Part shown: piece after piece, positions 1-64,000 of the stretch | How positions within the stretch are numbered: position 1 is the first letter of the stretch | How the letters are laid out: each line of letters starts with the position of its first letter | From: a virus | Virus record (IMG/VR): IMGVR_UViG_3300023296_001674 | Strand: one strand, 5' to 3' | Length of the DNA stretch: 64,000 nucleotides | Notes under the pieces: model-generated | Told to the model about the DNA's origin: nothing | Databases searched by the model: none | The model's input: the letters and a program-made list of their open reading frames with translations, nothing else | Position numbers and translations under genes: made by a program

Positions 1-144
1 ATATTTGAAAAAGATGACCCTATCACTGCCGCTAAAAAAGTTCATTTTGGTTTATTGGCAGATGATGACGATATAATGAGTTATAATAATCCAATGGGTA
101 TGGTATTTGGTGGTGAAAACCCTATCAAAAAAGAAGGAACGTAA
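1..144 (+). CDS. 3' end of an upstream gene (partial, hypothetical)
   Basis: Open frame entering the window, ends at TAA 142-144. Confidence 0.3.
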   Translation: MFEKDDPITAAKKVHFGLLADDDDIMSYNNPMGMVFGGENPIKKEGT

Positions 145-272
145 TATGAGCATTGATATCACTCTCAATCCTGGTTATGATGGTTGGGGATACACCGATG
201 TTCAGGCTATATATCACGACAGCCGCGAATTAAGTATTGTTCATACAGTTGTTTTAAAGTAAGGAGACCATT

Positions 273-677
273 ATGGGCGCTGAATCTATACTAATAATGT
301 TATTCGTTACTAAACATTTAATCTTTGATTGGTGGTTGCAACCAGCATGGATGGCATTTGAGAAACACGATATGCGTAAGAAAGGCGGATACATCCACGC
401 AGCGTTAAATGTTGTAGGAACTGGTGCAGCATTAATGATGTTTTTAGTTGTTATGGCTCATTTTGATATTACATATACACTTGTAGCAGATAACATTATA
501 CATTGGTTTCTATTAGGCGAGTTCGTATCACATTATCTAATGGATTTTGTGAAGATGAATGTCAACCGTAAGATGGGTTGGAAGTGCAACGAACATCAAG
601 CATTTTGGAACTGGACAGGATTTGACCAATGGTTTCATATTATGTATCTCGTATTCATGGCAGGTATGATAGTATGA
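273..677 (+). CDS. small integral membrane protein (about 4 hydrophobic segments)
   Basis: ORF with GGAG RBS; hydrophobic stretches in the translation. Confidence 0.55.
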   Translation: MGAESILIMLFVTKHLIFDWWLQPAWMAFEKHDMRKKGGYIHAALNVVGTGAALMMFLVVMAHFDITYTLVADNIIHWFLLGEFVSHYLMDFVKMNVNRKMGWKCNEHQAFWNWTGFDQWFHIMYLVFMAGMIV

Positions 678-1174
678 TTTTAGATTGGGAAAGTAAAATA
701 AATGAAGTATGCACTAAACTTGGCATCGATCCAGAAATATATTCAGAAACTGAAGACTTGCAAGAATGGATGGCAAAGCATTTGGGATTTGAAGACTATG
801 CTACATTTGCAGCATTGCCGTCGCCATATGAAATCATAAACAAGAAAGCATTTCCAATGCTTCCGGCACACAAAAGTTATGAATATCCACTTATGATGGT
901 TTCAATTGATTTAATAATACATGATTTATTATTATTAAATGATATTGAGCAAATTGAATTTGAGTGTCAAAATTTCTTAAAATATATCATGGATAATTTT
1001 TCCACTGAAATTCAAATTGTATCATTGAGAACAATGTTCTTTACCAAAAGCAAAGATTTGCACATCGATAAACGAAGAATTCTATTTAATGCAATAAAAA
1101 ACTCTATACAATGGAATATAATTTCTAAAAAACATAATGATTTAGTATTAAATATGAACGGAATTGCTTTGTAA
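674..1174 (+). CDS. hypothetical protein
   Basis: ATGA start/stop overlap with the upstream gene; uninterrupted frame. Confidence 0.5.
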   Translation: MILDWESKINEVCTKLGIDPEIYSETEDLQEWMAKHLGFEDYATFAALPSPYEIINKKAFPMLPAHKSYEYPLMMVSIDLIIHDLLLLNDIEQIEFECQNFLKYIMDNFSTEIQIVSLRTMFFTKSKDLHIDKRRILFNAIKNSIQWNIISKKHNDLVLNMNGIAL

Positions 1175-1177
1175 ATA

Positions 1178-1753
1178 ATGAAAGAATTTGAAGAAATATC
1201 ACTAAAAGATATATCACAGGGCATAACACCAGACGGTGATATGTCATTAGAACAACTAACTGCAATTACTCGTAATATTTCAGGATATGATATCACCGAT
1301 TTATACAAATATTCCAAATTTAAAAACGTTTGTCGTCGTGGGTTAAAGGACGATAAATCAGAATTAGACGAATTTATGTGGGAAGATTTTACAACATATA
1401 TTGAAAATAGTAGAATGATGGTGTATGATACTATGATAGAGAATGGGGTTAACGAATGTGAATCATATTTCTTATCATTGAAGTTTTTATGGAGTGCGTT
1501 ACGAAAATTCAGAGGAAAATTCTTCACTGGTGTGAACAGTAGATTAGAATACGACAAGATGCCATTAAAGATTGCCATTAATCATTTAATGCATGTTAGA
1601 CTAAAAAATATAATGGCAACCGATAGCTATAAGTATAGCGCAAAAGCAGCGAACGGATCACTGGGGCAATTTAGAAAGGAAGCAGCATGGGAAGTATCAC
1701 GTTATCTAGCAGAAGAGACTGGCACAATTTTTCACGCAAAAATAACATTATAG
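1178..1753 (+). CDS. hypothetical protein
   Basis: 191-aa ORF packed tightly against neighbours, ends in TAG. Confidence 0.55.
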   Translation: MKEFEEISLKDISQGITPDGDMSLEQLTAITRNISGYDITDLYKYSKFKNVCRRGLKDDKSELDEFMWEDFTTYIENSRMMVYDTMIENGVNECESYFLSLKFLWSALRKFRGKFFTGVNSRLEYDKMPLKIAINHLMHVRLKNIMATDSYKYSAKAANGSLGQFRKEAAWEVSRYLAEETGTIFHAKITL

Positions 1754-1767
1754 GGAGTAGCAGCACA

Positions 1768-1959
1768 ATGCAATCAAAGCAATATACGTTTTCTATACTT
1801 AAAAATGAATCACGTGTAAATTCATCCGAACTATTAAAATGGATCAATGTGGTGGTTAAAGATAACTGGACTAAAAAAGATTACAAAACCAAAACTGTGT
1901 ATACATTTAATGATCCGAATGATGCACTTAAATTCAAGATGCGCTGGACGTTTGCATAA
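1768..1959 (+). CDS. small protein, member of the C-terminal AFKLRW-like family (ends ALKFKMRW)
   Basis: RBS GGGAG before the internal ATG; C-terminal motif shared with at least 7 other small ORFs. Confidence 0.5.
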   Translation: MQSKQYTFSILKNESRVNSSELLKWINVVVKDNWTKKDYKTKTVYTFNDPNDALKFKMRWTFA

Positions 1960-1963
1960 TCAC

Positions 1964-1991
1964 TTGACATTCATATGAGATATGGTATTAT
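1964..1991 (+). promoter_or_regulatory. sigma70-like promoter TTGACA-N16-TATTAT
   Basis: cacTTGACAttcatatgagatatggTATTAT upstream of gene 2029. Confidence 0.55.
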
Positions 1992-2028
1992 ATATTATAT
2001 ATTATAATAACTCATGAAAGGAAATATT

Positions 2029-2346
2029 ATGGAAAGCACTCCTAAAAATACCCCTATCACAAAAGAAGAAATCGACAAACTCCGAGAACGATTGGGTCGA
2101 TCCATGTGTGCCGAAGCGTGGAACGTTGAACTCGACGATTATGAAAGACCGGATGACGTTGTCAAAGTAAATGGATTCGAATATCCACGATGGAGAACAA
2201 AAACACATTTGGTTGATGCATTTATCAGTGTTCTTAATGACGATGGATTTATTGTTGTTTCAGATGGTAGAAAATTAGAATTTGATGAAATTATAGGCAA
2301 ATCTGAAGAATTGATAAAGTTGATGAAAGAAGAACTTGGCACTTGA
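2029..2346 (+). CDS. hypothetical protein
   Basis: Start preceded by conserved leader GAAAGGAAATATTATG, seen at several genes. Confidence 0.55.
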   Translation: MESTPKNTPITKEEIDKLRERLGRSMCAEAWNVELDDYERPDDVVKVNGFEYPRWRTKTHLVDAFISVLNDDGFIVVSDGRKLEFDEIIGKSEELIKLMKEELGT

Positions 2347-2370
2347 CATAAACTGCAATTGTGGTATTAT
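2343..2370 (+). promoter_or_regulatory. sigma70-like promoter TTGACA-N16-TATTAT
   Basis: cacTTGACAtaaactgcaattgtggTATTAT. Confidence 0.55.
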
Positions 2371-2402
2371 AATTACAGATTGCAACAGATAAGGACTTCA
2401 AA

Positions 2403-2597
2403 ATGAACACAGTTATTGATATGAACACACGCACAGTAATCAAATCCGTAATGTCAGTTGAAGAAGCAGAGGCCATCGTAGGTGAAGGACTTATGATTGA
2501 CGAACTGAACAGCACCTTGGCTTTGTGTGTTGACGATGCTGAAATTTGTGAAGCATGTGGCGTGCTTATCGATCAAATCACATCGAAGGGAGAATAA
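2403..2597 (+). CDS. small hypothetical protein
   Basis: 64-aa ORF downstream of the promoter. Confidence 0.45.
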   Translation: MNTVIDMNTRTVIKSVMSVEEAEAIVGEGLMIDELNSTLALCVDDAEICEACGVLIDQITSKGE

Positions 2598-2599
2598 TC

Positions 2600-3508
2600 A
2601 TGGGTCGCGAAGTAAAACGGGTTGCATTAGATTTTAGTTGGCCCATCAATAGAACGTGGTATGGTTACGTGAAGCCAGATGATTTATATCCAACCAATTG
2701 TGATACATGTGATGGGACTGGCATGACAGACGATTATAGACAAATCAGTGAATCGTGGTATACACATCTTTGTCCTCCCGGTGAAGAAGGTTGGTCTGAT
2801 AAAATTACACAAGATGAAGTAGATGCCCTTGTTGAAAATAGGAGATTGATGGATTTCACGCATGAGTGGATTACATCTGAAACTGTCATTAAAATATCAA
2901 CCAAAGACGAAGTTATTATTCGTCTTGGTCTTGAGCCAATGGAAGACGATGATGAAGATGTGGATTATGTACAAAATTGGATTGAAAATGGATCGATTGA
3001 GTTATCTGACACTGGTGAGTATACCATCACGAGTGGATGGGTTAGACGTGAAGATCGTTACGTTCCGACTGCTGCCGAAGTAAATGAATGGTCAAAATCT
3101 GGAATGGGTCACGATTCATGCAATCGTTGGATTTGTGCAGAAACACGCGCCAAACGACTTGGCAAGTATGGTCACTGCACAGTGTGTGATGGTGATGGAT
3201 CGATTTTTAAGGATGCAGACCATGAAGCCGCGTATGATGCATGGATGGAACAAGACCCACGAGCGGGTGAAGGCTGGCAATTATGGGAAAACGTGTCAGA
3301 AGGTTCACCGCAAAGCCCCGTGTTTGCAACCAAAGAAGAATTATCAACATGGATGCAAAACAATGGCGATGGCAATAGCGGTGGTTATAGCAAAGAATCT
3401 GCTGACGCATTTATAAATCAAGGTTGGGCACCATCAATGATGATTATCAACGGAACGATGATGACTGGTGTTGATAGCGCTGCTGCATTACAAAAAGATA
3501 CCGTATAA
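2600..3508 (+). CDS. protein with two DnaJ-type CxxCxGxG zinc-finger motifs
   Basis: CDTCDGTG and CTVCDGDG motifs; RBS GGGAGA before ATG 2600. Confidence 0.55.
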   Translation: MGREVKRVALDFSWPINRTWYGYVKPDDLYPTNCDTCDGTGMTDDYRQISESWYTHLCPPGEEGWSDKITQDEVDALVENRRLMDFTHEWITSETVIKISTKDEVIIRLGLEPMEDDDEDVDYVQNWIENGSIELSDTGEYTITSGWVRREDRYVPTAAEVNEWSKSGMGHDSCNRWICAETRAKRLGKYGHCTVCDGDGSIFKDADHEAAYDAWMEQDPRAGEGWQLWENVSEGSPQSPVFATKEELSTWMQNNGDGNSGGYSKESADAFINQGWAPSMMIINGTMMTGVDSAAALQKDTV

Positions 3509-3526
3509 CAAATAGGGAGAAATATA

Positions 3527-3721
3527 ATGTTGGATATTAACGAAACCCGTCAAGATGTTGAAAATAATGAAGGTGCATTGTTTTTCGTTGAAACATCAGA
3601 TAACAACAAATTTCACATTTTCGATAAAGCAACCATTGAATTGGTCGGCAAGGTATTCGCAGAATCGAATACTGAACTAACCAAAAATGTGGACGAAGTT
3701 ATTACATTCGTTGATGTATGA
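3527..3721 (+). CDS. small acidic hypothetical protein
   Basis: ORF with RBS GGGAGA. Confidence 0.4.
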   Translation: MLDINETRQDVENNEGALFFVETSDNNKFHIFDKATIELVGKVFAESNTELTKNVDEVITFVDV

Positions 3722-3744
3722 TGCAAACAAGGGGATATAATATT

Positions 3745-4077
3745 ATGATGAAAATTACACCATGGGCTATTGGATTATTAGTTTTTTCCATTGTAGGTTT
3801 TGTGATTGCCGATTTATGGGGCGTTGAATCACAAAGTGGTTATGCTACAGTAACTCAACATCGATATAATGAAGAATATTCTACATACGACTATGAAACA
3901 ATGACGACTACCTATTATGATGAAGAATTCATTTTGATTTATAAATATGAAAATAATGTTACATCAGATCATGTACGTGAACGCACTTATCATAATTATG
4001 ATGATGGCGACAAAGCAAAAATTGCTTTCAAAATTGGTAAGTTCAGTGATAATTTTTACGCTAGTATAGTTGAATGA
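3745..4077 (+). CDS. membrane-anchored small protein
   Basis: N-terminal hydrophobic helix; RBS AAGGGG. Confidence 0.5.
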   Translation: MMKITPWAIGLLVFSIVGFVIADLWGVESQSGYATVTQHRYNEEYSTYDYETMTTTYYDEEFILIYKYENNVTSDHVRERTYHNYDDGDKAKIAFKIGKFSDNFYASIVE

Positions 4078-4270
4078 TATGAATCGCACCGAAATAAAAA
4101 AAGAACGGAAGCGCATCGACAAAAAAATCGAAGAATATCGAAAAGGTATTCTAATAGCACATGCAGAACTACGTGTTATTGAAATGCAATGCGAGCATCC
4201 TAAAGAATTTAAGACGATGCATCAAGGCGACAGTGGCACTAAATGCCCTGATTGTGGGTATGCCACATGA
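4070..4270 (+). CDS. small zinc-ribbon protein (C-terminal CPDCGY)
   Basis: ATGA overlaps with both neighbours. Confidence 0.4.
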   Translation: MNDMNRTEIKKERKRIDKKIEEYRKGILIAHAELRVIEMQCEHPKEFKTMHQGDSGTKCPDCGYAT

Positions 4271-4698
4271 GCAAACCTACATCATGCGGTGTTATAATCA
4301 CCGACGGCAAAAATATATTGTTGGGTCATTCAACTGGTAATAAACATTGGGATATTCCTAAAGGTCAAATGGATGCCGGTGAAAGTTATAGAGAAGCTGC
4401 GCTACGAGAGTTACACGAAGAAACCGGAATTTTTCTAACAGATGACGATGTAGTGGAAATAGGCGTAATGGATTATACATTGCGAAAAAATCTATATTTG
4501 TGTTATTATAAAACACCAACGTTGCCAGACATCGATACAATTGTGTGTACTTCCATGTGTGAAGTAAAGGGGCGGGTGTTTCCAGAACTTGATAAGTTTG
4601 AATATGTTCCGTTCAGTTACATTCGTACATACACTACCGAAAATATGGCTAACACAATAGGAAATGTATTGACTTCGCATAAAGACATCGTTGAATAA
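4267..4698 (+). CDS. NUDIX hydrolase
   Basis: Perfect Nudix box GQMDAGESYREAALRELHEETGI (GX5EX7REUXEEXGU). Confidence 0.8.
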   Translation: MSKPTSCGVIITDGKNILLGHSTGNKHWDIPKGQMDAGESYREAALRELHEETGIFLTDDDVVEIGVMDYTLRKNLYLCYYKTPTLPDIDTIVCTSMCEVKGRVFPELDKFEYVPFSYIRTYTTENMANTIGNVLTSHKDIVE

Positions 4699-4822
4699 TG
4701 GTCAATATTACCAAACATGGATATTTTCATTTGATTATATCTATGAAAATATTTTATATAACATTATGGTATCGACACACACGATATCATATATGCATTG
4801 GTGATAATTTATAAAAATATAC

Positions 4823-4851
4823 TTGACTATGACGATTAATATGTTATATTA
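4823..4851 (+). promoter_or_regulatory. sigma70-like promoter TTGACT-N17-ATATTA
   Basis: Upstream of the ligase gene. Confidence 0.5.
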
Positions 4852-4882
4852 ATCGTATCAGTTCAATCGTAGGAGATATTAT

Positions 4883-6088
4883 ATGCGCCAAGAATATGCA
4901 ATCGACATCGCAACCAATCCCGGCATTCATGCAATCGGCGTCATCGTCGACGTTTTGACGTTTACAAGCGACCAATATCACAACAGCGAAGACGGCGAAT
5001 CGCATTTAACGGATTCACTGTGGGATAATTTGTATCGGTTCTTACAGGTTACTGATCCAGTTAATAAGTATCTCATTGGCGTAGGCTCTGAAGTGCGCGG
5101 TGGGGCTGGTGTTCCATTGCCATATGTAATGCCTGGTTTAGATCAAGTTCACGAAGGCGATACCGTTAAATGGATTATGACTAATAATCTCATGGGTGCA
5201 ACCATTATCACAATGGATAAGATGGATGGCAACTCTGGACAAATAATTTATGACACCAACGGCAATCTTCAAATGGCATTTAGTCGTGGTTCAAGCACTG
5301 ATGGTCAAGATTTAACACGGCATTTCAAACGCATGAAAAATCTTCCCACTATTAATGTTGGCACCGATCTTCACACCAGTATAGCGGTTCGTGTTGAAGT
5401 TGAAATGAAAGAAGAAGTGTTTAATGATTTGAATGATCGGGGATTGATTAACAAGCGCAGTGGTGAAAAACAGAGTAATGCGAGAAATTACATCGGAGGA
5501 CAAATGAATTCCACCGAAGCAACGCAAATATTTTATGACAACGTTGATGTTATCGCATATGAGATTATGTTTCCGTTGATGGATACAAAAAAAGAAGAAC
5601 TTACCGCACTTGGTCTTTATGGCTTTACGGTTGTTAAATGGTCAGAACACATTGGTGGTACACTTGGTGATGATATGCTAACAGCCGCGCTTGAACAAGC
5701 ACATAAAACAACCCCTTGGGCGATTGATGGGTTTGTTATGATACCAAATGACCGCGCAGTTCGTGATGCAATTCCTGCACGCAAAGGAAGCAGCTTGAAT
5801 CCAGTACATACTAAAAAATTCAAGGTAGGGCAGGACGACAATGTTGCTGGAACGACAGTTATAAAAGTAGAATGGAAAGTATCTAAAGATGGATATTTAA
5901 AACCAACCGTATGCATTGATCCAGTTGATTTGGCAGGCGTTACAATATCAAAAGCAACGGGAATTAACGCTAAATATATATATGATAATAAAATTGGACC
6001 GGGTTCAAAAGTGTCAATAACACGAGCCGGTGATGTTATACCAAGGTTATTATCTAGTTCCCCGATGCCAGAACAAAATATGGACTAG
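4883..6088 (+). CDS. NAD+-dependent DNA ligase, N-terminal fragment (adenylation domain with KMDG lysine motif, plus OB fold)
   Basis: KMDG adenylation motif; OB-fold-like segment ...SITRAGDVIPRL; ends in TAG. Confidence 0.75.
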   Translation: MRQEYAIDIATNPGIHAIGVIVDVLTFTSDQYHNSEDGESHLTDSLWDNLYRFLQVTDPVNKYLIGVGSEVRGGAGVPLPYVMPGLDQVHEGDTVKWIMTNNLMGATIITMDKMDGNSGQIIYDTNGNLQMAFSRGSSTDGQDLTRHFKRMKNLPTINVGTDLHTSIAVRVEVEMKEEVFNDLNDRGLINKRSGEKQSNARNYIGGQMNSTEATQIFYDNVDVIAYEIMFPLMDTKKEELTALGLYGFTVVKWSEHIGGTLGDDMLTAALEQAHKTTPWAIDGFVMIPNDRAVRDAIPARKGSSLNPVHTKKFKVGQDDNVAGTTVIKVEWKVSKDGYLKPTVCIDPVDLAGVTISKATGINAKYIYDNKIGPGSKVSITRAGDVIPRLLSSSPMPEQNMD

Positions 6089-6132
6089 ATTTATCAAATG
6101 GCGACGTCATTCCGCAACTAAAGGAGCAATAA

Positions 6133-6951
6133 ATGAGCACCACTAACGAATATAATGATAATTATGATAAATGGTTTCATTCACAACTCGCTGAATTTGG
6201 CGAATATGAATGGTCTAAACCCAACTCTGATGGAAATCAAGTTGATTTGATTCTTGTTGATGTTGAAAATAGCGATGCTGCTAAAAAACAACAACTTATT
6301 GATTTTTTCTCAAAGTTGGGTGTTGAATTTCTTGCCCAAAAATCATTGATTAAATTATATGATGCAGGATTCAATATGCCGGAAGATATCATTAATGCAA
6401 CCGTTTCTGATATTCAATCAATTGTTGGCGAGGCGAATGGTCGCAAAGGAATGGCAAGCCTGAATGAAAAACTGAATCCAGTTGAACCATGGATGCTTGC
6501 AGGTGTTACCAAATATTTTGGGCGATCAATTGGTCGAAAGAAAATGAAAAAGATTTATGATGCTACTGGACATGTAAATGAAACATCAGTTTCAGAGTTA
6601 ATTAAAATTGATGGCCTCGAAATGAAGAGTGCTGAAAAAATTGTTGCTGGTTATGATGAATATGCTTCCTTCCTTACCCGCATCCATGATAAGTATACCA
6701 TCGCAGAGGTTCAAAATACGCCTATGGGTAGCGATTGGGAGAATCAGGTTGTGACATTCACTGGCTATCGTGATGCGGACGCACAAGCTAAAATCGAAGC
6801 ACAAGGTGGGCGTATTGGTAGCAGTGTATCCAGTAAGACTACATTGGTTGTTACGAAAGACCCTAATTCGACCAGTAGCAAAATTGTAAAAGCGAAAGAT
6901 TTGGGAATTGAAGTTATCGATCCCGTAGAACTTTATTCACGACTTAACTAA
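6133..6951 (+). CDS. NAD+-dependent DNA ligase, C-terminal fragment (HhH plus BRCT domain)
   Basis: BRCT-like VVTFTGYRDADAQAKIEAQGGRIGSSVSSKTTLVVTKDP...; lies in a different reading frame from the upstream part. Confidence 0.7.
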   Translation: MSTTNEYNDNYDKWFHSQLAEFGEYEWSKPNSDGNQVDLILVDVENSDAAKKQQLIDFFSKLGVEFLAQKSLIKLYDAGFNMPEDIINATVSDIQSIVGEANGRKGMASLNEKLNPVEPWMLAGVTKYFGRSIGRKKMKKIYDATGHVNETSVSELIKIDGLEMKSAEKIVAGYDEYASFLTRIHDKYTIAEVQNTPMGSDWENQVVTFTGYRDADAQAKIEAQGGRIGSSVSSKTTLVVTKDPNSTSSKIVKAKDLGIEVIDPVELYSRLN

Positions 6952-6965
6952 AGGAGTACTATATT

Positions 6966-7448
6966 ATGAATATGATTAAAACAACTTTGATTGCACTAAC
7001 GATGATGATTGGTTCCACAGCAGCAATGTCTGAAACTGTTGGTTCAATTAAATTGGCTGGCGGATATGTAACATCATACGCATTAAAAATTCAAGCGTTT
7101 GACGATCCACGCGTTCAAGGAGTTTCATGCCATGTGAGTGATGTAGAGGTCAGTGGAATAACGTTTAATTCTGACCCAAGCAATGCAAGTATTTCGTGTC
7201 GACAAACGGGCCAAATCAAAATACATGGTGCAACTAAAGAACAATGGTGGGGTGATTTGAATGCGGCACCAAACGGCGAAAGTGTGTTTGGTAAAACCAA
7301 AGGATGGAATAAAAGCCTTTCCGTTGTCAGAGTTATTGATAAAAAACGTAAAACTATGGTATATGTTGTATATACACCAAAATGGGGTGAAGATTCTAAG
7401 AAAAATGTTGTATCATCAATTAGCATGTATGCACAGACTAAAAAATAA
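6966..7448 (+). CDS. secreted or periplasmic protein (signal peptide)
   Basis: MNMIKTTLIALTMMIGSTAAMSE signal-like N-terminus. Confidence 0.6.
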   Translation: MNMIKTTLIALTMMIGSTAAMSETVGSIKLAGGYVTSYALKIQAFDDPRVQGVSCHVSDVEVSGITFNSDPSNASISCRQTGQIKIHGATKEQWWGDLNAAPNGESVFGKTKGWNKSLSVVRVIDKKRKTMVYVVYTPKWGEDSKKNVVSSISMYAQTKK

Positions 7449-8023
7449 TGGCTATTCCGACTAAAATATTAGATGTATTAAAACCGAGATTTTCGCTTGA
7501 CGATATTAAAAAGTTGGAATATTCTAATGTATTCGATCAACCAACAGTAAAGGATTATGCTATGATGACACGATATCACGACAATTCAGACAATTATATG
7601 AATGAAGTATTATCACATGTTGATAAGTACGCTAGAGACGAATATCGTCAATTGGATAAAAGCGCCCCTCGGGGAAATAACTTTGGATATCAAGATCACT
7701 CATATAAATCACATACACCAAATGATATCATTTCGGCAATAGCCGAATTTATGCGTCAGCCATCAAACGTAGCGGCGTTGCTTCTCGATGAACGAAACAT
7801 TGATCGTATATTAGATCACTCTTCAAGGACACGAGACAAAATGGATAAACAGCAACGCGACAGCGAAAATAAACGAACTGAACGTGAAACAACTGAAAAA
7901 TATAATGAAGCAGTTGATGTTATTGACGAGTTGGAAGAATTTGGTATAGATAAGTTAGACGAGGAACAACTAGAAATACATGATGAAATGATGGAGATTA
8001 TAAAAAAATACGAATCTTCTTGA
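7448..8023 (+). CDS. hypothetical protein with an acidic, charged C-terminus
   Basis: 191-aa ORF; ATG overlaps the upstream stop codon. Confidence 0.55.
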   Translation: MAIPTKILDVLKPRFSLDDIKKLEYSNVFDQPTVKDYAMMTRYHDNSDNYMNEVLSHVDKYARDEYRQLDKSAPRGNNFGYQDHSYKSHTPNDIISAIAEFMRQPSNVAALLLDERNIDRILDHSSRTRDKMDKQQRDSENKRTERETTEKYNEAVDVIDELEEFGIDKLDEEQLEIHDEMMEIIKKYESS

Positions 8024-8048
8024 CAACCCGAATGTAATGGTATATATT
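8020..8048 (+). promoter_or_regulatory. sigma70-like promoter TTGACA-N17-TATATT
   Basis: The predicted transcript begins directly at repeat unit 1. Confidence 0.55.
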
Positions 8049-8056
8049 ATATAAAC

Positions 8057-8336
8057 GGTGGCTAGGACGCTTCTTCCTTCTATTTTTTTGCATAAAACCT
8101 AGAGGTTCCAATTTCCACCTAAATTTTTATTGACATATTATTATTTTGTGATACTATAAGAACGTGGCAGCTAGGATTTTTCTTCCTTCTTACTCAACTT
8201 GAAAATGAAACTTAGAGAACCCAATTTCTGCCCACCAGATCGAACAGCTAGGAAATTTCTTCCTTCTCACAATGACAGAAGCCTGCCCCATGGGTGGGCT
8301 TCACTTACCAGAATTAGAGGTTTCAATTTCTGTTCA
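8057..8336 (+). repeat. three tandem structured units, each GCTAGGA-TTCTTCCTTCT...TAGAGGNNCCAATTTC, closed by a long-range stem
   Basis: Units at 8057-8119, 8164-8236 and 8241-8336; a second promoter sits at 8130-8157 (TTGACA-N16-TACTAT). Confidence 0.6.
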
Positions 8337-8367
8337 CTTTTAATTGTTTTAACGGAGGTCAAAAACG

Positions 8368-10575
8368 ATGAATACACTTTTTGGATTTAATAAATTACAC
8401 AACAGCATCGCATTACAGAACAAGCAGTCTGTTGTTATCGAAACTTTGTCTGGTGATATCGATGATTCACTTATTCTTGCAATCCTTACAGATATTGCAC
8501 AGTTTGGCTATACGCTAGACGGTAATGTTATCAGTGCGTTGAAGACGCAATCTGAAAATACATTGGTTGAGTTCCATAAAGAACTAACTGCACAATTGTC
8601 TATTATGGTTGGTGCACACGTTACGTATCGTCCATTATTCAAGAAATTCCCTAATGATATTCCTGACGATGCAGAATATTTCACTAAACGATTCATTGGT
8701 CATGTTACCAATTTATTTGGATTAACACCAGAAAATGTGGCACCACTTTCGTGTGGTCACGTCATTGATACTCGTTTATTCAACATGGATGATTTCGGCG
8801 CTTGCCCAATCTGTCAAATGCAGGTTGATGAAACCACGGCTGCGACTGATCGTCCATCGTTGGATGAATCGACACCATTTAAAATCATTGGCTTGGCTAC
8901 TAGCGACGATGTATACGCCATCTTCACAAACTTATTGTCGGCTAAAGCATCTATCTCTGCGGAGAATAAAGAACTAATCACCGCATTGGTTGCGGAGAGT
9001 AATGTGTTTAATTACATTCCCGATGTTATCCCAATGAAGGAAAATGTTGCGTTGATTGCTGGTTTGCTTGTTAAACACACTAATGAAGCACTTGATGTAT
9101 TGGTTAAGCACGTCAACACTTCAACTGATGTATTGCGCCTTGCTGTTCAATTAAATGATGGTGATGTATCACTTGCAGAACCAACCAAGTTTAAGTTGCG
9201 CAACAAAGAACGTCGTATAATCATGGGACTTCTGGATGCAGTTAACAAACCAGAAGAAGACATGCTACGTTATCGTATGCAATGGATTCGTTTGGCTGAA
9301 GTGTTGCACATTGGTTCAAAGCGCCATCGTTTTCCTAATGCATTTAATGCAGTGGACAAGTTGCGTAATGACGCCAAGTCGATTGAGACATTTAACAGCA
9401 AAGTTGAAAAGAATGTCCTTGTAGCAAAGGCAACTGGTTTAGATGATGGATTAATTAAACTATTGGCAACTCGCCCCGGTGAGTTTGCAAGACGTTTGGA
9501 TTTCATGTTGAGTAATATTGGCAATGTTGTTACGGTTCTTGACACATTCAAGTCTATTGTTGATAGAGTGGCTTCACCAATGTTGTTGCAAATGGCTTCG
9601 CACTTCAACACCCGAACTGAAGTTGCACCATTTCGTTATTTCTTACCGAAAGGCAACGTTGCAAAGATGCAAATAGTTGATGACACACGCGCAGTTCTTG
9701 ATCTTACGATTGTTAAATCAGTTGTTAAGATCATCAATGACGAATTAACAAAACGCTTTTCAACAATGGAAAGCCTTGGTAATGTTTTGATTGATCCGAT
9801 GCTTGAAAATTATCTTGTTCCATTGGCGCAACGTGCAGCGACTAAAAGTTTGGTTACGGTTGCGCGTGGCTCACGTATCACGTTTTCTGATAAGAACACC
9901 ATTCGTTTGTTCCTTTACTGGAAAGAAAATGCCGAGGTTGGACGCACCGATGTTGACTTAAGTGCGGTTGCATATGACCAAAATTGGGACTATGTTGAAC
10001 ATCTTTCTTACACCAACCTATCTGGTGTTGGCAGTGTCCACTCTGGTGATATTCAATCTGCTCCCAATGGTGCATCTGAGTTCATTGACTTCAATATTAA
10101 AGAAGCAATGGAACATGGTATTCGTTATGTAACGATGAACGTTCTTTCATATAGCGGTCAAGCATTCGACCTATTTGAATCAATCGCTGGAGTTATGGGA
10201 CGCGATGAACCATCAAGCGGTGAACATTATGAACCAACTACAGTTGAGAATAAGTTTGACGTTGGCGGTAACTCACGCCACAACATTCCGTTTGTTGTTG
10301 ATTTGAAGAAACGCGAAATCATTTGGACTGATTTGGCTGTGAGTGGTGGTGCATTCAATAACGTAGAACAAAGTTCAGGGGCTATTGTAATGATGTCTAA
10401 GGCGGCTGAAGCAATGGTTGACACTAAACCTACCATGATTGATTTGTTGCAACTACACTTCGATGCACGTGCCGACAGCGTTGACTATGAGCGTCAGCCT
10501 GATAAAGAATACGATACGGTGCTTGGTGTTTCTATGGCTTCTAATGTAGATGACATCCTAGCCAATTGGTTATAA
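8368..10575 (+). CDS. large protein with a TerD-like C-terminal domain
   Basis: GGAGG RBS; C-terminal TDVDLSAVAYD...GSVHSGDIQSAPNGASEFIDF resembles the TerD family. Confidence 0.6.
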   Translation: MNTLFGFNKLHNSIALQNKQSVVIETLSGDIDDSLILAILTDIAQFGYTLDGNVISALKTQSENTLVEFHKELTAQLSIMVGAHVTYRPLFKKFPNDIPDDAEYFTKRFIGHVTNLFGLTPENVAPLSCGHVIDTRLFNMDDFGACPICQMQVDETTAATDRPSLDESTPFKIIGLATSDDVYAIFTNLLSAKASISAENKELITALVAESNVFNYIPDVIPMKENVALIAGLLVKHTNEALDVLVKHVNTSTDVLRLAVQLNDGDVSLAEPTKFKLRNKERRIIMGLLDAVNKPEEDMLRYRMQWIRLAEVLHIGSKRHRFPNAFNAVDKLRNDAKSIETFNSKVEKNVLVAKATGLDDGLIKLLATRPGEFARRLDFMLSNIGNVVTVLDTFKSIVDRVASPMLLQMASHFNTRTEVAPFRYFLPKGNVAKMQIVDDTRAVLDLTIVKSVVKIINDELTKRFSTMESLGNVLIDPMLENYLVPLAQRAATKSLVTVARGSRITFSDKNTIRLFLYWKENAEVGRTDVDLSAVAYDQNWDYVEHLSYTNLSGVGSVHSGDIQSAPNGASEFIDFNIKEAMEHGIRYVTMNVLSYSGQAFDLFESIAGVMGRDEPSSGEHYEPTTVENKFDVGGNSRHNIPFVVDLKKREIIWTDLAVSGGAFNNVEQSSGAIVMMSKAAEAMVDTKPTMIDLLQLHFDARADSVDYERQPDKEYDTVLGVSMASNVDDILANWL

Positions 10576-10610
10576 GTATAAGCACGTTTTTCGAGAGCGT
10601 GTTCGCCGAA

Positions 10611-10647
10611 AAGTGCCCCATAGCTTAGATTGTGGGGCACTTTTTTC
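10611..10647 (+). terminator. rho-independent terminator
   Basis: GTGCCCCA...TGGGGCAC stem followed by TTTTTT. Confidence 0.7.
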
Positions 10648-10675
10648 TTGACAATTTATCACCATATGATACAAT
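10648..10675 (+). promoter_or_regulatory. sigma70-like promoter TTGACA-N16-TACAAT
   Basis: Immediately after the terminator. Confidence 0.55.
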
Positions 10676-10705
10676 AAACACTTAATCATTAAAGGAGAAT
10701 ACACA

Positions 10706-11794
10706 ATGGGTTCATGGAATGCAACTTGCGGAATATCACAGTTACCAATTCTTGCCGGTGAAAAAATTCGGGTATTCGTTCTTAAACCTGTTCTACATCG
10801 CGAGAGATCACCGAACATGATGTGTTACCCCACGGATAATTATAGAACATTGGGGATTCCTTTTATTGCTGAATATAATGATTATGGGTCAGTTACAAAT
10901 ATTGAAGAAAACTATAACACCAAAATTATTCACGATGAATTATCTAAACTGGCAGTTCTACCAAAGGATAAACCATTCACTATTGGTGATGCTGTTGCGT
11001 ACATTAAAGAACCATCACATGATGATGATCAATATCACAGTAATTACTTTGAAGTAGTTGATATTAGTGATGAAAATATTTTAATCCGTGATCGACACAG
11101 TGCCAATAAAGATGTAATATCCGTTCCGGTGTCCAACCTCAAACATGATAATGGCGAAGGATATTATGACGACTTTGGCGACTTGGGTCAAATTATCGAT
11201 CTTACCGAACGTGGTGTTTTTGAGATTTCGGGTTGTGCTTACTTTAACTCAAAACTTCTTGCTGTCCCTGGTTTATTTTATGTTCGTGAAAACATTTGGC
11301 AAGCGTTGATTGCCGACATCGAAGAAGAAAGTGAATATAAGTGGGGACATAAATCACGAGACACCATGCTAAAACAAATCGATGATTTTTTAGTAGAGTT
11401 GAAAGAAACGGTGGATGCGGTTGAAGAGAAAAATAAAACTCCAGAAGATGCGGCGGTTGCTGCTTTTAGAATGATGCATGGTATGATAACGATGGGTGGT
11501 GAAGAAAATCGTATCGGTAGATTGTTCGAAAGTTCAAGTGATACTTTTAGTGCTACTCTCTATCGTGAACCGATGCTTGATGCTATACGCAACGATGACA
11601 TAAAACTAGCAAAATCTATTCTAATTGATGCATACGACACTTCATCGTTTATGTTAACAATGATGTGTCTTCGTAAATCATTAGCGCCACAGTGCGGTGC
11701 TGGTAGTCAATCTGTTGGTATTGATTATCACACTGCTCTAGTTGATGCTATTACAACTGAAATCAAGGCGATTGGCACTCATTGGGATGAATAG
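10706..11794 (+). CDS. hypothetical protein
   Basis: 362-aa ORF with RBS AAGGAG; ends in TAG. Confidence 0.6.
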   Translation: MGSWNATCGISQLPILAGEKIRVFVLKPVLHRERSPNMMCYPTDNYRTLGIPFIAEYNDYGSVTNIEENYNTKIIHDELSKLAVLPKDKPFTIGDAVAYIKEPSHDDDQYHSNYFEVVDISDENILIRDRHSANKDVISVPVSNLKHDNGEGYYDDFGDLGQIIDLTERGVFEISGCAYFNSKLLAVPGLFYVRENIWQALIADIEEESEYKWGHKSRDTMLKQIDDFLVELKETVDAVEEKNKTPEDAAVAAFRMMHGMITMGGEENRIGRLFESSSDTFSATLYREPMLDAIRNDDIKLAKSILIDAYDTSSFMLTMMCLRKSLAPQCGAGSQSVGIDYHTALVDAITTEIKAIGTHWDE

Positions 11795-12186
11795 GTGATA
11801 TCAGGCGACGGTTTATTGCCTAATTCGTGTATCATGTTCCAATCAGATACAGATGTATTATGGCGTTGGTTATTTGATATAGGTTTTATATTTTTGTAAT
11901 CATATTTGTTTAATATGTCAAATGGACTCGGCAGTTTATCGGCAAAATATAATATCAATTCATCATAATCTTCCGATGTTAAATGATCGTCGTCAAGATA
12001 TAGATCACTTTCAAATGACCTTGAATAACCATAATTTTTTAATGAATTGATATCACAATAATACAATAATGATAGAGCAGAGGCATATGGAAGAGCAGGG
12101 TAGCAATATTTTATGATACCTAATATTTCTTCTGTGCAATCCCAATTTCGTGTGAATTCATATCTTTTACACCATTCATTTATCAT
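11779..12186 (-). CDS. hypothetical protein
   Basis: 135-aa ORF convergent with the upstream gene. Confidence 0.45.
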   Translation of the reverse strand: MINEWCKRYEFTRNWDCTEEILGIIKYCYPALPYASALSLLYYCDINSLKNYGYSRSFESDLYLDDDHLTSEDYDELILYFADKLPSPFDILNKYDYKNIKPISNNQRHNTSVSDWNMIHELGNKPSPDITYSSQ

Positions 12187-12309
12187 TTGTATAAATCCTT
12201 ATTATTCTCAATATATCATTTTATAATAAATATAGACATAATCGAAAGTTATATAGTAGTTGGATACCATATAACTTTCTAAACAATACGCAACGATAGG
12301 AGTGGCGTC

Positions 12310-13173
12310 ATGTCTAAAGATATTTATAACACTAAATTTATATTCGGTCAAGATTATCATGGATTTATTTATGAATGGGTTGATAATTCTAATGGTAAAA
12401 AATATATAGGATCGCATAAAGGGTCGATTGATGATGGATATATAGGTTCAGGAACATATTTTATTTCTGCTTATAAAAAAAGAACCCATTGTTTTAGTCG
12501 AATAATATTAGAATATATATCAAAAAATATAGATGATATATATACCATTGAACAAAAATGGTTAAATATGGTAAATAATATATCATCAAATGAATCATAT
12601 TATAATCTATCAAATAACGCAACAGGGGGAAATTCTGAAAAAAACTACGCACGAAAAAGAAATGGTGAATTTACTGAAAAAGAAATGATTGCACATGAGC
12701 GAAAAGCCAATGGTATATTTACACCAAAAGAACTAGAGTTTCATAAACGTCGAAAAAATAGATTTTTAAATGGTGATTATACAAAAGCAGAAAAACAGTC
12801 TTATATACGATCTAAAGAGCGAAAATCAGCAGGGAATTTTACAGATGCAGAAATTAAATATTTTAGTGAACAAAAAAAGAGAAAATCAAATGGTATATTT
12901 ACACCAAAAGAAATAGAGTTTCATAATAATCAAAGTAATCGGAAGTCGGCAGGAAATTTTACAGATGCCGAGTTAAAATGTTTAAATCTCGATAAAATAA
13001 GAAAATCAAAAGGCTTATTTACCGATGCGGAATTAAAAAATTTTAAGAACATGAAGGGAAAACGATGGCTTACCAAAGATTTTATCAATAAATTAATATC
13101 AAAAAATTTAATACAACAATATATTGATGCCGGTTGGATATTTGGAAAATATAAAAAAATCAATCCCAACTAA
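12310..13173 (+). CDS. GIY-YIG homing endonuclease with about 6 tandem NUMOD-like DNA-binding repeats
   Basis: GFIYEW...KYIGSHKG motifs; repeats G(N/I)FT(D/P)xE(I/L). Confidence 0.8.
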   Translation: MSKDIYNTKFIFGQDYHGFIYEWVDNSNGKKYIGSHKGSIDDGYIGSGTYFISAYKKRTHCFSRIILEYISKNIDDIYTIEQKWLNMVNNISSNESYYNLSNNATGGNSEKNYARKRNGEFTEKEMIAHERKANGIFTPKELEFHKRRKNRFLNGDYTKAEKQSYIRSKERKSAGNFTDAEIKYFSEQKKRKSNGIFTPKEIEFHNNQSNRKSAGNFTDAELKCLNLDKIRKSKGLFTDAELKNFKNMKGKRWLTKDFINKLISKNLIQQYIDAGWIFGKYKKINPN

Positions 13174-16100
13174 ATTTATCAATCCCATCAAAATCTATTT
13201 CACTTCCGTCTGATAATGTTAAACTTCCTGACATTTCTTCCGATGTTGGAAGATTGTTTGGATTGCTATCTGCCGTAAATGTTTCACCATCAACTGTTAA
13301 TGCCCACCCTTGTGTGCCTTCCATATTTAGTGTATCTGTTCCCTCGCCGCCCGATATCCAATCACCGCCACCAAATCCGTCGCCGCCTTCGCCACCGAAG
13401 ATAAACATATCATCGCCACCATTGCCCATTACGTGGTCATTAGCATCTGTTGCATCGTCGCTATCAAATGTATCATCTGCTTTTTTTCCTTTGTCTTTTC
13501 CATCTATTTCATTATATTCAGAACCGCCTTCACCACCCTCGCCGCCTTCACCACCATCTTTATCTTTTTTATCTTTACCTTTTCCACCTTCACCGCCTTC
13601 ACCGCCATGTCCATGCCCATGTGATCCACCTTCACCGCCTTCACCACCTTCATTGCCTTCAACGTCGATAATGGTCGTAGCGGTTCCGGTTCCACCTTCA
13701 CTGTCCACTATATTATATGTGAAACTATCTTCACCAGAAAATCCTTCATATGGCGTATAAGTCCATGTTCCATTTTCATTATCTATTATAATTCCATTTT
13801 CAGGATCGTCAATGCTGGTAATAGTTATAGTGTCGCCATCTAAATCTGTATCATTAGATAGCAAATCTTCAGAAGAAAACGTTATAGAATTATCATCATC
13901 AATATCAAATTCATCATCAACACCAAGAGGTGTGGTATTTCCTGTTTCATCTACTAACCACGTGGATGATTGTGTGTCAACAGATACAACAGATGCCGTA
14001 ACAGGTGTATCTCGTTCTATTTCTACTGTTCCATCTGAATACGTTAATGTGTTAACCGAAGTGTTTGATGTTTCTGTTGTTATGTCTGTAGTAGTTGTTT
14101 CTGTAAACACTCGATTAATCACAGTTGTTTTTGTTCCATCGTCATTTTCAACAATCGATTCATTATTTACAAATGTTATGGTTGATTCTGGTTCACTCGT
14201 TATAATATTTTCTTCTGTTTCTATGGTTGTAACAATTTCAGGATCAACATATTCGGTTTCGACATTAGTTAATGTTTCCGTTCGTGTATCTGAGGTTATT
14301 TCGCTATCAATGTTGGGTGTTCCATTTTCGACTTCAACCGTTCCGTCTGAATATGTTATTGTGCTGACGGGAGTTATCGTTGTGGTGGTTGTGGTTTCAG
14401 TCGCATATTCATTTGTGGTTGTTGTAGTAGTATCTATTTGTTCGCGGTTATTATCCGTATCGATAGTTGTATCACTTTCTATTATGTCGTTAGTTGTTTC
14501 CCATGTTTCATCGCCCACAACAGCATCGGTAGTGGTAACGTATTCAGTGGTTATTGTTGGTTCTTCATATGTAGTAACAATTTCGTCCGTGGTATCAACT
14601 CTTGATTCAGTTGTTGTATCTGCTGTAATAACAGGATCGTCCTGTTCAATTTCAACAGTTCCATCTGAATACGTAATGGTTGTTATTTGTGTGGTTGTGG
14701 TTGTGGTTGTTGTATCAGTTTCATAATTGTTTGTGGTTGTGGTCGTTGTATCTAATTGCTCACGGTTATTATCCAAATCATTTGAACGTGACACATCATC
14801 TTCGGTTGATGTTGAAATTAAGGTTTCATCGCCTACGACAACGTTGGTTGTTACTTCTTCTGACGTAACAATTTGTGGCTCTTCGTAAACAACGTTGGTA
14901 TCAGTTAACACTTCTTCTCTTGTATCGGTTGTAGGTTCAACTGTTTCAACTGGCGTTCCGTATTCTATTTCAACTGTTCCATCTGAATAAGTGATAGTGA
15001 TAACGGGTGTTGTTGTTACGGTTGTAGTTGTTATTGTATCATATGTATTTGTGGTTGTGTTGGTAGTATCTAATTGTTCGCGGTTATTATCCGTATCAAT
15101 AGTGCGAACAGTTTCTGATTCTGTTTCGGTGTTAGATAATATTTCATCGCTAACAACTACTGTTGTTTCATGCTCATAGGTTTCAACAATTTCAGGGTCT
15201 TCATTCGTAGTTATTGTTTCTGAAGTCACTTCATCGCGTGTTGATGTATCAGTGGTAGTTTCTATCGCTGGTGTGCCGTATTCTGTTTCTACAGTGCCGT
15301 CGCTGTAAGTTATGGTATGAACAGGCGTAGATGTGGTTGTGGTGGTTGTATCAACCGCATAGGTATCTGTGGTCGTTGTTGTCGTATCTACCCGTTCGTT
15401 ATTATATTCTGTTTCAATAGTTGTCACTACATTTTCTTCTGATGCTGTTCCAGTTTGATATTCATCGCCAATTGTATCCACTGATTGCACATCAGTCGTG
15501 ATTGTAATAACAGGCTCTTCTGTACTTGTGGATATATCAATTTCGCGGATTTCATCACGTGTTGATGTATCAATTTGAACTGTGTTATCGGTTGGTTCTG
15601 CGCGTTCGATTTCAATAGTTCCATCGCTATATGTAATGGTTTGAACTTCGATTGTTGTTGTTGTTTCCAATATGGGCGTTTCAAATGTATCTGTATATTC
15701 ACGCGTCACAGTAACTATTTCTTGATTATTATCTAAATCGTTAACACGCGATGATGAATCATAGAACTCTGTATTAGTTAAAGTTTCTTTGCCGTTGTGA
15801 AGGTCGGTTGAAATTTCATATGTGACAACAATGGTTGGTTCTTCATATGTGGTAACTATTTCATCGGCAATATCGGTTCTTGTTTCTGTATTTGTATTTT
15901 TTGTAATAGACGGATCGCCCTGTTCAATTTCAACTGTTCCATCTGAATAAGTGATAGTTATTACTGGTGTTATTGTGGTGGTAGTCGTTGTATCAATGGC
16001 ATAGTTATTCGTGGTAGTAGTTGTTGTATCTACTTGTTCACGATTGTTATCAGTGTCTATTATACGGTCAATTTCTGTCCCGGTTTCTGATCCAATTAGA

Positions 16101-17152
16101 ATTTCATTACCAATTTCATTTGATATTTCAGTTGTATATTCGGTTGTGATAACAGGTAGTTCTATATCAGTAGCAAATATTGCATCTCTAATCGCAACTG
16201 TTGTATCAACTGTGGTGTTGGATTCTATCACAGGGTCACCCACAATCGTTTCAATAGTGCCATCACTATATGTAATAGTTTCGGTTGGCGTTGTTGTTTC
16301 TGTGACCGTTGAATCAATCGTTGTGGTATCTGTATAATTACGAGTCGTTGTGACTATTTCTTGATTGTTTGCTAGATCATTTTCTTTTGAAACTACATCT
16401 TCGTATGTTGTTACAACACATGGATCATCGATAACTGTATTTGAAATAATTTCGTATGAAATTTCTCTAGACATCTCGGTCACTGGTTCTACAGCATCAT
16501 CGCCACCACCACCATTGGTGCCATTATCAATAGGAAACCCAAGATCGGGGTTAAGCACAGAATTAAGAATTGCGTCAAAGTCAATTTCAGGCATAACGTC
16601 TGTATTCGCGAGTGGATCATTTGGCACCTCGTCAACGCTTTGATTTACATCATTTATTGTAGAAAATCCGCTATCTTCCGCACGCTGCTGTTCTTCTTCG
16701 GCTACTTTTTTAAATACATCATCGCCATGCATTTCGCGTGTATCAAATATCAAACTGGCACGATCTATAGCATAATCTATTTGTTCTGATGTAAACCCAT
16801 TCTCAATTAATTCATTCCTTGTGTAACCATTGACGTCAATAGATACATTATTTATATCATTAAACGCTACTATATTATTTTCAGTATTGACATATATACC
16901 CAACGATGTCTGTATTACTGTGCCTTCTGTGATTAGTGCACTTAACAATTCCGCTTCTGTTAGTTGTGAACCCATGTGAATATTTTGTGAACCAGAACCA
17001 AACACATCTTCTTTATCGCCACCATCACCTTCGTGAAGTTGTTGTACCGATGCATCAAGGTCAATTTCATCTTCGGTCTGTAAGACAGTTAAATCATCAA
17101 GTATTGAGTGATTTTCGCGAACATCGTCGTCGTCATTTGTTATTTCAGCCAT
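13160..17152 (-). CDS. giant Thr-rich tandem-repeat protein with a cadherin-like domain and C-terminal RTX-type Ca-binding repeats
   Basis: About 8 repeats of 100-110 aa (TITYSDGTVEIE, DTDNNREQxDTTTTTTN); cadherin-like ITFSSEDLLSNDTDLDGDTITI...FSGEDSFTY; GGEGG runs and GNGGDDMFIFGGEGGDGFGGGDWISGGEGTDTL. Confidence 0.85.
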   Translation of the reverse strand: MAEITNDDDDVRENHSILDDLTVLQTEDEIDLDASVQQLHEGDGGDKEDVFGSGSQNIHMGSQLTEAELLSALITEGTVIQTSLGIYVNTENNIVAFNDINNVSIDVNGYTRNELIENGFTSEQIDYAIDRASLIFDTREMHGDDVFKKVAEEEQQRAEDSGFSTINDVNQSVDEVPNDPLANTDVMPEIDFDAILNSVLNPDLGFPIDNGTNGGGGDDAVEPVTEMSREISYEIISNTVIDDPCVVTTYEDVVSKENDLANNQEIVTTTRNYTDTTTIDSTVTETTTPTETITYSDGTIETIVGDPVIESNTTVDTTVAIRDAIFATDIELPVITTEYTTEISNEIGNEILIGSETGTEIDRIIDTDNNREQVDTTTTTTNNYAIDTTTTTTITPVITITYSDGTVEIEQGDPSITKNTNTETRTDIADEIVTTYEEPTIVVTYEISTDLHNGKETLTNTEFYDSSSRVNDLDNNQEIVTVTREYTDTFETPILETTTTIEVQTITYSDGTIEIERAEPTDNTVQIDTSTRDEIREIDISTSTEEPVITITTDVQSVDTIGDEYQTGTASEENVVTTIETEYNNERVDTTTTTTDTYAVDTTTTTTSTPVHTITYSDGTVETEYGTPAIETTTDTSTRDEVTSETITTNEDPEIVETYEHETTVVVSDEILSNTETESETVRTIDTDNNREQLDTTNTTTNTYDTITTTTVTTTPVITITYSDGTVEIEYGTPVETVEPTTDTREEVLTDTNVVYEEPQIVTSEEVTTNVVVGDETLISTSTEDDVSRSNDLDNNREQLDTTTTTTNNYETDTTTTTTTTQITTITYSDGTVEIEQDDPVITADTTTESRVDTTDEIVTTYEEPTITTEYVTTTDAVVGDETWETTNDIIESDTTIDTDNNREQIDTTTTTTNEYATETTTTTTITPVSTITYSDGTVEVENGTPNIDSEITSDTRTETLTNVETEYVDPEIVTTIETEENIITSEPESTITFVNNESIVENDDGTKTTVINRVFTETTTTDITTETSNTSVNTLTYSDGTVEIERDTPVTASVVSVDTQSSTWLVDETGNTTPLGVDDEFDIDDDNSITFSSEDLLSNDTDLDGDTITITSIDDPENGIIIDNENGTWTYTPYEGFSGEDSFTYNIVDSEGGTGTATTIIDVEGNEGGEGGEGGSHGHGHGGEGGEGGKGKDKKDKDGGEGGEGGEGGSEYNEIDGKDKGKKADDTFDSDDATDANDHVMGNGGDDMFIFGGEGGDGFGGGDWISGGEGTDTLNMEGTQGWALTVDGETFTADSNPNNLPTSEEMSGSLTLSDGSEIDFDGIDKFSWD

Positions 17153-17239
17153 GATACATCCCCTATATTAATATTATGTGCATGATATCAATATTTAAGA
17201 AATATGTCAATGAATATCAATGATTTGGTTCAGTCAAGA

Positions 17240-17479
17240 TTAATCCAATGACCTTATTATAACATCACCGCCAGAAAATTGAACCAGTTCTTCCATTGTT
17301 TCTGGCCCGATTATTGCGTCAGGCATCGTATTTTTTATATACTGTAACACTGCTTCGGTTTCTGTCGAACTCAATAAATCAAATGTCAATTCAACCATAT
17401 CGTCATATTTTTTCACGTTGACCGGGAGACCCATGAGATGTATAAGTTCTGTTGATATAGGACCAATCATTTTGTTCAT
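17240..17479 (-). CDS. small hypothetical protein
   Basis: Tightly packed leftward ORF. Confidence 0.45.
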   Translation of the reverse strand: MNKMIGPISTELIHLMGLPVNVKKYDDMVELTFDLLSSTETEAVLQYIKNTMPDAIIGPETMEELVQFSGGDVIIRSLD

Positions 17480-17712
17480 TGTTGTTCCTGATTTATAAAA
17501 ACGCTGCGATGATAATTAGGATATAAACTATGCAAATTTTCTTGTGTTAATGGAAAATTTTTACACGTTTTTTTTATAACAGTTAATAATTCTTTTCGAT
17601 TAATAGACACTCTTACATCGGGTAATTTTTGTCCATGCCAACTTTTTCGATATATAAACACGATATCGCTATTGGTGCCGATTAAAACTATTTCTTTAAT
17701 TTCTTCATTCAT
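17476..17712 (-). CDS. small hypothetical protein
   Basis: Overlapping start/stop with neighbours. Confidence 0.45.
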   Translation of the reverse strand: MNEEIKEIVLIGTNSDIVFIYRKSWHGQKLPDVRVSINRKELLTVIKKTCKNFPLTQENLHSLYPNYHRSVFINQEQQ

Positions 17713-17748
17713 TATATACTCACTTACATTTATGTCAACTATAAATAT

Positions 17749-18000
17749 TTATACCACCGTAATCCATACGTCATTAATATAATCAGCATAACATTCTATG
17801 ATTTCAGCTTGTGTTGCAGTTGCAGTGTCGATATCAAGTTTTATTTGTATTTTTCCGTTTGATAATATATATATTAATTCATTCATTTCTTTAAGTGTAA
17901 GACCAAGCATACCATCACTCATGATAGATTTCACGATACTTGATGTTCCATCCACATATTGATCTAGTTCATCGATATAAATTTCTATCATTATAACCAC
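17749..18000 (-). CDS. small hypothetical protein
   Basis: Leftward ORF. Confidence 0.45.
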   Translation of the reverse strand: MVIMIEIYIDELDQYVDGTSSIVKSIMSDGMLGLTLKEMNELIYILSNGKIQIKLDIDTATATQAEIIECYADYINDVWITVV

Positions 18001-18263
18001 CTTAACTTGAATGCCATCGCATATATATCATCTTCAAGAGCAAACAAAACTTTAGATCGTTTTACACCTTCTCCGTGAAAAAATAGCCAATGTTCTAATT
18101 CGATGCTATTTTCATCAGCCCATTCATAATATTCAGATAAATTCAACTCCCATCCATACGATGATTCTTTTGCCCACAATCTCATCACCACGCTATAACA
18201 ATTGGATATCTTTCTATCATCCGGCATGATTTGGTCTGGAATGGTGTCAGTTATCTTCATCAT
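17991..18263 (-). CDS. small protein of the AFKLRW family
   Basis: C-terminus DDIYAMAFKLRWL. Confidence 0.5.
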   Translation of the reverse strand: MMKITDTIPDQIMPDDRKISNCYSVVMRLWAKESSYGWELNLSEYYEWADENSIELEHWLFFHGEGVKRSKVLFALEDDIYAMAFKLRWL

Positions 18264-18501
18264 CCACCACGCCGTGCCATCTTAATTTATAACCCATTGA
18301 ATCTATTTCATCATTAATTTGTATATCTACTGTATTACTTGTTCTGTTAATGGTATGTGAAAAATCTATTTTATTATCAAATAACCAAAACAGTCTTTCG
18401 CGCTCACCTTCTGTTAATACTGCGCCCGTTCTTTCATGTAGCGTCGATTCTATTATATCTATATTATCACAAGATGATAGTTTTTTGCCCATATGAAACA
18501 T
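18247..18501 (-). CDS. small protein of the AFKLRW family (ends GYKLRWHG...)
   Basis: Shared C-terminal motif. Confidence 0.45.
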   Translation of the reverse strand: MFHMGKKLSSCDNIDIIESTLHERTGAVLTEGERERLFWLFDNKIDFSHTINRTSNTVDIQINDEIDSMGYKLRWHGVVDDEDN

Positions 18502-18700
18502 CCTTATGTGTTGATTTAAAATCTAATATCGTTTTTTGTGTAATACCATACTCTTTTATAACTATACCAATCGAATTTTTACTTGCGGTTAACACCGACC
18601 AATCTCTATCTGTATATGTATATGACGTATCCACATAAAAAAAATCTAACCACCCTTTCTCAACTGGATTGTTACGACAATCAAAAAATTTATAGTTCAT
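18467..18700 (-). CDS. small hypothetical protein
   Basis: Leftward ORF. Confidence 0.4.
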   Translation of the reverse strand: MNYKFFDCRNNPVEKGWLDFFYVDTSYTYTDRDWSVLTASKNSIGIVIKEYGITQKTILDFKSTHKDVSYGQKTIIL

Positions 18701-18930
18701 ATTTTTATATTCTGTATTGTTTTATGATCTAGATTCATTATTACAGCTAGCTCGTTTTGCGATAGAGTGTATTTTTCTACATATTTTTCAAGTAGCAAAT
18801 CGCTCATTGGGTACGTGCTCATTTTTGGAAAAACCCGTCTGTGGTACTCACTAAACAATTCACTAGTAGGTTTAATCTTACCTAACACCGTGCCACCTGG
18901 AAGTTTCGTCACTGTTGATCCTCTACTCAT
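18697..18930 (-). CDS. small hypothetical protein
   Basis: Leftward ORF. Confidence 0.4.
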   Translation of the reverse strand: MSRGSTVTKLPGGTVLGKIKPTSELFSEYHRRVFPKMSTYPMSDLLLEKYVEKYTLSQNELAVIMNLDHKTIQNIKI

Positions 18931-19348
18931 CGACCACCCCTATAGATACATACTTCTCATCCATATTAACTATATCTACCACAGTTAATTGATTCTCCAT
19001 AACTAAAGCCTCTATCGTGGAATATGTCATATCAAGTGCGCCACCATCAGCAGTGCGACAATATAAACAATACAATCCACCAGCAATATAAACACAGACA
19101 TGACCAGTAATAATATCTTCATCCTTACGAAGCGTTTCAACCGCATCACGTAATCCAGGTTCAGCATCAATAAACTTAGCACCATAATCGCCCATCAAAC
19201 GATTATATTGTTCATCAGTCAATGAATGTATCTCCGCCGCCAATAACTCTAATAATTCTTTCTCGCCATTTTTATGTTCAGTCATAACTGTGCCACACTT
19301 ATATAATCCTTTAACCAATTCTCTGAATGAAATATATACATCAACCAT
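18923..19348 (-). CDS. hypothetical protein; start lies within a repeated junction cassette
   Basis: N-terminal LVKGLYKCGTVMT is encoded by the repeat. Confidence 0.45.
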   Translation of the reverse strand: MVDVYISFRELVKGLYKCGTVMTEHKNGEKELLELLAAEIHSLTDEQYNRLMGDYGAKFIDAEPGLRDAVETLRKDEDIITGHVCVYIAGGLYCLYCRTADGGALDMTYSTIEALVMENQLTVVDIVNMDEKYVSIGVVDE

Positions 19349-19497
19349 GATTGAGTGCGTTTATTCTGTATTATATCTTGTATATATATCGCACCCACTT
19401 CTTCACGTGCAGCCATTATCGCACCTTCCGGTATATACGGGCAATAATGACCAACTGTCATAACTGTGCCACACTTATATAATAACCCATCAGCCAT
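19282..19497 (-). CDS. small protein of the ...ISVAQL C-terminal family
   Basis: Ends YISVAQL; paralogue of 19458..19715. Confidence 0.45.
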   Translation of the reverse strand: MADGLLYKCGTVMTVGHYCPYIPEGAIMAAREEVGAIYIQDIIQNKRTQSWLMYIFHSENWLKDYISVAQL

Positions 19498-19715
19498 CTC
19501 TCAGAATAAAGCAAGTCCACCAACCATTCACAATCACGTTCATTATGTATTATATCATATGTATATCTCGCACACACTTCTTCGCGTGTTCCAGTTACAC
19601 CATTAGGTCGATACCCTTCATAGTTTTCATATTTAATGGTTATAGTTACCATCATAGAATCTGTCATTATGGTATAACAACCCCCGCAACAGGTGCAACA
19701 CCAACTATTTCGCAT
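19458..19715 (-). CDS. small Cys-rich protein of the ...ISVAQL family
   Basis: Ends YISVAQL. Confidence 0.45.
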   Translation of the reverse strand: MRNSWCCTCCGGCYTIMTDSMMVTITIKYENYEGYRPNGVTGTREEVCARYTYDIIHNERDCEWLVDLLYSERWLMGYYISVAQL

Positions 19716-20164
19716 TCTACTTCATACACTATACCATCTCTAGTCAACGGGCACATATAAGAAAATTCATCTTTATAACCATTCCATCCAGCAAAACCAA
19801 GTGCAACGATAGTAAGCAAACCAATCAACATATGCGCAATAGAGATAAACCATCCATTGTTTTTATAATAAGATTTCAATGTCGAAAGTTCGGTATTTGG
19901 TTTATAACTATTGTAGCCATCGTTGGTTATAAAATAATCACCTTTGTTATCTATCTTGAGATCATCTTCAAGTAACATGATGCGAAGCGAACGCTGATAA
20001 TCAAACAACGATATAGATTCTTTGCTGCCATCTACATATTGATGTGAATCATCAAATATAATACGAAATGAACCATCATCATGATTGGCGTATGATGTTG
20101 TGCTATAGACAGAACACAATAAAACCAACACAGCAATCAACATCGTATGAATAATTTTCATCAA
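19667..20164 (-). CDS. secreted/membrane protein (signal peptide plus C-terminal TM segment)
   Basis: MMKIIHTMLIAVLVLLCSVYSTTSYA...; C-terminal hydrophobic stretch. Confidence 0.55.
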   Translation of the reverse strand: MMKIIHTMLIAVLVLLCSVYSTTSYANHDDGSFRIIFDDSHQYVDGSKESISLFDYQRSLRIMLLEDDLKIDNKGDYFITNDGYNSYKPNTELSTLKSYYKNNGWFISIAHMLIGLLTIVALGFAGWNGYKDEFSYMCPLTRDGIVYEVECEIVGVAPVAGVVIP

Positions 20165-20226
20165 TTTTCTCCATTCATATTAATAATGATTTATTATACC
20201 TCTGAACTACTGTTATGTCAAGATAA

Positions 20227-20553
20227 TTATAGATGCATAATCCTATATAGTAACACATCGTTGCCTGTTTCACGACACCAATCATCTATATGCATAGAGA
20301 ATCCATTTAAATGCCAATAACATTTTTGTATTTTACCATCATATTGATGTGTTATGACTGCTGGCCCATCTACGCGATGTCTTTCACCATTGATCCACCA
20401 TGCCATTATATCAAGTTCACCATTTTGAAACCACGATGTAAATGCGGGGCCATTTTCACGATGCAATACTGATCGATGTTTATTATCATTAATCCACGAT
20501 TCTGAATATAATACATCATACTCATGATATTCAAGAACGGGGTTCATTTCCAC
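20227..20553 (-). CDS. DGPA/WY-NG repeat family paralogue
   Basis: HRENGPA...WINGERHRVDGPAVI repeats. Confidence 0.5.
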   Translation of the reverse strand: MEMNPVLEYHEYDVLYSESWINDNKHRSVLHRENGPAFTSWFQNGELDIMAWWINGERHRVDGPAVITHQYDGKIQKCYWHLNGFSMHIDDWCRETGNDVLLYRIMHL

Positions 20554-20759
20554 GCCAATTTAAACGCCATAGCGTCTTCCACATATTGGAACCAAAGTGA
20601 TGTTGCAACTTTTCCGTTTTTACAACTACCCATTTCATCTATTCCCCATTTTACATTATACTTGCCTAAATTTTCAGACAACCATTTGGATATATCATCT
20701 GAGTAATTTGGTTCGGTTATCCAGTTTTTATCTAACCATATTATGGTTTTATCTTTCAT
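20544..20759 (-). CDS. small protein of the AFKLRW family (ends DAMAFKLAWK)
   Basis: Shared C-terminal motif. Confidence 0.5.
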   Translation of the reverse strand: MKDKTIIWLDKNWITEPNYSDDISKWLSENLGKYNVKWGIDEMGSCKNGKVATSLWFQYVEDAMAFKLAWK

Positions 20760-21033
20760 TTATATTCACGCGTGATCCACTTATACAAATCACATCCCCA
20801 TTTTTGACGGTTGGTTGATCCAACGTTATTTCACCTTTATCTGTTAACACGGTTGTAGTGCGATACTTTACTGACACTATATCCAATACGGTGGCTTCGG
20901 TGTTACATACCCATTCTGACGTTGTTACATCGGTATATAAGGCATATGCGAAAAACGACACTATACATGCCGCCATAATCAATCCACCTTTTTCGCATAT
21001 AAATTCTAATATTGATAACATATCATATTCCAC
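20749..21033 (-). CDS. small membrane protein
   Basis: One hydrophobic helix. Confidence 0.4.
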   Translation of the reverse strand: MEYDMLSILEFICEKGGLIMAACIVSFFAYALYTDVTTSEWVCNTEATVLDIVSVKYRTTTVLTDKGEITLDQPTVKNGDVICISGSRVNINER

Positions 21034-21081
21034 CTTTTAATATGATACCCCCAACACAATACGCATTGGGGGATCATAGGT

Positions 21082-22821
21082 TTACTTCGCTAACAGTTTA
21101 CGTTTTTCTTCTGGCGTCAGGGCTTTGAGTTTATCTTCAACCGCAGCATCCAAAAGTTTATTATCTTCTGCATCGCGAACCTGTTCGTTATCCGTCTCAA
21201 CAATTCCTTCGATTTCACCTGTGCGGAGATCGATGGCGGTGTTATCAAACGATTTAACATCAACAACCGACATTCCACCATCAGCATATTCGATGGCTAC
21301 AACATCACCCGTCGTAGTGATAGCAAGTTCTACATTATCACCAGCGGCGGCGCGGAATACACGGTCAACAGCAGAGTCAATCATAACAAAGTAGGTTTGA
21401 TTTCCGCTAACTACTTCTGTTCCGATACGTGTTACTGTGCCCTTAACTGTCTTAATGTCAACCGCACCGGAAACACCAGAACTCATACCACTGTTGCGAT
21501 GCGCAGATTGATACGCACGCATAGCTTGTCGAACATTTTTACCAATGCCGAAAACCGCACGATTGGTTCCAGATACAAATCCATATTGTTTGATATTACC
21601 ATCACCATCTTTGATCGTAGCAGCATACGTAGGCTTACCGCCAATATTTACCATGATAGGAAAAGTTGCGGTGTATCCACCAAAGTTAGATACCGCGCCA
21701 TTAAGAACTTTTTGAGCAGCATCTTCGGTGGGTCCAGTTACGCGATACATGCGTGCTTCTTTCGTGCGTGTGTCAACCAACACAAATCCAACGGTTCCAG
21801 CATCATTGCCAACAGATGTCATACCTGTATACCAACGCGAACTTCCATCTTTGGTATATACGAGGCTGGTTCCAGTGGTAGTTTTAGTTATGCCATCTTT
21901 AGCACCTAAGAATATTTGATTCCACCAACCGTTTTTAAGTTGACCCCATGCGTCCAATTGATTCGCGATGAAAGTTTCAGGTTGAATGCGATCAATCCAT
22001 GATGGCGCTGATGCAATGTCATATTCTTTTAATTCACCAGTAGTTGGGTTAACAACAACAACGCCATATGCATCATTACCTTTCCAACCTACCGCTTTAT
22101 CGTATAATGTGACTACCCACCACGGTTCGTTATTATCATCCAATTCTAATGTATAATCAGTGATACCGGTTGATGCATAACCACTCAGCCATAGATGACG
22201 CTGAACGCCATATGAAAAATACGAATCTTTTGTATAATGTAAATTTTTATTCAAATGCATTTCCGCATCGCGATAATTTGTTGCACTTACTACAACATAT
22301 CCGGGTGTGCCTTCCATTTTGACCCACTTAAATAAACCAGAAGGCTCCAATGCTGCAACCCATACCAATTTGCCATTTACACTTTGAATAGACATTGTTC
22401 CAATTTTAACCTTAGAACCCAATCCCGCATCTTGCCCCATTAATTCTTCGGCGCGTTTAACCGCTAGTGCTTGATCAACAACTCGCAATTGCGATAAATC
22501 AATAGTTTCTACATCGGTGCGAAAATTGCTTTCTTCAACCGATCCAATAAGATTTTTATGACCATCTGTGCTTACCATCCAACTAGAGCCGATGTTAACA
22601 GTTATCAGAAATATAAATGATGCTAATAATGTGCCATATCCGAGAAACGATATTCTTGCCGCTCCTATTTTAGTGGCGTATAATCCAATACCTATACCAT
22701 TTATCATCAACAGCACTAACGCGCTGCTGAACCCCCATGCAAATACTGGCATAGCTAAATACCCAAAAATAAAATTAAGTAAAATAAGCCATATGGCAAA
22801 AACACCGTTCTTCATAATCAA
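21082..22821 (-). CDS. large membrane protein (N-terminal multi-TM region plus large extracytoplasmic domain)
   Basis: 579 aa; N-terminal hydrophobic helices. Confidence 0.65.
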   Translation of the reverse strand: MIMKNGVFAIWLILLNFIFGYLAMPVFAWGFSSALVLLMINGIGIGLYATKIGAARISFLGYGTLLASFIFLITVNIGSSWMVSTDGHKNLIGSVEESNFRTDVETIDLSQLRVVDQALAVKRAEELMGQDAGLGSKVKIGTMSIQSVNGKLVWVAALEPSGLFKWVKMEGTPGYVVVSATNYRDAEMHLNKNLHYTKDSYFSYGVQRHLWLSGYASTGITDYTLELDDNNEPWWVVTLYDKAVGWKGNDAYGVVVVNPTTGELKEYDIASAPSWIDRIQPETFIANQLDAWGQLKNGWWNQIFLGAKDGITKTTTGTSLVYTKDGSSRWYTGMTSVGNDAGTVGFVLVDTRTKEARMYRVTGPTEDAAQKVLNGAVSNFGGYTATFPIMVNIGGKPTYAATIKDGDGNIKQYGFVSGTNRAVFGIGKNVRQAMRAYQSAHRNSGMSSGVSGAVDIKTVKGTVTRIGTEVVSGNQTYFVMIDSAVDRVFRAAAGDNVELAITTTGDVVAIEYADGGMSVVDVKSFDNTAIDLRTGEIEGIVETDNEQVRDAEDNKLLDAAVEDKLKALTPEEKRKLLAK

Positions 22822-22877
22822 TCTCCTTTAAATTTATGTATAATTCAATATATCATTATATGGTAGATGTGTCAAGA

Positions 22878-23270
22878 TCAATCCCAACGCCCCCGTTTCT
22901 CCCAATACTTCTTCCACTTATTGAAACTGCCACCACCTTTGGGATTCATATCAAGACGATACACTGCCAACTTTGTTCGATCCCGCAATCGACGTTCGAC
23001 TTGCTGTAGATATAACGTCCACGGATCAGGTTTATATATTTTCTTGGAGCCTTTTTTACTATTGCATGTATCACAAGCAACAACAATATTAGTAACCGAA
23101 TGAATCCGATTGATTTTACTTAATGGAATAACATGATCAGCAGTTGCCGATTTACGTGTTAACTTACAACCACAATAGTAACACTTATTGGTTTGATCTT
23201 CTAAAATATTATCGCGGTCAATGGTATAAAATATTCTATCCATTTTCGATTGAAACTTGATTTTGCTCAT
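22878..23270 (-). CDS. HNH endonuclease
   Basis: CYYCGCKL...ADHVIPLSK...NIVVACDTCNSKKG. Confidence 0.75.
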   Translation of the reverse strand: MSKIKFQSKMDRIFYTIDRDNILEDQTNKCYYCGCKLTRKSATADHVIPLSKINRIHSVTNIVVACDTCNSKKGSKKIYKPDPWTLYLQQVERRLRDRTKLAVYRLDMNPKGGGSFNKWKKYWEKRGRWD

Positions 23271-23271
23271 A

Positions 23272-23745
23272 TTATTTTATTTTAATACACCATCGTCTTT
23301 TATGTTTTAAATCATACGCCGTAACAAGATAATGCTTAGATGTCACGACGTGATGATTGTATTGTATTTGTGCACATGATCCTTGTTTTTTATTAGAGAA
23401 TGTAGCTAACTCCATCGCGATTTCATTTTCTTTAGATATGCTGGCGGCTTCAGAATGATATAATTCAAAATCATCAAGGTATATTTCACCATTAATCGTA
23501 TAACTAACACCCACAACTATTGTGTCACTGCGAATGTTTCCACTAGAACTAGATAATAACCCACCAATCCATTTTCCATCCAATATATTATCATCAACGG
23601 ATATCACCGTAACCATTAATGGTGATAATACAACTGTTACGGGAGGATGATTTCTATTATACGATTGAACGGCTATATATATAATTGCCAATATCACAAT
23701 CGCCCAAATAATGTTAAATTTATAAGTACTCAAAAATTTGTTCAT
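23272..23745 (-). CDS. membrane-anchored protein
   Basis: N-terminal TM helix. Confidence 0.5.
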   Translation of the reverse strand: MNKFLSTYKFNIIWAIVILAIIYIAVQSYNRNHPPVTVVLSPLMVTVISVDDNILDGKWIGGLLSSSSGNIRSDTIVVGVSYTINGEIYLDDFELYHSEAASISKENEIAMELATFSNKKQGSCAQIQYNHHVVTSKHYLVTAYDLKHKRRWCIKIK

Positions 23746-23764
23746 TTTTTTCTCCTATATCGTT

Positions 23765-24124
23765 TTATATCCATCGTAGCATTATAGCCATGCCATCCTC
23801 TTCTGACGTTGTATACGCAACATTACCACGATTTGTTAGTTTTTTAGGGGTAACATTATTCAACGAACGTTTAGATTTATCGGTCAGTGTTCCATTATTA
23901 CGCATTTCACGTATCTTGTCAACTGTTATAAATCCTTCATATAATACAACAATGCCAGAACGTTTCATTACAACTGCATATATTTTATTTTCAAAACACC
24001 AATCTTCAATTTCAACCAAGTCTATGTCTTCACCGTTGGGTAATGTTATTTCATATAAATCATGATGTATAAACTTTATCGCACTCAATAATGGTTCTTG
24101 AAATATATCTGGAATTTTCTGCAT
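23765..24124 (-). CDS. AFKLRW-family-like small protein (ends GMAIMLRWI)
   Basis: C-terminal motif variant. Confidence 0.45.
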   Translation of the reverse strand: MQKIPDIFQEPLLSAIKFIHHDLYEITLPNGEDIDLVEIEDWCFENKIYAVVMKRSGIVVLYEGFITVDKIREMRNNGTLTDKSKRSLNNVTPKKLTNRGNVAYTTSEEDGMAIMLRWI

Positions 24125-24305
24125 AGTTATCCTTTTATTTTTTTTATCGTCACATTTGTGCTAATTAATAAATCTTTTTGGTAGATATCAAACTCGTAAA
24201 ATATTTCTGCCATATCATAACACACCACAACAATATATGTCAAGATGCTTGACACATGTAAATATAGATGATACAGTTTTAATATAACCAATAAAGGAGA
24301 ATATT

Positions 24306-24572
24306 ATGACTGAAAAAACAATTGCAACACCGACACTAACGATTTCAAACTGCATCGATTGCCCGAATCATGAAGTCATCAATGATCGTGACCCATCTGA
24401 TTGGTTCTGTGATGATGACGTTGCCGTTGTGTGCACCAAAACCCGCAACCCTACACAAAACACACAATCAAAGCATGCATCAGACCATAGCCCTTACAGA
24501 GCAATCACAGTGGCATGCCGTCCATATCAAAAACGTAAAGAAAGTGAAATCCCTGATTGGTGTCCACTATAA
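24306..24572 (+). CDS. Cys-rich small protein; isolated rightward gene
   Basis: Strong RBS AAAGGAG; own TTGACA-N17-TACAGT promoter about 40 bp upstream. Confidence 0.5.
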   Translation: MTEKTIATPTLTISNCIDCPNHEVINDRDPSDWFCDDDVAVVCTKTRNPTQNTQSKHASDHSPYRAITVACRPYQKRKESEIPDWCPL

Positions 24573-24881
24573 TCAATCGTTTTTAAATCGGGTTTCGTAT
24601 ATTATAAATTGCGGTACACACATTTCGACATTTATGGTAATCATGGTGTGTTCACCATTTTTGCTTTCATACTCGCCCACATAAACAGAATGCACAGTGG
24701 CTTTCCAATCATCCTCATCATAGAACATATTAATCCCAGCGTCGGTATCTTTATAACCCCAACACAGTGATGGTCTATATACAAGATTGCCTTCTCTTGG
24801 ATCAGCACCAAACTCTGCAAATATAATAGCGTGTGCATTTTCATATAACTCAAACGCCATACCCATAGATATTTCTACCAT
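24573..24881 (-). CDS. hypothetical protein
   Basis: 102-aa ORF. Confidence 0.45.
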   Translation of the reverse strand: MVEISMGMAFELYENAHAIIFAEFGADPREGNLVYRPSLCWGYKDTDAGINMFYDEDDWKATVHSVYVGEYESKNGEHTMITINVEMCVPQFIIYETRFKND

Positions 24882-25153
24882 TAATTAACTCCTTTATAAA
24901 TGCTGCATGGAATAATTTTAGAGTCCGTGCCTAACTTAACAGCCATAACACCCGACTTCCAACCTATCCAACGAGTGACATATGATACACCGTCAATACA
25001 TACCGTGTCAAATACAGGTTTAGGTGCCGCTGGCTCCTCATTAGAGTGTTCAGAGCTAACCGGATCGGCGCATGCCGTTAACGCTAATATAGCAATCATC
25101 GGTAAATAAAAAACAAATCGTGGAATATTATCAAACTTCATGTTATTCTCCAT
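24881..25153 (-). CDS. small lipoprotein (lipobox LALTAC)
   Basis: Signal peptide with LTAC lipobox. Confidence 0.55.
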   Translation of the reverse strand: MENNMKFDNIPRFVFYLPMIAILALTACADPVSSEHSNEEPAAPKPVFDTVCIDGVSYVTRWIGWKSGVMAVKLGTDSKIIPCSIYKGVN

Positions 25154-25167
25154 TAATAATTTATACC

Positions 25168-25989
25168 TTAACCAAGTGTGCCAAATACAGCAAGTATGCC
25201 CAATGCATTTGGATTAAACGCAAGAGTTGCCACCAAACCAATGGCTAATAGAAATGCTGCCAAGTATCCCATAAGAACACCAGTAAGTTTAAGCCAACTG
25301 ATATTAACTACGATAGCATCTTTCTTTACGGAAATAGATTCAATTGCCATAGATATAATCGTTTGTCCTTTTAAAGCATACACTGGTGATTTTTCCAAGT
25401 AACTACGAACCAATGTTGACATGCCTTTATCGACCAGAGACTTATTGATTTTTAAAAACTTATCTTTTAAATCTGATTCTATTCTGACTGTGGTTGGTTT
25501 GTAATAAAACTTGCTTGCGCGATACATTACAGTTCCAGTTGTATAAGATGTCACATGGCTGGTTTCAGTGGAAAGATTTGCACACCCTTTGCTTAGTTTA
25601 GAGGCGACATTTTGTAATTTATCCATCCAACCTTTCTTTTCGGTGCTTGGCTCAATCTTCAAGCACTTACCAGTTTTGTTGATGTTGGCATTAAGGTCAA
25701 CTGATAGAAGACCGACATTAGCTGCTGAATTATCCGATTCAATTATCTCACCAATTTTAGTGCCGACAACAACTTTATCTACATCAATCGTGTAGATGGA
25801 TAATTGTTTGGTGATTGGTAATTTCTTTTGAATTTCTGCATTCAGTGTGGCAACTGGTATATTGATGTTATCCAAATCAAACTGACTGAACACAGTCGCA
25901 ACTGCACATATGAGTAGAAATACTATCCCTGCACCTGATAATAAATATCGTTTAGTTTTTGTCATGTTGTTTCCTTTTGTTATTCCCAC
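25168..25989 (-). CDS. membrane protein (N-terminal and C-terminal TM segments)
   Basis: 273 aa; hydrophobic ends. Confidence 0.55.
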   Translation of the reverse strand: MGITKGNNMTKTKRYLLSGAGIVFLLICAVATVFSQFDLDNINIPVATLNAEIQKKLPITKQLSIYTIDVDKVVVGTKIGEIIESDNSAANVGLLSVDLNANINKTGKCLKIEPSTEKKGWMDKLQNVASKLSKGCANLSTETSHVTSYTTGTVMYRASKFYYKPTTVRIESDLKDKFLKINKSLVDKGMSTLVRSYLEKSPVYALKGQTIISMAIESISVKKDAIVVNISWLKLTGVLMGYLAAFLLAIGLVATLAFNPNALGILAVFGTLG

Positions 25990-26180
25990 CTTAATTTAAA
26001 CGCCATCATGTTAGTTTCACCCTTTATGTATAACACCGAATAGTCGTCGCTATCTCTCACAAACCATTCACCATTAACTAAATTCTCGCGGCACCATGCT
26101 GCGTAATCTAAAATATAATTATTGCCATCATCTACATGAATGCGATACATGGTGTTATTATGACGATGTATGTCTAACAT
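25980..26180 (-). CDS. small protein of the AFKLRW family (ends NMMAFKLRWE)
   Basis: Shared C-terminal motif. Confidence 0.5.
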   Translation of the reverse strand: MLDIHRHNNTMYRIHVDDGNNYILDYAAWCRENLVNGEWFVRDSDDYSVLYIKGETNMMAFKLRWE

Positions 26181-26358
26181 CTATAACCTCTATATGTATA
26201 TCACTATCTTTGGCATGGTCGATTAATAAATTTATATCTAAAAACCATTCATTGTTGGCTGATATATTGGTTATCAACGTTAAATATATTTCCAGTTCAA
26301 CATTAAGCCCATGTTGAGCAGGTCTGTCGACGTATTCCGTCGCCACATCAATAAGCAC
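26158..26358 (-). CDS. small hypothetical protein
   Basis: Leftward ORF. Confidence 0.35.
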   Translation of the reverse strand: MLIDVATEYVDRPAQHGLNVELEIYLTLITNISANNEWFLDINLLIDHAKDSDIHIEVIDVRHTSS

Positions 26359-26557
26359 CTAACGTTACAAGTAGGTCTTTCGCTGACATTTGTTCAAGTT
26401 TGGCGATACGTTCACGAACCAAATATGAAGCGACAAACTCTACTATATCATCGCCCGGAACCTCGATTCTCTCCTCACCAACAATAACTGAAATATCACC
26501 AGATAAATCTGAGTTACAAATAAAACGTGTTTCACCATGCTCATACGTATGTGACAT
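26348..26557 (-). CDS. small hypothetical protein
   Basis: Leftward ORF. Confidence 0.4.
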   Translation of the reverse strand: MSHTYEHGETRFICNSDLSGDISVIVGEERIEVPGDDIVEFVASYLVRERIAKLEQMSAKDLLVTLGAY

Positions 26558-26617
26558 GCAGTATCTCCTTATATTTCAGTTATGCATATTATATAACACA
26601 TATGCGTATGGTGTCAA

Positions 26618-27166
26618 TTATTTTATCATCGCTTGTGCATGATCACTGCTATTTCCACAATACAATGTCGTGGGAGAACCATATAAAGACCAGCCATCCA
26701 ATAGTGCCTCATTAACTGCATTTGTTATAGCAGAAGAACTGGTTTCTGATAACAATTTATATTTTGTAAGTTTTGGTGTTTCATCATTGTCTGATTTAAT
26801 ATCAACATAATCAGGCATATCATCAGATGCGATCCAGCGACCTGCATCAATGCTGTAAAAATATGTTCCACACGCAAATGATTTATTGGTGTGAATAATT
26901 TCTATTGCAGTTTCTAATTCAATGTGTATTCTATCCATTGAGATAGTTTGCTCTTTGGTAAACTCCGTGCCGCCATGTTGATCAGTCTTACCTTCGGGTT
27001 CGATGCCCAACATTTCTCCAATATCAAAGTATATTCGATATCCAGAGTTTCCATATGGGCGCTTGGGATCAATTTTTACTGCACCATATGAATAACTATC
27101 ATCATGCATGAATACGCTGTTAGCCAATAATGTTATATGATCTTCCGTTAATTCAAATTCTCTCAT
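26618..27166 (-). CDS. hypothetical protein
   Basis: 182-aa ORF. Confidence 0.5.
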   Translation of the reverse strand: MREFELTEDHITLLANSVFMHDDSYSYGAVKIDPKRPYGNSGYRIYFDIGEMLGIEPEGKTDQHGGTEFTKEQTISMDRIHIELETAIEIIHTNKSFACGTYFYSIDAGRWIASDDMPDYVDIKSDNDETPKLTKYKLLSETSSSAITNAVNEALLDGWSLYGSPTTLYCGNSSDHAQAMIK

Positions 27167-27182
27167 TTCATTTCATCTCCTG

Positions 27183-27437
27183 TTATCCCGTTGCAATTGT
27201 AAACGGCCCTTCAAATACTTCTTCGTATTCGTTACTACTTAGACCGATATCGAACTCTTTGATAAATATTTGACCATGTTCATTGGGTTCCAAATCTAAT
27301 ACCATATCTCCACCTATACGAATGGCTGCTGTGAGAGCGCGTATTGCATATATGCATTCAGTTGCACTCATGTCACATAAATCTTCTTCCGATGGTATAT
27401 TGTCAACTATCGTTTGTGGTTTTAATTTTAGTTTCAT
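27183..27437 (-). CDS. small hypothetical protein
   Basis: Leftward ORF. Confidence 0.4.
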   Translation of the reverse strand: MKLKLKPQTIVDNIPSEEDLCDMSATECIYAIRALTAAIRIGGDMVLDLEPNEHGQIFIKEFDIGLSSNEYEEVFEGPFTIATG

Positions 27438-27665
27438 TTAATTTGGTCCCATATCTAATGGTATAGAATTGGAATATTTAACCATTGGTTGTGTAAATGT
27501 TTTATATCTATGTCCACCTTGTGATAAATTTTCATTTGTTGCTATTGATCCATATGGTTGCCATCCGTCGAATATCTCTGCATTAACATGCTTGGTTAAA
27601 GTTGATTCAGATTCACACGATATTATTTTATATTCTGATATTCTTTCCATTAAATTCCTCTTCAA
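27438..27665 (-). CDS. small hypothetical protein
   Basis: Leftward ORF. Confidence 0.4.
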   Translation of the reverse strand: MKRNLMERISEYKIISCESESTLTKHVNAEIFDGWQPYGSIATNENLSQGGHRYKTFTQPMVKYSNSIPLDMGPN

Positions 27666-28096
27666 GTAGTTAAAAATTTTTCACGATCTACTGACAATTG
27701 ATTAGATTCTTGTCTGAAATAATCAGCATATATTTGATCTGTAAATGAAAACATGTATGCTGGTTTTCTATTAGGCATGAATGATTTACTCGTAAATCGA
27801 TCATCGTTGCTAGGTTCTACATATCCCCATTGAACGGTATAATCTGCACAACTATAGTTTAATGAATCCAATAATATATCATAACATCTATCCGTGCCAT
27901 GCCCAAATCTTAATACATGAACTTCATTATGTGGGCGTGATACGATAGATTCCATTTCGTCTAACGCAACTCTATTACCACCACCATTGGATTCACAACC
28001 ATGATTAACACAAAATATTAAATCATGCCCATCTTTAGAGGTTTTTTCCATGTCTGATTCGCCACATATAGGGCAATTTACCCATTCTAACATCAC
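27662..28096 (-). CDS. zinc-ribbon protein (CPICGES...CVNHGC)
   Basis: 144-aa ORF; TTGACA-N16-TATACT leftward promoter at about 28110-28140. Confidence 0.5.
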   Translation of the reverse strand: MMLEWVNCPICGESDMEKTSKDGHDLIFCVNHGCESNGGGNRVALDEMESIVSRPHNEVHVLRFGHGTDRCYDILLDSLNYSCADYTVQWGYVEPSNDDRFTSKSFMPNRKPAYMFSFTDQIYADYFRQESNQLSVDREKFLTT

Positions 28097-28278
28097 AACA
28101 ATCTCCTTTTATATGCTATCGATTAAACAGTATAACATTTATTGCGCTAATGTCAATACCCTATGTCGTTAAGTGATCGTAGTTGTGAGTTTTGGATGAC
28201 GTTTTAAATCATCAACCCACTGGTCAGAACTAATAGCCCCAGTATCATCATATAATGTTCGATATAATCTAGTTTTAA

Positions 28279-28524
28279 TCATGTGTACATCGTTTTCATA
28301 AGTAATGGATCATTATCGGTATGGACGCAGTACTCTTCAAGTGAACATACATGGTTATTAAAATACCAAAACACACTTTCTACTTGACCGGTTTCATAAT
28401 AATATATTTGTGCTGGACCATCATTTCTTTGATATACGCTCGAGTCGCCGTCGCGATACCACGCTTCTCCACTGAGGTTTCCTGACATATAATGTGAACG
28501 TAATATATATGGAGTTTTAATCAT
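28279..28524 (-). CDS. DGPA/WY-NG repeat family paralogue
   Basis: [15 protein letters not shown]...; ends LLMKTMYT. Confidence 0.55.
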
Positions 28525-28946
28525 ATGTACATCATCTTCATAAATAATTCATCATTGTTCGTTCGATGACACCATATACGAAACGAACATGTTTCATCAT
28601 CAAGATAATATGTATATTGCGTTTTTCCCGAAAGGTAATAATTTATAATTGCTGGTCCGTCAATTCTGTGATGTTGCCCTTCTAAACACCATTGCTCTGT
28701 ATCTATGTTGCCTCTTTTATCATATCGTATTATAGCAGGACCATTGTCTTTATGAATGCAATCATTATTAACCCACACACGACTAGATATATCACCGTTA
28801 TGATTATAATATATAGCAGCAGGACCATCTGATCTATGATGTATATTATTTTCATACCATCTCATGCAATATAATTTACCCGAATGATAATATTCGTTTT
28901 CTGTGCGTATTGTCATTTGAACATCATCGTCATAAGAATGGGACAA
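28521..28946 (-). CDS. DGPA/WY-NG repeat family paralogue (3 repeats)
   Basis: [30 protein letters not shown] and [12 protein letters not shown]; ends LFMKMMYI. Confidence 0.55.
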
Positions 28947-29155
28947 TTATCGGTTTTTCTGCACCATGTATTAAAATCATATACCGATCCTTCATAATAC
29001 CACAACACATAATTAATGTTCCCATAATAAGTATAATATATCAAAGCAGGACCATCATCCCTATGTAATATACCAATTTCGCTACTGTATTCATCGCGCA
29101 AATGTTTTTCACCCTCATATACTGAATGTAATTTCGAAAGCATAGCTGTCTCCAA
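28913..29155 (-). CDS. DGPA/WY-NG repeat family paralogue
   Basis: [16 protein letters not shown]; ends ILMTMMFK. Confidence 0.5.
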
Positions 29156-29200
29156 TCAATTTAGATCATTATATCACATTATCAAATAGTGTCAATCAAA

Positions 29201-29470
29201 TCATAATGATATCATCGTCATAAGCAATCGACAGTTATTGGTTTTCTTACACCAATCATTTAAAGAAAGATACCATCCATCAAAAAACCAAGAAATATCG
29301 GTAATATTATTATTTTCATCAAAATGTATAATAGCGGGGCCATCATTTCTATGAAAATCACCAAATTTATTAAAATAACATACATGCGTCAATCTGCCGT
29401 CTTTTTTATAAAAAGATTGCACAGGATGCACGGGGTTTTGATCATAATCTAATTCTGGTGGTAATTTCAT
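29201..29470 (-). CDS. DGPA/WY-NG repeat family paralogue
   Basis: HRNDGPAIIHFDENNN; ends LLMTMISL. Confidence 0.5.
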   Translation of the reverse strand: MKLPPELDYDQNPVHPVQSFYKKDGRLTHVCYFNKFGDFHRNDGPAIIHFDENNNITDISWFFDGWYLSLNDWCKKTNNCRLLMTMISL

Positions 29471-29805
29471 GTATACATCAATTTCATAAACAATGGACAG
29501 TTATTGGTTTCTGTACACCAGTCTTTTAAAGTATAATTTTCTCCATTTAAATACCAATTCAATTCTTCGATGTTTCCATTTATGTCATAAAATATTTGTG
29601 CAGGACCGTCAATCCTATGCCACCCACACGATGTATACCACAGTTCGCGCTTCACATCACCTGCCATGTAATACAGTATATTAGATGGATGACCATCATC
29701 GCGGATTAGCCACGATTTTGACCTCAAATCACCAGATTGATAATACTCTAATTCAGGATTTGTCATATCTGAATCCATGTTATTTGAACTGATTGATTGT
29801 ATCAT
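29467..29805 (-). CDS. DGPA/WY-NG repeat family paralogue
   Basis: HRIDGPAQIFYDINGN; ends LFMKLMYT. Confidence 0.55.
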   Translation of the reverse strand: MIQSISSNNMDSDMTNPELEYYQSGDLRSKSWLIRDDGHPSNILYYMAGDVKRELWYTSCGWHRIDGPAQIFYDINGNIEELNWYLNGENYTLKDWCTETNNCPLFMKLMYT

Positions 29806-30017
29806 CTAATTCAAGTGAAATCTCTTCCAATGCCTCAAGGACAAGATACCGAATAATTGCGTCATCAGCCGTAGCCAACTCGCGAATAGACTTAATGATT
29901 GTGCTTTGTAATGCTTCAATATCATTCGTGTAATTAATAGCCATAATAAATCCCTTCAATAAATTTATTTAATATAACAACAGTATAACACTTAATCAAC
30001 AAGCGTCAAGCAAATCC

Positions 30018-30308
30018 TTATTTCAAAATAGGCGTTAACTCAGCCCATTCGGCTTTTATTTCCGCGCCATCACTAAATCTAACATTATAAAACATTTTTT
30101 TACAATCATGTGATTGACCGCCAGCCCATTTATCAATCAACCTAACTATTTCTTGTGTAGCAACATGTATTGCTTTATCGCCAGGATTGTATACATGCAC
30201 ATTCGTTGGTGAAGCCAAAGCACATGCTATATGATTGTCTCTAACAGAATCTGCTATTAATAATACAATAAACACAATTACAAATAGCACAATTATTTTT
30301 TCTTTCAT
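30018..30308 (-). CDS. secreted/membrane-anchored small protein
   Basis: N-terminal hydrophobic segment. Confidence 0.5.
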   Translation of the reverse strand: MKEKIIVLFVIVFIVLLIADSVRDNHIACALASPTNVHVYNPGDKAIHVATQEIVRLIDKWAGGQSHDCKKMFYNVRFSDGAEIKAEWAELTPILK

Positions 30309-30323
30309 AACATCATCCTTTTT

Positions 30324-30596
30324 TTATTCTTCCCACATTAACTTAAATCCAACGATGTCACTTTCTTCTTCAAACCAAAATACAATGTTCTCAACATATT
30401 TAAATGTGGGATCAACTGTGAAATAGTAATACCAATCACCCGCTAAATTATCATAACACCAATCGTGCATATCTACCGGAATGTTTAGAGGATAAGGAAT
30501 AGAATACTTATTGCACCATCCCAATATTTTATCTATACGAATAGGGTCTCTGTCTGATGATAAATCGCATATATATGAATAAGACAACGTTGTCAA
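30324..30596 (-). CDS. small protein of the AFKLRW family (ends DIVGFKLMWEE)
   Basis: Shared C-terminal motif. Confidence 0.5.
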   Translation of the reverse strand: MTTLSYSYICDLSSDRDPIRIDKILGWCNKYSIPYPLNIPVDMHDWCYDNLAGDWYYYFTVDPTFKYVENIVFWFEEESDIVGFKLMWEE

Positions 30597-30885
30597 GCAA
30601 CAACCCTCCCAACAACAGCCAATGTTTTGACTTCCGTCATATAATGACCTCCCAACTGTAATATTGCAATAGTTCCTGACTGCTGTATGCGCCTTATGAA
30701 ATACTTATGCCATACATATCTATTGTGACTGAAATCACGCGGTCTTCTTAACGTGTTTAATATTACACCGAGATCTAAATCAGCATTGCGTATCTTGTAA
30801 AAACTACCAAACGTCGGAAATATACCACCTGCGTGAGTGTCAGTTCCAGATGATCGTTTTAATGTATCCGCCAGTATAACCATTT

Positions 30886-31482
30886 CTACCAACAAACCCA
30901 AATATTAATAACACCTTCGTTGCCATCATCGTCATCTTCGGCTAAGTGCTTGAATGTGTCGTGCCATACTTGCATGATTTCACGCTGCCAATCTTCTGTC
31001 TCTTCATCACAGCAATCCATCGATACACTAACCCAATTATATGTATCATTGCGAAATCTACCTTCGTCATCGACGCAGTGTTTCATTTGCCAATGCCAAA
31101 AATCCATATATGGACGTTTCTTGAATTTATCATCGGCGCAATCTTTTTCATATTCTTTGAACCAAATCTGTGATGACCCACGATCCTTGCCATCTGAATC
31201 AATCTGTGGATAACCTTTCTTATCATGCCAATCATTGAAATCGCCAGTACCTGGAAAGAAATGCCGACCAGCATCACGTTGTTTATAACCAAGAATCTTA
31301 TCTATTGCTCTCGTCATTTCCATAAAGTCATAAAACGTTACGGTTGTTTTGGTTATTTCAACCATTAAAAAATACCCGTTTAAGTTTTGTGCGATAATTA
31401 GATAATTCACTCTGCACCAAATTTTCACTGGTTTGCGGATAAATGCCGTGCGCCGTTTGTGTGTATTCACCGCTGCGCACAC
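30886..31482 (-). CDS. hypothetical Trp/Asp-rich protein (true start may be the internal Met near 31365)
   Basis: ORF; overlaps 31358..31573 at its 5' end. Confidence 0.45.
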   Translation of the reverse strand: MCAAVNTHKRRTAFIRKPVKIWCRVNYLIIAQNLNGYFLMVEITKTTVTFYDFMEMTRAIDKILGYKQRDAGRHFFPGTGDFNDWHDKKGYPQIDSDGKDRGSSQIWFKEYEKDCADDKFKKRPYMDFWHWQMKHCVDDEGRFRNDTYNWVSVSMDCCDEETEDWQREIMQVWHDTFKHLAEDDDDGNEGVINIWVCW

Positions 31483-31573
31483 ATGCTAAAACTCGTTCAC
31501 GCATATCAGGAAACGGCACTAAATCAACCCACGCCTTTGTGCCCGGTTTATAAAAGAACTTCAATTTTTCCAT
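31358..31573 (-). CDS. small hypothetical protein
   Basis: Leftward promoter TTGACT-N16-TATACT at 31752-31779. Confidence 0.4.
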   Translation of the reverse strand: MEKLKFFYKPGTKAWVDLVPFPDMRERVLACVRSGEYTQTAHGIYPQTSENLVQSELSNYRTKLKRVFFNG

Positions 31574-31751
31574 ACTAATCTCCTATTTTAAATGTTTGGA
31601 ACCAATCGCAATCAATACCGGCTTGTGTGCCGCCAATAACGCTTTTATAATTGGTACATGCGGCACCTTCGGTAAATCAGGCACCAACCGCATTACTTCA
31701 AAATATGGTACGATTTTTCGCATAATAATTCCTTCCTATAAGTGAACCTAC

Positions 31752-31779
31752 AGTATAACACTTATTCAGGTTGAGTCAA
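31752..31779 (-). promoter_or_regulatory. leftward sigma70-like promoter (reverse complement TTGACT-N16-TATACT)
   Basis: The motif acagtataacacttattca...gtcaag recurs before several leftward genes. Confidence 0.5.
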
Positions 31780-31978
31780 GCACCGCGATATCCACATCAT
31801 ACATATGAACCATCTCGAACAACGATTCTTGTGAAATTTTATGAAACTCAACTTTCTTGCTAAATTCATCCATCATAAAACCATACCACATAGATTTAAA
31901 ATCATAATGTAACACAAACCGCAATCCATCATACCCATCAAGAAATGTTATATTATAATCAATTACATTCATGTCCAC
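31766..31978 (-). CDS. small hypothetical protein
   Basis: ORF. Confidence 0.35.
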   Translation of the reverse strand: MDMNVIDYNITFLDGYDGLRFVLHYDFKSMWYGFMMDEFSKKVEFHKISQESLFEMVHMYDVDIAVLDST

Positions 31979-32370
31979 ATCAATTTAATAGCCATACAAT
32001 CTTCTATGCTATATGGCGCAGTCATTTCGTTATCAAGCAACCACGCCTCTACCTCATGGGTTGATAAATCAACACCACACAAATACCAAATTTCAGATAT
32101 ATCTTTACCTGATCTATAATTGTAGATCAGTGCAGGACCATTCAATCTATGTAGTATACCATTATCGTGCCATGATACCCTAACGGCTTCACCATGACTA
32201 TTAAATTCACATCGTGTGGGTGCACCAGAATCCCGATGTAATTTACCATACTTATACCATTTACGCACCTCTGGTATTTTATTATTGCTATCTAGAAATT
32301 CTGTAATAATTTGATATTTTTTTGTAGGGTCCGCTTGATGTTTTGGAAGCCTACCGCCAGAATCTCTCAT
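31969..32370 (-). CDS. DGPA/WY-NG repeat family paralogue with an AFKLRW-like C-terminus (CMAIKLMWT)
   Basis: HRDSGAPTRCEF...HRLNGPALIYNY. Confidence 0.5.
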   Translation of the reverse strand: MRDSGGRLPKHQADPTKKYQIITEFLDSNNKIPEVRKWYKYGKLHRDSGAPTRCEFNSHGEAVRVSWHDNGILHRLNGPALIYNYRSGKDISEIWYLCGVDLSTHEVEAWLLDNEMTAPYSIEDCMAIKLMWT

Positions 32371-32373
32371 TAA

Positions 32374-32739
32374 CTATCCTTTTAACTTACCCAACGCCAT
32401 TTCTACAAATAACTCCGCATCATCAAGAACTTTAAACACAAACACCGGATTGCTTGTCCATACATTACCCTTAACTATATCACCCGAATATGCACCCGAT
32501 ACCGGATATGCTAACTCTGCATATTCATCCGTGTAAATCATATCAACACTATAATCAATTGAATAACTGTCACACCAATAAATCATATTATTTATCGCCG
32601 CATATTTGTCATCACCATAACAAAAAGAACAAATCGATACAACATATCCACCATGTAATATATTAACAGCCTTCTTATATAGATTCTCATACCTGACATC
32701 ATGTGCCAAATAACTTGTTATTATACTACTTCCATTCAT
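32374..32739 (-). CDS. hypothetical protein
   Basis: 121-aa ORF. Confidence 0.45.
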   Translation of the reverse strand: MNGSSIITSYLAHDVRYENLYKKAVNILHGGYVVSICSFCYGDDKYAAINNMIYWCDSYSIDYSVDMIYTDEYAELAYPVSGAYSGDIVKGNVWTSNPVFVFKVLDDAELFVEMALGKLKG

Positions 32740-32947
32740 TTAAATAAACACTTAGCCATATCACTCATTAATTTCGCCCCCTATAACTACATCACTATTA
32801 ACCATACCACTTAATGACACCTGTGACAAATCACTGATACTTATAAAAAAATCAATACCAGCAAACGATGCATGATTATACGTCCAACCATTGGCATTAT
32901 TATCAATAAATACTGTCAAATCGCCGACGGAGTTATATTCACATATC

Positions 32948-33178
32948 TCAATCATGTGGCGTAGATTCTTTATATAATTTCATATATACATACTTCGTTA
33001 AACTGCGACAACTATATCCATCATGTATATAACCCTCGCTTTCCTTGATATACTCTAACATACCAGGCGATTCAATCTGCATGGAACCCAACAAGCCCAT
33101 CTTATATAAATCCATTATTCTATTCGTATCCATAACACCAACATAGCACAGTAAGGCACTTATTACAATATAAGCCAT
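32948..33178 (-). CDS. small hypothetical protein
   Basis: ORF. Confidence 0.35.
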   Translation of the reverse strand: MAYIVISALLCYVGVMDTNRIMDLYKMGLLGSMQIESPGMLEYIKESEGYIHDGYSCRSLTKYVYMKLYKESTPHD

Positions 33179-33206
33179 AGGTTTAAGGAAAATATTTCTA
33201 TGGGTA

Positions 33207-33464
33207 TCAGGCCACGGTTAAAATGTCCACACTTACGTCATCAATCGTATATATTTCAACCAATTTTTTCTGTGACATAACCCGCTTCAACACACGCAAA
33301 AATGATCCATGAAAATAAGTGACACCCAACATTTGAGTCTCATTATTTTCATCTATAAACATGAATTCATAAAATTTACTATTAAACGACGATCTCTTGT
33401 AACTGATGAACCGAACTACCGCCATGAAACACTTACCCCTTGAATGGTGTCTTAATGATCTCAA
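33207..33464 (-). CDS. small basic hypothetical protein
   Basis: ORF. Confidence 0.4.
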   Translation of the reverse strand: MRSLRHHSRGKCFMAVVRFISYKRSSFNSKFYEFMFIDENNETQMLGVTYFHGSFLRVLKRVMSQKKLVEIYTIDDVSVDILTVA

Positions 33465-33568
33465 TCGTGCGAATATATATCACAATAAGAACACTCCGCC
33501 TATCAGTAAAAACAATCCCAATACAACACCCATCATCCCTATAACAATCAAACACTTGGCTTTATCAC

Positions 33569-33916
33569 TCATTCTTTGTCCCTCCGGCGTTTGATATCAT
33601 CTTGAATTTCAACTTCTAATTCACGTATTCGTTCAACATAATAAGCATCAATGTTTCCCTTATATACCAAATGCTCAGTTATAACAACAGAACACACTTT
33701 CAAAATATCAGGAGGGAAATCTTTGTAATTCTTCCTTAACATAGATGACTTACTATGATCATGTTTATTAAAAAACAAACTTTTACAAAAATTTTGTTGG
33801 TTTGATTTAGGAAATATATCAGCGTTAGCAGTAGAAGAAAATACCACCACCATAAACACCACCGCCAGCAAACATACAATTATAAATATCCTGTGCCTCA
33901 TCATCAAGATGTGCAA
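33569..33916 (-). CDS. secreted small protein (signal peptide)
   Basis: IFIIVCLLAVVFMVVVFSSTANA signal. Confidence 0.5.
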   Translation of the reverse strand: MHILMMRHRIFIIVCLLAVVFMVVVFSSTANADIFPKSNQQNFCKSLFFNKHDHSKSSMLRKNYKDFPPDILKVCSVVITEHLVYKGNIDAYYVERIRELEVEIQDDIKRRRDKE

Positions 33917-34146
33917 TACGCTCCTTGATTAACAAATCTATATCAATTACTAACTGTTTAGCTAATAATTCCGCCGCATCTATTTCATCATCTGTCATTA
34001 ATTATCCCCTTATTGTGGTTCACCAAGAACCATAACCCCCACCACTACACAAACAAACAAAACTATCAACCAAAAACCCATATTAATTTCCTCATTTTTA
34101 TTTCTTTTTTAGTTAAACCCACCGCAATTATAAATCGATCTGTATA

Positions 34147-34380
34147 TTAATCTGGTCTTGGTTTATCCGCATACGGCGAAATATCAATTCGAATTAACCC
34201 ATCAGTAGCTACTACATGCTGAAATAAATAACCATCAGCCGTATACCGAGTTAATCGTTCTGGGGTAAATCCATCAACACGACGACAAAACCATGCCGTA
34301 GCAGCTACACATCCCATTCTTCGTTTTTTGGATTTCCATTCCAATATTGCCTCATCTATGCACATATTAATTTCCTCCAT
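34147..34380 (-). CDS. small hypothetical protein
   Basis: Leftward promoter TTGACA-N17-TATTAT at about 34385-34415. Confidence 0.45.
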   Translation of the reverse strand: MEEINMCIDEAILEWKSKKRRMGCVAATAWFCRRVDGFTPERLTRYTADGYLFQHVVATDGLIRIDISPYADKPRPD

Positions 34381-34403
34381 ATAATATCATAATAACACCA
34401 TGG

Positions 34404-34478
34404 GACAGTTATGTCAAGAATTATAGATTGGCTTAAATCAGCCATTTCAATCGTGGTCTGCCGTGGGGAGGAGACGGT
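34404..34478 (+). repeat. direct repeat copy 1 (about 73 bp) flanking the inverted gene island
   Basis: About 85% identical to 36097-36169 (gacagttat..attatagattggcttaaa.cagccatt.caatc...ccgtgggg.gagac.gtt). Confidence 0.65.
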
Positions 34479-34505
34479 TGACATCACCAATAACTGTGAT
34501 ATAAT
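34478..34505 (+). promoter_or_regulatory. sigma70-like promoter TTGACA-N16-TATAAT for the island genes
   Basis: ggTTGACAtcaccaataactgtgaTATAAT. Confidence 0.6.
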
Positions 34506-34516
34506 AATCTAAACAG

Positions 34517-34759
34517 TTGGAGACAGTTATGACAGAACATCAAATATATCAATTTCGTTCCGGCGAACCCCGTAAAGAAATATTTACCAATGAACAGTTT
34601 AAACACCATAGCATTGATGGCCCCTCTGTCATATATTATGATAAAAATGGACTTATACGATATACTGAATGGTGGATCGATGGGAAACAATTGCATATTC
34701 AAGATTGGTGCGAACTTACTAATAACGATCCCCTACTTATGAAAGTGAAATACTCATGA
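34517..34759 (+). CDS. DGPA/WY-NG repeat family paralogue
   Basis: HHSIDGPSVIYYDKNG; ends LLMKVKYS. Confidence 0.55.
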   Translation: METVMTEHQIYQFRSGEPRKEIFTNEQFKHHSIDGPSVIYYDKNGLIRYTEWWIDGKQLHIQDWCELTNNDPLLMKVKYS

Positions 34760-35022
34760 ACAGACCAGACAAATCAACACAATTCATAATATATTACAAT
34801 AATGGCGATGGATCAAAAGATACCGACGTCATCGCTAATATCGAATGGCGCAATCAACTCGGCGAACTCCATAATAGCAGCGGACCAGCAAAATTGCTAC
34901 ACAAAACAGACGGAACAGAATTTAGGAAACTTTGGTGCATCCACGGTGTCGCATTTAGTTTCAATGATTGGTGTAAAAAAACCAATAACTGTCCCACACT
35001 TATGATGATGATGTATACATGA
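34756..35022 (+). CDS. DGPA/WY-NG repeat family paralogue
   Basis: HNSSGPAKLLHKTDG; ends TLMMMMYT. Confidence 0.5.
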   Translation: MNRPDKSTQFIIYYNNGDGSKDTDVIANIEWRNQLGELHNSSGPAKLLHKTDGTEFRKLWCIHGVAFSFNDWCKKTNNCPTLMMMMYT

Positions 35023-35252
35023 TAAAACCTATATTAATATCACATTATTGCGATAACGGCATACTTAAATCAGAACGTTGGATGCGGGATGACAAATGCC
35101 ACAATACAACCGGACCCGCTATAATTCGATATTATTCCAACGGTTTAATATATAATATTTGTTGGTATCTAAACGGAGAACAATGCGATATACATCATTG
35201 GTGTAGAAAAACCGGTAACGATCCCCTACTTATGAAAATGATGTACTCATGA
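35019..35252 (+). CDS. DGPA/WY-NG repeat family paralogue
   Basis: HNTTGPAIIRYYSNG; ends LLMKMMYS. Confidence 0.55.
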   Translation: MIKPILISHYCDNGILKSERWMRDDKCHNTTGPAIIRYYSNGLIYNICWYLNGEQCDIHHWCRKTGNDPLLMKMMYS

Positions 35253-35527
35253 CATCATTCAATAACGATGAAAAATATATGGTATTATATAATAAACCCA
35301 TACGCGAAGCATCATATCATGATGAAACCGATATACTCAAATCAGAAATTTGGCGAGTTGGTGGACTGTTCCATAAAAATAACGGGCCAGCTATAATCCG
35401 ATATTATACCGACGGATCAATATATAATGTAAATTGGTGCCTCAACGGCATTAAATTTGATTTAGAACTATGGTGCCGTAGAACCGATAACGATCCGTTG
35501 CTTATGAAAATGATGTATACAGCATAA
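35249..35527 (+). CDS. DGPA/WY-NG repeat family paralogue
   Basis: [15 protein letters not shown]; ends LLMKMMYTA. Confidence 0.55.
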   Translation: MTSFNNDEKYMVLYNKPIREASYHDETDILKSEIWRVGGLFHKNNGPAIIRYYTDGSIYNVNWCLNGIKFDLELWCRRTDNDPLLMKMMYTA

Positions 35528-35688
35528 AAACAATTATGCTATAATAAAACCATGATGCTAGATGACGAACAAAAACACATAATTCAACTATTCGACATGG
35601 GTATGCGTGCAACCATAGAATACTTATATCCACCATTAAAAGAAAACCCCCATCCACCAAAAAAAATTAGATAAATGGTATACAACAA

Positions 35689-35967
35689 ATGAATGACATC
35701 GTAGATATTAAAACAGGAAAACCCGTGCTAGACGAAATCAAGTCTAAAGCAGAAGCATCCAAAAAACGCGCAGCAGGAAAACATAACTTCTACGTGAAAG
35801 CACGTATCAGCACAGAAACTATTAAAGTATTAAAAGAAGCGTTGATGACCAGTTCAGTATGCGACGATAACGGTAACGCACTTATCCCATGGACTAAAGA
35901 ATTAATTGATGAATTAACCAGTGGTGTCACCGACCCCGGACCTAAAAATAAAAACCGCGATTCTTAA
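35689..35967 (+). CDS. small hypothetical protein
   Basis: ORF in the island. Confidence 0.45.
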   Translation: MNDIVDIKTGKPVLDEIKSKAEASKKRAAGKHNFYVKARISTETIKVLKEALMTSSVCDDNGNALIPWTKELIDELTSGVTDPGPKNKNRDS

Positions 35968-36096
35968 TATAAATCGCGCCCTATCCACGCAAATATCGCC
36001 GTAATCGACCAACGCAATACATAAAGACCACTATTATTACTATACTAAAATCCATTATAATATCCTTTAATTGTTCCCACCAGTATACGACAGTAA

Positions 36097-36169
36097 GACA
36101 GTTATTGCAATATTATAGATTGGCTTAAAACAGCCATTCCAATCACATCTACCGTGGGGGGAGACAGTT
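36097..36169 (+). repeat. direct repeat copy 2 flanking the island
   Basis: Matches 34404-34478. Confidence 0.65.
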
Positions 36170-36931
36170 ATTTTTATTACCCTTTGACATATTGTCTTTA
36201 GCCCATAATGGCTGAAGATTTGTGTAATGCATCGCTTTATGCTGTTCATTTATATCCGATAAATCAAATGATGATAATGGAATAATATGATCTATATGCC
36301 AACCATCAGTAGCCCAGTTATCCCAAGACATCCCCACCGTAAATTGATTCTCTAAATGTTCCTTTAATGTAGCAATGTCCGTTCCAATCAATTTTAACGC
36401 AGATTTAGTCTTCTTAACCCCGCTATTACGTAAATACTTACCTAACGCATTTCTAAGATTAATACGCAGTTTAAAAAGTGGATCATTAGCATAGCGTTCC
36501 CTTCGAAGTTTATTCCGTATATCCCTTGTTTTACTAGCATATTTTTTGTCCCATCCAGACTTCAATTGTTTAAACTTTGAAGTTTTTGCGTAAGGAACCC
36601 TCCATATATCCCATGAACACTGCTTACAATACGTTTTTTTATCATAATGACACTTGCCAGAAAAATCACTCGGAAAACTATCTAAATCTTTTATAGTATC
36701 ACATTTACGACATTTTCTCTTTCCTTCGCTTTGTAGTATATGTAACTCTGATACATACTTTTTTTCTTCCATCAACTTTTCAGGGTCTTTGCTATTCTTT
36801 ATACTTACACACTGCTTGCAACTTCCCCTTAAATATGAAGGATGATCCCGTATACCTGCTGATGCATAACTGTCTAATGATAATTCCCGATTGCATGTTT
36901 TACATTTTTTCATTCGATTACAATAACACAC
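36149..36931 (-). CDS. HNH homing endonuclease with N-terminal CxxC zinc-finger repeats
   Basis: WHIDHIIPLSSF...NLQPLWAKDNMSKGNK. Confidence 0.75.
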   Translation of the reverse strand: MCYCNRMKKCKTCNRELSLDSYASAGIRDHPSYLRGSCKQCVSIKNSKDPEKLMEEKKYVSELHILQSEGKRKCRKCDTIKDLDSFPSDFSGKCHYDKKTYCKQCSWDIWRVPYAKTSKFKQLKSGWDKKYASKTRDIRNKLRRERYANDPLFKLRINLRNALGKYLRNSGVKKTKSALKLIGTDIATLKEHLENQFTVGMSWDNWATDGWHIDHIIPLSSFDLSDINEQHKAMHYTNLQPLWAKDNMSKGNKNNCLPPR

Positions 36932-36940
36932 TGGAGACAG

Positions 36941-37288
36941 TTATGTCAATCGGTCTAGGGGCTGACAGTTATACAGCGATGGTATATTTTGTTCAGTGCG
37001 ATTGCGTGATTTGTTATATGCAGTATCAAATTCTTTGATTACTTGTTCTAATGACATATCACCAAAATTATACCATTCACCACGTACTTGTATATGCCTA
37101 AAATAAAAATGCATCCAACGCTCTGCCCACTTACGAGTATACGTGTTGTGGACTTTGGATATACTTAGTTTTTCTGGATTGCCTGTTTGTAATGTGCTTA
37201 ATCTTTTAATAGATGATTTGGCTTCACCTATTTTATATAAACTGGTGCTACCATTACGAATAAGATATACATCACCAAATGCGATCAT
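36941..37288 (-). CDS. T5orf172 / GIY-YIG-like domain protein
   Basis: VYLIRNGSTSLYKIGEAKSSIKRLSTLQTGNP. Confidence 0.55.
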   Translation of the reverse strand: MIAFGDVYLIRNGSTSLYKIGEAKSSIKRLSTLQTGNPEKLSISKVHNTYTRKWAERWMHFYFRHIQVRGEWYNFGDMSLEQVIKEFDTAYNKSRNRTEQNIPSLYNCQPLDRLT

Positions 37289-37336
37289 TGGATATTCCTT
37301 CCAATCAATGTAGATACAGTATAACAGTTATTCAAA

Positions 37337-38647
37337 TTATGTCAATTGGTTTAGGGATAAATCAACTATTCTATTAACCATATTTTGTATATCAGAATCT
37401 ATTACATGAAACAAATACTCGTTTTCTAAATCTACATCTTTAGTTTTTTTAAGTAAGCCATCGTCAAAGGCTGATTGATTGCGCATAGATTTATAACCAC
37501 CAACACGCTCACGCATGTCATCAATCAACCTAGTGGTATCAAGGATACCATCTTCATAATATAGATTGATACCAAGATTATTCAAATATGTGTATATATC
37601 AACATCGATTGTTAACAAATCCATATAACCATCATACTTACGCCAATGATAGTTAAGTTGACGGTTGAAGTATAAATCATACTTACCGCTATCAATATCA
37701 TTATACACTTGTAATAAATCTTTATGTAAATCATTTAAATTACACGACGTTATTCTTTCAAATATATCTTTATCAAATGTATTATCATCCATATTATGCA
37801 ATGGTGACATTTTATGATATATGGTGCATATAACATTACCAGTACTACCATCAACAGATATATTATTGACATTGAAAAGAGGTGCACAATGTCTGTAATA
37901 TGTCCGCAAATAAACAGTTATTTTATTGTCTTTGATTTCTATTCTAAAAAATGATGAAATTTTAAATAATTTACATAAATCATTATATATACATAGCATA
38001 TCAGCCGACATATTGGTGAACAAAGCATTAGTAAGATCAATGTCACACTTACGGATATAATTCCAAATGATTTGATTGTTATCTGATGTTAAATCATACA
38101 CGGCTGTATATTTTTTATCAGTCATAATAAAAATAGATGAATATAACCCATCGTTGTGGTTTAGGATGTTTTGTACATTTTTCATTATAGTAATAATTTT
38201 ATTTGATACAATATCGCGTGCTTGATGTAATAATTTATTATGTTTTCTAAATAGATCGCGTATACGAATGTATTCTATTTCTTCATTGGTTTTTTCTTTA
38301 TAAGTCCACTTTCCTGTAATTTTATGTTTATGTAATGATTTTTCCATGGCTATTCGTTCAGGTATGGATGCATTTAAAACTTTTTTAACAGCAATAGACA
38401 GCAATCCTGCATTAGACACATGAAACCATTCCTTTACTTTGATATCTTCGATGTGAAAATGAGAAAGTTGTGACTGTATTGCTTTTTCTGTTATTAGTGC
38501 ATCTTTTTCTGATCCAGTATATATTACTTTAAATGTGTCACCGGGACGATAATGATTATTACTTCTACTTTCTGGATTTGTGGTGATACCTGGAGTGACT
38601 TGTATTCCATTAGGATATTTTGTTTCATTGATGTATACGTAATGCAT
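37337..38647 (-). CDS. protein with an N-terminal T5orf172/GIY-YIG-like domain
   Basis: MHYVYINETKYPNGIQVTPGITTNPESR...; 436 aa. Confidence 0.55.
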   Translation of the reverse strand: MHYVYINETKYPNGIQVTPGITTNPESRSNNHYRPGDTFKVIYTGSEKDALITEKAIQSQLSHFHIEDIKVKEWFHVSNAGLLSIAVKKVLNASIPERIAMEKSLHKHKITGKWTYKEKTNEEIEYIRIRDLFRKHNKLLHQARDIVSNKIITIMKNVQNILNHNDGLYSSIFIMTDKKYTAVYDLTSDNNQIIWNYIRKCDIDLTNALFTNMSADMLCIYNDLCKLFKISSFFRIEIKDNKITVYLRTYYRHCAPLFNVNNISVDGSTGNVICTIYHKMSPLHNMDDNTFDKDIFERITSCNLNDLHKDLLQVYNDIDSGKYDLYFNRQLNYHWRKYDGYMDLLTIDVDIYTYLNNLGINLYYEDGILDTTRLIDDMRERVGGYKSMRNQSAFDDGLLKKTKDVDLENEYLFHVIDSDIQNMVNRIVDLSLNQLT

Positions 38648-38679
38648 GCTATAACCCTTTTATTATTGTTGCAGTCTAC

Positions 38680-38708
38680 AGTATAACACTTATTCAACCA
38701 GTGTCAAG
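38680..38708 (-). promoter_or_regulatory. leftward promoter (reverse complement TTGACA-N17-TATACT)
   Basis: Reverse complement of the plus-strand sequence acagtataacacttattcaaccagtgtcaag. Confidence 0.55.
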
Positions 38709-38755
38709 TCAGGTTTGGGGGCGAAGTGTAGGGGAGGGTGGAGATCGTGAGACAG

Positions 38756-39052
38756 TTATTTGGATGACGTTTCTTTTGTCATCGGATATTCATGCGATAA
38801 ATCAATAATTGATCCAGTATCGCCATCAGCCGTTATATAGGTTATCATATAAACTTCTTCATTAGGTCTATGAACAACATCATATGGAATAATATCATCT
38901 ACCGTGACAAATTGACGATCTTCACCAGTACCAACCAATATCCTATCACCAGGTTTATATGGTGTATTAAATAACGATTCCATTAATCCATCAAAAAAAT
39001 CATTCAACTCATTAGTTGACATATCCAGTAAACATTCATTGCCATCTTCCAT
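38756..39052 (-). CDS. small acidic hypothetical protein
   Basis: ORF with its own leftward promoter at 39081-39109. Confidence 0.45.
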   Translation of the reverse strand: MEDGNECLLDMSTNELNDFFDGLMESLFNTPYKPGDRILVGTGEDRQFVTVDDIIPYDVVHRPNEEVYMITYITADGDTGSIIDLSHEYPMTKETSSK

Positions 39053-39238
39053 GGTGCATTCCTTTCATTGGTTTAATTACAGTATAACACCTTGGGACAA
39101 TTATGTCAACGACCCACCAAATAAAAGAATAAATACTATTATAATAATGAATGTGTCGGGTTGTTTGCGCAACCCACGAAGTTCGAAGGATCGAAACTTC
39201 TAACACATTCAATAACTATTTATAGAAGGAATATCACA

Positions 39239-40261
39239 ATGACTAATGCACTCACAACTGAAGATTTCATTCAACGTTCTATAGAAGCGCATAAGCCTTA
39301 TCACGAACATTATGATTATAGCAAAGCGATCTATATCAAAACAACTAAAAAAATAACAATTACATGTAAGTTTCATGGCGACTTCGAAGTTATTGCTGCT
39401 ACCCATCTAGGTGGTGCACATTGCAATAAGTGTAATAAAATGATTAATTCCATAATAAAAGAAGAAAATATTAGATTGCAAAAAATCGCTAACAATTATG
39501 AAATACAAGAAAAAGCAAAGGATTTCTACAACCGTGTTGATGAACGATTTGGTAGATTCAATTATAGTAAGAGTGTATTTGAAAATATGTCAACACCCAT
39601 TATAATAAAATGCACTTGGCATGGCGAATTTGAACAAACACCAAGTGTTCATTTAAGCCACCTTACAGGCTGTCCTGAGTGTAATCAGTTAGTTGCCAAG
39701 TGGCGTAACGATAGAACTACCCCAGCGTTCATTAAAAAGGCGAGAAAGGTGCATGGATGGCTATATGAATATGATAAAGTAGAATTTATTGATAATAAAA
39801 CACCCATTACTATCATTTGCCCAGACCATGGTGTATTCAACCAAACACCATCGAATCACTTAAGGGGTGGAGGATGCCAAAAATGTGGCGGAAGGTTTGG
39901 GGCGAAAGAAACTGAATGGATAGAATATATGGAAGAACGTATAGGTTATTCACTGGTCACCGACCACACTACCTTAAAGATGGCTGATGGCAAAGTATAC
40001 TTCCCTGATGCATATGATCCTGACACTAAAACAGTATATGAATTCGATGGTGATTACTACCATGGCAATCCAAATAGATATGCACCTGATCAAACGAACT
40101 ATACATCAAAGAAAACCATGGGTGAGCTATATGAAGCCACTCTCAAGAAAAAATCGGATTTAGAAACCAATGGCTATACTGTTTTGTCCATATGGGAAAG
40201 CGAATGGGATGCATTCAAGACGACTTTACCTGATAGATTTCCTAATATCAAAGCAGCATAA
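39239..40261 (+). CDS. homing-endonuclease-like protein: 3 zinc-ribbon repeats plus a C-terminal Vsr/PD-(D/E)xK-like nuclease domain
   Basis: C(K/T)xHGxF..Q(T)PS.HL...C..C repeated three times; C-terminal VYEFDGDYYHGNP...VLSIWESEWD. Confidence 0.55.
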   Translation: MTNALTTEDFIQRSIEAHKPYHEHYDYSKAIYIKTTKKITITCKFHGDFEVIAATHLGGAHCNKCNKMINSIIKEENIRLQKIANNYEIQEKAKDFYNRVDERFGRFNYSKSVFENMSTPIIIKCTWHGEFEQTPSVHLSHLTGCPECNQLVAKWRNDRTTPAFIKKARKVHGWLYEYDKVEFIDNKTPITIICPDHGVFNQTPSNHLRGGGCQKCGGRFGAKETEWIEYMEERIGYSLVTDHTTLKMADGKVYFPDAYDPDTKTVYEFDGDYYHGNPNRYAPDQTNYTSKKTMGELYEATLKKKSDLETNGYTVLSIWESEWDAFKTTLPDRFPNIKAA

Positions 40262-40435
40262 AAAATAAGCCAAATAAAAAATTTATCGCGGACGAGAAGT
40301 CACCCTCATACCCGTACTGTAATAGTATAACGATCCTATAAGTGTAAGGTAACAGCCACATGTGAATATATTCCTAGGAATTTTTTTCTATGTGTCATAG
40401 GAATATATACTCACGTATAAATTATAGGTAAAAAA

Positions 40436-40874
40436 TCACAGTGTGACAGAATAAGTGCGCCAACTTTCATCACAGTGTGAATGAAACTGGAAAAATCATC
40501 ACAGTGTGTGCATTTTGGAACACGTGTTTTGCTCACAGTGTGATATTTACCCTCACAGTGTGATTTTTTATCCTCACAGTGTGATATTTGGAACGCTTAT
40601 CTGCTCACAGTGTGATATTTACCCTCACAGTGTGATTTTTTATCCTCACAGTGTGATATTTACCCTCACAGTGTGATATTTACCCTCACAGTGTGATTTT
40701 TTATCCTCACAGTGTGATATTTGGAACGCTTATCTGCTCACAGTGTGATTTTTTATCCTCACAGTGTGATATTTACCCTCACAGTGTGATTTTTTATCCT
40801 CACAGTGTGATATTTACCCTCACAGTGTGATTTTTTATCCTCACAGTGTGATATTTGGAACACACACTGTGATG
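40436..40874 (+). repeat. array of 18 direct repeats of the near-palindrome TCACAGTGTGA (units of 20, 21 or 31 bp) plus one inverted copy; candidate origin or protein-binding array
   Basis: Alternating unit types A (..atatttaccc), B (..attttttatcc) and C (..atatttggaacgcttatctgc); no spacers. Confidence 0.85.
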
Positions 40875-41134
40875 AATGTGAATTATTGAATAACTGTCTC
40901 CACCATGTTCCATAACTGTCTCCACACTAGATATAGTGGGTGTTAATGTGTAATATAGTTGCGCATTATAATTTCGTCATACACTCACAAAGTAGAACAC
41001 TTATAGAACAAAGGTAGTTTTGAATTTTCCATAACAGATGTTATGCGATTCTAACGGGGTAAACAGTGAACATAGGTGGAACATTTGTATCATACATAGT
41101 CCATATTGGTTTGATATGCATTATATATAATACA

Positions 41135-41163
41135 TTGTCATAAGTGTTATACTGTGATATAAT
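41135..41163 (+). promoter_or_regulatory. promoter TTGTCA-N17-TATAAT
   Basis: Upstream of 41169. Confidence 0.45.
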
Positions 41164-41168
41164 GTATC

Positions 41169-41384
41169 ATGGGATTAATACTGAATAGAATAGCGTATAG
41201 CAAAAATAATTGTTATAGGATAAATTACACATATAATGGAGATATGGTGTCCAATGATGGATGGGTTGAGATGTCTTTATTTACGTTTGGCAGGCAAGTT
41301 GAACACAATTGGATAACTATGGATATGTTATTGGATATGATCAACATTGATTATGAAGTATCTATAAGTGTGGCACAGTTATGA
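41169..41384 (+). CDS. small protein of the ...ISVAQL family
   Basis: Ends VSISVAQL; stop overlaps the repeat TGTGGCACAGTTATGAG. Confidence 0.5.
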   Translation: MGLILNRIAYSKNNCYRINYTYNGDMVSNDGWVEMSLFTFGRQVEHNWITMDMLLDMINIDYEVSISVAQL

Positions 41385-41722
41385 GAGATTTAACGGGTGA
41401 GATATTAAAAAGCATAGAGGAATTGATTAATACTACATTACCGGATACACCGGAACGCAAAAGGGTTTCTGCACTTGGTGATGAAATACTTGATACATTA
41501 AGAATTCATCATGATATTGTAACGACGGTATATATAGTGAAGACGTTATATATAAAGAAAGATAATGGTAAGTATATTGTCATCAATAAAATGTTTAATG
41601 GTACAATATGTATATATAAGTATGACACTATTCTTGACATAGTTAAGTTTGGTAAATTTGGATTAGATGAACTCATGAAAATGGATAACACATATGAAGA
41701 TTCGGTTGTGGCACAGTTATGA
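41381..41722 (+). CDS. small protein ending ...SVVAQL
   Basis: Start and stop both lie inside the junction repeat. Confidence 0.5.
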   Translation: MRDLTGEILKSIEELINTTLPDTPERKRVSALGDEILDTLRIHHDIVTTVYIVKTLYIKKDNGKYIVINKMFNGTICIYKYDTILDIVKFGKFGLDELMKMDNTYEDSVVAQL

Positions 41723-41871
41723 GACTACTTAATGAAGATCAATTGGAAGAACTTATGGATGCGATGATCAGGGATATGGTGGAGTATGAACTTACGGGTA
41801 TTGAGGTATTGTTTTGGATGATAGAAGAAATACCACAACTTGAAGCTATGGTATATATACGCAATGAATGA
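41719..41871 (+). CDS. small acidic protein
   Basis: Starts at the ATG of junction repeat copy 41706-41722. Confidence 0.4.
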   Translation: MRLLNEDQLEELMDAMIRDMVEYELTGIEVLFWMIEEIPQLEAMVYIRNE

Positions 41872-42166
41872 AGATGATCGATGGATGATACAGAAGACGA
41901 TGATACGGAAGGTTCCATTACCGGTTAAGCGTCGTGTTATGCCGACAGTTATTGCGAATAACGTAGTTGGTGTATCACCGATGGCTCCACCGGTTAAGTC
42001 TATTCATACGATGCGGTTTGAGGATTACAGTGATTTAGAGATGGAAGAGGTTTTATACCGGTTGATTTTTGGCGGGACGGGACATTATTATCAGGTATGG
42101 TTATTCAATGAAGTTATTGATAATGATATGATGGTTAACAGGGATGTATCAATTGGCAACGTTTGA
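41864..42166 (+). CDS. hypothetical protein
   Basis: ATGAATGA overlap with the upstream ORF. Confidence 0.4.
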   Translation: MNEDDRWMIQKTMIRKVPLPVKRRVMPTVIANNVVGVSPMAPPVKSIHTMRFEDYSDLEMEEVLYRLIFGGTGHYYQVWLFNEVIDNDMMVNRDVSIGNV

Positions 42167-42413
42167 TGTTAGTAAGTTTAATAAGTTTAGGGTGCCAGTT
42201 GATAACCATAAAGGTATGTTACATTCTGGTATAAATGTGTATACGAACCCGTATATAAGATTGTTATCATCGCGCAATGCGCCGATTGAAGATTTAATAA
42301 TAGTGATATTGAGAAATTCTATTGGTGTTGGTCAAGAAGCATTATTTAAACATATAAATCCACCGGTATTGGATAGCCATGTTACTATAGAACCCATAGG
42401 TGTTGATGAATAG
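42144..42413 (+). CDS. hypothetical protein
   Basis: ORF ends in TAG. Confidence 0.45.
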   Translation: MYQLATFDVSKFNKFRVPVDNHKGMLHSGINVYTNPYIRLLSSRNAPIEDLIIVILRNSIGVGQEALFKHINPPVLDSHVTIEPIGVDE

Positions 42414-42510
42414 GTCTTATGGGTTTCATAGGTCTTGAGCCATAGGTTTCATAGCATAGGTGCTATGGGTTTCATAGCATAGGTGCTATGGGTTTCATAG
42501 GAATAAAGCT
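42411..42510 (+). repeat. tandem CATAGG-containing repeats (two perfect 23-bp units, tagcataggtgctatgggtttca, plus degenerate copies)
   Basis: Hairpin-forming CCATAGGTGCTATGG also forms a terminator at 58898-58921. Confidence 0.6.
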
Positions 42511-42520
42511 ATAGGAGTTA

Positions 42521-42832
42521 TTGATGGCAATAAATGATAGCAAATTACGCGGGGTGATTAAGTATACTATAGTTACGGATGATGGAGGGAAACCGATGAC
42601 AAAGTTATTAGAAACTACTTGGGGAGAAGCCAAACGTGCATTAATGGAGGATCGTCGTTACACTGTCACTTATAAAGGATTTTCACATGTTGGTGACACT
42701 TATATAGATGCAATGTTACAATTAGTTCGATGGCGCAGTTTGGCGCGTGATGCTACTAATATGCATGAAGAACTGTTTGATATATTGAGTTCATATATAA
42801 TTGAACGGGATGTATCGATAAGTGTCTTATAG
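42521..42832 (+). CDS. hypothetical protein ending ...VSISVL
   Basis: 103-aa ORF. Confidence 0.5.
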   Translation: MMAINDSKLRGVIKYTIVTDDGGKPMTKLLETTWGEAKRALMEDRRYTVTYKGFSHVGDTYIDAMLQLVRWRSLARDATNMHEELFDILSSYIIERDVSISVL

Positions 42833-43028
42833 ATTATTGATGATATTATTAGAATATCGTGCAGAGTTAGTATATCCATATACATATGAAGTATTAACAC
42901 AAAGTAATACATCATATGTCCGTGTGACTAAAAAGCAGGAAGTTTTATGTGATATAATTGCGTCGCAGGAAAATTTATCGAAAATTATTTTTATAAATTG
43001 CGGAGAAATTTTAATTTCGGAGATTTGA
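42822..43028 (+). CDS. small hypothetical protein
   Basis: ORF. Confidence 0.35.
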   Translation: MSYRLLMILLEYRAELVYPYTYEVLTQSNTSYVRVTKKQEVLCDIIASQENLSKIIFINCGEILISEI

Positions 43029-43029
43029 A

Positions 43030-43125
43030 AATCCGTTCTTGTTTTGTTCTGAATTTTTATTTGTTCTTGTTTTGTTCACGATCTGTTCTATGTTCTACTT
43101 TTGTTCTTGTTTTGTTCTAATTTCC
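43030..43125 (+). repeat. three copies of GTTCTTGTTTTGTTC within a GTTCT-rich tract
   Basis: ccgttcttgttttgttc / ttgttcttgttttgttc / ttgttcttgttttgttc. Confidence 0.5.
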
Positions 43126-43271
43126 TATTTTTCCTTTTTTCAAATATGACTGTTTCCTCCTTGACCCCAAGATACCAGATTTTGACCGTCCTGTCAAGTC
43201 TTTTCTTTAGTCCAGTTAGTTGATAGTTGGCACACTTATTGCTGTCGCATGAATCGCGCCAAAATAAGTGC

Positions 43272-43300
43272 TTGACAAATTTTTTACTTGGGGGTATAGT
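43272..43300 (+). promoter_or_regulatory. promoter TTGACA-N17-TATAGT
   Basis: aagtgcTTGACAaattttttacttgggggTATAGT. Confidence 0.55.
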
Positions 43301-43305
43301 TAAGA

Positions 43306-43357
43306 TAGGGAGGGATGAGTGAAATTTAAAATCCAAAAAAAACTCATCCCTCCCTAC
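43306..43357 (+). repeat. perfect hairpin formed by both arms of the 26-bp GGGAGGGATGAGT element
   Basis: TAGGGAGGGATGAGT...ACTCATCCCTCCCTA with a 14-bp stem. Confidence 0.7.
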
Positions 43358-43456
43358 GGTCAGTTTAGCACGTATTGAAAAGATGGTCAAGTGTTTATTT
43401 CATTTTTTTGTATAATTGTGATATAGTGGGGCACTTATATAAGGAGTGAATAGAAA

Positions 43457-43612
43457 TTGAAAACGTGTGAATATTGTGAAAGGGAAGTGGTTAGTGAAAT
43501 TCCCAAGGAGTCTGGCAAGGGTCGATGTTGTGGTATAGAATGTGGGCACCGTATAATATATGGTATATGGGATGAAGATTGCAGGCAGGTTATTGTTGAA
43601 GAAACTGATTGA
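43457..43612 (+). CDS. small Cys-rich zinc-binding protein (TTG start)
   Basis: TAAGGAG RBS 10 nt upstream of TTG; CEYC...CCGIECGH. Confidence 0.4.
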   Translation: MKTCEYCEREVVSEIPKESGKGRCCGIECGHRIIYGIWDEDCRQVIVEETD

Positions 43613-43665
43613 CATATAGAATGGGTGTGGTATGTATAGATCATCATTAACCAAAGGAGATTATT

Positions 43666-43905
43666 ATGTCTAAAGCTATTATATCGCATCGCGCCATTTC
43701 TGATATGTGTATTGGCATATTGAAGAATCAATCCAAGACGGCATTTACATTGGGCGAGTTCCAACAAGTGGCGGTTCCTATTATACAGACGGTGTTCCCT
43801 AACAACAACACTGTAAAGGATACGACACGTTATTCTTTACAGCAGTTACGCGACGCTGGTGTTGTTCGGTTTGTTGACGACGCTGGTATCTACAAAATTC
43901 TTTAA
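43666..43905 (+). CDS. small putative DNA-binding protein
   Basis: RBS AAGGAG; ORF of 79 aa. Confidence 0.5.
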   Translation: MSKAIISHRAISDMCIGILKNQSKTAFTLGEFQQVAVPIIQTVFPNNNTVKDTTRYSLQQLRDAGVVRFVDDAGIYKIL

Positions 43906-43969
43906 TCCTTGACGTCATAAGTTAAGTGTGATATGGTGCAATTAGATTGTTTGAACGGAAGGAACTATT

Positions 43970-44125
43970 ATGGATCGTGAAGCACTTATAGAATTTCTCA
44001 AAGAAGAGATGGAACTTGAACTTAGCATTAGTGGTCAATACCGCAATGCATTATGTGTTGAGATTAAAATCGGTGGCGAGTCGATAAGCTCGGATATCAT
44101 TTCTGTTTCTGAATTCACGGATTGA
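43970..44125 (+). CDS. small acidic protein
   Basis: Promoter TTGACG-N17-TATGGT upstream; RBS GGAAGGAA. Confidence 0.4.
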   Translation: MDREALIEFLKEEMELELSISGQYRNALCVEIKIGGESISSDIISVSEFTD

Positions 44126-44135
44126 AAGAAAACTC

Positions 44136-44342
44136 ATGGCTGATATGTATAACTATCATTTTGTGATGTCTAGTTACTCGCATACTGATAGGCGGCAATT
44201 GTGGCAAGTATGTTCTAAGCCATTTATACGGCAAGCAGACGCAGATACATGGATGGAATATATGCAAAGCGAAGAACCAAAAAAAGAGTTCTTTGTAATT
44301 GATCGCGAAATGCCACGTCACCATGATGAAAAATTTGATTAG
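44136..44342 (+). CDS. small hypothetical protein
   Basis: ORF. Confidence 0.45.
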   Translation: MADMYNYHFVMSSYSHTDRRQLWQVCSKPFIRQADADTWMEYMQSEEPKKEFFVIDREMPRHHDEKFD

Positions 44343-44499
44343 GTGGTTGACGTCATACATTAAGTGTGATATGGTGCAGTTATAATCTGATAGTTTCTGT
44401 TATGCCTTTCTTCAAAACATGAGGCACGTGATACAATTCATCCTGCAAATGGTAATGTTGGGAACTATCAGATTAGTAAATTTTTGAAAGGAATTTATT

Positions 44500-44658
44500 A
44501 TGTCACGATCACGGCGGAAAGTTAAAGATATCAAATGGCAGAAAGGGAAAGTGTGTCCTAAGTGTCGAAAGGGTAATTTGGTTGGTTGTGGTCAATCCAA
44601 GAAGAAAGGACACGAGAAGTGTGTTTTTTGTAGTGTTTGCAAGGTGGCTAATTTTTAA
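44500..44658 (+). CDS. small basic zinc-ribbon protein (CPKCRKG...CVFCSVC)
   Basis: RBS GAAAGGAA; 52 aa. Confidence 0.45.
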   Translation: MSRSRRKVKDIKWQKGKVCPKCRKGNLVGCGQSKKKGHEKCVFCSVCKVANF

Positions 44659-44673
44659 TGGAAAGGAACCAAC

Positions 44674-44904
44674 ATGCCTAATGTATTGACGGTATTGAAT
44701 ATCAACAGTCCTTATGATGACACGGTGTCATTGCATACTGATTGGCAGGGTGCTTATGAATCAATGGTTGACATGTTGCAATTATGTCATGTTGATTGTT
44801 CAAACATCAATCTTGAAGAGTCTGAGATCGATTTTGAACTTGAAGACAACAAGGGCGAGTTATGGAAATGCACTATTCATTGTGATGTTGCAGTTCCCAC
44901 TTGA
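44674..44904 (+). CDS. small hypothetical protein
   Basis: RBS GGAAAGGAAC. Confidence 0.5.
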   Translation: MPNVLTVLNINSPYDDTVSLHTDWQGAYESMVDMLQLCHVDCSNINLEESEIDFELEDNKGELWKCTIHCDVAVPT

Positions 44905-44958
44905 CACTTATTATAAGTGTGATATGGTGCAGTTAAATTGAATGGAAAGGAATATACA

Positions 44959-45156
44959 ATGATGCTCACAAAAACGAAAACGGTTGATACACTTATTGAT
45001 GCGTTTAATGCGTCGGATTCACCCTCGGATCGATATGCAATTGGTAGTGCATTACGTAGCGAACTGGCGAATTTTGTTAAAAACCTTGATGAAACGATTT
45101 TGCCGATTTATCATAAGTGCGTTGTTGCCGATGTTCTTAAACCGATTAAGGGATAA
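44959..45156 (+). CDS. small hypothetical protein
   Basis: Promoter TTGACA-N17-TATGGT; RBS GGAAAGGAA. Confidence 0.5.
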   Translation: MMLTKTKTVDTLIDAFNASDSPSDRYAIGSALRSELANFVKNLDETILPIYHKCVVADVLKPIKG

Positions 45157-45161
45157 GGGCA

Positions 45162-45443
45162 ATGGTAAGCGTTGTTGAAAAAAGTGGCATCCGGTTTGTA
45201 TGTCGTAAGCCAGCAAAGCAAGGCACGTATCTTTGTGTTGACACGGTTGATTTATATGCCAAGGGGTTAACGATTGGTCCTATACAAACGGCATTTATCA
45301 GTGAGAATTGGACATTGCGTTCGGTTAATTTAACTGTGAATGTGGAGAGGTGGTTGACGCGTAGTGGGCATATTCGCAAAGATTATAAGCGGCTGCATTT
45401 TTCTGAAAAAACGATTGAAGAATTGTTAGGAGATAAAAAATGA
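45162..45443 (+). CDS. hypothetical protein
   Basis: ORF. Confidence 0.5.
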   Translation: MVSVVEKSGIRFVCRKPAKQGTYLCVDTVDLYAKGLTIGPIQTAFISENWTLRSVNLTVNVERWLTRSGHIRKDYKRLHFSEKTIEELLGDKK

Positions 45444-45919
45444 GAGTTAATTCGTTTGATTATTTAACAAGTCGTTTGGATCAGTTATCGAAAGATCGCG
45501 GCTCTCAGTCAAGCAATACTACGAGCGCATTGTGTAACGTGTTCAATATTATGGGATCAATCACCTTTAATGAAATATATGAAGGGTTGGTTGATTATAC
45601 GAACACAAATCACATGAAATCGGACGACGGATTTGATCGTTTTCATGGTTGTGTTGGTGAAGGGTTTCATAAGTATTTCAGGCAAATTGATATGTTTGAA
45701 GATTATCAACGACCCGACGGCGAAGAAATTGGTGGTTATTTGGATATGATTGCGTGGCATCTTATTGCTGGTAATAAAGCATTTTGGACTGTGTTTGCGG
45801 AACTTAGTTGGATTCATCATGAACTCACTAAGAATCCAGACCTTAATGTTGTTCGGTTGATTCGTGATGTTCGTAATGACGTTGAAGATTATTATGAAGA
45901 TCAAAAGAAAAAAGATTGA
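45440..45919 (+). CDS. hypothetical protein
   Basis: ATGA overlap. Confidence 0.55.
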   Translation: MRVNSFDYLTSRLDQLSKDRGSQSSNTTSALCNVFNIMGSITFNEIYEGLVDYTNTNHMKSDDGFDRFHGCVGEGFHKYFRQIDMFEDYQRPDGEEIGGYLDMIAWHLIAGNKAFWTVFAELSWIHHELTKNPDLNVVRLIRDVRNDVEDYYEDQKKKD

Positions 45920-46104
45920 CATAATTGTCACACTGTTGTATAGTTAGATTATAGAAATTCACGCGTATATGTTCGGTGAGTTTTTCCAGCGAAACCTTTC
46001 TAAAAAATGCCTCACTGATCCTTTCACAGTGGGGCATTTTTTTGTCTTGACATATATGAATGATTGGGTTATCATGGTATACTTAACAATAAAGGGAATA
46101 TTAC

Positions 46105-46638
46105 ATGAGTGATGATACGATAGACTTTCCGGGAACTACGTCTAAAGCTCCGTCGAATGATCATGGTCCAATTATTGATTATAATACATTGATTCGTGCT
46201 GCTCATTTGAATGTTGTTAAAGACGCGATTCAAATCGTTTCGGATACTGGTCCTGCTGAATTCTTTAATATCAATATTACTTATGATTTGATGCACCCTG
46301 ATTCGGTATCTGAAGAATGGTTGTGGAAGAAATATCCTGAGAAGATTACCATTATACTTAACAACCAATATGAAAACTTACACGTTGAGGACACTGGCTT
46401 TCGTGTCACCTTACATTTCGGTGGTTCTCCGGTTGCGTTGTTTGTTCCGTTTGATTCTATACTCAGTTATGTTGATATGGTTACGCGGGTTATGTTTTCG
46501 TTTGAAGACCCACATGCTAATGAACCAGTTGACAATCCATTTGAATCGGTTGATACGCCAGATATTAAATTGGTTCCTGATGCTGGCGCGGAAGTTATAT
46601 CGTTGGACGCATTTAGGGATAAGAATAAAAAGGATTGA
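46105..46638 (+). CDS. SspB-like protein (stringent starvation protein B / ClpXP adaptor fold)
   Basis: IILNNQYENLHVEDTGFRVTLHFGGSPVALFVPFDSILSYVD resembles the SspB core (..NIAPRAVGNLELANDEVRFNARFGGIPRQVSVPLAAVLAIY). Confidence 0.5.
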   Translation: MSDDTIDFPGTTSKAPSNDHGPIIDYNTLIRAAHLNVVKDAIQIVSDTGPAEFFNINITYDLMHPDSVSEEWLWKKYPEKITIILNNQYENLHVEDTGFRVTLHFGGSPVALFVPFDSILSYVDMVTRVMFSFEDPHANEPVDNPFESVDTPDIKLVPDAGAEVISLDAFRDKNKKD

Positions 46639-46689
46639 CACCTCCTATAACTGTGCTATGTTAATCATGAATAGTTGAAAGGATTCACA

Positions 46690-47139
46690 ATGGCTGACAA
46701 TAACAACAAGATTACGTTTGCATTTAATTTGTCCGATCTTCCTATGATGGCGGATGCGATGTCGATTGCTGGTTGCACTGCTATGTTATGCGGTCAACCT
46801 GCTGCACAGAAACGTTGTGATGAAATCAAAGAAATGATTGAAGCCCACATCCCTCCTATACTTAATTTGATTGATGGTGAAGAGTGGATTAATATTGTTT
46901 TGCTTTTGGGCAAATCTACCAAATGGAATGTGTATGAGGGTGGTAGCAGTTGGTCGCGGCATACCCGTTATTACAAAATCATCATTGATGATAAAGTATG
47001 GCAATCGAAGGGATGGATTGACGATAAAGTTTCTAAAACAGAACGTGCTGCCAATATCGCTGGCTTGGTTGAAGCATTGGACTCTATGGCACCATTGACG
47101 ACTGAGCGTGATGGCACATTGATTGGTGATGAATTATGA
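46690..47139 (+). CDS. hypothetical protein
   Basis: Leader TTGAAAGGA-N6-ATG. Confidence 0.55.
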   Translation: MADNNNKITFAFNLSDLPMMADAMSIAGCTAMLCGQPAAQKRCDEIKEMIEAHIPPILNLIDGEEWINIVLLLGKSTKWNVYEGGSSWSRHTRYYKIIIDDKVWQSKGWIDDKVSKTERAANIAGLVEALDSMAPLTTERDGTLIGDEL

Positions 47140-47399
47140 CTGATAGAATGAAAAAAAAGGGATATCACCTCCATATTGCGATAGCGTCATTAGTTGTTCT
47201 AGTGATGATCGTCATCGGTGCCGATGCGTTATATGAAACGGGATATAACCACGGCGTCGCGGATACTGATGTCCCTATCATAACGTCTTGCAAGGCTCCG
47301 GTCAAGTATAACAAGATCGAACCGGAACGTATGCCAAAAGTGTTGAATTGTCCATCCACCTTTACGATACTTGCACCGCCTGAAAAAATAAAAGATTGA
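47136..47399 (+). CDS. small membrane protein
   Basis: TM helix HLHIAIASLVVLVMIVIGA. Confidence 0.5.
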   Translation: MTDRMKKKGYHLHIAIASLVVLVMIVIGADALYETGYNHGVADTDVPIITSCKAPVKYNKIEPERMPKVLNCPSTFTILAPPEKIKD

Positions 47400-47453
47400 C
47401 ATCGTCATAGATTGATGTATGATTGGTTCAGTTAAACATTGAAAGGAAATGTT

Positions 47454-47720
47454 ATGAGCAAATTAAAAGAATACGTTGACATGAAAGTTAATTTTATGGC
47501 TAAGTTCAATGACCAGCGATTGATTGATGTTGACAATCTAACTGAGGCAGATGCAAGTCGTATCTATGCTTCATTGGATAATGATTTGTCGCCGGAAAAT
47601 CTTGAGCGTGATGGAGAAGCAACCCGCGCAGAGATTCGTGATAAAAAGGCTTTATTCACTGGAGCGATGTATGTACTTAACTCACTAGGGTTCGTGCATC
47701 CACAATCACGTTATGGCTGA
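47454..47720 (+). CDS. small hypothetical protein
   Basis: Leader TTGAAAGGAAATGTTATG. Confidence 0.5.
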   Translation: MSKLKEYVDMKVNFMAKFNDQRLIDVDNLTEADASRIYASLDNDLSPENLERDGEATRAEIRDKKALFTGAMYVLNSLGFVHPQSRYG

Positions 47721-48336
47721 AACACTTATACAGGAGAAACACGTGAACTTTTTTAAACGAGCGATTAAATACATCCGCCTCAAGTGGGCAATCATATCTT
47801 TAGATGGCGAGGCGATGGTTTCGTATGATCGTCTAATGGGTTTCGCTAGTGGCATGAGTGCCTCGATCAAAGAAGCCCAAGATGCACAAGAAAAAAACGC
47901 AATCGTTCGCGAGGAACTTGCCAAAGAAATGGATGAGGCGAGCGAAAAATTGATACGTGCAATGCGCGTACCCAATATTGTTCCCGATGATAATGTCATT
48001 TTTGATGAAAATGGATCACCAATTTATTTAGCGGTTAAACCACCTCGCCAAGGCGTGCCAGACATTGACACCACTGGTATGACCTTTGAAGAAATTGGTA
48101 AGGCGATTGATATTGAACATCATTCAATTGCGGCTCTTGGAACATACAATGGAAAAATGTATACGCAAAAACAGCGGGTTTTCTTACAGTTGACCAACTT
48201 GGGTTATGTCACCACCAACGACGCAAAGGTGATGGGTATCAAATGCCTAAGTGCGCGAATATGTGAACTGCGCCAAGATGGTATTGATATCATGACTCAG
48301 CCTGAAGACGGATATACTTCTTATCAATTAGTATAA
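47713..48336 (+). CDS. hypothetical protein; the C-terminus may be a winged-helix DNA-binding domain
   Basis: 207-aa ORF. Confidence 0.5.
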   Translation: MAETLIQEKHVNFFKRAIKYIRLKWAIISLDGEAMVSYDRLMGFASGMSASIKEAQDAQEKNAIVREELAKEMDEASEKLIRAMRVPNIVPDDNVIFDENGSPIYLAVKPPRQGVPDIDTTGMTFEEIGKAIDIEHHSIAALGTYNGKMYTQKQRVFLQLTNLGYVTTNDAKVMGIKCLSARICELRQDGIDIMTQPEDGYTSYQLV

Positions 48337-48347
48337 AGGATAATATC

Positions 48348-48806
48348 ATGCCGAATTATTGCGAGAATGTTGTAACGATTAAACATCCAGACCCTTTGGT
48401 TATCGCTGGATTGGTTGAGGCATTTAATAACGGAAAATTCTTTCAATTCGTTGTGCCTATGGATAGTGATATTGACATGGATGCAAACTCCGAGAATGAT
48501 TCTTTGCCAAATTGGTATAATTGGCGGGTTGATAATTGGGGAACTAAGTGGGACATTGATCCCACCGATGGGAATGTTATGATTGAATCACCCATTGAAA
48601 TAAACCTTAGTTTTAATACCGCGTGGTCGCCACCCCTTGGTGTATATGCCAAATTGTCCGAGCAAGGGTTCACCGTTGATGCAAAGTATCATGAATATGG
48701 AATGATGTTCTATGGTACGTTTACCAACGACGAAGAAACATGCTCCAATTATGAATCGTTTGAAGAAATTCCTGCTGATATAATGGAAGATTTAGGGATT
48801 GCATAA
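48348..48806 (+). CDS. hypothetical protein
   Basis: ORF. Confidence 0.55.
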   Translation: MPNYCENVVTIKHPDPLVIAGLVEAFNNGKFFQFVVPMDSDIDMDANSENDSLPNWYNWRVDNWGTKWDIDPTDGNVMIESPIEINLSFNTAWSPPLGVYAKLSEQGFTVDAKYHEYGMMFYGTFTNDEETCSNYESFEEIPADIMEDLGIA

Positions 48807-48875
48807 TAACACTTGACACTGACATCAATTGTGCTAATATCTTGGTATAGTTAATCAATAGAAAGGAAATTCCAC

Positions 48876-49571
48876 ATGGGTTACACTCATTATTTCACAC
48901 AGAACCGCTCTATCACTGATTCAGAATGGGCGTTGTTATGTACAAACATTCGTGAAGTCATCAACGCGGTAAGTGATTCCATTCCGGTGCAATTCGAGTA
49001 TGATACCAATGAACCTGCGATGCTCGACGATCACATGATCCGGTTCAATGGCGTTGAAGATGACGGTCATGAAACATTTATTCTTGAGCGTGAAGGCGCT
49101 GGTTTTAGTTTTTGCAAAACCGCACGAAAACCATATGACACCGTTGTGACTGCATCATTGTTGATTGCACAAAAGGTTGCGCCGGGTGCATGGGATGTTA
49201 GTTCAGATGGCGACTCCGATGATTGGCATGGATTAGAATTGGCGACGCAAGTTATTGGTTTGAATTTTGCGGCGGAGTTTAAATCTGCACATCCGGGTGA
49301 AAATATTGATGACGATATTCCGTTACTTGGTGAAGCGCCATTCGTTGGTGGTAAAGTCATTTTCACATCAACGAGTGTATTTAATGATGCCAGCATTAAA
49401 ACCGAAGACGGTGGGATGGCTGTAATTCATGAAAGCAATGATGCATCCGTAACGGCTGAAGATGATTGTGTATTCGTTCGCCTACAGAGTTGGGATGACA
49501 CACGAGCACATCCAATGTTTAATTCTTTGTTTGGCAAGCGTATACGCATTACCGTAGAAGTGGAGGACTGA
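48876..49571 (+). CDS. hypothetical protein
   Basis: Promoter TTGACA-N16-TATCTT about 50 bp upstream; RBS GAAAGGAAA. Confidence 0.55.
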   Translation: MGYTHYFTQNRSITDSEWALLCTNIREVINAVSDSIPVQFEYDTNEPAMLDDHMIRFNGVEDDGHETFILEREGAGFSFCKTARKPYDTVVTASLLIAQKVAPGAWDVSSDGDSDDWHGLELATQVIGLNFAAEFKSAHPGENIDDDIPLLGEAPFVGGKVIFTSTSVFNDASIKTEDGGMAVIHESNDASVTAEDDCVFVRLQSWDDTRAHPMFNSLFGKRIRITVEVED

Positions 49572-49572
49572 T

Positions 49573-49986
49573 ATGGAACGCGTTAAAGTTGGTCAAGTGT
49601 ACATGGACAACGATAAACGTCTCCATGGTGCCAGAACGTTACAAGTAACACTGGTTTATTTGGTTGCGATGCCTGATTCCAAGAAAGGTAATTATGGTTG
49701 TGCGGCGGAATTCGCCGAGTGTGATGTGTATCTAAACGGCGAAGCAACCGGTAAGACTACAACAATTCACACAGCGCGGATGATGAAACCAACAAGCAAC
49801 GGTTATAAACTGTTGAACGTTCATGTATTGCCTAGACTTCAGCACGAACTTAAAGTTGCTGATCGATTGGCAAACACGGTATCGACGATGCTTGAACAAC
49901 CGACGGCGCAAATACAATACAGCATTCAGGATGTTAACAGAACACTGATTGAATATGGCAAAACCCGCGAATCAGTTTTTGCTTGA
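49573..49986 (+). CDS. hypothetical protein
   Basis: ORF. Confidence 0.5.
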   Translation: MERVKVGQVYMDNDKRLHGARTLQVTLVYLVAMPDSKKGNYGCAAEFAECDVYLNGEATGKTTTIHTARMMKPTSNGYKLLNVHVLPRLQHELKVADRLANTVSTMLEQPTAQIQYSIQDVNRTLIEYGKTRESVFA

Positions 49987-50041
49987 CAGATGCTGAAACT
50001 GTGTTATACTTATAACATACAATAATGAAAGGTTTTTGACG

Positions 50042-50281
50042 ATGGATTTATTTAGAATGATGATCACACCCGTGCATGCAGGTGCTGAAATCAAACGTAA
50101 CGAAGAGTTGGTTCTAAGCAAAGGCACGCCGGTTATCGCCGAAATCATTCATCAAGACAATGGTGTGTTCTGCATGCCAGTAGGTGGCAACGTAGGTTCG
50201 TGGATATGCGCATCTAAGTTGTTCCGACTAACAAGCCCCGAGGCACTGATTGCCAGTTGTAGTACGGGTGGGGATATCTAG
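50042..50281 (+). CDS. small hypothetical protein
   Basis: Promoter TTGACA-N17-TATACT at about 49984-50012. Confidence 0.45.
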   Translation: MDLFRMMITPVHAGAEIKRNEELVLSKGTPVIAEIIHQDNGVFCMPVGGNVGSWICASKLFRLTSPEALIASCSTGGDI

Positions 50282-50427
50282 AGCGATCATGATTTAACGC
50301 GTTTGTCACTATTACCAGCGATACGTATTTATACGTCACTCCTAACATAAACCAACAGTTTTTATCTAGTAAGTCTTAACGGATATCCCCCGTAATTTTT
50401 TATCAACCACAGAGGAGAATAAGACCC

Positions 50428-50520
50428 ATGGCAAAAGCAACTAAGACTTCAGCAGCACGACCCGTTCGTTCCCCGCGTATCTGTAAGCCAATCAAAAGCT
50501 CAACCACGCGACGCAAATAA
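50428..50520 (+). CDS. 30-aa highly basic peptide (MAKATKTSAARPVRSPRICKPIKSSTTRRK)
   Basis: Strong RBS AGAGGAGA 8 nt upstream; followed by a terminator. Confidence 0.45.
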   Translation: MAKATKTSAARPVRSPRICKPIKSSTTRRK

Positions 50521-50554
50521 CATGTTTGTTTTCTGATAATCACACGCATGTAAA

Positions 50555-50598
50555 GAAACCCCGTGCCGACCTTTGAAACCGGTTAACGGGGTTTTTTA
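50555..50598 (+). terminator. rho-independent terminator
   Basis: AACCCCGT...ACGGGGTT followed by TTTTT. Confidence 0.6.
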
Positions 50599-50602
50599 AT
50601 GC

Positions 50603-50631
50603 TTGACACTTATAGGGTGTTGTGGTATAGT
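50603..50631 (+). promoter_or_regulatory. promoter TTGACA-N17-TATAGT
   Basis: aatgcTTGACActtatagggtgttgtggTATAGT. Confidence 0.6.
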
Positions 50632-50637
50632 TATAAA

Positions 50638-50758
50638 GATTCACGAAAGTGAAGTTGTCGCACCCTTACCTGGATAGCCCCTTAAAAGGCGACACCTTAC
50701 TAGGCCGACAAGAAATAAAACCCGATATTGCTGCCCTGCATATCGGGTTTTATTTTGT
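50638..50758 (+). ncRNA. candidate small RNA (about 120 nt) bracketed by a promoter and an intrinsic terminator
   Basis: No RBS or ORF; internal GTCGC...GCGAC hairpin; terminator AAAACCCGATAT...ATATCGGGTTTT followed by ATTTT at 50717-50756. Confidence 0.45.
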
Positions 50759-50792
50759 CTGAATATATAACTAAACCAATTTAAAAAAAGAC

Positions 50793-50821
50793 TTGACGAC
50801 ATATAAAAATCTGTTATTATC
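50793..50821 (+). promoter_or_regulatory. promoter TTGACG-N16-TATTAT
   Basis: Upstream of 50858. Confidence 0.5.
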
Positions 50822-50857
50822 TGGTTATCAGAAAACAAACACATAAGGATTTATATC

Positions 50858-51658
50858 ATGGCTAAAGTTAAAGACCCAAACGGTTATGTAATTTATCGCG
50901 GCCCTTCAATGTTAGATGGTGCGCCTATTGTTATGGTGGCGACGGGGTTTGCAGATAAGAGTTTGAATAGCAAGACTGGTCATATGATACAGACTTGGAT
51001 TATTCGGGAAGACATCAATCCGCATGTAGCAACGAATTCAGGCGAGGATTCAAGTGTGTGTGGTGCATGCCCACACCGAGGCGACCTTAACCCTGACGTA
51101 GATTCGCCTACTGGTTTCAAGAACACTGGACGTTCATGTTACGTTAAAGTATGGCAAGCCCCGACTCATGTATGGCGTGCCTTTGAACGTGGTTCATATG
51201 ATGAAATTTCATTGTATGATATCCCTAATCTATTCAAGGACAAGGCTGTTCGGTTAGGTTCTTATGGCGACCCTGCGGCTGTTCCGTTTTGGCTAATCGA
51301 CGCGATTGGTCAATCTAGTGATTTCACAACAGGATATACCCACCAATGGCGTGATTGTGATCGTGATTATGGTAAGTGGCTTATGGCTAGTGCCGATAAT
51401 AACGCAGACCGGTTTTGGGCGCGTTCCTCTGGATTCAGAACGTTTCGTGTTCGCGGTGCTGACGACGCATTAGGCAAGAAAGAAATTGCGTGCCCTGCTA
51501 GTGAAGAGATGGGTAGAAAGACGAATTGCGCTGAGTGTAAAGCGTGCGGTGGACACAATGCCAAAGCAAACGTAGACATATCCATCATGACTCATGGTGC
51601 ATTAAAGAATAACTATTACAAGCGTGCCGACGCGTTTGAATACAGAAAGGCGGCATAA
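50858..51658 (+). CDS. hypothetical Cys-containing protein
   Basis: 266-aa ORF with RBS AAGGA. Confidence 0.6.
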   Translation: MAKVKDPNGYVIYRGPSMLDGAPIVMVATGFADKSLNSKTGHMIQTWIIREDINPHVATNSGEDSSVCGACPHRGDLNPDVDSPTGFKNTGRSCYVKVWQAPTHVWRAFERGSYDEISLYDIPNLFKDKAVRLGSYGDPAAVPFWLIDAIGQSSDFTTGYTHQWRDCDRDYGKWLMASADNNADRFWARSSGFRTFRVRGADDALGKKEIACPASEEMGRKTNCAECKACGGHNAKANVDISIMTHGALKNNYYKRADAFEYRKAA

Positions 51659-51659
51659 T

Positions 51660-51992
51660 ATGAAAAAACGTCCAATTGATATCAGGCGCGAAGGGCTTCA
51701 TACGCAAGACCCTGCTATAACCTTGAAACAATTATTCGATTCTACCGATGGTGGATTGTGGGATCATAAAGGTGTTACTGACGCATGGGTATCATATAAG
51801 GATTCCAAAGGTCAACTGTATGGTAGCCATAAGTGCGTCCATGAGGTATGTATCGAAGGACGTGAATACAAAGTATCGCAATCTGCATTACCTAATTGGG
51901 GAATTCATATTTTGTTTACGGATGAAGTATATAAACCAAAAATAAATTATGTGACGCAAATGCGTTCATTAAATTTATTCATTAACTGTTAA
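51660..51992 (+). CDS. hypothetical protein
   Basis: ATG at 51660 overlaps the upstream stop codon. Confidence 0.5.
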   Translation: MKKRPIDIRREGLHTQDPAITLKQLFDSTDGGLWDHKGVTDAWVSYKDSKGQLYGSHKCVHEVCIEGREYKVSQSALPNWGIHILFTDEVYKPKINYVTQMRSLNLFINC

Positions 51993-52005
51993 AAAGGAGA
52001 TTGAT

Positions 52006-52170
52006 ATGCAATTAGGCGATTCAGTTAAAGATTTAACCGGCGACTTCGAGTTGGGTGAAATTATTGATATATATACGAACCGTCACGGCGACCATCCGGT
52101 TATTATGTATACGGTCGATTTTGGCGATGATAATGTATTTGATCGATTGTTTCATGAAATAAGTGCTTGA
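52006..52170 (+). CDS. small acidic protein
   Basis: RBS AAAGGAGA; 54 aa. Confidence 0.45.
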   Translation: MQLGDSVKDLTGDFELGEIIDIYTNRHGDHPVIMYTVDFGDDNVFDRLFHEISA

Positions 52171-52194
52171 CTATTGGTTCAGTTATGTTAGATT
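52167..52194 (+). promoter_or_regulatory. promoter of the extended-consensus class AAGTGCTTGACTATTGGTTCAGTTATG
   Basis: TTGACT-N16-TAGATT. Confidence 0.55.
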
Positions 52195-52221
52195 AACTGT
52201 ATTGAAATGAAAGGAAACATT

Positions 52222-52404
52222 ATGGCTAAATCGATGTTTGAAGTTGAATGGATTTCGGAACAGGGTGGTGGACATACCATTTTGTCAGAAGAGGTTGCGG
52301 CGGAAGACGAAGGCGAGGCGATGGATGTTGCCTATGATGATTATTATTTCTTGAAATTAATATCTGTAAATCATTTATATGACATTGAAGGAGAAACGCC
52401 GTGA
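52222..52404 (+). CDS. small acidic protein
   Basis: Leader ATGAAAGGAAACATTATG. Confidence 0.5.
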   Translation: MAKSMFEVEWISEQGGGHTILSEEVAAEDEGEAMDVAYDDYYFLKLISVNHLYDIEGETP

Positions 52405-52568
52405 AAACCAAAAAGATATATGTTACGATTGCGGTAGAAGTTAAAGAAGACTTCAATATGCAGAAAGCGTATACTGAAATGACATACGCGTTGGATCATG
52501 ATGATATCGTCGGTACTGAAATCGTTGATGTTGAAACACAATTGAGTCGATATGGATGGGAGGACTGA
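52401..52568 (+). CDS. small protein (GTG start)
   Basis: RBS GAAGGAGA before GTG. Confidence 0.4.
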   Translation: MKTKKIYVTIAVEVKEDFNMQKAYTEMTYALDHDDIVGTEIVDVETQLSRYGWED

Positions 52569-52569
52569 T

Positions 52570-52980
52570 ATGCGCGGCACAAAACCATTAGCCCCTATGT
52601 CGAACTGGCACCGGTTGTTGACCATGTTGAGTTTGAATGGTGGATCATTATACCGAGCACAACTGTATACTGCCAAACCTAAGATCAAAAAATATGTTGA
52701 TCATGACGGCAATACCAAATATAAATCAATTCCAGCAAAAGACCTTCACACTTATATCGATACTGGCAAATTGCGCAAAGTGACTTGTGTATCATCATTT
52801 GCGCCATTGTCATATGCATATGAGCATCGGGCGGAAAGCATGGGATTGGTTCATATTAAAAAATTCAATAATCGCAAATGGATTACGTTGTTGCCAAAGG
52901 GACGTGCCGTGTTGGCGATGTTGGATGTTGGAAAGAAATGGGTTCCAGAAACGAAAATTGAAAGGGAGTTTATTCGATGA
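52570..52980 (+). CDS. hypothetical basic protein
   Basis: RBS GGGAGGA before ATG 52570. Confidence 0.55.
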   Translation: MRGTKPLAPMSNWHRLLTMLSLNGGSLYRAQLYTAKPKIKKYVDHDGNTKYKSIPAKDLHTYIDTGKLRKVTCVSSFAPLSYAYEHRAESMGLVHIKKFNNRKWITLLPKGRAVLAMLDVGKKWVPETKIEREFIR

Positions 52981-53231
52981 GTAATATCTTTACAGCGCCG
53001 TTAGGGCTTGTATACGAAATCGACGATCAGAACTATATCACTACTTCCGTGACTATGGACTTAAATGAGATCATCGATACCAACAACGAAGGGTTTCTTG
53101 ATGCATTATCTATCTATGCTACAGATACTGAATTGTTAATGGATATTGATTATAAACTTCTGCGCATTGACGAACATGGTGCACTAGTGTTTAGAGTCCA
53201 TGGCGATTTATCGGCGATCACAGATGACTGA
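52977..53231 (+). CDS. small acidic protein
   Basis: ATGA overlap. Confidence 0.5.
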   Translation: MSNIFTAPLGLVYEIDDQNYITTSVTMDLNEIIDTNNEGFLDALSIYATDTELLMDIDYKLLRIDEHGALVFRVHGDLSAITDD

Positions 53232-53424
53232 TAAACCAAAATCTAAACGGGGTCGAAAGAAAAAGGAACCGGAACCTCCTACCCCGACGAATTTGGTTCA
53301 TTGTACATTGATGGCATGCGGCATGGTTCATCTTGATCCAGCCAAGTGTCCCAAATGCGGCAATGATGATTCACAGCGCCCACTTAAGTTTGTAGGTGTT
53401 CCCATTTATATGACAATTGTTTAG
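53224..53424 (+). CDS. small basic zinc-ribbon protein (CPKCGND)
   Basis: ORF. Confidence 0.45.
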   Translation: MTDKPKSKRGRKKKEPEPPTPTNLVHCTLMACGMVHLDPAKCPKCGNDDSQRPLKFVGVPIYMTIV

Positions 53425-53433
53425 GAGTAGCAT

Positions 53434-53925
53434 ATGACTAAAATGATTTACACTGTAGTGCGCCGTCCCAAGGTTGGACGTCATGGGTTAACCACCATTG
53501 GGTGGGCGGAAGAATGTGGCAGAGAAGCGATTGTCACGGGTGGTTATTTACATACTCGACGCACGTTACCGGGGGAACAAACTTATTACACGGCAATCAT
53601 GACAAAAGCGAACTTTGATAGATGGCTCGGCGACAAATTTGAAACCCGTGCACAAGCCGCGTTCGCTATATGGCGTCTATATTATAAAAATGAGCGTGCG
53701 AAACGTGATCAAGATAAAGCGAATGAAGCGAATGGAAAACATGCACGTGCGGTCGGGCGGAAACATAAACGCGAACATCGTGCGACGCCTGAAGGACAAG
53801 AAGAACGCCGGTTGATGTTAAATCGTAAAGCAAAAGAAAAGCGTGATAACATGACGGATGAACAGCGCAAGGCGATCAATGATAAACTTAAGAAACGTCG
53901 TGCGCATAAGAAAGAATTCGGTTGA
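53434..53925 (+). CDS. basic Lys/Arg-rich protein (possibly nucleic-acid binding)
   Basis: 163 aa; RBS AGGAG. Confidence 0.55.
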   Translation: MTKMIYTVVRRPKVGRHGLTTIGWAEECGREAIVTGGYLHTRRTLPGEQTYYTAIMTKANFDRWLGDKFETRAQAAFAIWRLYYKNERAKRDQDKANEANGKHARAVGRKHKREHRATPEGQEERRLMLNRKAKEKRDNMTDEQRKAINDKLKKRRAHKKEFG

Positions 53926-53950
53926 CATTGTGGAAACACTTGTTATATTA
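53922..53950 (+). promoter_or_regulatory. dedicated promoter TTGACA-N17-ATATTA placing the transcription start at the tRNA 5' end
   Basis: ggTTGACAttgtggaaacacttgttATATTA; overlaps the upstream stop codon. Confidence 0.55.
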
Positions 53951-53958
53951 GTAACATC

Positions 53959-54032
53959 GGGGGCATAGCTCAGTGGTAGAGCAGTGGGTTCTAAACCCTT
54001 TGTCGGGAGTTCGACTCTCCCTGCCCTCGCCA
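53959..54032 (+). tRNA. tRNA with anticodon CUA (amber suppressor, tRNA-Sup); the backbone looks tRNA-Trp/Gln-like with G73 and an encoded CCA end
   Basis: Cloverleaf folded by hand: 7-bp acceptor stem, D arm GCTC/GAGC, anticodon loop TTCTAAA with U33 and A37, T arm GGGAG-TTCGACT-CTCCC, ends GCCA. Confidence 0.8.
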
Positions 54033-54052
54033 AATTTTGAAAGGATATAATC

Positions 54053-54529
54053 ATGTCGGCAATTACTGATTTTTACCAAGGGTTCGGAACTGATGATAAA
54101 GGACGCTCACTTGATGATTACTTATTGTTCTCAGATGAACAATTAGAATCGGTTCATGATTATATCCAGTGGATGTTTCCCAACACGGAAGTCAGCCGAT
54201 TTAATATCGATGCACCATTGCTTACAGATGCTGACATTGAATTGTTTATGAATGACATACCAATGATGAACAATGTAACGTTGGCGTGTGCACGCATGAC
54301 TAAATTTTATAAGTTTTCCAATATATATGTTGATGCAGAGAGACAATGGGTTACACAAGGCAATCATAATTTTTTACGACTTACTCGTATGTTGAAATTT
54401 CTTCGATCTATAAACAAAAATTATGAAGCAGAGTCGTTGTTTGTTATGCTTGCTAGAGTTTATTCAGATAATTCATTCGTGGTTGGCAAAGACACACTTC
54501 GGTATTGGTTGGACGCAGCAGAGAGTTAA
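54053..54529 (+). CDS. hypothetical protein
   Basis: RBS AAAGGA; 158 aa. Confidence 0.55.
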   Translation: MSAITDFYQGFGTDDKGRSLDDYLLFSDEQLESVHDYIQWMFPNTEVSRFNIDAPLLTDADIELFMNDIPMMNNVTLACARMTKFYKFSNIYVDAERQWVTQGNHNFLRLTRMLKFLRSINKNYEAESLFVMLARVYSDNSFVVGKDTLRYWLDAAES

Positions 54530-54536
54530 TGAAATG

Positions 54537-54707
54537 AAAAAATGGTTCAGATATAAACGATACACCAAATTTGAAAAAGGCAAACTAGTATTTGATGTTG
54601 GTTGGTCATTTTGGATTGGCAAGTTTCATATCCGTTATAACAAACAAAACAGTTATAGTGGATTGGGGTTTGAATGGTGGGGCGATGAACCTACATGGTT
54701 AGATTAA
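54537..54707 (+). CDS. small Trp-rich basic protein
   Basis: ORF. Confidence 0.4.
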   Translation, partial: KKWFRYKRYTKFEKGKLVFDVGWSFWIGKFHIRYNKQNSYSGLGFEWWGDEPTWLD

Positions 54708-54730
54708 AGCACCTTCGGGTGCTTTTTTTG
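54706..54730 (+). terminator. rho-independent terminator
   Basis: AAGCACC-TTCG-GGTGCTT followed by TTTTTT. Confidence 0.75.
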
Positions 54731-54763
54731 TCTTGACATATCGCTTGACACTGTTATTATACT

Positions 54764-54789
54764 GGTAGGGAGGGATGAGTTTTTTCTGG
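54764..54789 (+). repeat. 26-bp element GGTAGGGAGGGATGAGTTTTTTCTGG, left copy of an inverted pair
   Basis: Exact reverse complement of 59604-59629. Confidence 0.8.
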
Positions 54790-54813
54790 ATACATTATGA
54801 TAAAAATAAGTGC

Positions 54814-54841
54814 TTGACAATTGGTTCAGTTATGTTAGTAT
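54814..54841 (+). promoter_or_regulatory. extended-consensus promoter AAGTGCTTGACAATTGGTTCAGTTATGTTAGTAT
   Basis: TTGACA-N16-TAGTAT. Confidence 0.6.
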
Positions 54842-54866
54842 CATAATCAGAAAAGGGAGATGAAAA

Positions 54867-55031
54867 ATGATTGGATTCTTACTATACATTGTAGCATTAT
54901 TCATGTTATTGACTATACCATCTAATATATGGATTGTTCCATTATTGTTTGGTATGTTGTTTCATTGGAAAATGTGGTTGACTGGTATTGCTGCATTCTT
55001 TGTAGGAGCAGGGTTCAATAAAAACTTTTAA
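54867..55031 (+). CDS. small membrane protein (54 aa, two TM segments)
   Basis: RBS AAGGGAGA; hydrophobic. Confidence 0.5.
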   Translation: MIGFLLYIVALFMLLTIPSNIWIVPLLFGMLFHWKMWLTGIAAFFVGAGFNKNF

Positions 55032-55134
55032 CTGCATCAAAATAAATGCTTGACACGACGAAATAACCTGCTAATATCACTACATCAAACGACACTTACG
55101 GGCTTTTACTTAACACTAATAGGAGACTATCACC

Positions 55135-57321
55135 ATGCAAATCAAAACAGAAAATCGAGAAGTTGGGCGTTCCGGCACTTCAAACGAACGGACGTTTAAC
55201 ATCGATATGACTGCCAAGGCATTTAAGATTCTATCCGACGGATTGTATTCGGATAAAATTCTTGCTGTTGTTCGTGAACTTTCTTGTAATGCCAAGGATT
55301 CACATATCGACGCTGGCAAAAATGACGTGCCTTTCGAAATTCACCTACCGAATTCACTTGAGCCGTGGTTCGCGGTTACTGATTACGGACTTGGGTTATC
55401 ACCTGACGATGTATTGGAAATGTATTCCACTTATTTTGCTTCAACCAAAACGGGTTCAAACGATGTAACGGGGTGTCTTGGACTTGGTTCTAAATCGCCT
55501 TTTGCTTATACCGATTCGTTTTCAGTTGAAACACGTTGGAATGGCACACTTACTGTATTTTCATGTTTCTATAACGAGGCAGGTATCCCCTCAATCGTTA
55601 TTTTGGGTGACGAAGACGGAATGCCTACCGACGAAGTGAACGGCGTTACCGTTAAAATGGCTGTAAACGATGGTGACATGCGCGAATTCGCACAAAAGGC
55701 AATGAAGGCACTTGATCGCTTTGATCCTGCCCCTATCGTTACTGGTAACACTGATTATGAAATTGTTACTAAGACTTATACGGTTGAAGGCAAAGGCTGG
55801 AAGATGCTTGAACGTGAAAGTTCATATGGTGAAAGCAAAATCCATGCTATCCAAGGCAATGTAACATATCCAATTAGTTCACAATCATTAGGCGACTTGA
55901 CAAGCAATCAAGATGCAATTATGGGATTGACAGTTGATTTGTTCTTTGATATCGGCGAGTTGGACGTTGCGGCAAACCGCGAGGCGTTGGGTTATGATGA
56001 AGCAACGATTAAAAATATCAAGGCTAAACTTGATGCCGTATCGACTGAAATTGCCCCATTGTTTCAGGATAAATTTAAGGATTGTAAAACACTTTGGGAT
56101 GCGCGTTTGTTGTTCAAAGAAGTGATCAATCCTTTGACATCTGGCTTGCAACGGATTCTATCTGACAACAATGTTGGGTTGAAATGGAAAAAGCAATCAC
56201 TATCTGATTCGTTCAAATTGGATCGCGATGATTTTCCTAACGTTCAGATTGTATCATTCCAAAAGAATACACGCGGTGGACGTGGGCAAACTGCGGAATG
56301 GAGTTATAACGGTGATATTAAATTCCCCGCCAGTTCCGATATTCTGTTTTTCTATGACGATGTTGGCAATGGTTCGCATAGCCGAGTGACTCATTTTATG
56401 GAAACAAATGGTGACTCTGTTCGTTATCAGCATATGTTCAAAACCGACGATAAAAAAATGATGAAAAAGATTTCTAAGGCGTTGGGTAATGTTACTATTC
56501 AACCTGTAAGCAATCTTGAAAAACGCCCCAAGGCTGTTCGCCAAGCGCGACGAGTTACATCAAAGGTTTTGGAATATGTTGGACGCGCCCATGATCGCCG
56601 TGATAGTTGGAATCCTACTGATCTGGATTTAACGACTGGTGGTGTTTATGTTATGATTGATCGCTTTAAGGTATATGATTCCAATAATGGTTCAGGACGT
56701 GAACGTGAAGATTTTAACACCATTGTCGATTTGGCGAAAGAACATAAAATCGTTGACTTGACTAACAAGATCGTTTATGGAATTCGTAAAGGTGATGTTG
56801 ATAAATTGAAAGATGATTCTGGTTGGGTTAATCTTTTCGACCTGATCCGCGACAAACTTACGGTTGCGGTTAAAAAAGAAAAGGTGGCGCAAGTTATGGC
56901 TGACCGTTATGCCTATCACCAGTTTTCAAATGATTTATCATCGTTCGTTAATGATATGGATGATACTGATTTGGCAAAGGATTCAGTTATTGGAATATTC
57001 AAACGCGCACATGAATATCTTTCAAACCGTGATTCATCTAAGGCACAAGCGATTTCAAGTGTTGCGGATAGCGTAGGATTTACGTTAAAATCTGCCAAGC
57101 CAAAACACGATCTTGGGAAACTTTGGGACGCTGTTAAAAATAAGTATCCATTATTGAAACTTGTTTCTGACAGTGATTTGCGCGGCGGTTATTACAACAA
57201 TCGCGACAACTCTATCAGTGAAAATAACCATGCGGCATTGACTGATTATATCGCGATGGTTGACGCAAAAGACGCAGTGCCAGAAAAGCGTAAAATCCTT
57301 ACGTTGGCCTCGGCGGCATAA
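55135..57321 (+). CDS. rIIA: rIIA-like protein (N-terminal GHKL ATPase-like fold)
   Basis: KAFKILSDGLYSDKILAVVRELSCNAKDSH and GLGSKSPFAYTDSF match T4 rIIA; 728 aa. Confidence 0.85.
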   Translation: MQIKTENREVGRSGTSNERTFNIDMTAKAFKILSDGLYSDKILAVVRELSCNAKDSHIDAGKNDVPFEIHLPNSLEPWFAVTDYGLGLSPDDVLEMYSTYFASTKTGSNDVTGCLGLGSKSPFAYTDSFSVETRWNGTLTVFSCFYNEAGIPSIVILGDEDGMPTDEVNGVTVKMAVNDGDMREFAQKAMKALDRFDPAPIVTGNTDYEIVTKTYTVEGKGWKMLERESSYGESKIHAIQGNVTYPISSQSLGDLTSNQDAIMGLTVDLFFDIGELDVAANREALGYDEATIKNIKAKLDAVSTEIAPLFQDKFKDCKTLWDARLLFKEVINPLTSGLQRILSDNNVGLKWKKQSLSDSFKLDRDDFPNVQIVSFQKNTRGGRGQTAEWSYNGDIKFPASSDILFFYDDVGNGSHSRVTHFMETNGDSVRYQHMFKTDDKKMMKKISKALGNVTIQPVSNLEKRPKAVRQARRVTSKVLEYVGRAHDRRDSWNPTDLDLTTGGVYVMIDRFKVYDSNNGSGREREDFNTIVDLAKEHKIVDLTNKIVYGIRKGDVDKLKDDSGWVNLFDLIRDKLTVAVKKEKVAQVMADRYAYHQFSNDLSSFVNDMDDTDLAKDSVIGIFKRAHEYLSNRDSSKAQAISSVADSVGFTLKSAKPKHDLGKLWDAVKNKYPLLKLVSDSDLRGGYYNNRDNSISENNHAALTDYIAMVDAKDAVPEKRKILTLASAA

Positions 57322-57409
57322 GAAACTCCTACCTAGCCCGTAGGTGGCAGGGTTGAACGGTGATTGACTTCTTCTGTTTAATCCTGCCAAACTAATTTGA
57401 AATGAGTGC

Positions 57410-57438
57410 TTGACAATATAACAAATGGTGGTAATATT
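57410..57438 (+). promoter_or_regulatory. promoter TTGACA-N17-TAATAT
   Basis: gagtgcTTGACAatataacaaatggtggTAATAT. Confidence 0.55.
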
Positions 57439-57477
57439 CATTATCACATTCGGAAACCAACTAGGAGACTAAAACTT

Positions 57478-58629
57478 ATGAAAACGATTCAAGCCGCAAT
57501 TATCGCCCAAAATTCAATCACACTTATGATTGACGGGCAAACTACGCCTATCGCCTCTTCGCATACAAACTATGAAGAAATTCGTGGACTTGCTGCCGCT
57601 GGCAACTATGCACCAATTGCATCATTGCTTGATATGGTTCAGGTTATTAACGACTTTGGTAAAGGACGCGTTACCGTTGAAAACGGTGAAGTTCTTTATG
57701 ATGGTAAGCCTACCCATAACGCGGTGACTTCGCGTATCCTTCAAATGGTTGAAGAAGGTTTGGAAGTTTCACCAATGGTTGCATTCCTTGATAACCTTAT
57801 GGATAACCCTTCATTCCGTTCCGTTCAACAGTTATACGGTTTCTTGGAAGTGAACGACCTTCCGATCACGGAAGACGGTTTCTTTCTTGCCTATAAAATG
57901 TGCGCCGAGGTTAATGGTAAATTGACTGATATTCGCACGCAAACGTTTGATTATAGCGTTGGCGCAAAACCTGCCGAAATGCCACGTAACGAAGTGAACG
58001 AAGACCCTGATCAAACTTGTTCTTCTGGTTTGCACGTATGCGCCCAAGGTTATCTTGGTTCATACAGTTCTGGCGAACATACGATTTTGGTTAAAGTTAA
58101 TCCTGCCGATGTTGTTGCAGTTCCGACTGACTACAATAACGCCAAAATGCGGGTAAGCAAACATGAAACCGTTTGTAAGGTTACTGCGCGAACTCGCGGT
58201 GCTGTATATACCAGTGCGGTTTATACCCCTTCGGCGGATTCAAAAAGCACACTGGTAAATGGCGATGATTTGCTTACGCTGGATGAAGCAGTTGACGTTC
58301 TTGGGCTTAAGGGTGCTAAAAATCCAATTGCCGCACTACGTAAGCGCCTATCGCGTGCAAAGCTGACTTCTAACCCTAAACTCAAGTCGGTTTTCAAAGA
58401 TGGTGTTGAAATGATTCAAATCATCCAAACGGAGGCCGACGATGTTGAAGTTGCTGACGATTCGGTTATGACTCACGTTGATGCAATCGCATACTTTGCC
58501 AAGCAAAACAAAGCCAATGGCAAGGCACAACCAGCCGACCCGAAAGCGGCATTGCGTAAAATGCTTAATCGTGAATCTGCTTGCAAGCGCGTTTACGTTG
58601 ATGGTGTTGAGATGATCAAAATTCTTTAA
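57478..58629 (+). CDS. rIIB: rIIB-like protein
   Basis: FLDNLMDNPSFRSVQQLYGFLEVNDLPITEDGFFLAYK and QTCSSGLHVC...VKVNPADVVAVPTDYNNAKMR match T4 rIIB. Confidence 0.85.
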   Translation: MKTIQAAIIAQNSITLMIDGQTTPIASSHTNYEEIRGLAAAGNYAPIASLLDMVQVINDFGKGRVTVENGEVLYDGKPTHNAVTSRILQMVEEGLEVSPMVAFLDNLMDNPSFRSVQQLYGFLEVNDLPITEDGFFLAYKMCAEVNGKLTDIRTQTFDYSVGAKPAEMPRNEVNEDPDQTCSSGLHVCAQGYLGSYSSGEHTILVKVNPADVVAVPTDYNNAKMRVSKHETVCKVTARTRGAVYTSAVYTPSADSKSTLVNGDDLLTLDEAVDVLGLKGAKNPIAALRKRLSRAKLTSNPKLKSVFKDGVEMIQIIQTEADDVEVADDSVMTHVDAIAYFAKQNKANGKAQPADPKAALRKMLNRESACKRVYVDGVEMIKIL

Positions 58630-58652
58630 CCCGAATGTGATATAGGGTAAAT

Positions 58653-58690
58653 AAAAGGGGGTTGGTAGAAATGCCAGCCCCTTTTTTATC
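58653..58690 (+). terminator. rho-independent terminator after rIIB
   Basis: GGGGGTTGG...CCAGCCCC followed by TTTTTT. Confidence 0.65.
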
Positions 58691-58704
58691 ATAAAGGAGT
58701 CGTT

Positions 58705-58890
58705 ATGACATATTACAGTGATTATCCAAGTGTTCCAATTGGCGGGAGCAATCCTTATTATAAGTGTTCATATTGTGGCATATCTGATCCACAAATCAAT
58801 GGCACCCTTGAAGGGCATTATGAAGATTGTGAATATCGTATCATCAAAGAATTGGAACTACGCATCAAAGAATTAGAAGCAAACCCATAG
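58705..58890 (+). CDS. small Cys-containing protein
   Basis: RBS AAAGGAG. Confidence 0.5.
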   Translation: MTYYSDYPSVPIGGSNPYYKCSYCGISDPQINGTLEGHYEDCEYRIIKELELRIKELEANP

Positions 58891-58897
58891 CGTTCGA

Positions 58898-58921
58898 CCC
58901 ATAGGTGCTATGGGTTTTTTG
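58898..58921 (+). terminator. terminator hairpin CCCATAG-GTG-CTATGGG followed by TTTTTT
   Basis: Same hairpin motif as the repeats at 42411-42510. Confidence 0.6.
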
Positions 58922-58945
58922 CTATAGAACCTATAGAAATAGTTC

Positions 58946-58973
58946 TTGACAATTGGTTCAGTTAGTCTATAAT
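58946..58973 (+). promoter_or_regulatory. promoter TTGACA-N16-TATAAT
   Basis: tTTGACAattggttcagttagtcTATAAT. Confidence 0.6.
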
Positions 58974-59004
58974 ACCTTTATAACTTAAACGAAGGGAAAT
59001 ACAA

Positions 59005-59541
59005 ATGGGCGCACAATTAAACACGATGGAAGTAGACGGTAAAGCATCACGTGAAGAAGTGGTGATGCAATTCAACACCCGTTGCGAACAAGATGGATAT
59101 GAAATGGGTCATTCTTATTCAGGTTCGTTTTCGCAGTTTGCTGGTTTATCATTTACCAATAAACATTTTTATACCGAACAGGAAGCCTACGATTACATTG
59201 ATGTGAATGGTGAAAAATGGGGACCGGCGGTTGCTGTTAAGTATACTGCGATTGAACCATCCAAGCGACTGATCGCGCACAACAAAGCAATCATGGCATT
59301 GAGTCAAAAAATTCATGATGCGAGATATAAATTGCGCAACGCAAATGAAAAAATGCGTATCAACAATCGCAAAGATAAACCAGCGTATGTGGTTAAAGCG
59401 GAAGCGGCATTTGAACGGGTGAAAAAATCTATTGAACCCAAGATTGCAGACCGAAAACTACAACGCAATAAAACCGAGACGACGCTCGCCGCGAAATCGA
59501 AAGACGTTCGCTGGTTGATGGGCGGTTGGTGTTCCTCTTAA
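59005..59541 (+). CDS. hypothetical protein
   Basis: RBS GAAGGGAAA; 178 aa. Confidence 0.55.
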   Translation: MGAQLNTMEVDGKASREEVVMQFNTRCEQDGYEMGHSYSGSFSQFAGLSFTNKHFYTEQEAYDYIDVNGEKWGPAVAVKYTAIEPSKRLIAHNKAIMALSQKIHDARYKLRNANEKMRINNRKDKPAYVVKAEAAFERVKKSIEPKIADRKLQRNKTETTLAAKSKDVRWLMGGWCSS

Positions 59542-59561
59542 ACTTTAAATAAAATTCAGAA

Positions 59562-59590
59562 AATGTCAAGAGAAATCTTGACATTTTTTG
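59562..59590 (+). terminator. terminator: 10-bp palindromic stem AATGTCAAGA / TCTTGACATT with a GAAA loop, followed by TTTT
   Basis: Seen directly in the sequence. Confidence 0.65.
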
Positions 59591-59603
59591 TTATATTATT
59601 ATT

Positions 59604-59629
59604 CCAGAAAAAACTCATCCCTCCCTACC
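59604..59629 (+). repeat. 26-bp element, right copy (inverted relative to the left copy)
   Basis: CCAGAAAAAACTCATCCCTCCCTACC. Confidence 0.8.
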
Positions 59630-59727
59630 ATAAGAATACCATATTCAACATATAAGTCAAGCATTTATTTGCACTTGACATAAAAATAAATACGGTTATA
59701 ATGGTAGTTCAATTAAAAGGAGATGAT

Positions 59728-59958
59728 ATGACTATTAAAACAAAAGGATTACTTATAACCTTTCTATATGTTATGTTGGGGTTAGTTTCATATATGATGA
59801 TAGGCGACTTTACAGTGTTCGCTTGGATTGATCCTTGGGTATATATATACATGGCATTGTGGCCTTTGATTTGGGCATGGACATTCATCAAGTGGGCTGC
59901 GATCATTGCGGTGATTGTAATTGTTGGTATTATTGCCCATGAAAAATGGAGTAAATAA
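59728..59958 (+). CDS. small membrane protein (2-3 TM segments)
   Basis: RBS AAAGGAGA; Trp-rich and hydrophobic. Confidence 0.5.
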   Translation: MTIKTKGLLITFLYVMLGLVSYMMIGDFTVFAWIDPWVYIYMALWPLIWAWTFIKWAAIIAVIVIVGIIAHEKWSK

Positions 59959-59973
59959 GTTCAAAATAAGTGC

Positions 59974-60009
59974 TTGACTCTTGGTGCACTTAGTTCTATG
60001 GTGCACCAA
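59974..60009 (+). promoter_or_regulatory. promoter TTGACT-N17-TATGGT carrying the palindromic operator TTGGTGCAC-N11-GTGCACCAA
   Basis: Inverted repeat overlaps the -10 region. Confidence 0.55.
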
Positions 60010-60036
60010 CTGCAACGAATCAGAAAGGTAACTCCG

Positions 60037-60378
60037 ATGTTTGATATCAAAAACTCACTACGCGAAATGACCGCTCAATTCGACGAAATCGTAAAACACG
60101 ATTTATCCGAAACACCTACCGTTTTGGCTATGATTCATTTTCGCAATAAGTTAATTGAATTTCAATTAGCACCACACCTTGTTGATAAAGTGGTTGCGAA
60201 ACTCGACATCACACTTCCACAAAACCTCGACGAAGAAACAATGGAAGCGGTATTTGAATATCTTGAAGGGGTTGCGAAACTTGCTCTGCATTGTTGGGAA
60301 GCGACGACAATACACTTTAACAATAGCGAAGATGTATTTTTCAGCATGTTCGATGATGTTGAGTTAAAAATCACTTAA
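60037..60378 (+). CDS. hypothetical protein
   Basis: RBS AAAGG; 113 aa. Confidence 0.5.
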   Translation: MFDIKNSLREMTAQFDEIVKHDLSETPTVLAMIHFRNKLIEFQLAPHLVDKVVAKLDITLPQNLDEETMEAVFEYLEGVAKLALHCWEATTIHFNNSEDVFFSMFDDVELKIT

Positions 60379-60381
60379 CGC

Positions 60382-60417
60382 TTGACAGTTGGTGCACTTA
60401 GTTGTAAGGTGCATCAA
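60382..60417 (+). promoter_or_regulatory. promoter TTGACA-N17-TAAGGT with the same operator palindrome (TTGGTGCAC...GTGCATCAA)
   Basis: Paralogue of the promoter at 59974. Confidence 0.55.
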
Positions 60418-60435
60418 CTGAAAAGGAGATGACCG

Positions 60436-60906
60436 ATGTTCGAACTTAAAATCACAGACTTGAAAGACGCACCCACGATTGGGTTGGGTTGGGCAACTAA
60501 AACAGTTAGCCTGCTTGATACATCTGGTATTGCGAATCCATTCTTTGGTGAAGGACATCAAAAGTTTTTCATGGACGATCTTGATAATGAAAAACAAGAA
60601 TGTCATCGTCCCGGAATGCAACACGCACCCAAAATGAAAGACATCCTGAATATACTTACATTCACGGAAACTTTCACCGATGAAGACAAAGTATTGATTC
60701 ATTGTCATGGCGGCATGTGTCGTTCCCCCGCTGTATCCATGTTGGCGTTGATTCAACATGGTATGACTAAAGAAGACGCGTTTAAAATGGTTATGGAAGT
60801 TCGTCCCGTGGCAATGACAAATTACCTTGTTATCCGATTGGGTGATGTAGCCTTGGGTTTGAATGGCGAACTAATTCAGTTTATGAATGGAATTGATTTT
60901 GATTAG
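60436..60906 (+). CDS. protein tyrosine / dual-specificity phosphatase (CX5R P-loop)
   Basis: VLIHCHGGMCRSPAVS signature. Confidence 0.7.
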   Translation: MFELKITDLKDAPTIGLGWATKTVSLLDTSGIANPFFGEGHQKFFMDDLDNEKQECHRPGMQHAPKMKDILNILTFTETFTDEDKVLIHCHGGMCRSPAVSMLALIQHGMTKEDAFKMVMEVRPVAMTNYLVIRLGDVALGLNGELIQFMNGIDFD

Positions 60907-60963
60907 TTGACATTCTAAATATATATGCTATTCTAAAAATAGAAAAACAAATGAAAGGTTTAT

Positions 60964-61122
60964 ATGATGAATATTTTAAATTTTATCGCTGGCGAAATTC
61001 TTCACAAAGAAGGATGGTCGCTTGAAGGTTTGACAGAACGAGTGCAACTTGGTATAGTTATGATCGGAAGTAACCCGTTTATTGAACAGGGGTTAGCGGT
61101 TCAACAATATCTATTTGGATAA
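60964..61122 (+). CDS. small hypothetical protein
   Basis: RBS GAAAGG; 52 aa. Confidence 0.35.
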   Translation: MMNILNFIAGEILHKEGWSLEGLTERVQLGIVMIGSNPFIEQGLAVQQYLFG

Positions 61123-61182
61123 GGATTCCATTATGACAAAATTCAACAAAGAAATTGTTGGTGATGTACAGCGGTTCGGACT

Positions 61183-61695
61183 ATGATTCCAAACCTTACC
61201 AGCGATGGTGACAATTGGGTCAATGGTTCGATTGGTGTGTTTAAAATTTGCGCCAAAGTTTTTTCTGAACCATCAGTTTTTGGTATCAAGAATGGACGCA
61301 TTAGCAAATTGCAAGTGTGCGATACTTCACAATTACATTGGGGTTTTGATGGTTGTTATTTGAATTATGACCGTGGTTGGGATATGCGCCCAAAGAATGA
61401 ACCAGAACGTAAGTTCTTAAATGACTTGCTTACTGCATTCGGCGATGATATCATGGAAGGCGACGACTATGTTTGGTATGACCTTTATGGTTATGCAGAT
61501 CAAGCCGCGTTTGATCGGTTAGATCGCGAACATTTGATGTCAGTTGATACCAAAAACGAGGCGCTTGAAGAAGCGCAAGGTTACATCAAACATGATGACG
61601 CATTTGATATCATCAAAGTTCGATGTTCCGATGATGAAGACGATGACGAAGTTATCTTGAAAAAAGACTTGACGGAAAAGGCGGTTGCTGTATAA
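61183..61695 (+). CDS. hypothetical acidic protein
   Basis: 170-aa ORF. Confidence 0.5.
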   Translation: MIPNLTSDGDNWVNGSIGVFKICAKVFSEPSVFGIKNGRISKLQVCDTSQLHWGFDGCYLNYDRGWDMRPKNEPERKFLNDLLTAFGDDIMEGDDYVWYDLYGYADQAAFDRLDREHLMSVDTKNEALEEAQGYIKHDDAFDIIKVRCSDDEDDDEVILKKDLTEKAVAV

Positions 61696-63527
61696 TACAA
61701 TTATTGAATTCGCCCGAAAGGGCACACGAGTTGCTAGGACCACGGTGTGTATACGCACTGAATAGAACAGAGGTTCTAACCCTCTGAATTCCAGTTAGGT
61801 TTGCTGGATTATGGAATAGCCGACATGCGACGGTATGGTCTGGTGAAATCATAATAGTTCAATAGCATTAAATTTGTTACGCTGGAACTGAAATGAAGGC
61901 GTTACTATGGGAAGCCATTTAAGGTGAGTGGTTCAGTGCTTAACGAAGATGATATGTCTGGAGTGGTCCAGTGAAAATAGGACGAGTCAAAACGTCAACA
62001 TATTAGCTTCCCGAATTAATTATTGCTGGTAAGGTTCTGCTCAAGCGTTCATAGCGTAGAGATAAACTGCAAAAGATGATAAAATCCGTAAGGAGTTTGT
62101 TCCACTTGTAGTGAATGATGGTTCGGGTATTAGTAGTGCCCTTATGCAAAGTGCAAATCCCATCACAGCAAAACATAGTTAATATCGTTGAACTCTATCC
62201 TATTGGAAGGTGAAACTGAAATCCGTATGGCAAAGTAATCGATTTAGATCATGCGAAGTTATTAGGTTACGATATTATTAGTTAAATAATGCTTGACAGT
62301 TTATGTATGTTGAGGTATTATAAAGAATAGAATGTGATGGAAGGTTGGTATCTTCTTCGGTGGCACAAACCACGGGTAGCTTAAATACCAGAACGTAAGT
62401 TCAGAAAAGCACATTCCCTAAGTTTAGGTTAAAAGCATCGAGGCGTAGTGGCTGGTAGGTGTTATAACCTTAGCGAAATGTAGCGGCACTGGTTGGGTTT
62501 ACACGACTTGGCAAAGACTGCATCAGAGTAGCTTGAAATGGGTGGTGCCGATACGAAGGCAGATGATATAGGGAGTGCGCACAAACTATATTATTTCATG
62601 CGGAGCATGGACACGCAGGATTTGCCCAAATGGGCACACGAGCTTGCGATAGTGTACGATGCACGACGTACCTAGAATACAGCCGGTAGTGAGCCAGTAA
62701 AGTTACACTCACAAGGAGGTTGCTAGGACATTTAATGATGTAACACATTGAATGTATATGGGTTAACCATTGAAGCAGAGTGGGTTTAATTCCTACGCGC
62801 ATTTCCAATTCCCGAAAGGGAATACGACGTTGGTATGTTGATCGTCGGCAAATACATCGGCACCCGTGTTAACCTTGGAGTACACGTTAAATAAATCCAA
62901 GGGATAGGTTCGCCCTATGCCCGATGATTCTACAGGGAAATGGTTGTTGAATCACTTGTGTAGAGAACCCCCCTCTGCTAATACCAACCAAAAAATATAG
63001 GGAGCGTGGCTGAAATGTAGCAAATCAGGTGTGTCACGTAAGTTAATCTACTGAAAATTTGTTGCCCCTGCCTAAGTGGGTTAATTGGGTTTTATAGAAA
63101 AGTAGTATATAATATGTAGGGAATTTGCGAAAGAACGTAAGTGGAGCCGATACAAGTGATAGGAAATTAGACCTTGACGTGGACGCTAAGAAGTTTACAA
63201 TCTGAATTTCAAAACAATTCATCGTGGTGATACTTAACACCAGTAGAACAAATAACAGTAAGGAACGATGGAGCCGGATATCCATGCTATAAAAAACCGG
63301 CATACTTATTCGCCCGAATGGGCAAACAGTTTTGGATTAAATGGGCGTAGCTCATTAGCGGTGAAGACGTAAGTGCTTCTTTATTAAGAAACGCATAAGT
63401 GACATTCGCGATGTCATGGGGTGAAATCCCTCAATCCAAATTTAACTATACGCAGGGCAATCCCGTAAGACGTAAGTGTTTCCAAATCACAAGACCTCCT
63501 TTCGTTAAATATTGTGATTGAATGAAG
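61696..63527 (+). ncRNA. about 1.8 kb ORF-free, GC-richer segment with many GNRA/UUCG tetraloop hairpins and repeated modules; candidate large structured ncRNA(s)
   Basis: GCCC-GAAA-GGGC at 61712, GCCC-AAAT-GGGC at 62625, GCCC-GAAT-GGGC at 63311, TCCC-GAAA-GGGA at 62810; ACGTAAGT occurs 5 times; internal promoter at 62293-62321; terminator at 63528-63561. Confidence 0.5.
62293..62321 (+). promoter_or_regulatory. promoter TTGACA-N17-TATTAT inside the non-coding segment
   Basis: aataatgcTTGACAgtttatgtatgttgaggTATTAT. Confidence 0.55.
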
Positions 63528-63765
63528 CCCCATCAGCATCCAGCGGTGGGGTTTTGTTTTTCCAATCATGCTCCCACATAACGACAAGATTATAACCCGA
63601 ATCTTTAATAAGTGTTTCTTTTTTAAGTGTATTCTCATATAGATGTTTGAACGGTTGTTTATTTGATGGATTTAGTTTGGTATGATCGGTGGTATTTGGA
63701 TTACCATGCCAATAATCGCCGTGAAATTCATAAACCGTATTAGTCGTTGGATTATAACCATCCAC
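63505..63765 (-). CDS. Vsr/PD-(D/E)xK-like nuclease domain (homing-endonuclease-like), paralogue of 39239..40261; the gene probably extends further 5' and may run off the window
   Basis: TVYEFHGDYWHGNP...LVVMWEHDW. Confidence 0.5.
   Translation of the reverse strand: MDGYNPTTNTVYEFHGDYWHGNPNTTDHTKLNPSNKQPFKHLYENTLKKETLIKDSGYNLVVMWEHDWKNKTPPLDADGASFNHNI
63528..63561 (+). terminator. rho-independent terminator
   Basis: CCCCATCAGCATCCAGCGGTGGGG followed by TTTTGTTTTT; overlaps the 3' end of the convergent minus-strand gene. Confidence 0.65.
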
Positions 63766-64000
63766 TATGAATTGATTTATTTTAACTTGGCGATGATTTC
63801 TATCATTTGGAAGACCGATTGCATCAAGCCATTTTGTTTCTGATTTAGAAACATTATTGGTGCATTTTGCACAACCGCGACCTGATATATGATCTGTTGG
63901 GCGTTGCGTAAAGATACCATGTTTTTTGCATATTATATTAATATTTGTTCGTTTATTAACATATATAGATTGTGAATAGTCATATTTACCACTGTGTGCA

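Follow-up and report, generated by a model that had tools for sequence, protein, structure and literature searches.

The locus and its probable early transcription unit

The tRNA gene lies in a 64-kb window (the whole stretch of DNA analysed), which is 100% identical to a 570,549-bp metagenomic phage contig (ena:ERZ27315719:k141_202852) over a 13.9 kb overlap with two loci. Of this contig, 91 kb (16%) was read, and the structural and lysis genes fall outside that part. The phage genome is among the largest on record, and a single CUA tRNA, placed under its own early promoter, is the only tRNA found in the 91 kb. The features of the locus, all on the plus strand, are as follows:

53434..53925, +, upstream ORF of 163 aa with a Lys/Arg-rich C-terminus and no family match
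53922..53949, +, sigma-70-type early promoter: TTGACA, a 16-nt spacer with TG, TATATT
53959..54032, +, tRNA gene of 74 nt with encoded CCA (ARAGORN, Rfam and sequence reading)
53991..53993, +, anticodon CTA (CUA), which reads UAG, in the loop U32 U33 C34 U35 A36 A37 A38
54053..54529, +, ORF of 158 aa of the OGFr_N family (PF04664), beginning 20 nt past the tRNA and preceded by the ribosome-binding site AAAGGA
54534..54707, +, small ORF of 57 aa that closes the transcription unit (gene called at 10482-10655 of locus L001)
54706..54725, +, intrinsic-terminator-like hairpin, AAAGCACC-TTCG-GGTGCTTT, followed by a T run
55135..57321, +, rIIA homologue of 728 aa, co-oriented with the tRNA and 1.1 kb beyond it
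57478..58629, +, rIIB homologue, 383 aa as called in the source assembly

A preliminary description had proposed a tRNA under its own promoter at 53922-54032, a span that runs exactly from the -35 box to the CCA end. The promoter is borne out: its TTGACA (53922-27) and TATATT (53944-49) boxes give 11 of 12 matches with an extended -10. The window contains 24 promoters of this pattern, the present one included, where shuffled sequence would lead one to expect 1.5. The TGA stop of the upstream ORF sits within the -35 box, and at least five further early promoters of the window show the same overlap with a stop. The size of this promoter family and the embedding of stops in its boxes together indicate that the tRNA gene is integrated into the early programme of the phage. 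From the spacing, transcription is predicted to start at about 53956, giving a leader of about 3 nt before the tRNA.

Since no terminator separates them, the tRNA and the OGFr_N ORF are probably co-transcribed, and the hairpin at 54706..54725 is the probable end of the tRNA-led transcript. The OGFr_N protein has a confidently predicted fold (pLDDT 92), with structural matches of a generic helical kind only. A conserved association between the tRNA and the OGFr_N gene was considered and rejected, as the two nearest OGFr_N homologues, on related phage contigs, have no adjacent tRNA. Promoter-like sites occur upstream of rIIA at 54733-60, 54814-41 and 55050-77. The gaps at 40262-41168 and 61696-62595 of the window gave no credible Rfam match, the only hit being SNORA79 (E = 0.42), far below the gathering score.

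Copies of the phage from six samples are essentially identical, with one mismatch in the approximately 70 kb compared, so that population data are uninformative on selection of the tRNA. One further copy of the contig measures 570,750 bp, and the runs SRR7528202 and SRR7528804 are among the source samples. Neither an exact core pattern nor a degenerate CUA pattern of the tRNA found a match in IMG/VR or the JGI metagenomes, and rIIA has no close relative in IMG/VR. A homologue search with the multi-copy DUF723 homing-endonuclease paralogues returned only the query itself from the 570-kb contig, and a chimera of flank proteins used as query gave no hits. Among the other phage genes are those of a Thg1-like enzyme and of a truncated ThrRS, the latter approximately 60 kb from the tRNA.

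A canonical elongator tRNA with a CUA anticodon

ARAGORN calls exactly one tRNA in the 64-kb window, at 53959-54032 (+) with CTA at tRNA position 33 (window 53991-53993), and the Rfam tRNA model RF00005 matches over its full length (model positions 1-71 of 71) with 65 bits, where the gathering score is 29 (E = 7.6e-12). As read from the sequence, a 7-bp acceptor stem including G2.U71 is followed by U8 and A9, a D arm with the stem GCUC/GAGC and the loop AGUGGUA carrying G18 G19, the anticodon loop UUCUAAA (U33, C34 U35 A36, A37 A38), a variable loop of 4 nt, the T arm GGGAG-UUCGACU-CUCCC, and G73 with the encoded CCA. The conserved nucleotides U8, A14, G18 G19, U33, G53, T54 Psi55 C56, A58 and C61 are all present. 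The stems measure 7/4/5/5 bp around a 7-nt anticodon loop with U28.U42 as the sole exception; this mismatch and the adjoining G27.U43, at the top of the anticodon stem, form the only irregularity of the molecule and are flagged by cmscan. In the minimum-free-energy fold (z-score only -1.88), the acceptor, D and T arms form and the anticodon arm is non-canonical: G29-G31 pair with C39-C41 and U32/U33 with A38/A37, which places the anticodon in a 3-nt loop.

By its score and conserved nucleotides the gene specifies a canonical elongator tRNA. The CUA anticodon at 34-36, flanked by U33 and a purine at 37, points to a reader of UAG, with charging and amino-acid insertion predicted. The placement of CUA in a UUCUAAA loop with U33 and A37, which had been folded by hand, is thus recovered by ARAGORN and Rfam in a canonical tRNA with the proposed anticodon, and the G73, D region and T arm described for it are present in the sequence.

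Isotype and predicted charging

The tRNA matches seven of the ten members of the bacterial Trp identity set (G73, G3-C70, G4-C69, G5-C68, A9, C34 and A36) and departs from it at G1-C72, G2.U71 and U35, where the set has A1-U72, G2-C71 and C35. Of the Gln identity set it has G73, G3-C70, G10, U35 and A37; the combination of G1-C72 and G2.U71 differs from both sets, and the acceptor stem resembles that of tRNA-Ala with the G.U pair shifted to 2-71. Anticodon-masked HMM scores place Trp (41.8) in a tie with Gly (42.1) and Thr (41.8), well above Gln (28.7). The closest whole-sequence identity is to a phage tRNA-Lys(UUU), a sense tRNA matching at 60/71 positions; to an rII-linked CUA tRNA the identity is 54/74. 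BLAST against E. coli genomes returned only a plasmid-borne tRNA-Asn (76%), and a pattern scan of GTDB found Met, Thr and Ala tRNAs that share the D and T arms; both are indecisive for the isotype, and we draw no host from them.

A derivation from tRNA-Gln of the supE type was rejected on the Gln HMM score, 28.7 against 42 for the best isotypes, and on the G-C at 1-72. With the XacN1 tRNA-Gln sequences as the comparison, a tRNA-Gln backbone also fails at the D arm (GCUCAGUGGUAGAGC here against the UCGCCAAGCGGUAAGGCA type), and tRNA-Gln further has U1-A72, G2-C71 and U38. The 'Trp/Gln' backbone of the preliminary description is accordingly to be divided: the Trp part stands for the body, with its seven identity marks and HMM score of 41.8, and the Gln part does not. 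Hence, the body carries marks of tRNA-Trp identity and is neither tRNA-Gln-like nor tRNA-Pyl-like, the Trp assignment being suggestive but not decisive and a descent from tRNA-Trp putative.

Body and charging need not agree. According to a review, the tRNA-Trp amber suppressor is glutaminylated in E. coli, and by this precedent the phage tRNA would be charged with Gln and/or Trp, with Gln the likely amino acid despite the Trp-type body. The phage's own ThrRS is only a remote candidate for this step, given that neither the Thr anticodon determinants nor C2-G71 are present in the tRNA.

The genetic code of the 91 kb

The standard code fits the 91 kb read, and UAG is an ordinary stop there. TAG ends 20 of 175 ORFs (11-12% of genes) and 9 of 54 ORFs of at least 150 aa, among other genes that of a Pfam-supported NAD-dependent DNA ligase. 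The expectation that the early genes use the standard code thus held over the 91 kb; the TAA dominance proposed with it held only in part, as the stops in the 64-kb window (TAA 55, TGA 52 and TAG 15) show no clear lead of TAA. Coding coverage of the 91 kb is 0.870 under code 11, 0.877 with TAG as sense and 0.880 in a TGA control. The link to stop-codon recoding that had been drawn from the anticodon is consequently unsupported so far, the gain from reading TAG as sense being no larger than that of the control, and the scan for in-frame TAG and code-15-type gene fragmentation, run on the 91 kb, gave no enrichment. In terms of the marks of code 15, the 91 kb shows no gain with TAG as sense, no loss of TAG as a terminator and no companion genes: release factor 2 and GlnRS are absent from the Pfam, PHROG and NCBIfam results, in which the truncated ThrRS is the only synthetase.

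Specific read-through targets were sought in the same 91 kb. Extensions past TAG stops are short (median 14.5 codons), and no homologue spans a TAG. Same-frame ORF pairs joined by one TAG occur at chance frequency with no homologue across the junction, and read-through fusions were rejected. The joined pairs lie at 31969-32739 and 53140-53922 (the latter with a double TAG), with two more in the flanking locus L134; the downstream genes starting at 32370 and 53434 have their own ribosome-binding sites. Candidate conserved in-frame TAGs turned out to be antisense shadows of real genes.

An efficient suppressor expressed early should select against TAG stops or for tandem stops. Neither is seen in the 91 kb: back-up stops behind TAG are neither earlier nor in excess, and TAG is not depleted. 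This fits a weak suppressor, or one that does little.

A weakened anticodon stem and linkage to rIIA-rIIB

The irregular anticodon stem is a feature of phage CUA tRNAs as a class. A non-Watson-Crick 27-43 pair occurs in 54 of 80 such tRNAs, against 34 of 149 matched sense tRNAs (p = 5e-11), and the present tRNA shares it (G27.U43). In published experiments, unpinning of the 27-43 pair raises read-through.

The second regularity concerns genomic location. In uncultured phages, CUA tRNAs are co-oriented beside rIIA-rIIB at 20 of 160 rIIA loci, and in 15 of these 20 the CUA tRNA is the only tRNA. Among twelve rII-linked CUA tRNAs, compensatory changes are seen at 16 of 20 pairs and U33-C34-U35-A36-A37 is invariant; these comparable tRNAs are under clear purifying selection, a result obtained on that set. 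The tRNA of the window fits the pattern, lying 1.1 kb upstream of rIIA on the same strand as the only tRNA in the 91 kb. The solitary rII-linked CUA tRNA is a pattern noticed in the present analysis and not a described family.

Proposed function and alternatives

Taking these observations together, we consider it probable that the gene is a working amber-suppressor tRNA gene of the approximately 570-kb phage, acting as an agent of partial read-through at a limited number of UAG sites. Transcription by the host sigma-70 RNA polymerase would begin with infection, at the gene's own strong promoter, and yield a short transcript that has the tRNA as its 5' element, followed by the OGFr_N-family ORF, the small ORF and the terminator. 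RNase P would trim the leader of approximately 3 nt, the CCA end being encoded, and A36-A37-A38 could serve as the recognition sequence for an A37 modification of the MiaA type. The Trp-type body with C35 changed to U may be viewed as a natural counterpart of the E. coli tRNA-Trp amber suppressor, which would be charged by a host synthetase, most likely GlnRS and possibly TrpRS. The charged tRNA would then compete with release factor 1 at UAG, and read-through should be increased by the weak pairing at the top of its anticodon stem (G27.U43, U28.U42). As UAG is an ordinary stop in the part read, such a tRNA would act by partial read-through and not as the adaptor of a wholesale reassigned codon, a situation paralleled in cultured standard-code phages with CUA tRNAs.

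A more far-reaching proposal, which we put forward tentatively, is that many uncultured T4-like and jumbo phages possess a module, conserved and under selection, in which a solitary early CUA tRNA is coupled to rIIA-rIIB. The megaphage would have an independently built version of it, and a few UAG codons would need reading. Solitary retention, the invariant CUA loop and the co-varying stems suggest such a dependence. The codons concerned could be a few in-frame ambers or sites of programmed read-through far from the tRNA. If the proposal is correct, this would be a hidden and limited recoding, which starts together with the immediate-early expression of rII and might set the time of late or lysis functions.

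An alternative to partial read-through is that the late genes are recoded as in code 15, with in-frame TAG in structural and lysis genes of the other 480 kb and the early suppressor as a switch timing late functions. CUA suppressors occur in 40% of TAG-recoded phages, and the published model of standard early and recoded late genes agrees with a tRNA that is predicted to be expressed early, lies in an early-gene region and is the only one in the 91 kb. Recoded jumbo phages restrict their recoding to the regions of hallmark genes; the Lak megaphages, comparable in size, belong to the recoded phages; and the keeping of solitary CUA tRNAs at rII-linked loci implies that some UAG needs reading. 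However, TAG ends 11-12% of genes here against 2.7% in a relative poised for recoding, the near-loss of the stop codon that is later reassigned being the pre-recoding signature of Borges et al. Coding density in the 91 kb is 87%, against less than 78% in recoded huge phages, and this part has no release factor 2 or GlnRS gene. Alternative codes are found in 3.6% of jumbo phages overall; the figure is 5.8-8.8% for the rumen and for the gut of pigs and humans, and 0-0.65% for habitats other than these. By our own reading, the sigma-70-type promoters suggest a host of the TTGACA/TATAAT type other than the gut Bacteroidota. Finally, the annotations of cultured phages with CUA tRNAs use the standard code, and no recoding is described by their authors; a CUA tRNA alone hence does not imply it. 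On this balance, late recoding appears unlikely.

The gene could instead have arisen from a sense tRNA by an anticodon mutation and be neutral or in decay, serving no selected function; in a tRNA-Trp, for instance, a single base change turns CCA into CUA. The mismatch in the anticodon stem, the lack of TAG avoidance and tandem stops in the 91 kb and the lack of close relatives that might display conservation are all compatible with such an origin. Against it, the structure is otherwise flawless at 65 bits, the consensus promoter has been maintained, the weakness of the stem is a class feature of phage CUA tRNAs and not a sign of decay, and purifying selection is clear in comparable solitary CUA tRNAs next to rII. 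We regard a functionless mutant as improbable.

A role outside decoding is very improbable, be it as a decoy or shield against a host anticodon nuclease or another tRNA-directed defence, or as an element of mRNA processing or stability. The tRNA heads an mRNA and adjoins rII, whose products counter exclusion systems in T4. The phage has the Thg1-like enzyme, of a family that repairs tRNA 5' ends, in addition to the truncated ThrRS, and the tRNA is closest in whole sequence to a phage tRNA-Lys(UUU), tRNA-Lys being a known nuclease target. Yet none of these roles requires a CUA anticodon, a decoding function is indicated by the invariance of U33-CUA-A37 across the rII-linked set, and no defence or nuclease partner is evident nearby.

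The reading of the gene as a tRNA-Pyl inserting pyrrolysine at UAG, for which only the label from ARAGORN speaks (a name the program gives to any CUA tRNA), has a negligible probability and is ruled out by the structure: tRNA-Pyl is recognized by a 3-nt variable loop, a 6-bp anticodon stem, a small D loop without G18 G19 and an atypical T loop, and the phage tRNA has a 4-nt variable loop, a nominal anticodon stem of 5 positions, a 7-nt D loop with canonical G18 G19 and T54-Psi55-C56, with no pylS or pylBCD genes in the 91 kb and a weak PylS_Cterm match of the ThrRS (E = 7e-4) that reflects general class-II similarity only.

The role of suppressor tRNAs in standard-code phages is an acknowledged open question, to which a clean example is added here, along with two testable regularities: the weakened 27-43 pair of phage CUA tRNAs and the coupling of solitary CUA tRNAs to rIIA-rIIB. 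If this coupling is functional, UAG read-through would be connected with the large-phage programme of immediate-early expression, anti-exclusion and lysis timing. The coupling would further suggest that UAG serves cryptically as a sense codon, to a limited extent, far more widely than in the recoded phages of the gut. Should the full genome prove to be recoded, code-15-type recoding would extend to a megaphage whose host, judged from its sigma-70-type promoters, would probably lie outside the Bacteroidota, unlike those of Lak.

Comparison with known systems

CUA tRNAs are already known in large phages, and the present gene adds another case. A close parallel is the Xanthomonas jumbo phage XacN1 (AP018399.1), which has tRNA-Sup(CUA) genes at 36047-36205 and, as here, a standard-code annotation. 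Its CUA tRNAs likewise lie in an early region with rIIA, rIIB and a Thg1-like gene, and its rIIA is among the best cultured-phage matches to that of the window. The XacN1 authors sought read-through targets of the CUA tRNAs and found none. The present phage is of the same type, with a 570,549-bp contig, a CUA tRNA and, in the 16% sampled, the standard code and no recognisable read-through targets. The two differ in that XacN1 has two tandem suppressors, which belong to a large tRNA set (each terminal repeat carries 29 tRNA-like sequences) and stand 23 kb away from rIIA, whereas the suppressor here stands alone under its own promoter, at a distance of 1.1 kb from rIIA. The CUA tRNAs themselves share no more than general tRNA features, and amber stops number 18 in 592 proteins (approximately 3%) in XacN1 against 11-12% here.

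Other cultured phages, namely Sinorhizobium phiM12, M7 and M19 and Stenotrophomonas CM1, RAS14 and DLP_5, also have CUA tRNAs among early small genes under code 11, and approximately 95 Mycobacterium phage records include them, some annotated as tRNA-Pyl. The CUA tRNAs of cultured phages such as the phiM12 group lie within or near larger tRNA sets and are unrelated in sequence to the present one, and in phiM12 there is no rII adjacency within 12 kb on either side.

The rIIB-adjacent CUA tRNAs of uncultured phages (e.g. at L288, L331, L410 and L427) resemble the present gene in being solitary, in their co-orientation near rIIA-rIIB, in the use of TAG as a normal stop nearby and in the non-Watson-Crick 27-43 pair. 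They lie downstream of rIIB, as little as 8-9 nt past its stop, and are at most 54/74 identical, with the acceptor stem GCGCUAG and A73 in place of G73; in contrast, the tRNA here lies upstream of rIIA in a separate transcription unit. Genomes with rIIB-adjacent CUA tRNAs that are complete or nearly so include IMGVR_UViG_3300028275_000006, 3300024503_000015 and 3300017917_001123.

The code-15 phages (crAss-like, Lak, Agate and others; Borges et al., Devoto et al.) share with the present phage a CUA tRNA in standard-code early DNA, and Lak also its megaphage size; host GlnRS is their presumed charging enzyme. Under code 11 their coding density is low; their structural and lysis genes contain in-frame TAG, TAG has been lost as a stop, and a release factor 2 gene is sometimes present. 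The 91 kb here shows none of these marks.

For the tRNA molecule itself, a known counterpart is the E. coli tRNA-Trp amber suppressor (CCA changed to CUA), with which it shares G73, A9, G3-C70 to G5-C68, C34, A36 and U35, and from which it differs by G1-C72, G2.U71 and the D stem GCUC (A1-U72, G2-C71 and a different D stem in E. coli). In that suppressor a weakened 27-43 pair alters and raises read-through, and its glutaminylation is the behaviour expected of the phage tRNA. The E. coli suppressor is a laboratory mutant of a host gene, whereas the phage tRNA is phage-borne and stands under its own promoter.

Structure and predicted transcription of the CUA tRNA

The window encodes a single tRNA, which ARAGORN calls at 53959-54032 on the plus strand with the anticodon CTA and which the Rfam tRNA model matches over its full length with 65 bits (gathering score 29, E = 7.6e-12). 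Read directly from the sequence, it forms a canonical cloverleaf whose sole irregularity lies at the top of the anticodon stem, where G27.U43 is followed by a U28.U42 mismatch. A thermodynamic fold (z-score only -1.88) agrees with this cloverleaf in its acceptor, D and T arms but not in the anticodon arm, where U32/U33 pair with A38/A37 and the loop shrinks to 3 nt. The tRNA is real. A preliminary description had placed an amber-suppressor tRNA with its own promoter at 53922-54032, and both its coordinates and its structural account are borne out by the tRNA calls, the cloverleaf reading and the promoter at 53922-53949.

Elements of the window tRNA and its promoter
53922-53949: promoter, TTGACA, 16-nt spacer with TG, TATATT; 11/12 matches
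Acceptor stem: 7 bp, G1-C72, G2.U71, G3-C70, G4-C69, G5-C68, C6-G67, A7-U66
Positions 8 and 9: U8, A9
D arm: stem GCUC/GAGC, loop AGUGGUA
Anticodon loop: U32 U33 C34 U35 A36 A37 A38
Variable loop: UGUC
T arm: GGGAG/UUCGACU/CUCCC
3' end: G73 and an encoded CCA

Promoters of this pattern number 24 in the window against 1.5 expected. They form a strong family (TTGACA, 16-nt spacer with TG, TAnnnT) oriented with the genes, with examples at 1964, 2343, 34478, 44901, 46635, 49983, 54733 and 55050, and the preceding gene's TGA stop often falls within the -35 hexamer. Such a stop, that of the upstream gene, lies inside the -35 box of the tRNA promoter, an arrangement shared by at least five further early promoters in the window. 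Starting 20 nt past the tRNA is an OGFr_N-family (PF04664) ORF of 158 aa, succeeded by a 57-aa ORF and a terminator-like hairpin (54706-54725); given this succession, the tRNA is probably the first element of a ~0.8-kb transcript. Farther downstream on the same strand come rIIA (55135-57321) and then rIIB, with more promoter-like sites upstream of rIIA. The OGFr_N protein is confidently modeled as an all-helical domain (pLDDT 92), for which no informative structural match was found. We draw no functional link between this ORF and the tRNA because no tRNA was seen beside its nearest homologues, which occur in related phage contigs. Upstream of the tRNA, a 74-aa ORF (53200-53433) ends in a double amber, TAG-GAG-TAG, that overlaps the ribosome-binding site of the next gene, a 163-aa ORF in the same frame.

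Identity and probable charging

The ARAGORN label tRNA-Pyl can be set aside, as it merely names the CUA anticodon and the defining peculiarities of tRNA-Pyl are absent. Isotype profile HMMs (797 phage tRNAs, anticodon masked) score the body equally as Gly, Trp and Thr (~42 bits) and far lower as Gln (28.7); within the top group, G73 is found in Trp only.

Published bacterial identity sets against the window tRNA
Trp, matched: G73, G3-C70, G4-C69, G5-C68, A9, C34, A36
Trp, unmatched: A1-U72, G2-C71, C35
Gln, matched: G73, G3-C70, G10, U35, A37
Gln, unmatched: U1-A72, G2-C71, U34, G36, U38

According to a review of identity sets, the amber suppressor made from E. coli tRNA-Trp is charged with glutamine, recognition by GlnRS and LysRS alike is driven by U35, and G73 shifts a Lys-type suppressor towards Gln. 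We read the window tRNA as a putative Trp-type body with C35 changed to U, which host enzymes would probably charge with glutamine and perhaps tryptophan. In a scan of GTDB, its D and T arms are also present in Met, Thr and Ala tRNAs, and its acceptor stem resembles that of tRNA-Ala with the G.U pair moved to 2-71.

The source phage and its genetic code

Where it overlaps two loci taken from a 570,549-bp contig (ena:ERZ27315719:k141_202852), 13.9 kb in all, the window matches with 100% identity; a second, 570,750-bp copy of the contig exists. A phage of ~570 kb would be among the largest known. Nearly the same sequence occurs in the assemblies of six samples (Logan SRR7528202 and SRR7528804, three ENA assemblies and JGI 3300022821), with one mismatch in the ~70 kb compared. 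It has no close cultured relative: rIIA identity to any cultured phage is at most 31%, the best matches including roseophages, Xanthomonas XacN1 and large Vibrio and Stenotrophomonas phages.

Our analysis of the code covers 90,999 bp, the window and its flanks, which is 16% of the contig and has the structural and lysis genes outside it. Apart from the CUA tRNA, this stretch encodes no tRNA. Simple ORF tiling in the standard code covers 87% of it, and reading TAG as sense gains 0.7 points, not above the TGA control. TAG terminates 20 of 175 ORFs, and nine of the 54 that reach 150 aa, Pfam-supported genes such as the NAD-dependent ligase module among them. No earlier back-up stops follow TAG (median extension 14.5 codons vs ~7 for TAA/TGA, p = 0.22). 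A single TAG joins few same-frame gene pairs, no more than chance would give, and each downstream gene examined in such pairs has a ribosome-binding site of its own. Neither a release factor nor a GlnRS gene is present in the sampled 91 kb, the only synthetase being a ThrRS without its N-terminal domains, ~60 kb from the tRNA.

The NAD-dependent DNA ligase is split into two ORFs in different frames, and the ThrRS, encoded in a flanking locus of the same contig (L004), matches positions 171-559 of 565 of the TIGR00418 profile, so that the TGS and editing domains are missing.

Window 4883-6088: ligase ORF 1, adenylation and OB domains, 401 aa, TAG stop
Window 6133-6951: ligase ORF 2, BRCT-containing, 272 aa
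L004 2154-3371 (~6.4-7.6 kb upstream of the window start): ThrRS, catalytic and anticodon-binding domains alone

The preliminary description had also raised the possibility that UAG is recoded in late genes. Recoding is documented in gut phages, Lak among them, whose suppressors come with a low coding density, late genes that contain in-frame TAG, and an earlier loss of the stop codon. Of all jumbo phages 3.6% use an alternative code; outside the rumen and the pig and human gut the share is 0-0.65%. Because of these base rates and the normal TAG usage in the sampled 91 kb, we consider late-gene recoding in this phage unlikely; only the remaining 84% of the genome could harbor it, and none of our results speaks for it.

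Linkage of CUA tRNAs to rIIA-rIIB

An rIIA-alignment search of metagenome contigs and IMG/VR, with rIIA as the sole anchor, yielded 160 loci with up to 10 kb on each side. tRNAs occur in 52 of them (267 in total, 190 distinct). By frequency, CUA ranks second among their anticodons; 13 distinct CUA tRNAs are spread over 20 loci, as against 2/797 distinct tRNAs in control loci (odds ratio 29, p = 2.6e-8). All 20 share the strand of rIIA, and in 15 of these loci the CUA tRNA is solitary. It starts 8-9 nt past the rIIB stop codon in L288, L331, L410 and L427 and 38 nt past it in L326 and L414; others lie 0.5-1 kb upstream of rIIA, as in L274, whose rIIA is the closest to that of the window (39%).

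Examples among the rIIA loci (L274-L433)
L288 5108-5182: CUA tRNA
L331 12918-12992: CUA tRNA
L410 8950-9024: CUA tRNA
L274 9407-9481: CUA tRNA

In an alignment of 12 rII-linked CUA tRNAs, 16 of the 20 pairs show compensatory changes and U33-C34-U35-A36-A37 never varies, so the anticodon is under long-term selection. A single lineage (acceptor stem GCGCUAG, A73) accounts for most of the rII-linked tRNAs, and the independent origins are therefore few, perhaps four to six. The window tRNA fits this set in position, strand and solitude but not in sequence. TAG is not depleted in the rII-linked CUA loci (11.8% vs 12.1%), no in-frame stop occurs in the rIIA reading frames of the nine metagenome CUA loci, and the eleven CUA-bearing loci examined yielded no conserved in-frame TAG. 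Among the papers searched, none names rIIA, rIIB and a suppressor tRNA together.

A weakened anticodon stem in phage CUA tRNAs

A degenerate pattern combining the D arm GGUAGAGCA with the loop YUCUAAA retrieved 81 IMG/VR loci with 80 distinct CUA tRNAs, none of them close to the window tRNA (best 57/71 positions). Contigs of at least 200 kb hold 23 of the 81, vs 7/120 for a comparable any-anticodon pattern (p = 1.5e-5). The neighborhoods of these loci look to use the standard code, TAG making up 15.1% of stops around CUA tRNAs vs 18.9% around control tRNAs. The 27-43 pair is non-Watson-Crick in 54/80 CUA tRNAs vs 34/149 sense tRNAs sharing their D arm (odds ratio 7, p = 5e-11) and 195/787 of all control tRNAs, and a 31-39 mismatch is likewise commoner (22/80 vs 34/787; IMG/VR loci L192-L271 and L126). 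Both top pairs of the stem are non-Watson-Crick, as in the window tRNA, in only 13/787 controls. An unpinned 27-43 pair is published to increase stop-codon read-through, including by tRNA-Thr and tRNA-Trp with a CUA anticodon. We take this effect, the enrichment of the weakened pair and the G27.U43/U28.U42 of the window tRNA together as evidence that phage CUA tRNAs, the window's included, are shaped for suppression and not decaying. The window tRNA very probably works as an amber suppressor and is very probably produced early in infection. The most promising leads are the weakened 27-43 pair and the recurrent rII linkage.

Other features of the window and flanks

Homing-endonuclease-like DUF723 genes, at least four within ~40 kb, are accompanied by NUMOD3, HNH_5 and T5orf172 endonuclease-like genes. 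A gene for a protein with a cadherin-like domain is the window's sole candidate for a virion or adhesin gene. Two stretches of ~0.9 kb are devoid of ORFs of 60 aa or more; Rfam gave nothing credible on them, the lone match being SNORA79 (E = 0.42), far under its gathering score.

20227-35527, both strands: eleven paralogous small ORFs (~80-140 aa) in tandem clusters, no family match
13160-17152, minus strand: 1330-aa protein with a cadherin-like domain, no PHROG match
39161-40261: DUF723 gene
63505-64000: DUF723 gene, running off the end
L134 (flanking locus) 10001-10735 and 15162-15899: DUF723 genes
40262-41168 and 61696-62595: the two stretches without ORFs of that size

Comparison with CUA tRNAs of cultured phages

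CUA tRNAs are carried by cultured phages annotated in the standard code. XacN1 has two in each terminal repeat, and its authors' in silico read-through of all 18 amber stops found no targets. Others occur in Xoo-sp13, in Stenotrophomonas phages CM1, RAS14 and DLP_5 and in Sinorhizobium phages phiM12, M7 and M19; ~95 Mycobacterium phage records also match, some annotated as tRNA-Pyl. In the early region of XacN1, a Thg1-like gene adjoins rIIA and rIIB, and the window's phage likewise has one, at a greater distance. The latter, of the tRNA-His guanylyltransferase family (L004 8958-9872), and a histidine-phosphatase-family gene (L004 6791-7489) are found just upstream of the window. Two IMG/VR loci, L215 (47% identical) and L200, likewise have a Thg1 homologue no more than a few kb from a CUA tRNA. 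The window tRNA belongs with these known CUA tRNAs, which are carried by large phages whose code is otherwise standard.

What the first reader, a model, noticed from the sequence alone, without database searches (positions are those of the whole stretch)
54764..59629. Perfect 26-bp inverted repeats bracketing the rIIA-rIIB cassette, with a third hairpin copy
GGTAGGGAGGGATGAGTTTTTTCTGG at 54764-54789 is the exact reverse complement of 59604-59629, about 4.8 kb away. Together they enclose a promoter, a small membrane protein, rIIA, rIIB and two more genes. At 43306-43357 both arms occur back-to-back as a perfect 14-bp-stem hairpin just downstream of a promoter. Each copy lies in a terminator-element-promoter context. 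Possibilities are an operator for a regulator acting at three early transcription units, or sites for a site-specific or homologous inversion of the rII segment.
Basis: seen in the sequence. Interest (0 to 1): 0.6.

Follow-up and report, generated by a model that had tools for sequence, protein, structure and literature searches.

The report
Face-to-face promoter modules flanking rII
The 26-base inverted repeat around the rIIA-rIIB genes is real, but it is best read as two copies of a conserved promoter-plus-leader module of an uncultured marine megaphage pointing at each other, not as a DNA inversion switch; what the invariant leader sequence does is still open.

Summary
GGTAGGGAGGGATGAGTTTTTTCTGG (54764-54789) is the exact reverse complement of 59604-59629. 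At 43306-43356 two 15-nt arms form a hairpin with a 21-nt loop.

The repeat is not free-standing. Each of the four copies sits 5 nt + Y downstream of a sigma70-type -10 hexamer on its own strand, so the predicted transcript starts at the A of AGGGAGGGAUG.

The window belongs to a 570-kb megaphage contig. In 293 kb from it and about 15 related contigs, 24 of 25 distinct AGGGAGGGAT sites keep this register. The spacers are unrelated, and conservation jumps to 2 bits exactly at +1.

The rII cassette has the same orientation in 10 lineages and in an independent assembly of the same phage. No neighbouring gene product has a recombinase Pfam hit on record. The left copy is absent or degenerate in four lineages and altered in two more; the right copy is absent in two. 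The 26-nt identity is specific to this phage (15 and 12 nt in its two closest relatives). Inversion is therefore not supported.

The "hairpin" is a face-to-face promoter pair with start sites 48 nt apart, and a relative keeps that spacing.

The best mechanistic guess (about 0.35) is a 5'-terminal super-Shine-Dalgarno leader that protects the RNA 5' end. An operator or an effect on RNA polymerase itself remain live rivals.

The parts
54706..54725 (+). Intrinsic-terminator-like hairpin (AAAGCACCTTCGGGTGCTTT followed by a T run) that ends the upstream unit and abuts the -35 of the left module
   Evidence: sequence
54733..54760 (+). P1(+): sigma70-type promoter of the left module (TTGACA-16-TATTAT, TG-extended)
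   Evidence: 11 of 12 matches; same architecture in relatives
54764..54789 (+). Left arm of the 26-nt inverted repeat. The invariant core AGGGAGGGATG is 54767-54777, and the predicted transcript start is A54767.
54814..54841 (+). P2(+): second, ordinary early promoter in tandem (TTGACA-16-TAGTAT) in front of the small membrane-protein gene
   Evidence: conserved in L042 and L043
54867..59541 (+). The rII cassette: 54-aa hydrophobic protein (54867-55031), rIIA (55135-57321), rIIB (57478-58629), 61-aa ORF (58705-58890) and a conserved 178-aa protein (59005-59541). It has internal promoters at 55050, 57410 and 58946.
59542..59569 (-). P2'(-): minus-strand promoter-like site (TTGACA-16-TAAAGT). 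Its -35 lies inside the terminator hairpin and it points into the 3' end of the 178-aa gene. By my reading a TTGAC/TTGCC -35 plus a TA...T -10 is kept at this spot in 9 of the 10 lineages examined; in L042 only the -35 is convincing.
   Evidence: sequences; scan
59557..59590 (.). Hairpin that closes the cassette. It is a terminator on the plus strand (T run follows); on the minus strand it is weaker.
59604..59629 (-). Right arm of the 26-nt inverted repeat. The core is 59626 down to 59616, and the predicted transcript start is at 59626 on the minus strand.
59633..59660 (-). P1'(-): promoter of the right module (TTGACT-16-TATTCT, TG-extended). It is convergent with the cassette and back-to-back with the next plus-strand promoter.
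   Evidence: orthologous promoters in L042, L043, L046, L062-L065
59675..59702 (+). Ordinary promoter (TTGACA-16-TATAAT, 12 of 12) of the next gene, divergent from P1'(-)
43272..43300 (+). P1(+) of the face-to-face pair (TTGACA-17-TATAGT)
43306..43320 (+). Plus-strand copy of the element (5' arm of the hairpin). The predicted start is A43307.
43342..43356 (-). Minus-strand copy of the element (3' arm of the hairpin). The predicted start is 43355, which is 48 nt from the plus-strand start.
43362..43390 (-). P1(-) of the face-to-face pair (TTGACC-17-TAAACT, TG-extended)
   Evidence: the orthologous pair in L072 (7900 and 7948) has the same 48-nt spacing

Best explanation
WHAT IT IS (confidence about 0.85-0.9). 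The repeat is the initially transcribed part of a conserved promoter module. The module reads: -35 TTGAC(T/A), a 16-17 nt spacer of no fixed sequence, -10 TAYTAT (often TG-extended), 5 nt, a pyrimidine, then AGGGAGGGAU(G), usually followed by AGY and a run of T.

The window holds four such modules. One fires rightwards into the rII cassette (54.7 kb). One fires leftwards from just behind the cassette's terminator (59.6 kb). Two fire into each other at 43.3 kb. The 26-nt inverted repeat exists because two modules lie on opposite strands. Its perfection is a lineage-specific homogenisation of copies within this genome.

HOW IT WORKS (inferred, about 0.35). Transcripts from these promoters begin with pppAGGGAGGGAUG, an unusually strong Shine-Dalgarno mimic next to an AUG at the very 5' end. 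I propose that it captures a 30S subunit. In the face-to-face pairs it is instead locked into a 5'-terminal hairpin of about -26 kcal/mol. Either way the RNA 5' end is shielded from 5'-end-dependent decay, so this subset of early and antisense transcripts would be long-lived.

SHOWN: sequence, register, conservation, absence of inversion, and complementarity to a canonical anti-SD tail.
INFERRED: promoter activity, the exact start site, ribosome binding and stabilisation.

The single confidence value given (0.4) blends the well-supported identification with the weakly supported mechanism.
For: Register. All four window copies lie 5 nt + Y after a -10 hexamer on their own strand. In 293 kb of the window and related contigs, 24 of 25 distinct AGGGAGGGAT sites are in that exact register, whereas about 0.1% of positions satisfy the promoter pattern.

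Promoter-like conservation. The hexamers and the spacer length are conserved but the spacer sequence is not.

Conservation boundary. Information content is 0.6-1.2 bits at -6 to -1, then 1.7-2.0 bits from +1 to +11. This is higher than in the -10 hexamer itself. The search that gathered the set constrained only YAGGG.

Depth of conservation. The module is kept in lineages whose rIIA is only 46-73% identical.

SD mimicry. The element pairs with a canonical 16S 3' tail at -13.6 kcal/mol. The 31 real ribosome-binding sites nearby average -7.0, and the best is -11.5. The one strongly altered copy (L065, AGGGGGUGAU) pairs better still, at -16.3 kcal/mol over 10 contiguous pairs.

No alternative RNA identity. 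There is no conserved RNA fold beyond the hairpins and no Rfam family.

The face-to-face pairs give 5'-terminal hairpins of -23 to -28 kcal/mol in two phages.

Precedents. SD-like 5' stabilisers are listed as references in PMC3997798: STAB-SD (Agaisse and Lereclus 1996) and the SP82 phage polypurine stabiliser (Hue et al. 1995). Their content is cited from my own knowledge.
Against: - Nothing here was measured: there are no transcript ends, half-lives or ribosome-binding data.
- The host and its 16S tail are unknown.
- Pairing with the anti-SD does not require ten invariant nucleotides. Real SDs in this phage vary freely, so the invariance points to a more specific partner.
- GGAGG is only 1 nt from the AUG, which is too close for normal initiation. 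The AUG is replaced by AUU or AUC in two copies.
- Several modules face no ORF and drive antisense transcription, which a simple mRNA stabiliser does not explain.
- Most modules are followed 35-90 nt later by a second promoter, and this model gives no reason for that.
Confidence: 0.4

Rival explanations
1. DNA operator. A phage-encoded, sequence-specific DNA-binding protein sits on AGGGAGGGATG at +1 to +14 and switches this promoter subclass off (or on) as infection proceeds. A candidate is the 79-aa DpnI_C-type winged-helix protein encoded just downstream of the face-to-face pair. The palindromic 43.3-kb arrangement would then be its autoregulatory site.
For: The element overlaps the start site of four promoters. 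The face-to-face pair lies upstream of a small winged-helix gene both in the window (43666-43905; Pfam DpnI_C, E = 8e-8) and in the relative L072 (pair at 7900/7948, gene at 8234-8473).
Against: - The site is not dyad-symmetric.
- Its register to the -10 is exact in 24 of 25 copies. Conservation starts precisely at +1 rather than being centred on a binding site.
- The core is invariant across phages whose proteins are about 50% identical. A phage protein and its site would be expected to drift together.
- The winged-helix protein has only one detectable homologue in the protein database, while the element occurs in at least 12 lineages. That search has low sensitivity for such a short protein.
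Confidence: 0.2
2. Initial-transcribed-sequence effect on RNA polymerase itself. The G-rich +1 to +8 followed by a U run tunes promoter escape, or causes a programmed promoter-proximal pause, or loads a processivity or antitermination factor. An R-loop or primer is another possibility. The partner would be the host polymerase, perhaps together with a phage factor.
For: The register to the -10 is exact and conservation begins at +1. Invariance across divergent phages fits a slowly evolving host partner. A U run follows in most copies. Several modules are followed by a hairpin or terminator and then a second promoter. Purine-rich initial sequences favouring escape at strong phage promoters is from my own knowledge.
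Against: Known escape effects are degenerate and would not demand ten invariant bases. No -10-like pause hexamer is evident in the element (my reading of the sequence). No conserved RNA stem-loop of the nut or put type was found.
Confidence: 0.15
3. RNA-RNA pairing. The G-rich 5' end is the seed of small or antisense RNAs. One version is the unit behind the cassette acting like lambda OOP on the 3' end of the 178-aa gene. Another is the 5' leader of the rII transcript pairing with read-through RNA at 59.6 kb to form a 26-bp duplex, giving an RNase III-type processing stem around the operon.
For: A plus-strand RNA reading through 59604-59629 would be perfectly complementary to the first 23 nt of the P1(+) leader. 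A convergent module behind the 178-aa gene is present in 8 of 10 lineages. A second minus-strand promoter inside the terminator is recognisable in 9 of those 10 by my reading.
Against: Complementarity between the two arms is not maintained. It is 15 nt in L042 and 12 nt in L043, and one arm is missing in L062, L063, L076 and L077. No other CAUCCCUCCCU target exists in the window. The minus-strand hairpin is not followed by a consistent U tract, so a discrete small RNA is not assured.
Confidence: 0.1
4. Recombination sites. The 26-bp inverted repeats mediate site-specific or homologous inversion of the 4.8-kb rII segment.
For: A perfect 26-nt inverted repeat is far beyond chance and long enough for phage homologous recombination. 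The copies within this genome are more alike than orthologous copies are between genomes: all four share ATGAGT. This suggests gene conversion between copies.
Against: - The cassette has one orientation relative to both flanks in 10 lineages.
- An independent assembly of the same phage is 100% identical and collinear over 18,866 nt.
- No recombinase Pfam hit is on record for the neighbouring gene products.
- The arms have no internal dyad symmetry.
- Either arm can be absent.
- The repeated unit is a promoter.
Confidence: 0.03
5. Mini-ORF. The AUG at +9 opens a very short translated leader (MSFF...), a minigene or arrest-type peptide.
For: Among the 17 canonical copies, the variable positions after the AUG fall at +14, +17 and +20, which are third codon positions. 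Many copies read M-S-F-F/L-W, and three read MSFF-stop. PTH2-type peptidyl-tRNA hydrolase genes lie nearby in relatives.
Against: The SD-AUG spacing is about 1 nt. L043(+) shifts the frame through a longer T run. Two copies have AUU or AUC instead of AUG. The peptides are unrelated after residue 5. The periodicity rests on four variable sites (about p = 0.05 by my count).
Confidence: 0.05

Closest known systems
PeSL (promoter-early stem-loop) cassettes of T4-type phages (Arbiol et al. 2010, PMC2839356; Comeau et al. 2014, PMC4122927)
   Same: Both are repeated intergenic cassettes of roughly 60-100 bp built around a strong sigma70-type early promoter. They often abut a terminator hairpin and are scattered among small ORFan genes next to conserved modules. 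They are similar enough between copies to allow homologous exchange, and here the copies within one genome look homogenised.
   Different: PeSLs are defined by the promoter plus a G...C stem-loop, and they end in the SD and ATG of the next gene. Here the conserved hallmark is an invariant 10-11 nt at +1 with no obligatory stem-loop. Many copies point away from any gene or face each other. No indel or mini-circle evidence was obtained.
SD-like 5' mRNA stabilisers: STAB-SD of cryIIIA (Agaisse and Lereclus 1996) and the polypurine stabiliser of phage SP82 early RNA (Hue, Cohen and Bechhofer 1995). Both are listed as references in PMC3997798; their content is from my own knowledge.
   Same: Both are polypurine, ribosome-binding-site-like sequences close to the RNA 5' end that do not serve the downstream ORF. 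The SP82 case is also in phage early RNA. The complementarity to the 16S tail is strong.
   Different: Those elements are single, degenerate sequences in Bacillus systems with RNase J. Here ten nucleotides are invariant, begin at +1, are hard-wired to a promoter subclass and are repeated across a phage clade whose host is unknown. The function is untested.
Face-to-face promoter switches of P2-like phages (coliphage 186 pR/pL, P2 Pe/Pc); from my own knowledge
   Same: The 43.3-kb locus is a pair of convergent sigma70-type promoters with start sites a few tens of nucleotides apart (48 nt). A relative conserves the spacing, and the pair lies next to a small helix-turn-helix gene.
   Different: Here both promoters carry the same initial sequence, so each RNA folds into a 5' hairpin. 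The leftward promoter faces no gene. No repressor sites or lysogeny functions are evident.
Lambda OOP antisense RNA; from my own knowledge
   Same: A promoter placed just behind a gene and convergent with it could make an RNA antisense to that gene's 3' end. This matches the right-hand module plus P2' behind the 178-aa gene.
   Different: No defined short RNA with its own terminator is evident, and no RNase III evidence exists. The G-rich 5' motif has no counterpart in OOP.
Hin/Gin/Cin-type invertible segments; from my own knowledge
   Same: Short inverted repeats (also about 26 bp) bracket a few kb of DNA.
   Different: There is no adjacent recombinase and no dyad symmetry in the sites. Only one orientation is seen in all genomes, and the repeats are promoter leaders.

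Membership tests
PeSL-type mobile promoter cassette | Strong sigma70-like early promoter with conserved -35 and -10 | tested here: met
   This is by sequence only; promoter activity was not measured.
PeSL-type mobile promoter cassette | A stem-loop (typically GGGG...CCCC) that is part of the motif and acts as terminator or attenuator | tested here: inconclusive
   A terminator hairpin abuts the -35 in sense-oriented copies (54706-54725; folding energies of -17 to -30 kcal/mol upstream of several copies). Most antisense copies have none (-1 to -9 kcal/mol).
PeSL-type mobile promoter cassette | The cassette ends in the SD and start codon of the downstream ORF(an) | tested here: not met
   The SD-like core sits at +1. 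The real gene start is about 100 nt further on, behind a second promoter, or there is no gene at all.
PeSL-type mobile promoter cassette | Recombination between copies (indel boundaries, mini-circles) | not testable with these tools
   There is only indirect evidence. Copies within a genome resemble each other more than orthologues do, and modules are gained or lost between lineages.
SD-like 5' stabiliser (STAB-SD / SP82 polypurine) | Polypurine sequence complementary to the 3' end of 16S rRNA | tested here: met
   The duplex with a canonical tail is -13.6 kcal/mol, against a mean of -7.0 for 31 real sites. The host rRNA is unknown.
SD-like 5' stabiliser (STAB-SD / SP82 polypurine) | Located at or near the RNA 5' end and not used to start the downstream ORF | tested here: inconclusive
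   The position at +1 is inferred from the -10 spacing. No conserved ORF follows. The 5' ends were not mapped.
SD-like 5' stabiliser (STAB-SD / SP82 polypurine) | Increases the half-life of the downstream RNA through ribosome binding | not testable with these tools
   This needs half-life and toeprint experiments.
Site-specific invertible segment (Hin/Gin/Cin, shufflon) | Inverted repeats bracketing the segment | tested here: met
Site-specific invertible segment (Hin/Gin/Cin, shufflon) | Recombinase gene adjacent to or inside the segment | tested here: not met
   Precomputed Pfam hits for the called genes from 45 to 67 kb show no resolvase, invertase or integrase. PHROGs and Pfam scans of the cassette and flanking ORFs show none either. 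Window ORFs below 45 kb were not scanned systematically.
Site-specific invertible segment (Hin/Gin/Cin, shufflon) | Both orientations present in populations or relatives | tested here: not met
   There is one orientation in 10 lineages and in an independent assembly. Raw reads were not examined.
nut/put-type antitermination RNA | Conserved stem-loop(s) in the nascent RNA downstream of an early promoter | tested here: not met
   RNAalifold finds no supported structure in either set of orthologous leaders. There is no Rfam hit.
Face-to-face promoter switch (186 / P2 type) | Two convergent promoters whose transcripts overlap by tens of nucleotides | tested here: met
   43272-43300 (+) and 43390-43362 (-) give a start-to-start distance of 48 nt. 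L072 has the same 48 nt, and L054 has 58 nt. This is by sequence only.
Face-to-face promoter switch (186 / P2 type) | Repressor or antirepressor genes on either side, with operators at the promoters | tested here: inconclusive
   A winged-helix gene lies to the right. There is no gene for the leftward promoter, and no binding data exist.

The most novel reading that the evidence does not exclude
pppAGGGAGGGAU is a clade-wide 5'-terminal RNA tag, written into the DNA at +1 of a dedicated promoter subclass of uncultured marine megaphages. A specific, highly conserved partner would read it: the ribosome in a non-initiating mode, a CsrA-like protein, or RNA polymerase together with a phage factor. 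The tag would mark a small set of sense and antisense transcripts for a common fate. The face-to-face and cassette-flanking arrangements would be functional switches or insulators rather than by-products. This would be a new kind of phage transcript-marking system.
Probability: 0.15. Interest if true: 0.7.

Novelty: new variant of a known kind. Interest (0 to 1): 0.42.

Why it matters
Gene regulation in megaphages of more than 500 kb is essentially uncharted, because none of this clade is cultured. This work identifies two promoter classes and a hard-wired, invariant leader. It also identifies a conserved convergent promoter behind the rII cassette and a conserved face-to-face promoter pair. 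Together these give concrete, synthesisable parts that can be tested in vitro with sigma70 polymerase and ribosomes, and searched for in metatranscriptomes.

The result also removes a tempting but unsupported idea, phase-variable inversion of rII. More generally, it shows that long perfect inverted repeats in phage early regions can simply be promoter modules on opposite strands.

Tried and rejected
- DNA similarity to 50,697 deposited phages found nothing at either sensitivity. The rIIA protein reaches only about 30% identity there.
- IMG/VR scans with the 15-mer gave 40 unrelated chance hits, none with the extended motif. The consensus 18-mer and an rIIA-based scan found nothing.
- The genome-collection scan gave six unrelated MAG hits that looked like chance.
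- The metagenome scan did not return the 570-kb contig, so a genome-wide census of copies was not possible. It did yield 10 loci carrying the module, representing about seven distinct units.
- Rfam on the whole window found only a tRNA.
- Consensus folding of orthologous leaders found no structure.
- A literature search for the motif string found only unrelated eukaryotic hits.
- More distant rIIA relatives (38-40% identity, L074 and L075) lack both the 178-aa gene and the element within 20 kb. Co-variation of the core with phylogeny therefore could not be studied.
- I considered and dropped several other readings. A G-quadruplex fails because there are only two G3 tracts. A T7-type single-subunit polymerase promoter fails because conservation follows sigma70 -35/-10 geometry. 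A boxA-like NusB/E site fails because the C is not conserved in the window's copies.

Full report
OBSERVATION

GGTAGGGAGGGATGAGTTTTTTCTGG at 54764-54789 is the exact reverse complement of 59604-59629. At 43306-43320 and 43342-43356 the 15-mer TAGGGAGGGATGAGT and its complement are separated by 21 nt.

The 15-mer has exactly four sites in the 64 kb, even allowing three mismatches. No shuffle of 100 reached four. About 2e-6 perfect 26-nt inverted pairs are expected by chance. As RNA, the 43.3-kb sequence folds at -26.5 kcal/mol with z = -6.2.

The repeat finder extends the rII-flanking repeat to 78 nt at 74%. That was the first hint that more than the 26-mer is shared.

WHAT SURROUNDS EACH COPY

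Each copy lies downstream of a sigma70-type promoter on its own strand, in the same register:
- TTGACA-16-TATTAT-actgg-T-AGGG at 54733(+).
- TTGACT-16-TATTCT-tatgg-T-AGGG at 59660(-).
- TTGACA-17-TATAGT-taaga-T-AGGG at 43272(+).
- TTGACC-17-TAAACT-gaccg-T-AGGG at 43390(-).

Several things follow:
It is the start of a leftward unit that is convergent with the rII cassette and back-to-back with the next gene's promoter.
- The "hairpin" at 43.3 kb is two promoters firing into each other, with predicted start sites 48 nt apart.
- With the usual 7-nt distance from the -10, the transcripts would begin at the A of AGGGAGGGAUG. This is an inference; no RNA data exist.

WHERE THE WINDOW COMES FROM

There is no DNA match to deposited phages. 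The rIIA protein is 100% identical to one found on a 570,750-bp metagenomic contig, so the window is part of a megaphage. Relatives at 73% down to 46% identity occur on marine metagenome contigs.

A pattern scan of JGI metagenomes and look-ups of homologues of rIIA, of the 178-aa protein and of the winged-helix protein brought in further related contigs.

THE MODULE IS A CONSERVED FAMILY

Across the window and these loci (293 kb) there are 25 distinct AGGGAGGGAT sites. Of these, 24 are in the exact promoter register, where only 0.1% of positions qualify by chance.

The alignment of units shows the signature of real promoters. The -35 and -10 hexamers are conserved, the spacer length is fixed at 16-17 nt, and the spacer sequences are unrelated.

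Information content is 0.6-1.2 bits at -6 to -1 and rises to 1.7-2.0 bits from +1 to +11. It stays at 1.0-1.7 bits to +19 (AGY TTTTT) and then decays. The search that collected the set fixed only YAGGG, so the invariance of +5 to +11 is not an artefact of selection.

Variants are rare:
- AGGGGGTGATG in L065.
- AGGGAGGGATT in L054.
- AGGGAGGGATC in L077.
- A decayed copy in L064.

Most units are followed 35-90 nt later by a second, ordinary promoter in the same direction. Ordinary promoters of this phage instead run straight into an SD and ATG about 25 nt downstream.

THE INVERSION IDEA

Ten lineages carry the cassette: small membrane protein, rIIA, rIIB, variable small genes, then the 178-aa protein. 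In all of them it has the same orientation relative to upstream and downstream genes.

A second assembly of the same phage from another sample is identical and collinear over 18,866 nt, including both arms. The called gene products around the cassette carry no recombinase Pfam hit on record.

The two arms are not a constant pair:
- The right (antisense) module is present in 8 of 10 lineages and absent in L076 and L077.
- The left module has the exact core only in the window, L042 and L043. It is altered in L065 and L077, decayed in L064, and absent in L062, L063 and L076. The L046 contig does not reach the left flank.
- Where both exist, the perfectly shared stretch is 26 nt in this phage, but 15 nt in L042 and 12 nt in L043.

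The perfect 26-mer is therefore lineage-specific. All four window copies share ATGAGT, whereas relatives have AGC, ACT, ATC and others. This looks like homogenisation of copies within a genome. It implies occasional recombination between copies, but not a maintained inversion switch.

THE FACE-TO-FACE PAIR

The 43.3-kb locus is orthologous to L072 7900/7948 in the relative whose rIIA is 70% identical. That locus has the same two promoters and the same 48-nt start-to-start distance. A third module lies 220 nt away. A further pair with 58-nt spacing occurs in L054.

In both the window and L072, a small DpnI_C-type winged-helix gene lies downstream. This keeps an operator or autoregulation reading alive.

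HOW IT MIGHT WORK

Three facts constrain the mechanism:
- The register to the -10 is exact.
- Conservation begins at the predicted first transcribed nucleotide.
- The core is invariant across phages whose proteins have diverged to about 50% identity.

Together they favour a role that depends on the transcript's 5' end or on the initiating polymerase, and a partner that evolves slowly, that is, a host component. They argue less for a phage repressor and its site.

The core is an exceptionally strong SD mimic. Its duplex with a canonical 16S tail is -13.6 kcal/mol, against a mean of -7.0 and a best of -11.5 for 31 real sites nearby. The only strongly altered copy pairs even better, at -16.3 kcal/mol. 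In the face-to-face pairs the same nucleotides are locked into a 5'-terminal hairpin.

Both a bound 30S subunit and a terminal hairpin are classical ways of protecting a bacterial RNA 5' end. SD-like 5' stabilisers are known, including one in phage SP82 early RNA (references in PMC3997798; details from my own knowledge). I therefore rank 5'-end protection by ribosome capture first, at about 0.35.

Its weak points are these:
- SD pairing does not need ten invariant bases.
- GGAGG is only 1 nt from the AUG.
- Two copies lack the AUG.
- Many modules drive antisense or geneless transcription.

The rivals are as follows:
- A DNA operator (0.2).
- A direct effect of the initial transcribed sequence on polymerase escape, pausing or factor loading (0.15).
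- A seed or antisense RNA role, including a 5'-3' duplex around the operon (0.1). The lack of maintained complementarity weakens this one.
- A translated mini-ORF, MSFF... (0.05). It is suggested by third-position variation at +14, +17 and +20, but a frame shift in L043 and the non-AUG copies contradict it.
- Inversion (0.03).

No conserved RNA structure, Rfam family or literature record of the motif was found.

COMPARISON WITH KNOWN SYSTEMS

The closest described thing at the genome level is the PeSL cassette of T4-type phages. PeSLs are repeated early-promoter and stem-loop units among ORFans that mediate exchange (PMC2839356, PMC4122927).

The present module shares the promoter, the frequent upstream terminator and the repetition. 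It fails the PeSL definition in two respects. It has no obligatory stem-loop, and it does not end in the SD and ATG of a downstream gene. Its hallmark, an invariant leader at +1, is not a PeSL feature.

At the RNA level it resembles STAB-SD and SP82-type stabilisers, but their defining activity was not tested. The 43.3-kb pair resembles the face-to-face promoters of P2 and 186-like phages. The unit behind the cassette resembles lambda OOP in placement only.

I class it as a new variant of a known kind: a phage early-promoter cassette with a hard-wired leader.

VERDICT

Identification as a conserved promoter-leader module has a confidence of about 0.85-0.9. The specific mechanism has a confidence of about 0.35. 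Interest is moderate (0.42). It is not the rII inversion switch that was hoped for. It is an unusually rigid and testable regulatory motif in an uncultured megaphage clade.

Noticed in passing
window 40430-40880: There is a dense array of about 20 copies of the palindromic unit CTCACAGTGTGAT, spaced 20-21 nt apart. It lies just after a DUF723 / zinc-ribbon protein gene (39161-40261). It also sits at the strand-switch point, where cumulative GC skew reaches its minimum (about 38-40 kb). The relative L072 has a different palindromic array (TGTTCCTTAATAAGGGAACA, 7 copies, 4533-4773) at the same place. This looks like iterons of an origin, partition or regulator-binding site.
   Followed up: partly
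window 42387-42531 and 58896-58953; L072 6661-7028: There are tandem arrays of the unit CATAGGTGCTATGGGTTT(TTT), with a gapped run of such units spanning about 370 nt in L072. They lie about 0.8 kb upstream of the face-to-face promoter pair. The same unit serves as the terminator hairpin after the 61-aa gene inside the rII cassette. The function of the array is unknown.
   Followed up: partly
window 59542-59569 (-) and orthologous positions in L043, L046, L062-L065, L076, L077: A second minus-strand promoter-like site has its -35 (TTGAC or TTGCC) inside the cassette's terminator hairpin and a TGnTAGGNT-type -10 just past the stop codon. It points antisense into the 178-aa gene. By my reading it is kept in 9 of the 10 lineages, including the two that lack the AGGGAGGG module. 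In L042 only the -35 is convincing.
   Followed up: partly
window 59005-59541: The 178-aa protein is the same length (178 aa) in nearly all of its roughly 38 full-length homologues, which are 47-64% identical. It has no Pfam or PDB sequence match. The AlphaFold model (pLDDT 90) shows a small beta-sheet domain carrying a helical hairpin about 80 residues long. The tip of that hairpin is invariant (N120 N121 R122 ... P126 . Y128 V129). The architecture recalls coiled-coil factors such as DksA or prefoldin only generically. It occurs only in the clade that has the module.
   Followed up: partly
window 19282-19303 (-), 19458-19479 (-), 41363-41384 (+): There are three copies of TATAAGTGTGGCACAGTTATGA, 22 nt and identical, each ending in the ATG of a gene at a gene junction and without an obvious SD. 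This is another repeated junction or leader motif that also shows up as long perfect inverted repeats.
   Followed up: partly
window 53959-54029: A tRNA gene (Rfam score 65 bits) lies directly behind a promoter at 53922, upstream of the rII region. Relatives carry tRNA-like sequence at the corresponding place immediately upstream of the small membrane-protein gene. In this phage a 158-aa OGFr_N-domain gene is inserted between them.
   Followed up: no
window 43666-43905; L072 8234-8473 and 10001-10240: Small 79-aa proteins with a DpnI_C (Dam-replacing) winged-helix domain are encoded downstream of the face-to-face promoter pair. Only one homologue was detectable in the 5.8-billion-protein database.
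   Followed up: partly
L062 19859-20386, L064 12449-12940, L076 10885-11379, L074 18090-18515, L075 14324-14797: PTH2-type peptidyl-tRNA hydrolase genes recur a few kb downstream of the rII cassette in relatives. The corresponding part of this phage lies beyond the window's end.
   Followed up: no
window 14235-16051 and 34606-35517: There are large diverged direct repeats of 221 nt (4 copies) and 147 nt (4 copies), apparently within coding sequence. Short TGTGGTTGTGGT-type sub-repeats accompany the first set. They were not examined.
   Followed up: no
window 28127-39109 (-) versus 43261-59991 (+): Ordinary promoters form two strand-specific families with extended shared sequence. The first is CTTGAC...TATACTGT on the minus strand to the left of about 39 kb. 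The second is AAATAAGTGCTTGACA on the plus strand to the right. This indicates divergent early transcription from the 39-41 kb region.
   Followed up: no

Follow-up and report, generated by a model that had tools for sequence, protein, structure and literature searches.

Sequence comparison establishes that a gene-free segment of about 1.9 kb (positions 61696-63561) in a megaphage genome of about 570 kb (570,750 bp) is the locus of a predicted plus-strand non-coding RNA. This RNA almost certainly represents a previously undescribed class of giant, modular phage non-coding RNAs. Its predicted body consists of recurring modules: GCCC-N4-GGGC hairpins, two H-type pseudoknots, a multi-helix junction, and a hairpin with a C-rich loop. 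The stretch of DNA analyzed, called the window here, is 64 kb long. A phage origin is indicated by rIIA/rIIB among other genes. The preliminary description of the window had proposed a novel large structured non-coding RNA at this position, and the proposal held. The segment has no coding potential, has no Rfam match, and shows compensatory changes across related phages.

The plus strand has no open reading frame (ORF) of 60 aa or more in 61696-63561, just as first described. Coding in another frame or code, which had been raised as an objection, was not found either. No ORF opens there under the standard code or with any single stop codon reassigned (TAG, TGA, or TAA read as sense), and each stop type occurs 5 to 20 times per frame, except for TAG in one minus-strand frame (a single occurrence). 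Recoding of TAG was considered because of a suppressor tRNA-CUA at 53959-54032 (loop TTCTAAA), the sole tRNA found, which lies 7.7 kb upstream of the locus. It was ruled out because TAG as sense opens no long ORF. The upstream neighbor is a DUF7678 ORF with its own stop codon at 61695, and the downstream neighbor is a minus-strand DUF723 endonuclease ORF, the tail of which overlaps the terminator described below. When the segment was compared with its homologue in lineage L071, substitutions by codon phase were 42/26/34 and 42/33/38, with many indels of 1 to 2 nt. The same count for the flanking genes was 242/155/109. The flat distribution of mismatches over codon phases, the indels, and the lack of an ORF in any frame or code argue that the segment is non-coding. 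Its GC content had been called visibly higher than that of the flanking DNA. This is true against the window as a whole (0.417 versus 0.374, in the top 8% of equal-sized windows), but the 6.7 kb upstream reaches 0.405.

Homologous ORF-free loci were found only in syntenic megaphage relatives, in about eight lineages (L071, L072/L073, L074, L195, L196, L197, L199/L204, and L208). They range from 0.6 to 2.2 kb and differ in length because modules have been gained, lost, or duplicated. The compact versions, of 0.6 to 1.0 kb, each run as one unit from promoter to terminator. The one in L208, at about 0.6 kb, is missing many modules and retains the loop resembling an anti-Shine-Dalgarno (anti-SD) sequence that is described below. 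When the whole core was aligned globally with MAFFT, module indels broke up the alignment too much for use, and the modules were therefore analyzed one by one. At least 14 helices keep their pairing through compensatory changes, including those of the two pseudoknots, so the covariation anticipated in the preliminary description is present. Several conserved helices contain G-U pairs. Folding energy is uneven across thirds of the region, with minimum free energy (MFE) z scores of -5.7 for 62328-63000 (the 5' extension and first 190 nt of the core of RNA-B, below) and -1.7 and -1.4 for the other two. The minus strand of 62328-63000 scores only -2.0. The G-U pairs and this strand difference show that the pairing is specific to the plus strand. 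Conservation is 67 to 76% in the RNA region versus 65 to 72% in the flanking genes.

Database searches placed the locus in no known family. Rfam 15 gave no match for 61500-63700 even at an E value of ≤10, where the only hits were at noise level (rnk leader, snoRNA, anti-hemB, and FinP). At the gathering score there was no match to the RNA locus in the window or in L071-L074, and none was found at E values of ≤5 to 10 in L072, L208, L204, L196, or L197. INPHARED phages had no DNA match, near or distant, and an INPHARED protein search with DUF7678 returned remote relatives only. In IMG/VR, queries with DUF7678, with rIIB, and with three RNA motifs brought up only loci that were unrelated or due to chance (L001-L057, L064-L070, and L075-L194). 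Neither PK2 nor the anti-SD hairpin, both described below, was present in more distant jumbo phages that carry rIIB. A metagenome pattern scan found three true loci together with five chance matches in high-GC coding DNA. Contigs of 100% identity occur in, for example, SRR7528202 and JGI 3300022821 and 3300022842. A genome scan gave chance matches only and found no host or prophage.

Two promoter-like sites face into the segment on the plus strand. P1 is a sigma-70-type site (TTGACG-16-TATAAT, 61669-61696, 11 of 12 matches) that falls inside the final codons of DUF7678, with a predicted start at about 61703; L071 likewise has a promoter at the end of its DUF7678 gene. P2, (GC)TTGACA-17-TATTAT at 62293-62321, is the promoter that had already been recognized, and its predicted start is at about 62328. 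The pattern GCTTGACA-N17-TAnnnT occurs five times in the window versus 0.04 expected, and a P2-type promoter precedes the core RNA in L071, L072, L074, L204, and L208. L071 has four promoter-like sites in all. A third site in the window, at 63174-63201, is probably due to chance and is not conserved in L071. The previously noted intrinsic terminator was confirmed at 63527-63561 (plus strand). It has a 7-bp GC stem (CCCCAUC/GGUGGGG), a 10-nt loop, and then the U-run UUUUGUUUUU; it was read from the sequence and fold, because its loop exceeds the limit of the terminator scan. An equivalent terminator lies 3' of the anti-SD hairpin in six of six lineages. Neither the scan nor the sequence revealed an internal terminator between P1, P2, and 63527.

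These signals define a predicted P2 unit, RNA-B, of about 1.23 kb (62328-63561). Because there is no terminator between the upstream modules (RNA-A) and P2, the P1 transcript probably reads through to 63561, which would give an RNA of about 1.86 kb that takes in RNA-A. Given two promoters, there are probably two nested or adjacent transcripts. Therefore, the single transcript of about 1.2 kb proposed earlier stands as the P2 unit, but P1, which had not been listed, probably adds a longer form.

RNA-A (61703-62290, plus strand like all elements below) is 67% identical to L071 positions 11333-11954, and L195 and L197 match it in part. A 90-aa ORF intervenes between the upstream units and the core RNA in the L199/L200/L217 lineage. 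RNA-A contains signature hairpin 1 (AUUC-GCCC-GAAA-GGGC-ACACGAG, then UUGCUAGGAC; 61708-61740). The hairpin GGUGUG-UAUA-CGCACU follows at 61744-61759, and its pairing is kept as GGUGGG/CCCACC in L071 and GGCGGG/UUUGCC in L195. The next one, CAGAGG-TTCTAAC-CCTCTG (61768-61786), has a stem that covaries in L071 and a 7-nt loop, UUCUAAC, which had been read as a mimic of the suppressor tRNA's anticodon arm. The loop is the same in L071 but reads UUUAAAC in L195, where one pair is also broken, and the mimicry was not upheld. The hairpin at 61790-61808 (UCCAG-9 nt-CUGGA) is GCUAC/GUAGC in L195, with both-side changes at three pairs. Module G (62024-62170) is a closed multi-helix junction with a closing helix at 62024-62028/62166-62170 and an inner helix, GAUGG/CCAUC, at 62117-62121/62160-62164. 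Its conserved single strands are CUAAACU, GUGAAUGA, and AGUGCAAAUCCC. RNAalifold on five lineages gave 24 pairs, 9 of which have both-side changes. Module G lies directly 5' of the anti-SD hairpin in L072 and L074.

RNA-B opens with a lineage-specific 5' extension (62328-62807), which takes the place of module H, the module that opens the core RNA in all relatives. The extension holds signature hairpin 2 (62620-62642) and a block common to L071 and L072 (62424-62508). A long-range MFE helix between 62343-62351 and 62981-62989 was rejected because inspection found it unsupported in L071, L204, and L208. The conserved core (62808-63561) is 76% identical to L071 over 62808-63325, and parts of it are recognizable in L072, L074, L195, L196, L204, and L208. 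It contains pseudoknot PK1 (62825-62862), in which the loop 62843-62847 of the hairpin 62836-62842/62856-62862 pairs with the upstream strand 62825-62829. Both PK1 stems are fully paired in four lineages, with compensatory changes (CGACG/CGUCG, GGGCG/CGCCC, CGGCG/CGCCG, and CGGCU/AGCCG). Beyond it lie the helix CCUUGGA/UCCAAGG (62873-62879/62896-62902; CCUUGAA/UUCAAGG in L204) and the hairpin AUAGG-UUCGC-CCUAU (62904-62918), which is GCUGG-UUCGC-CCAG(U/C) in L071, L074, and L195. The hairpin with the conserved C-rich loop AACCCCC (62960-62978) is present in eight lineages, with both-side changes at three pairs in four of the eight sequences. Helix Pa (63005-63010 with 63033-63038) is 100% paired in eight lineages and has three pair types at one position; its 3' strand leads into one copy of ACGUAAGU. 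In the alignment of the C-loop hairpin and Pa, 99% of cells were paired versus 84% after shuffling and 26 to 54% after sliding.

The second pseudoknot is in module PK2 (63216-63334), which has a helix at 63225-63229/63238-63242 and a hairpin at 63268-63272/63281-63285. The hairpin loop GCCGG (63273-63277) pairs with CCGGC (63297-63301), and this covaries as GCCAG/CUGGC in L071. PK2 pairing is 100%, with compensatory changes. Signature hairpin 3 (63312-63323) comes after the pseudoknot, within the module. A covariance model of PK2, R1, scored 90 bits in the window and 95 to 122 bits for the eight other copies, from which the model itself was built. L204 has three tandem PK2 copies. A putative closed domain, UUUGGAUU/AAUCCAAA (63331-63440), was read from the sequence; it may be a degenerate module G paralogue (GGUGAAG ... 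GGUGAAAUCCCUC). It is followed by a small hairpin and CGUAAGACGUAAGU (63452-63477). At this position the relatives have a covarying hairpin and (C)GUAAG(U/A)CG(U/C)AAG.

Short motifs recur through both parts. GC stems capped by GAAA, AAAT, GAAT, and UUCG loops had been claimed, and all are present, including GCCC-GAAA-GGGC (61712-61723), GCCC-AAAT-GGGC (62624-62635), GCCC-GAAT-GGGC (63312-63323), and TCCC-GAAA-GGGA (62810-62821). The three copies of GCCCNNNNGGGC in the window are all within the RNA region (expected, 0.14). ACGTAAGT has five copies in the region, the number given originally; the upstream ORF has one (at 61407) and the rest of the window another (expected per whole window, 1.6). 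TTGCTAGGAC is found at 61731 and 62720. This second copy of the repeat module does exist, but the insertion that separates it from its hairpin is 77 nt and not 75 nt. There are further repeats at 62542 and 63141 (GTGGTGCCGATAC / GTGGAGCCGATAC) and at 63270 (GGAGCCGGATA). TRF found no tandem array or iterons in the region. The signature motif aTTCGCCC-N4-GGGCA(m)ACGAG was present in one to four copies in eight of nine related loci scanned and absent from L196, which is partial. The GCCC hairpins may bear some likeness to lambda boxB/nut, a reading that was not adopted. They had been presented as recurring GNRA modules, but their tetraloops in homologues are GAAA, GAAU, GAGA, UAAU, AAAU, and UUCG and are not conserved as GNRA. 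A GNRA tetraloop-receptor reading was ruled out because of this variation (GAAU, UAAU, AAAU, and UUCG). The region also contains the putative receptor-like strings CCUAAG and UAUGG.

The only element that is invariant in every complete copy, in six of six lineages with a complete 3' end, is a 3' hairpin at 63485-63519. Its stem, AAUCACAA/UUGUGAUU, displays the loop ACCUCCUUUCGUU at 63494-63506. These 13 nt are invariant and include CCUCC. Across lineages the loop is 17 to 24 nt and always exposes (A/C)CCUCCUUUCGUU, while the stem is 7 to 8 bp, differs in sequence in each lineage, and was matched by 1 to 46 of 2,000 shuffles per lineage. No consistent conserved intramolecular partner was found for this loop or for the C-rich loop. 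The preliminary description had not mentioned the anti-SD-like loop, which is the most informative element. In many bacteria the 16S rRNA 3' tail ends ...ACCUCCUUUCU-3'. The loop equals this common anti-SD tail over 10 nt (ACCUCCUUUC). The phage's genes use AGGAG and GAAAGGA ribosome-binding sites, to which the loop is complementary. The relatives have 46 GAAAGG-type sites, and in 23 of these the sequence is ACGAAAGG, with 10 to 11 nt of complementarity to the loop, but these sites lie in repeated early promoter cassettes and so are not independent observations. The window phage has ACGAAAGG at 0 of 20 sites, though its loop retains the CGUU extension. L072 and L074 have, about 20 nt before the loop, a motif similar to 16S AAGUCGUAA..GG; the window, L071, L204, and L208 do not conserve it.

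The best explanation, to which we give somewhat less than an even chance, is that the anti-SD loop engages SD leaders or anti-SD-binding factors and so reprograms translation initiation. The RNA would be made early from host-type promoters, with the 3'-terminal hairpin as its functional end. The loop might base pair with SD leaders, masking or capturing ribosome-binding sites. Alternatively, it might bind a factor that recognizes the 16S tail, in the way that OLE RNA is bound by bS21 through its anti-SD mimic. With either mechanism, translation initiation in the infected cell would shift, and the large, ornate body could be a stable scaffold, possibly one that binds protein or self-assembles. 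No S21-like gene was found in the window or related loci, although the test was a weak one. Points against the anti-SD model are that one loop per 1.2-kb RNA would be a costly sponge, that a global SD mask would also strike the phage's own messages, and that the large modular body is left unexplained.

A rival possibility is a self-assembling or protein-scaffolding ornate RNA like ROOL and GOLLD, whose function lies in three-dimensional or quaternary architecture, with the anti-SD-like loop a structural or assembly contact or incidental. We consider this rather unlikely, although much is consistent with it: the size, modularity, pseudoknots, and stable capped hairpins with conserved flanks; the phage location with its own promoter and terminator; and a module copy number that varies, up to the tandem PK2 copies of L204. 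GOLLD, ROOL, and OLE are described in one report as forming RNA-only homo-oligomers (PMC12286853). However, there is no similarity to those RNAs, and freely varying tetraloops make a fixed tetraloop-receptor contact unlikely. The anti-SD-like loop is the only invariant long single strand, with no conserved RNA partner found, and the L208 version kept it while dispensing with many modules.

The locus might instead be a cluster or operon of independent RNAs of small to medium size that arise by processing or from internal promoters, of which the last (the anti-SD hairpin plus terminator, about 80 to 110 nt) would be a small RNA (sRNA) that masks ribosome-binding sites. The promoters, two in the window and more in L071, point this way, as do the L199/L217 lineage, where a protein gene parts the upstream units from the core, the independent gain and loss of modules, and a 3' end with the seed loop and terminator anatomy of trans-acting sRNAs. 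We judge it unlikely in view of the absence of internal terminators, the packing of modules without spacers, and the compact versions that are single units.

A bolder form of the preferred anti-SD model, which we regard as doubtful, has the giant RNA stand in for the tail with which the ribosome recruits mRNA, as a phage-encoded, trans-acting anti-SD with a clade-specific CGUU 3' extension. The extension would match the ACGAAAGG leaders of the relatives' early promoter cassettes, and the RNA would dock on 30S subunits or bS21 or would itself capture leaders. If so, selectivity of initiation under phage control would be carried by RNA and not by protein. It is very unlikely that the RNA is a decoy of the 16S rRNA 3' end that protects ribosomes in infection by titrating a factor that attacks or processes the tail (an rRNase toxin, a 3'-end maturation nuclease, or an immunity sensor). 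The loop, equal to the common bacterial tail over 10 nt and invariant amid changing surroundings, and the 16S-like motif in L072 and L074 would fit a decoy, but that motif is not generally conserved, no small-subunit rRNA model matched at an E value of ≤10, and no candidate toxin or partner was identified. Finally, it is extremely improbable that the segment makes no functional RNA and is instead an element acting as DNA (such as an origin of replication, a packaging site, or a hotspot of recombination) or a decayed remnant of coding or intron sequence, since the short repeats and promoters in an ORF-free stretch and the adjoining homing endonuclease gene are outweighed by one-strand compensatory changes that keep helices with G-U pairs, covarying pseudoknots, conservation at least equal to that of flanking genes, and the lack of tandem iterons, intron model matches, and ORF remnants in any homologue.

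Several known classes of element were considered and rejected. The preliminary description had likened the hairpins to self-splicing introns or ribozymes, but no group I or II intron model matched and there are no flanking exons: the DUF7678 ORF has its own stop and the downstream gene is on the opposite strand. HEARO/OMEGA RNAs and retron msr-msd gave no Rfam match, and the neighbors are the DUF7678 and DUF723 endonuclease genes, with no IscB/TnpB or reverse transcriptase. A riboswitch was rejected because Rfam gave no match and the unit closes in a terminator with no same-strand gene after it; that terminator is followed by a new promoter in L072 and L074. ARAGORN and Rfam found no tRNA, transfer-messenger RNA (tmRNA), or tRNA-like element other than the suppressor tRNA at 53959. 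Type III antitoxins (ToxI-like) are arrays of 30- to 45-nt pseudoknots, but TRF found no array, and there is no adjacent toxin gene. The repeated modules are at least 110 nt, diverged, and not head to tail in the window.

GOLLD and ROOL are giant ornate RNAs in Rfam that are often borne by phages or prophages and are frequently beside tRNA genes. Like them, the megaphage RNA has many helices and pseudoknots, combines a variable half with a conserved one, is phage borne, and is a stand-alone transcription unit. Their length runs from hundreds of nucleotides up to about 0.8 kb, whereas the megaphage RNA reaches 1.2 to 2.2 kb with shuffled and duplicated modules and has no adjacent tRNA gene. Their covariance models did not match the window locus or its relatives even at permissive thresholds, and neither is known to end in an anti-SD-like loop. 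RsaE/RoxS of Firmicutes and prophage DicF are trans-acting sRNAs whose C-rich loops mask ribosome-binding sites. They share with the megaphage RNA a dedicated promoter, an exposed CU-rich, SD-complementary loop seed, and a terminator directly after it. However, they are 50 to 250 nt with specific targets, whereas the megaphage RNA has a generic anti-SD seed on a body of 0.6 to 2.2 kb. T4 RegB and RegA offer a functional analogy only, as early products that act on SD regions to alter the translation program; they are proteins, and neither homology nor direct evidence ties them to this RNA. The 16S tail itself, which like the predicted loop is presented single-stranded, is a free 3' end, whereas the megaphage loop is closed and is followed by an invariant GUU(CAA) that is not the usual 16S continuation, and the likeness to 16S rRNA is limited to the 10-nt tail.

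Large structured non-coding RNAs are rare in bacteria and phages, the main examples being OLE, GOLLD, ROOL, raiA, and HEARO, each of which opened new biology. The megaphage RNA would add a new class to these and, with a length of up to 2.2 kb, would rank with the largest apart from rRNA. The way in which related megaphages have added, dropped, and duplicated its modules offers a natural experiment in RNA domain evolution. A close parallel for the loop comes from Bacillota: the P6 helix of OLE RNA (about 600 nt) mimics an SD/anti-SD duplex and is bound by ribosomal protein bS21 (PMC12054373). Both are large, ornate non-coding RNAs with a link to translation, and both reproduce the 16S anti-SD core CCUCCU perfectly, although the OLE covariance model did not match the window locus or its relatives. 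OLE is cellular and membrane associated, whereas the megaphage RNA is phage borne. In OLE the anti-SD copy is paired to an SD-like strand, whereas in the megaphage RNA it is predicted to be a single-stranded hairpin loop of 13 invariant nt. Such a loop would be a concrete, testable functional handle, which is unusual for RNAs of this kind. Huge phages carry many translation genes, and the loop points to a possible RNA-based manipulation of translation initiation in these phages.

We read window positions 61000-64000 directly. An ORF scan of the plus strand found no ORF of at least 60 aa across the segment at 61696-63561. Because the window has a suppressor tRNA with anticodon CUA, we repeated the scan with TAG, TGA, or TAA as sense. 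Again, no ORF was opened in the segment. Each stop type occurs 5 to 20 times per frame there, except for TAG in one minus-strand frame (once). The tRNA itself is an amber suppressor (53959-54032, labelled tRNA-Pyl by ARAGORN) that is kept in relatives (675-750 of L071 and 2325-2399 of L074, two of the loci fetched in our searches), and window ORFs are readable in the standard code despite it. Other stretches of 0.6 to 1.1 kb in the window have no ORF of at least 80 aa on either strand (40262-41380, 44361-45161, 33917-34516, 17153-17748, and 50282-50857). These may hold small genes or more RNAs.

A promoter scan placed strong sigma-70-type sites on the plus strand at 61669-61696 (P1) and 62293-62321 (P2). 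The P2 type, GCTTGACA-N17-TAnnnT, occurs five times in the window versus 0.04 expected. Sequence and fold place an intrinsic terminator, a GC hairpin plus U-run, at the end of the segment (63527-63561, plus strand). All the hairpins and repeats listed in the preliminary description were found in the segment, where they cluster. All three copies of GCCCNNNNGGGC in the 64-kb window lie inside the segment (0.14 expected), which also has five copies of ACGTAAGT, with 1.6 expected for the whole window. The GC content described as raised (0.417) is so relative to the whole window (0.374) but hardly relative to the DNA just upstream (0.405), making the rise a modest one. Fold stability is exceptional only in 62328-63000 (z = -5.7 on the plus strand versus -2.0 on the minus strand).

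The window contains rIIA, rIIB, a gene for an NAD-dependent ligase, and many genes for orphan proteins, with a DUF7678 protein gene immediately upstream of the segment. The exact DUF7678 sequence is present on a 570,750-bp contig. Therefore, this is a megaphage. The segment occurs at 100% identity in several samples, and INPHARED and IMG/VR searches found neither the phage itself nor any close relative of it. We obtained homologues from contigs with DUF7678 homologues of 50 to 63% identity and from one structure-derived DNA pattern run over JGI metagenomes. Pattern matches in high-GC contigs and genomes were due to chance. All syntenic loci (rIIA-rIIB ... DSPc-DUF7678 ...) have an uncalled ORF-free stretch in the same place, of 2.2 kb in L071, 0.85 kb in L072, 1.05 kb in L074, and about 0.6 kb in L208. 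L073 is a deletion variant of L072, the stretches in L195, L196, and L197/L198 are partial, and L199/L200/L204/L217 are a single lineage with its 3' end in L204. The window and L071 are 67 to 84% identical along most of the segment, which is conserved at least as well as the neighbouring genes. Their mismatches are even by codon phase (42/26/34 and 42/33/38, versus 242/155/109 in a coding control), and 1- to 2-nt indels are numerous. The RNA elements are missing from more distant jumbo phages that have rIIB; the RNA is restricted to one megaphage clade. Public gene calls cover it in L074 (12025-12447, "140 aa") and L199 (2674-2946 and 2985-3494, one call being a "169 aa" ORF on the minus strand). 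At least the L074 call is probably spurious: relatives do not conserve the ORF, which spans 34 codons in L072 and 9 in L071.

The RNA family is modular, with elements that recur among lineages, and its large body is freely remodelled. Motif comparison located a signature hairpin, aUUC-GCCC-N4-GGGC-A(m)ACGAG, on the plus strand at 61712, 62624, and 63312. Its stem is invariant and the flanks of the GCCC hairpins are conserved, with a free tetraloop (GAAA, GAAU, GAGA, UAAU, AAAU, or UUCG). The proposed GNRA modules therefore stand as stable capped hairpins, but their loops vary freely. Also on the plus strand are two unit-1 hairpins (61744-61759 and 61790-61808), a closed junction termed module G (62024-62170, with changes on both sides at 9 of 24 pairs), pseudoknot PK1 (62825-62862, both stems paired in four lineages with compensatory changes), a helix (62873-62879/62896-62902), and a UUCGC-loop hairpin (62904-62918). 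RNAalifold independently predicted a C-rich-loop hairpin (62960-62978) and helix Pa (63005-63010/63033-63038) from eight lineages. In these two, 99% of cells are paired (84% when shuffled and 26 to 54% when partners were slid), with two-sided changes at five pairs. Module PK2 (63216-63334) scores 90 bits in the window with a covariance model from nine copies. All 14 of its nested pairs are 100% paired, three positions are compensatory, and the loop-downstream stem changes from GCCGG/CCGGC in the window to GCCAG/CUGGC in L071; L204 has three tandem copies. Thus, compensatory changes across related phages affect multiple helices and pseudoknots. The RNA also carries ACGUAAGU/GUAAG motifs. All relatives start the core RNA with "module H", which the window replaces with a very stable 480-nt lineage-specific extension (62328-62807). 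The supposed mimic of the tRNA anticodon arm is a real similarity in the window's phage (UUCUAAC versus UUCUAAA in the tRNA) but is not conserved (UUUAAAC in L195).

L073 is almost identical to L072 except that about 255 nt of the RNA are missing (about 10905-10915 in L073 versus 12000-12255 in L072). The loss runs from the right arm of the C-loop hairpin through helix Pa, PK2, and a GCCC hairpin into the beginning of module G, and is either a natural deletion or an assembly artefact. L071 has a 44-nt insertion in unit 1 (11519-11562, between window 61872 and 61873) that carries a complete promoter-like cassette (CTTGACA-N17-TATTGT-like). This suggests that promoter cassettes are mobile, a likeness to the PeSL elements of T4-type phages.

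Several conserved helices have G-U pairs, which are A-C mismatches on the opposite strand. Because of these pairs and the fold asymmetry, we assign the RNA to the plus strand. It is promoter driven, terminator ended, noncoding, highly structured, and modular in evolution. We are highly confident that the segment encodes a conserved structured noncoding RNA, and comparison with relatives has borne out the preliminary description of novel large noncoding RNA(s).

We compared complete 3' ends from the window, L071, L072/L073, L074, L204, and L208. All have, in order, a small covarying hairpin, (C)GUAAG(U/A)CG(U/C)AAG, a 7- to 8-bp hairpin (63485-63519 in the window), and an intrinsic terminator. 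The 7- to 8-bp stems have one sequence per lineage, all different (AAUCACAA, UGGGCGCG, UGAUGGG, CGAUGGGC, GAGGCGCG, and AAAUCGCC), and just 1 to 46 of 2,000 shuffles per lineage reached their length. However different the stems, the loop (63494-63506) has (A/C)CCUCCUUUCGUU in every complete lineage, and its extension CGUU(CAA) is invariant. Over 10 nt, this loop is identical to the anti-Shine-Dalgarno sequence in the tail of 16S rRNA from bacteria. No conserved intramolecular partner was found for it.

Ribosome-binding sites of the window phage are AGGAG, AAAGGAG, or GAAAGGA, and 0 of 20 have the ACGAAAGG extension, which is complementary to the loop over 10 to 11 nt. In relatives, 23 of 46 GAAAGG-type sites are so extended versus 4 of 23 GAAAGG elsewhere, counts to be read with caution as the extended sites are in repeated early promoter/stem-loop cassettes. 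(A)ACGAAAGG(A/G) is an extended ribosome-binding site common to many early genes of relatives (37 sites in 143 kb across L071, L072, L074, L195, L196, L197, L204, L208, and L218; for example, L071 5439, 8516, 8892, and 15728). It often follows CAUCA, inside inverted repeats flanking a promoter. The window's phage has almost no such sites (58989 is listed).

Two neighbours of the RNA are of note. A minus-strand DUF723 (Hef-like, Vsr-fold) homing-endonuclease gene is convergent with it (63505-64000 in the window; 63505-64239 in full by the coordinates of contig L058), and its last codons overlap the RNA terminator. L208 has the same arrangement (about 640-800), and L058 has a second copy 7 kb downstream (19355-20089, 68% DNA identity). 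In three relatives, the terminator is directly followed by a gene that has its own promoter and encodes a PTH2-type peptidyl-tRNA hydrolase (L072 12582-13076, L073 11221-11715, and L074 13132-13656). This is another translation-related neighbour, absent from this position in the window.

Because the anti-Shine-Dalgarno-like loop is the sole feature unchanged in every lineage, we take it as the active site. The RNA might engage Shine-Dalgarno leaders, or a factor recognising the 16S tail, and this engagement would alter translation initiation early in infection. We offer this mechanism tentatively, as possible rather than probable. OLE RNA, in which helix P6 binds the ribosomal protein bS21 (PMC12054373), is a precedent for a large noncoding RNA with an anti-Shine-Dalgarno mimic. 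The weightiest rival is an assembling scaffold in the style of ROOL or GOLLD, with the loop as a contact. Next is a group of individual or processed RNAs, of which only the 3' piece would be an sRNA that masks ribosome-binding sites. RNA-A (61703-62290) and RNA-B (62328-63561) are separable because a 90-aa ORF divides them, between the upstream units and the core, in the L199/L217 lineage. The window has no terminator between the two, and module G in L072 and L074 lies in the 3' portion of one compact RNA. Third, the RNA, with its copy of the 16S tail, could be a decoy for something attacking or processing that tail. Last, a DNA-level element only, or decayed DNA, is disfavoured by the strand-specific covariation.

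The relatives have no Rfam match, and the window RNA is in none of the known families it was compared with. We found it not to belong to group I or II introns, HEARO, retron RNAs, riboswitches, tRNA, tmRNA, SSU rRNA, ToxI-like arrays, GOLLD, ROOL, or OLE, and nothing points to the intron or ribozyme likeness once proposed. We did not find such an RNA described in the literature on huge phages. The DUF723 gene recalls segB in the T4 tRNA cluster, a free-standing endonuclease gene adjoining a structured RNA gene. The RNA itself, though a member of none of these groups, is like GOLLD and ROOL in being giant, ornate, and phage borne, like OLE in its anti-Shine-Dalgarno copy, and like sRNAs that mask ribosome-binding sites in how its 3' end is built.
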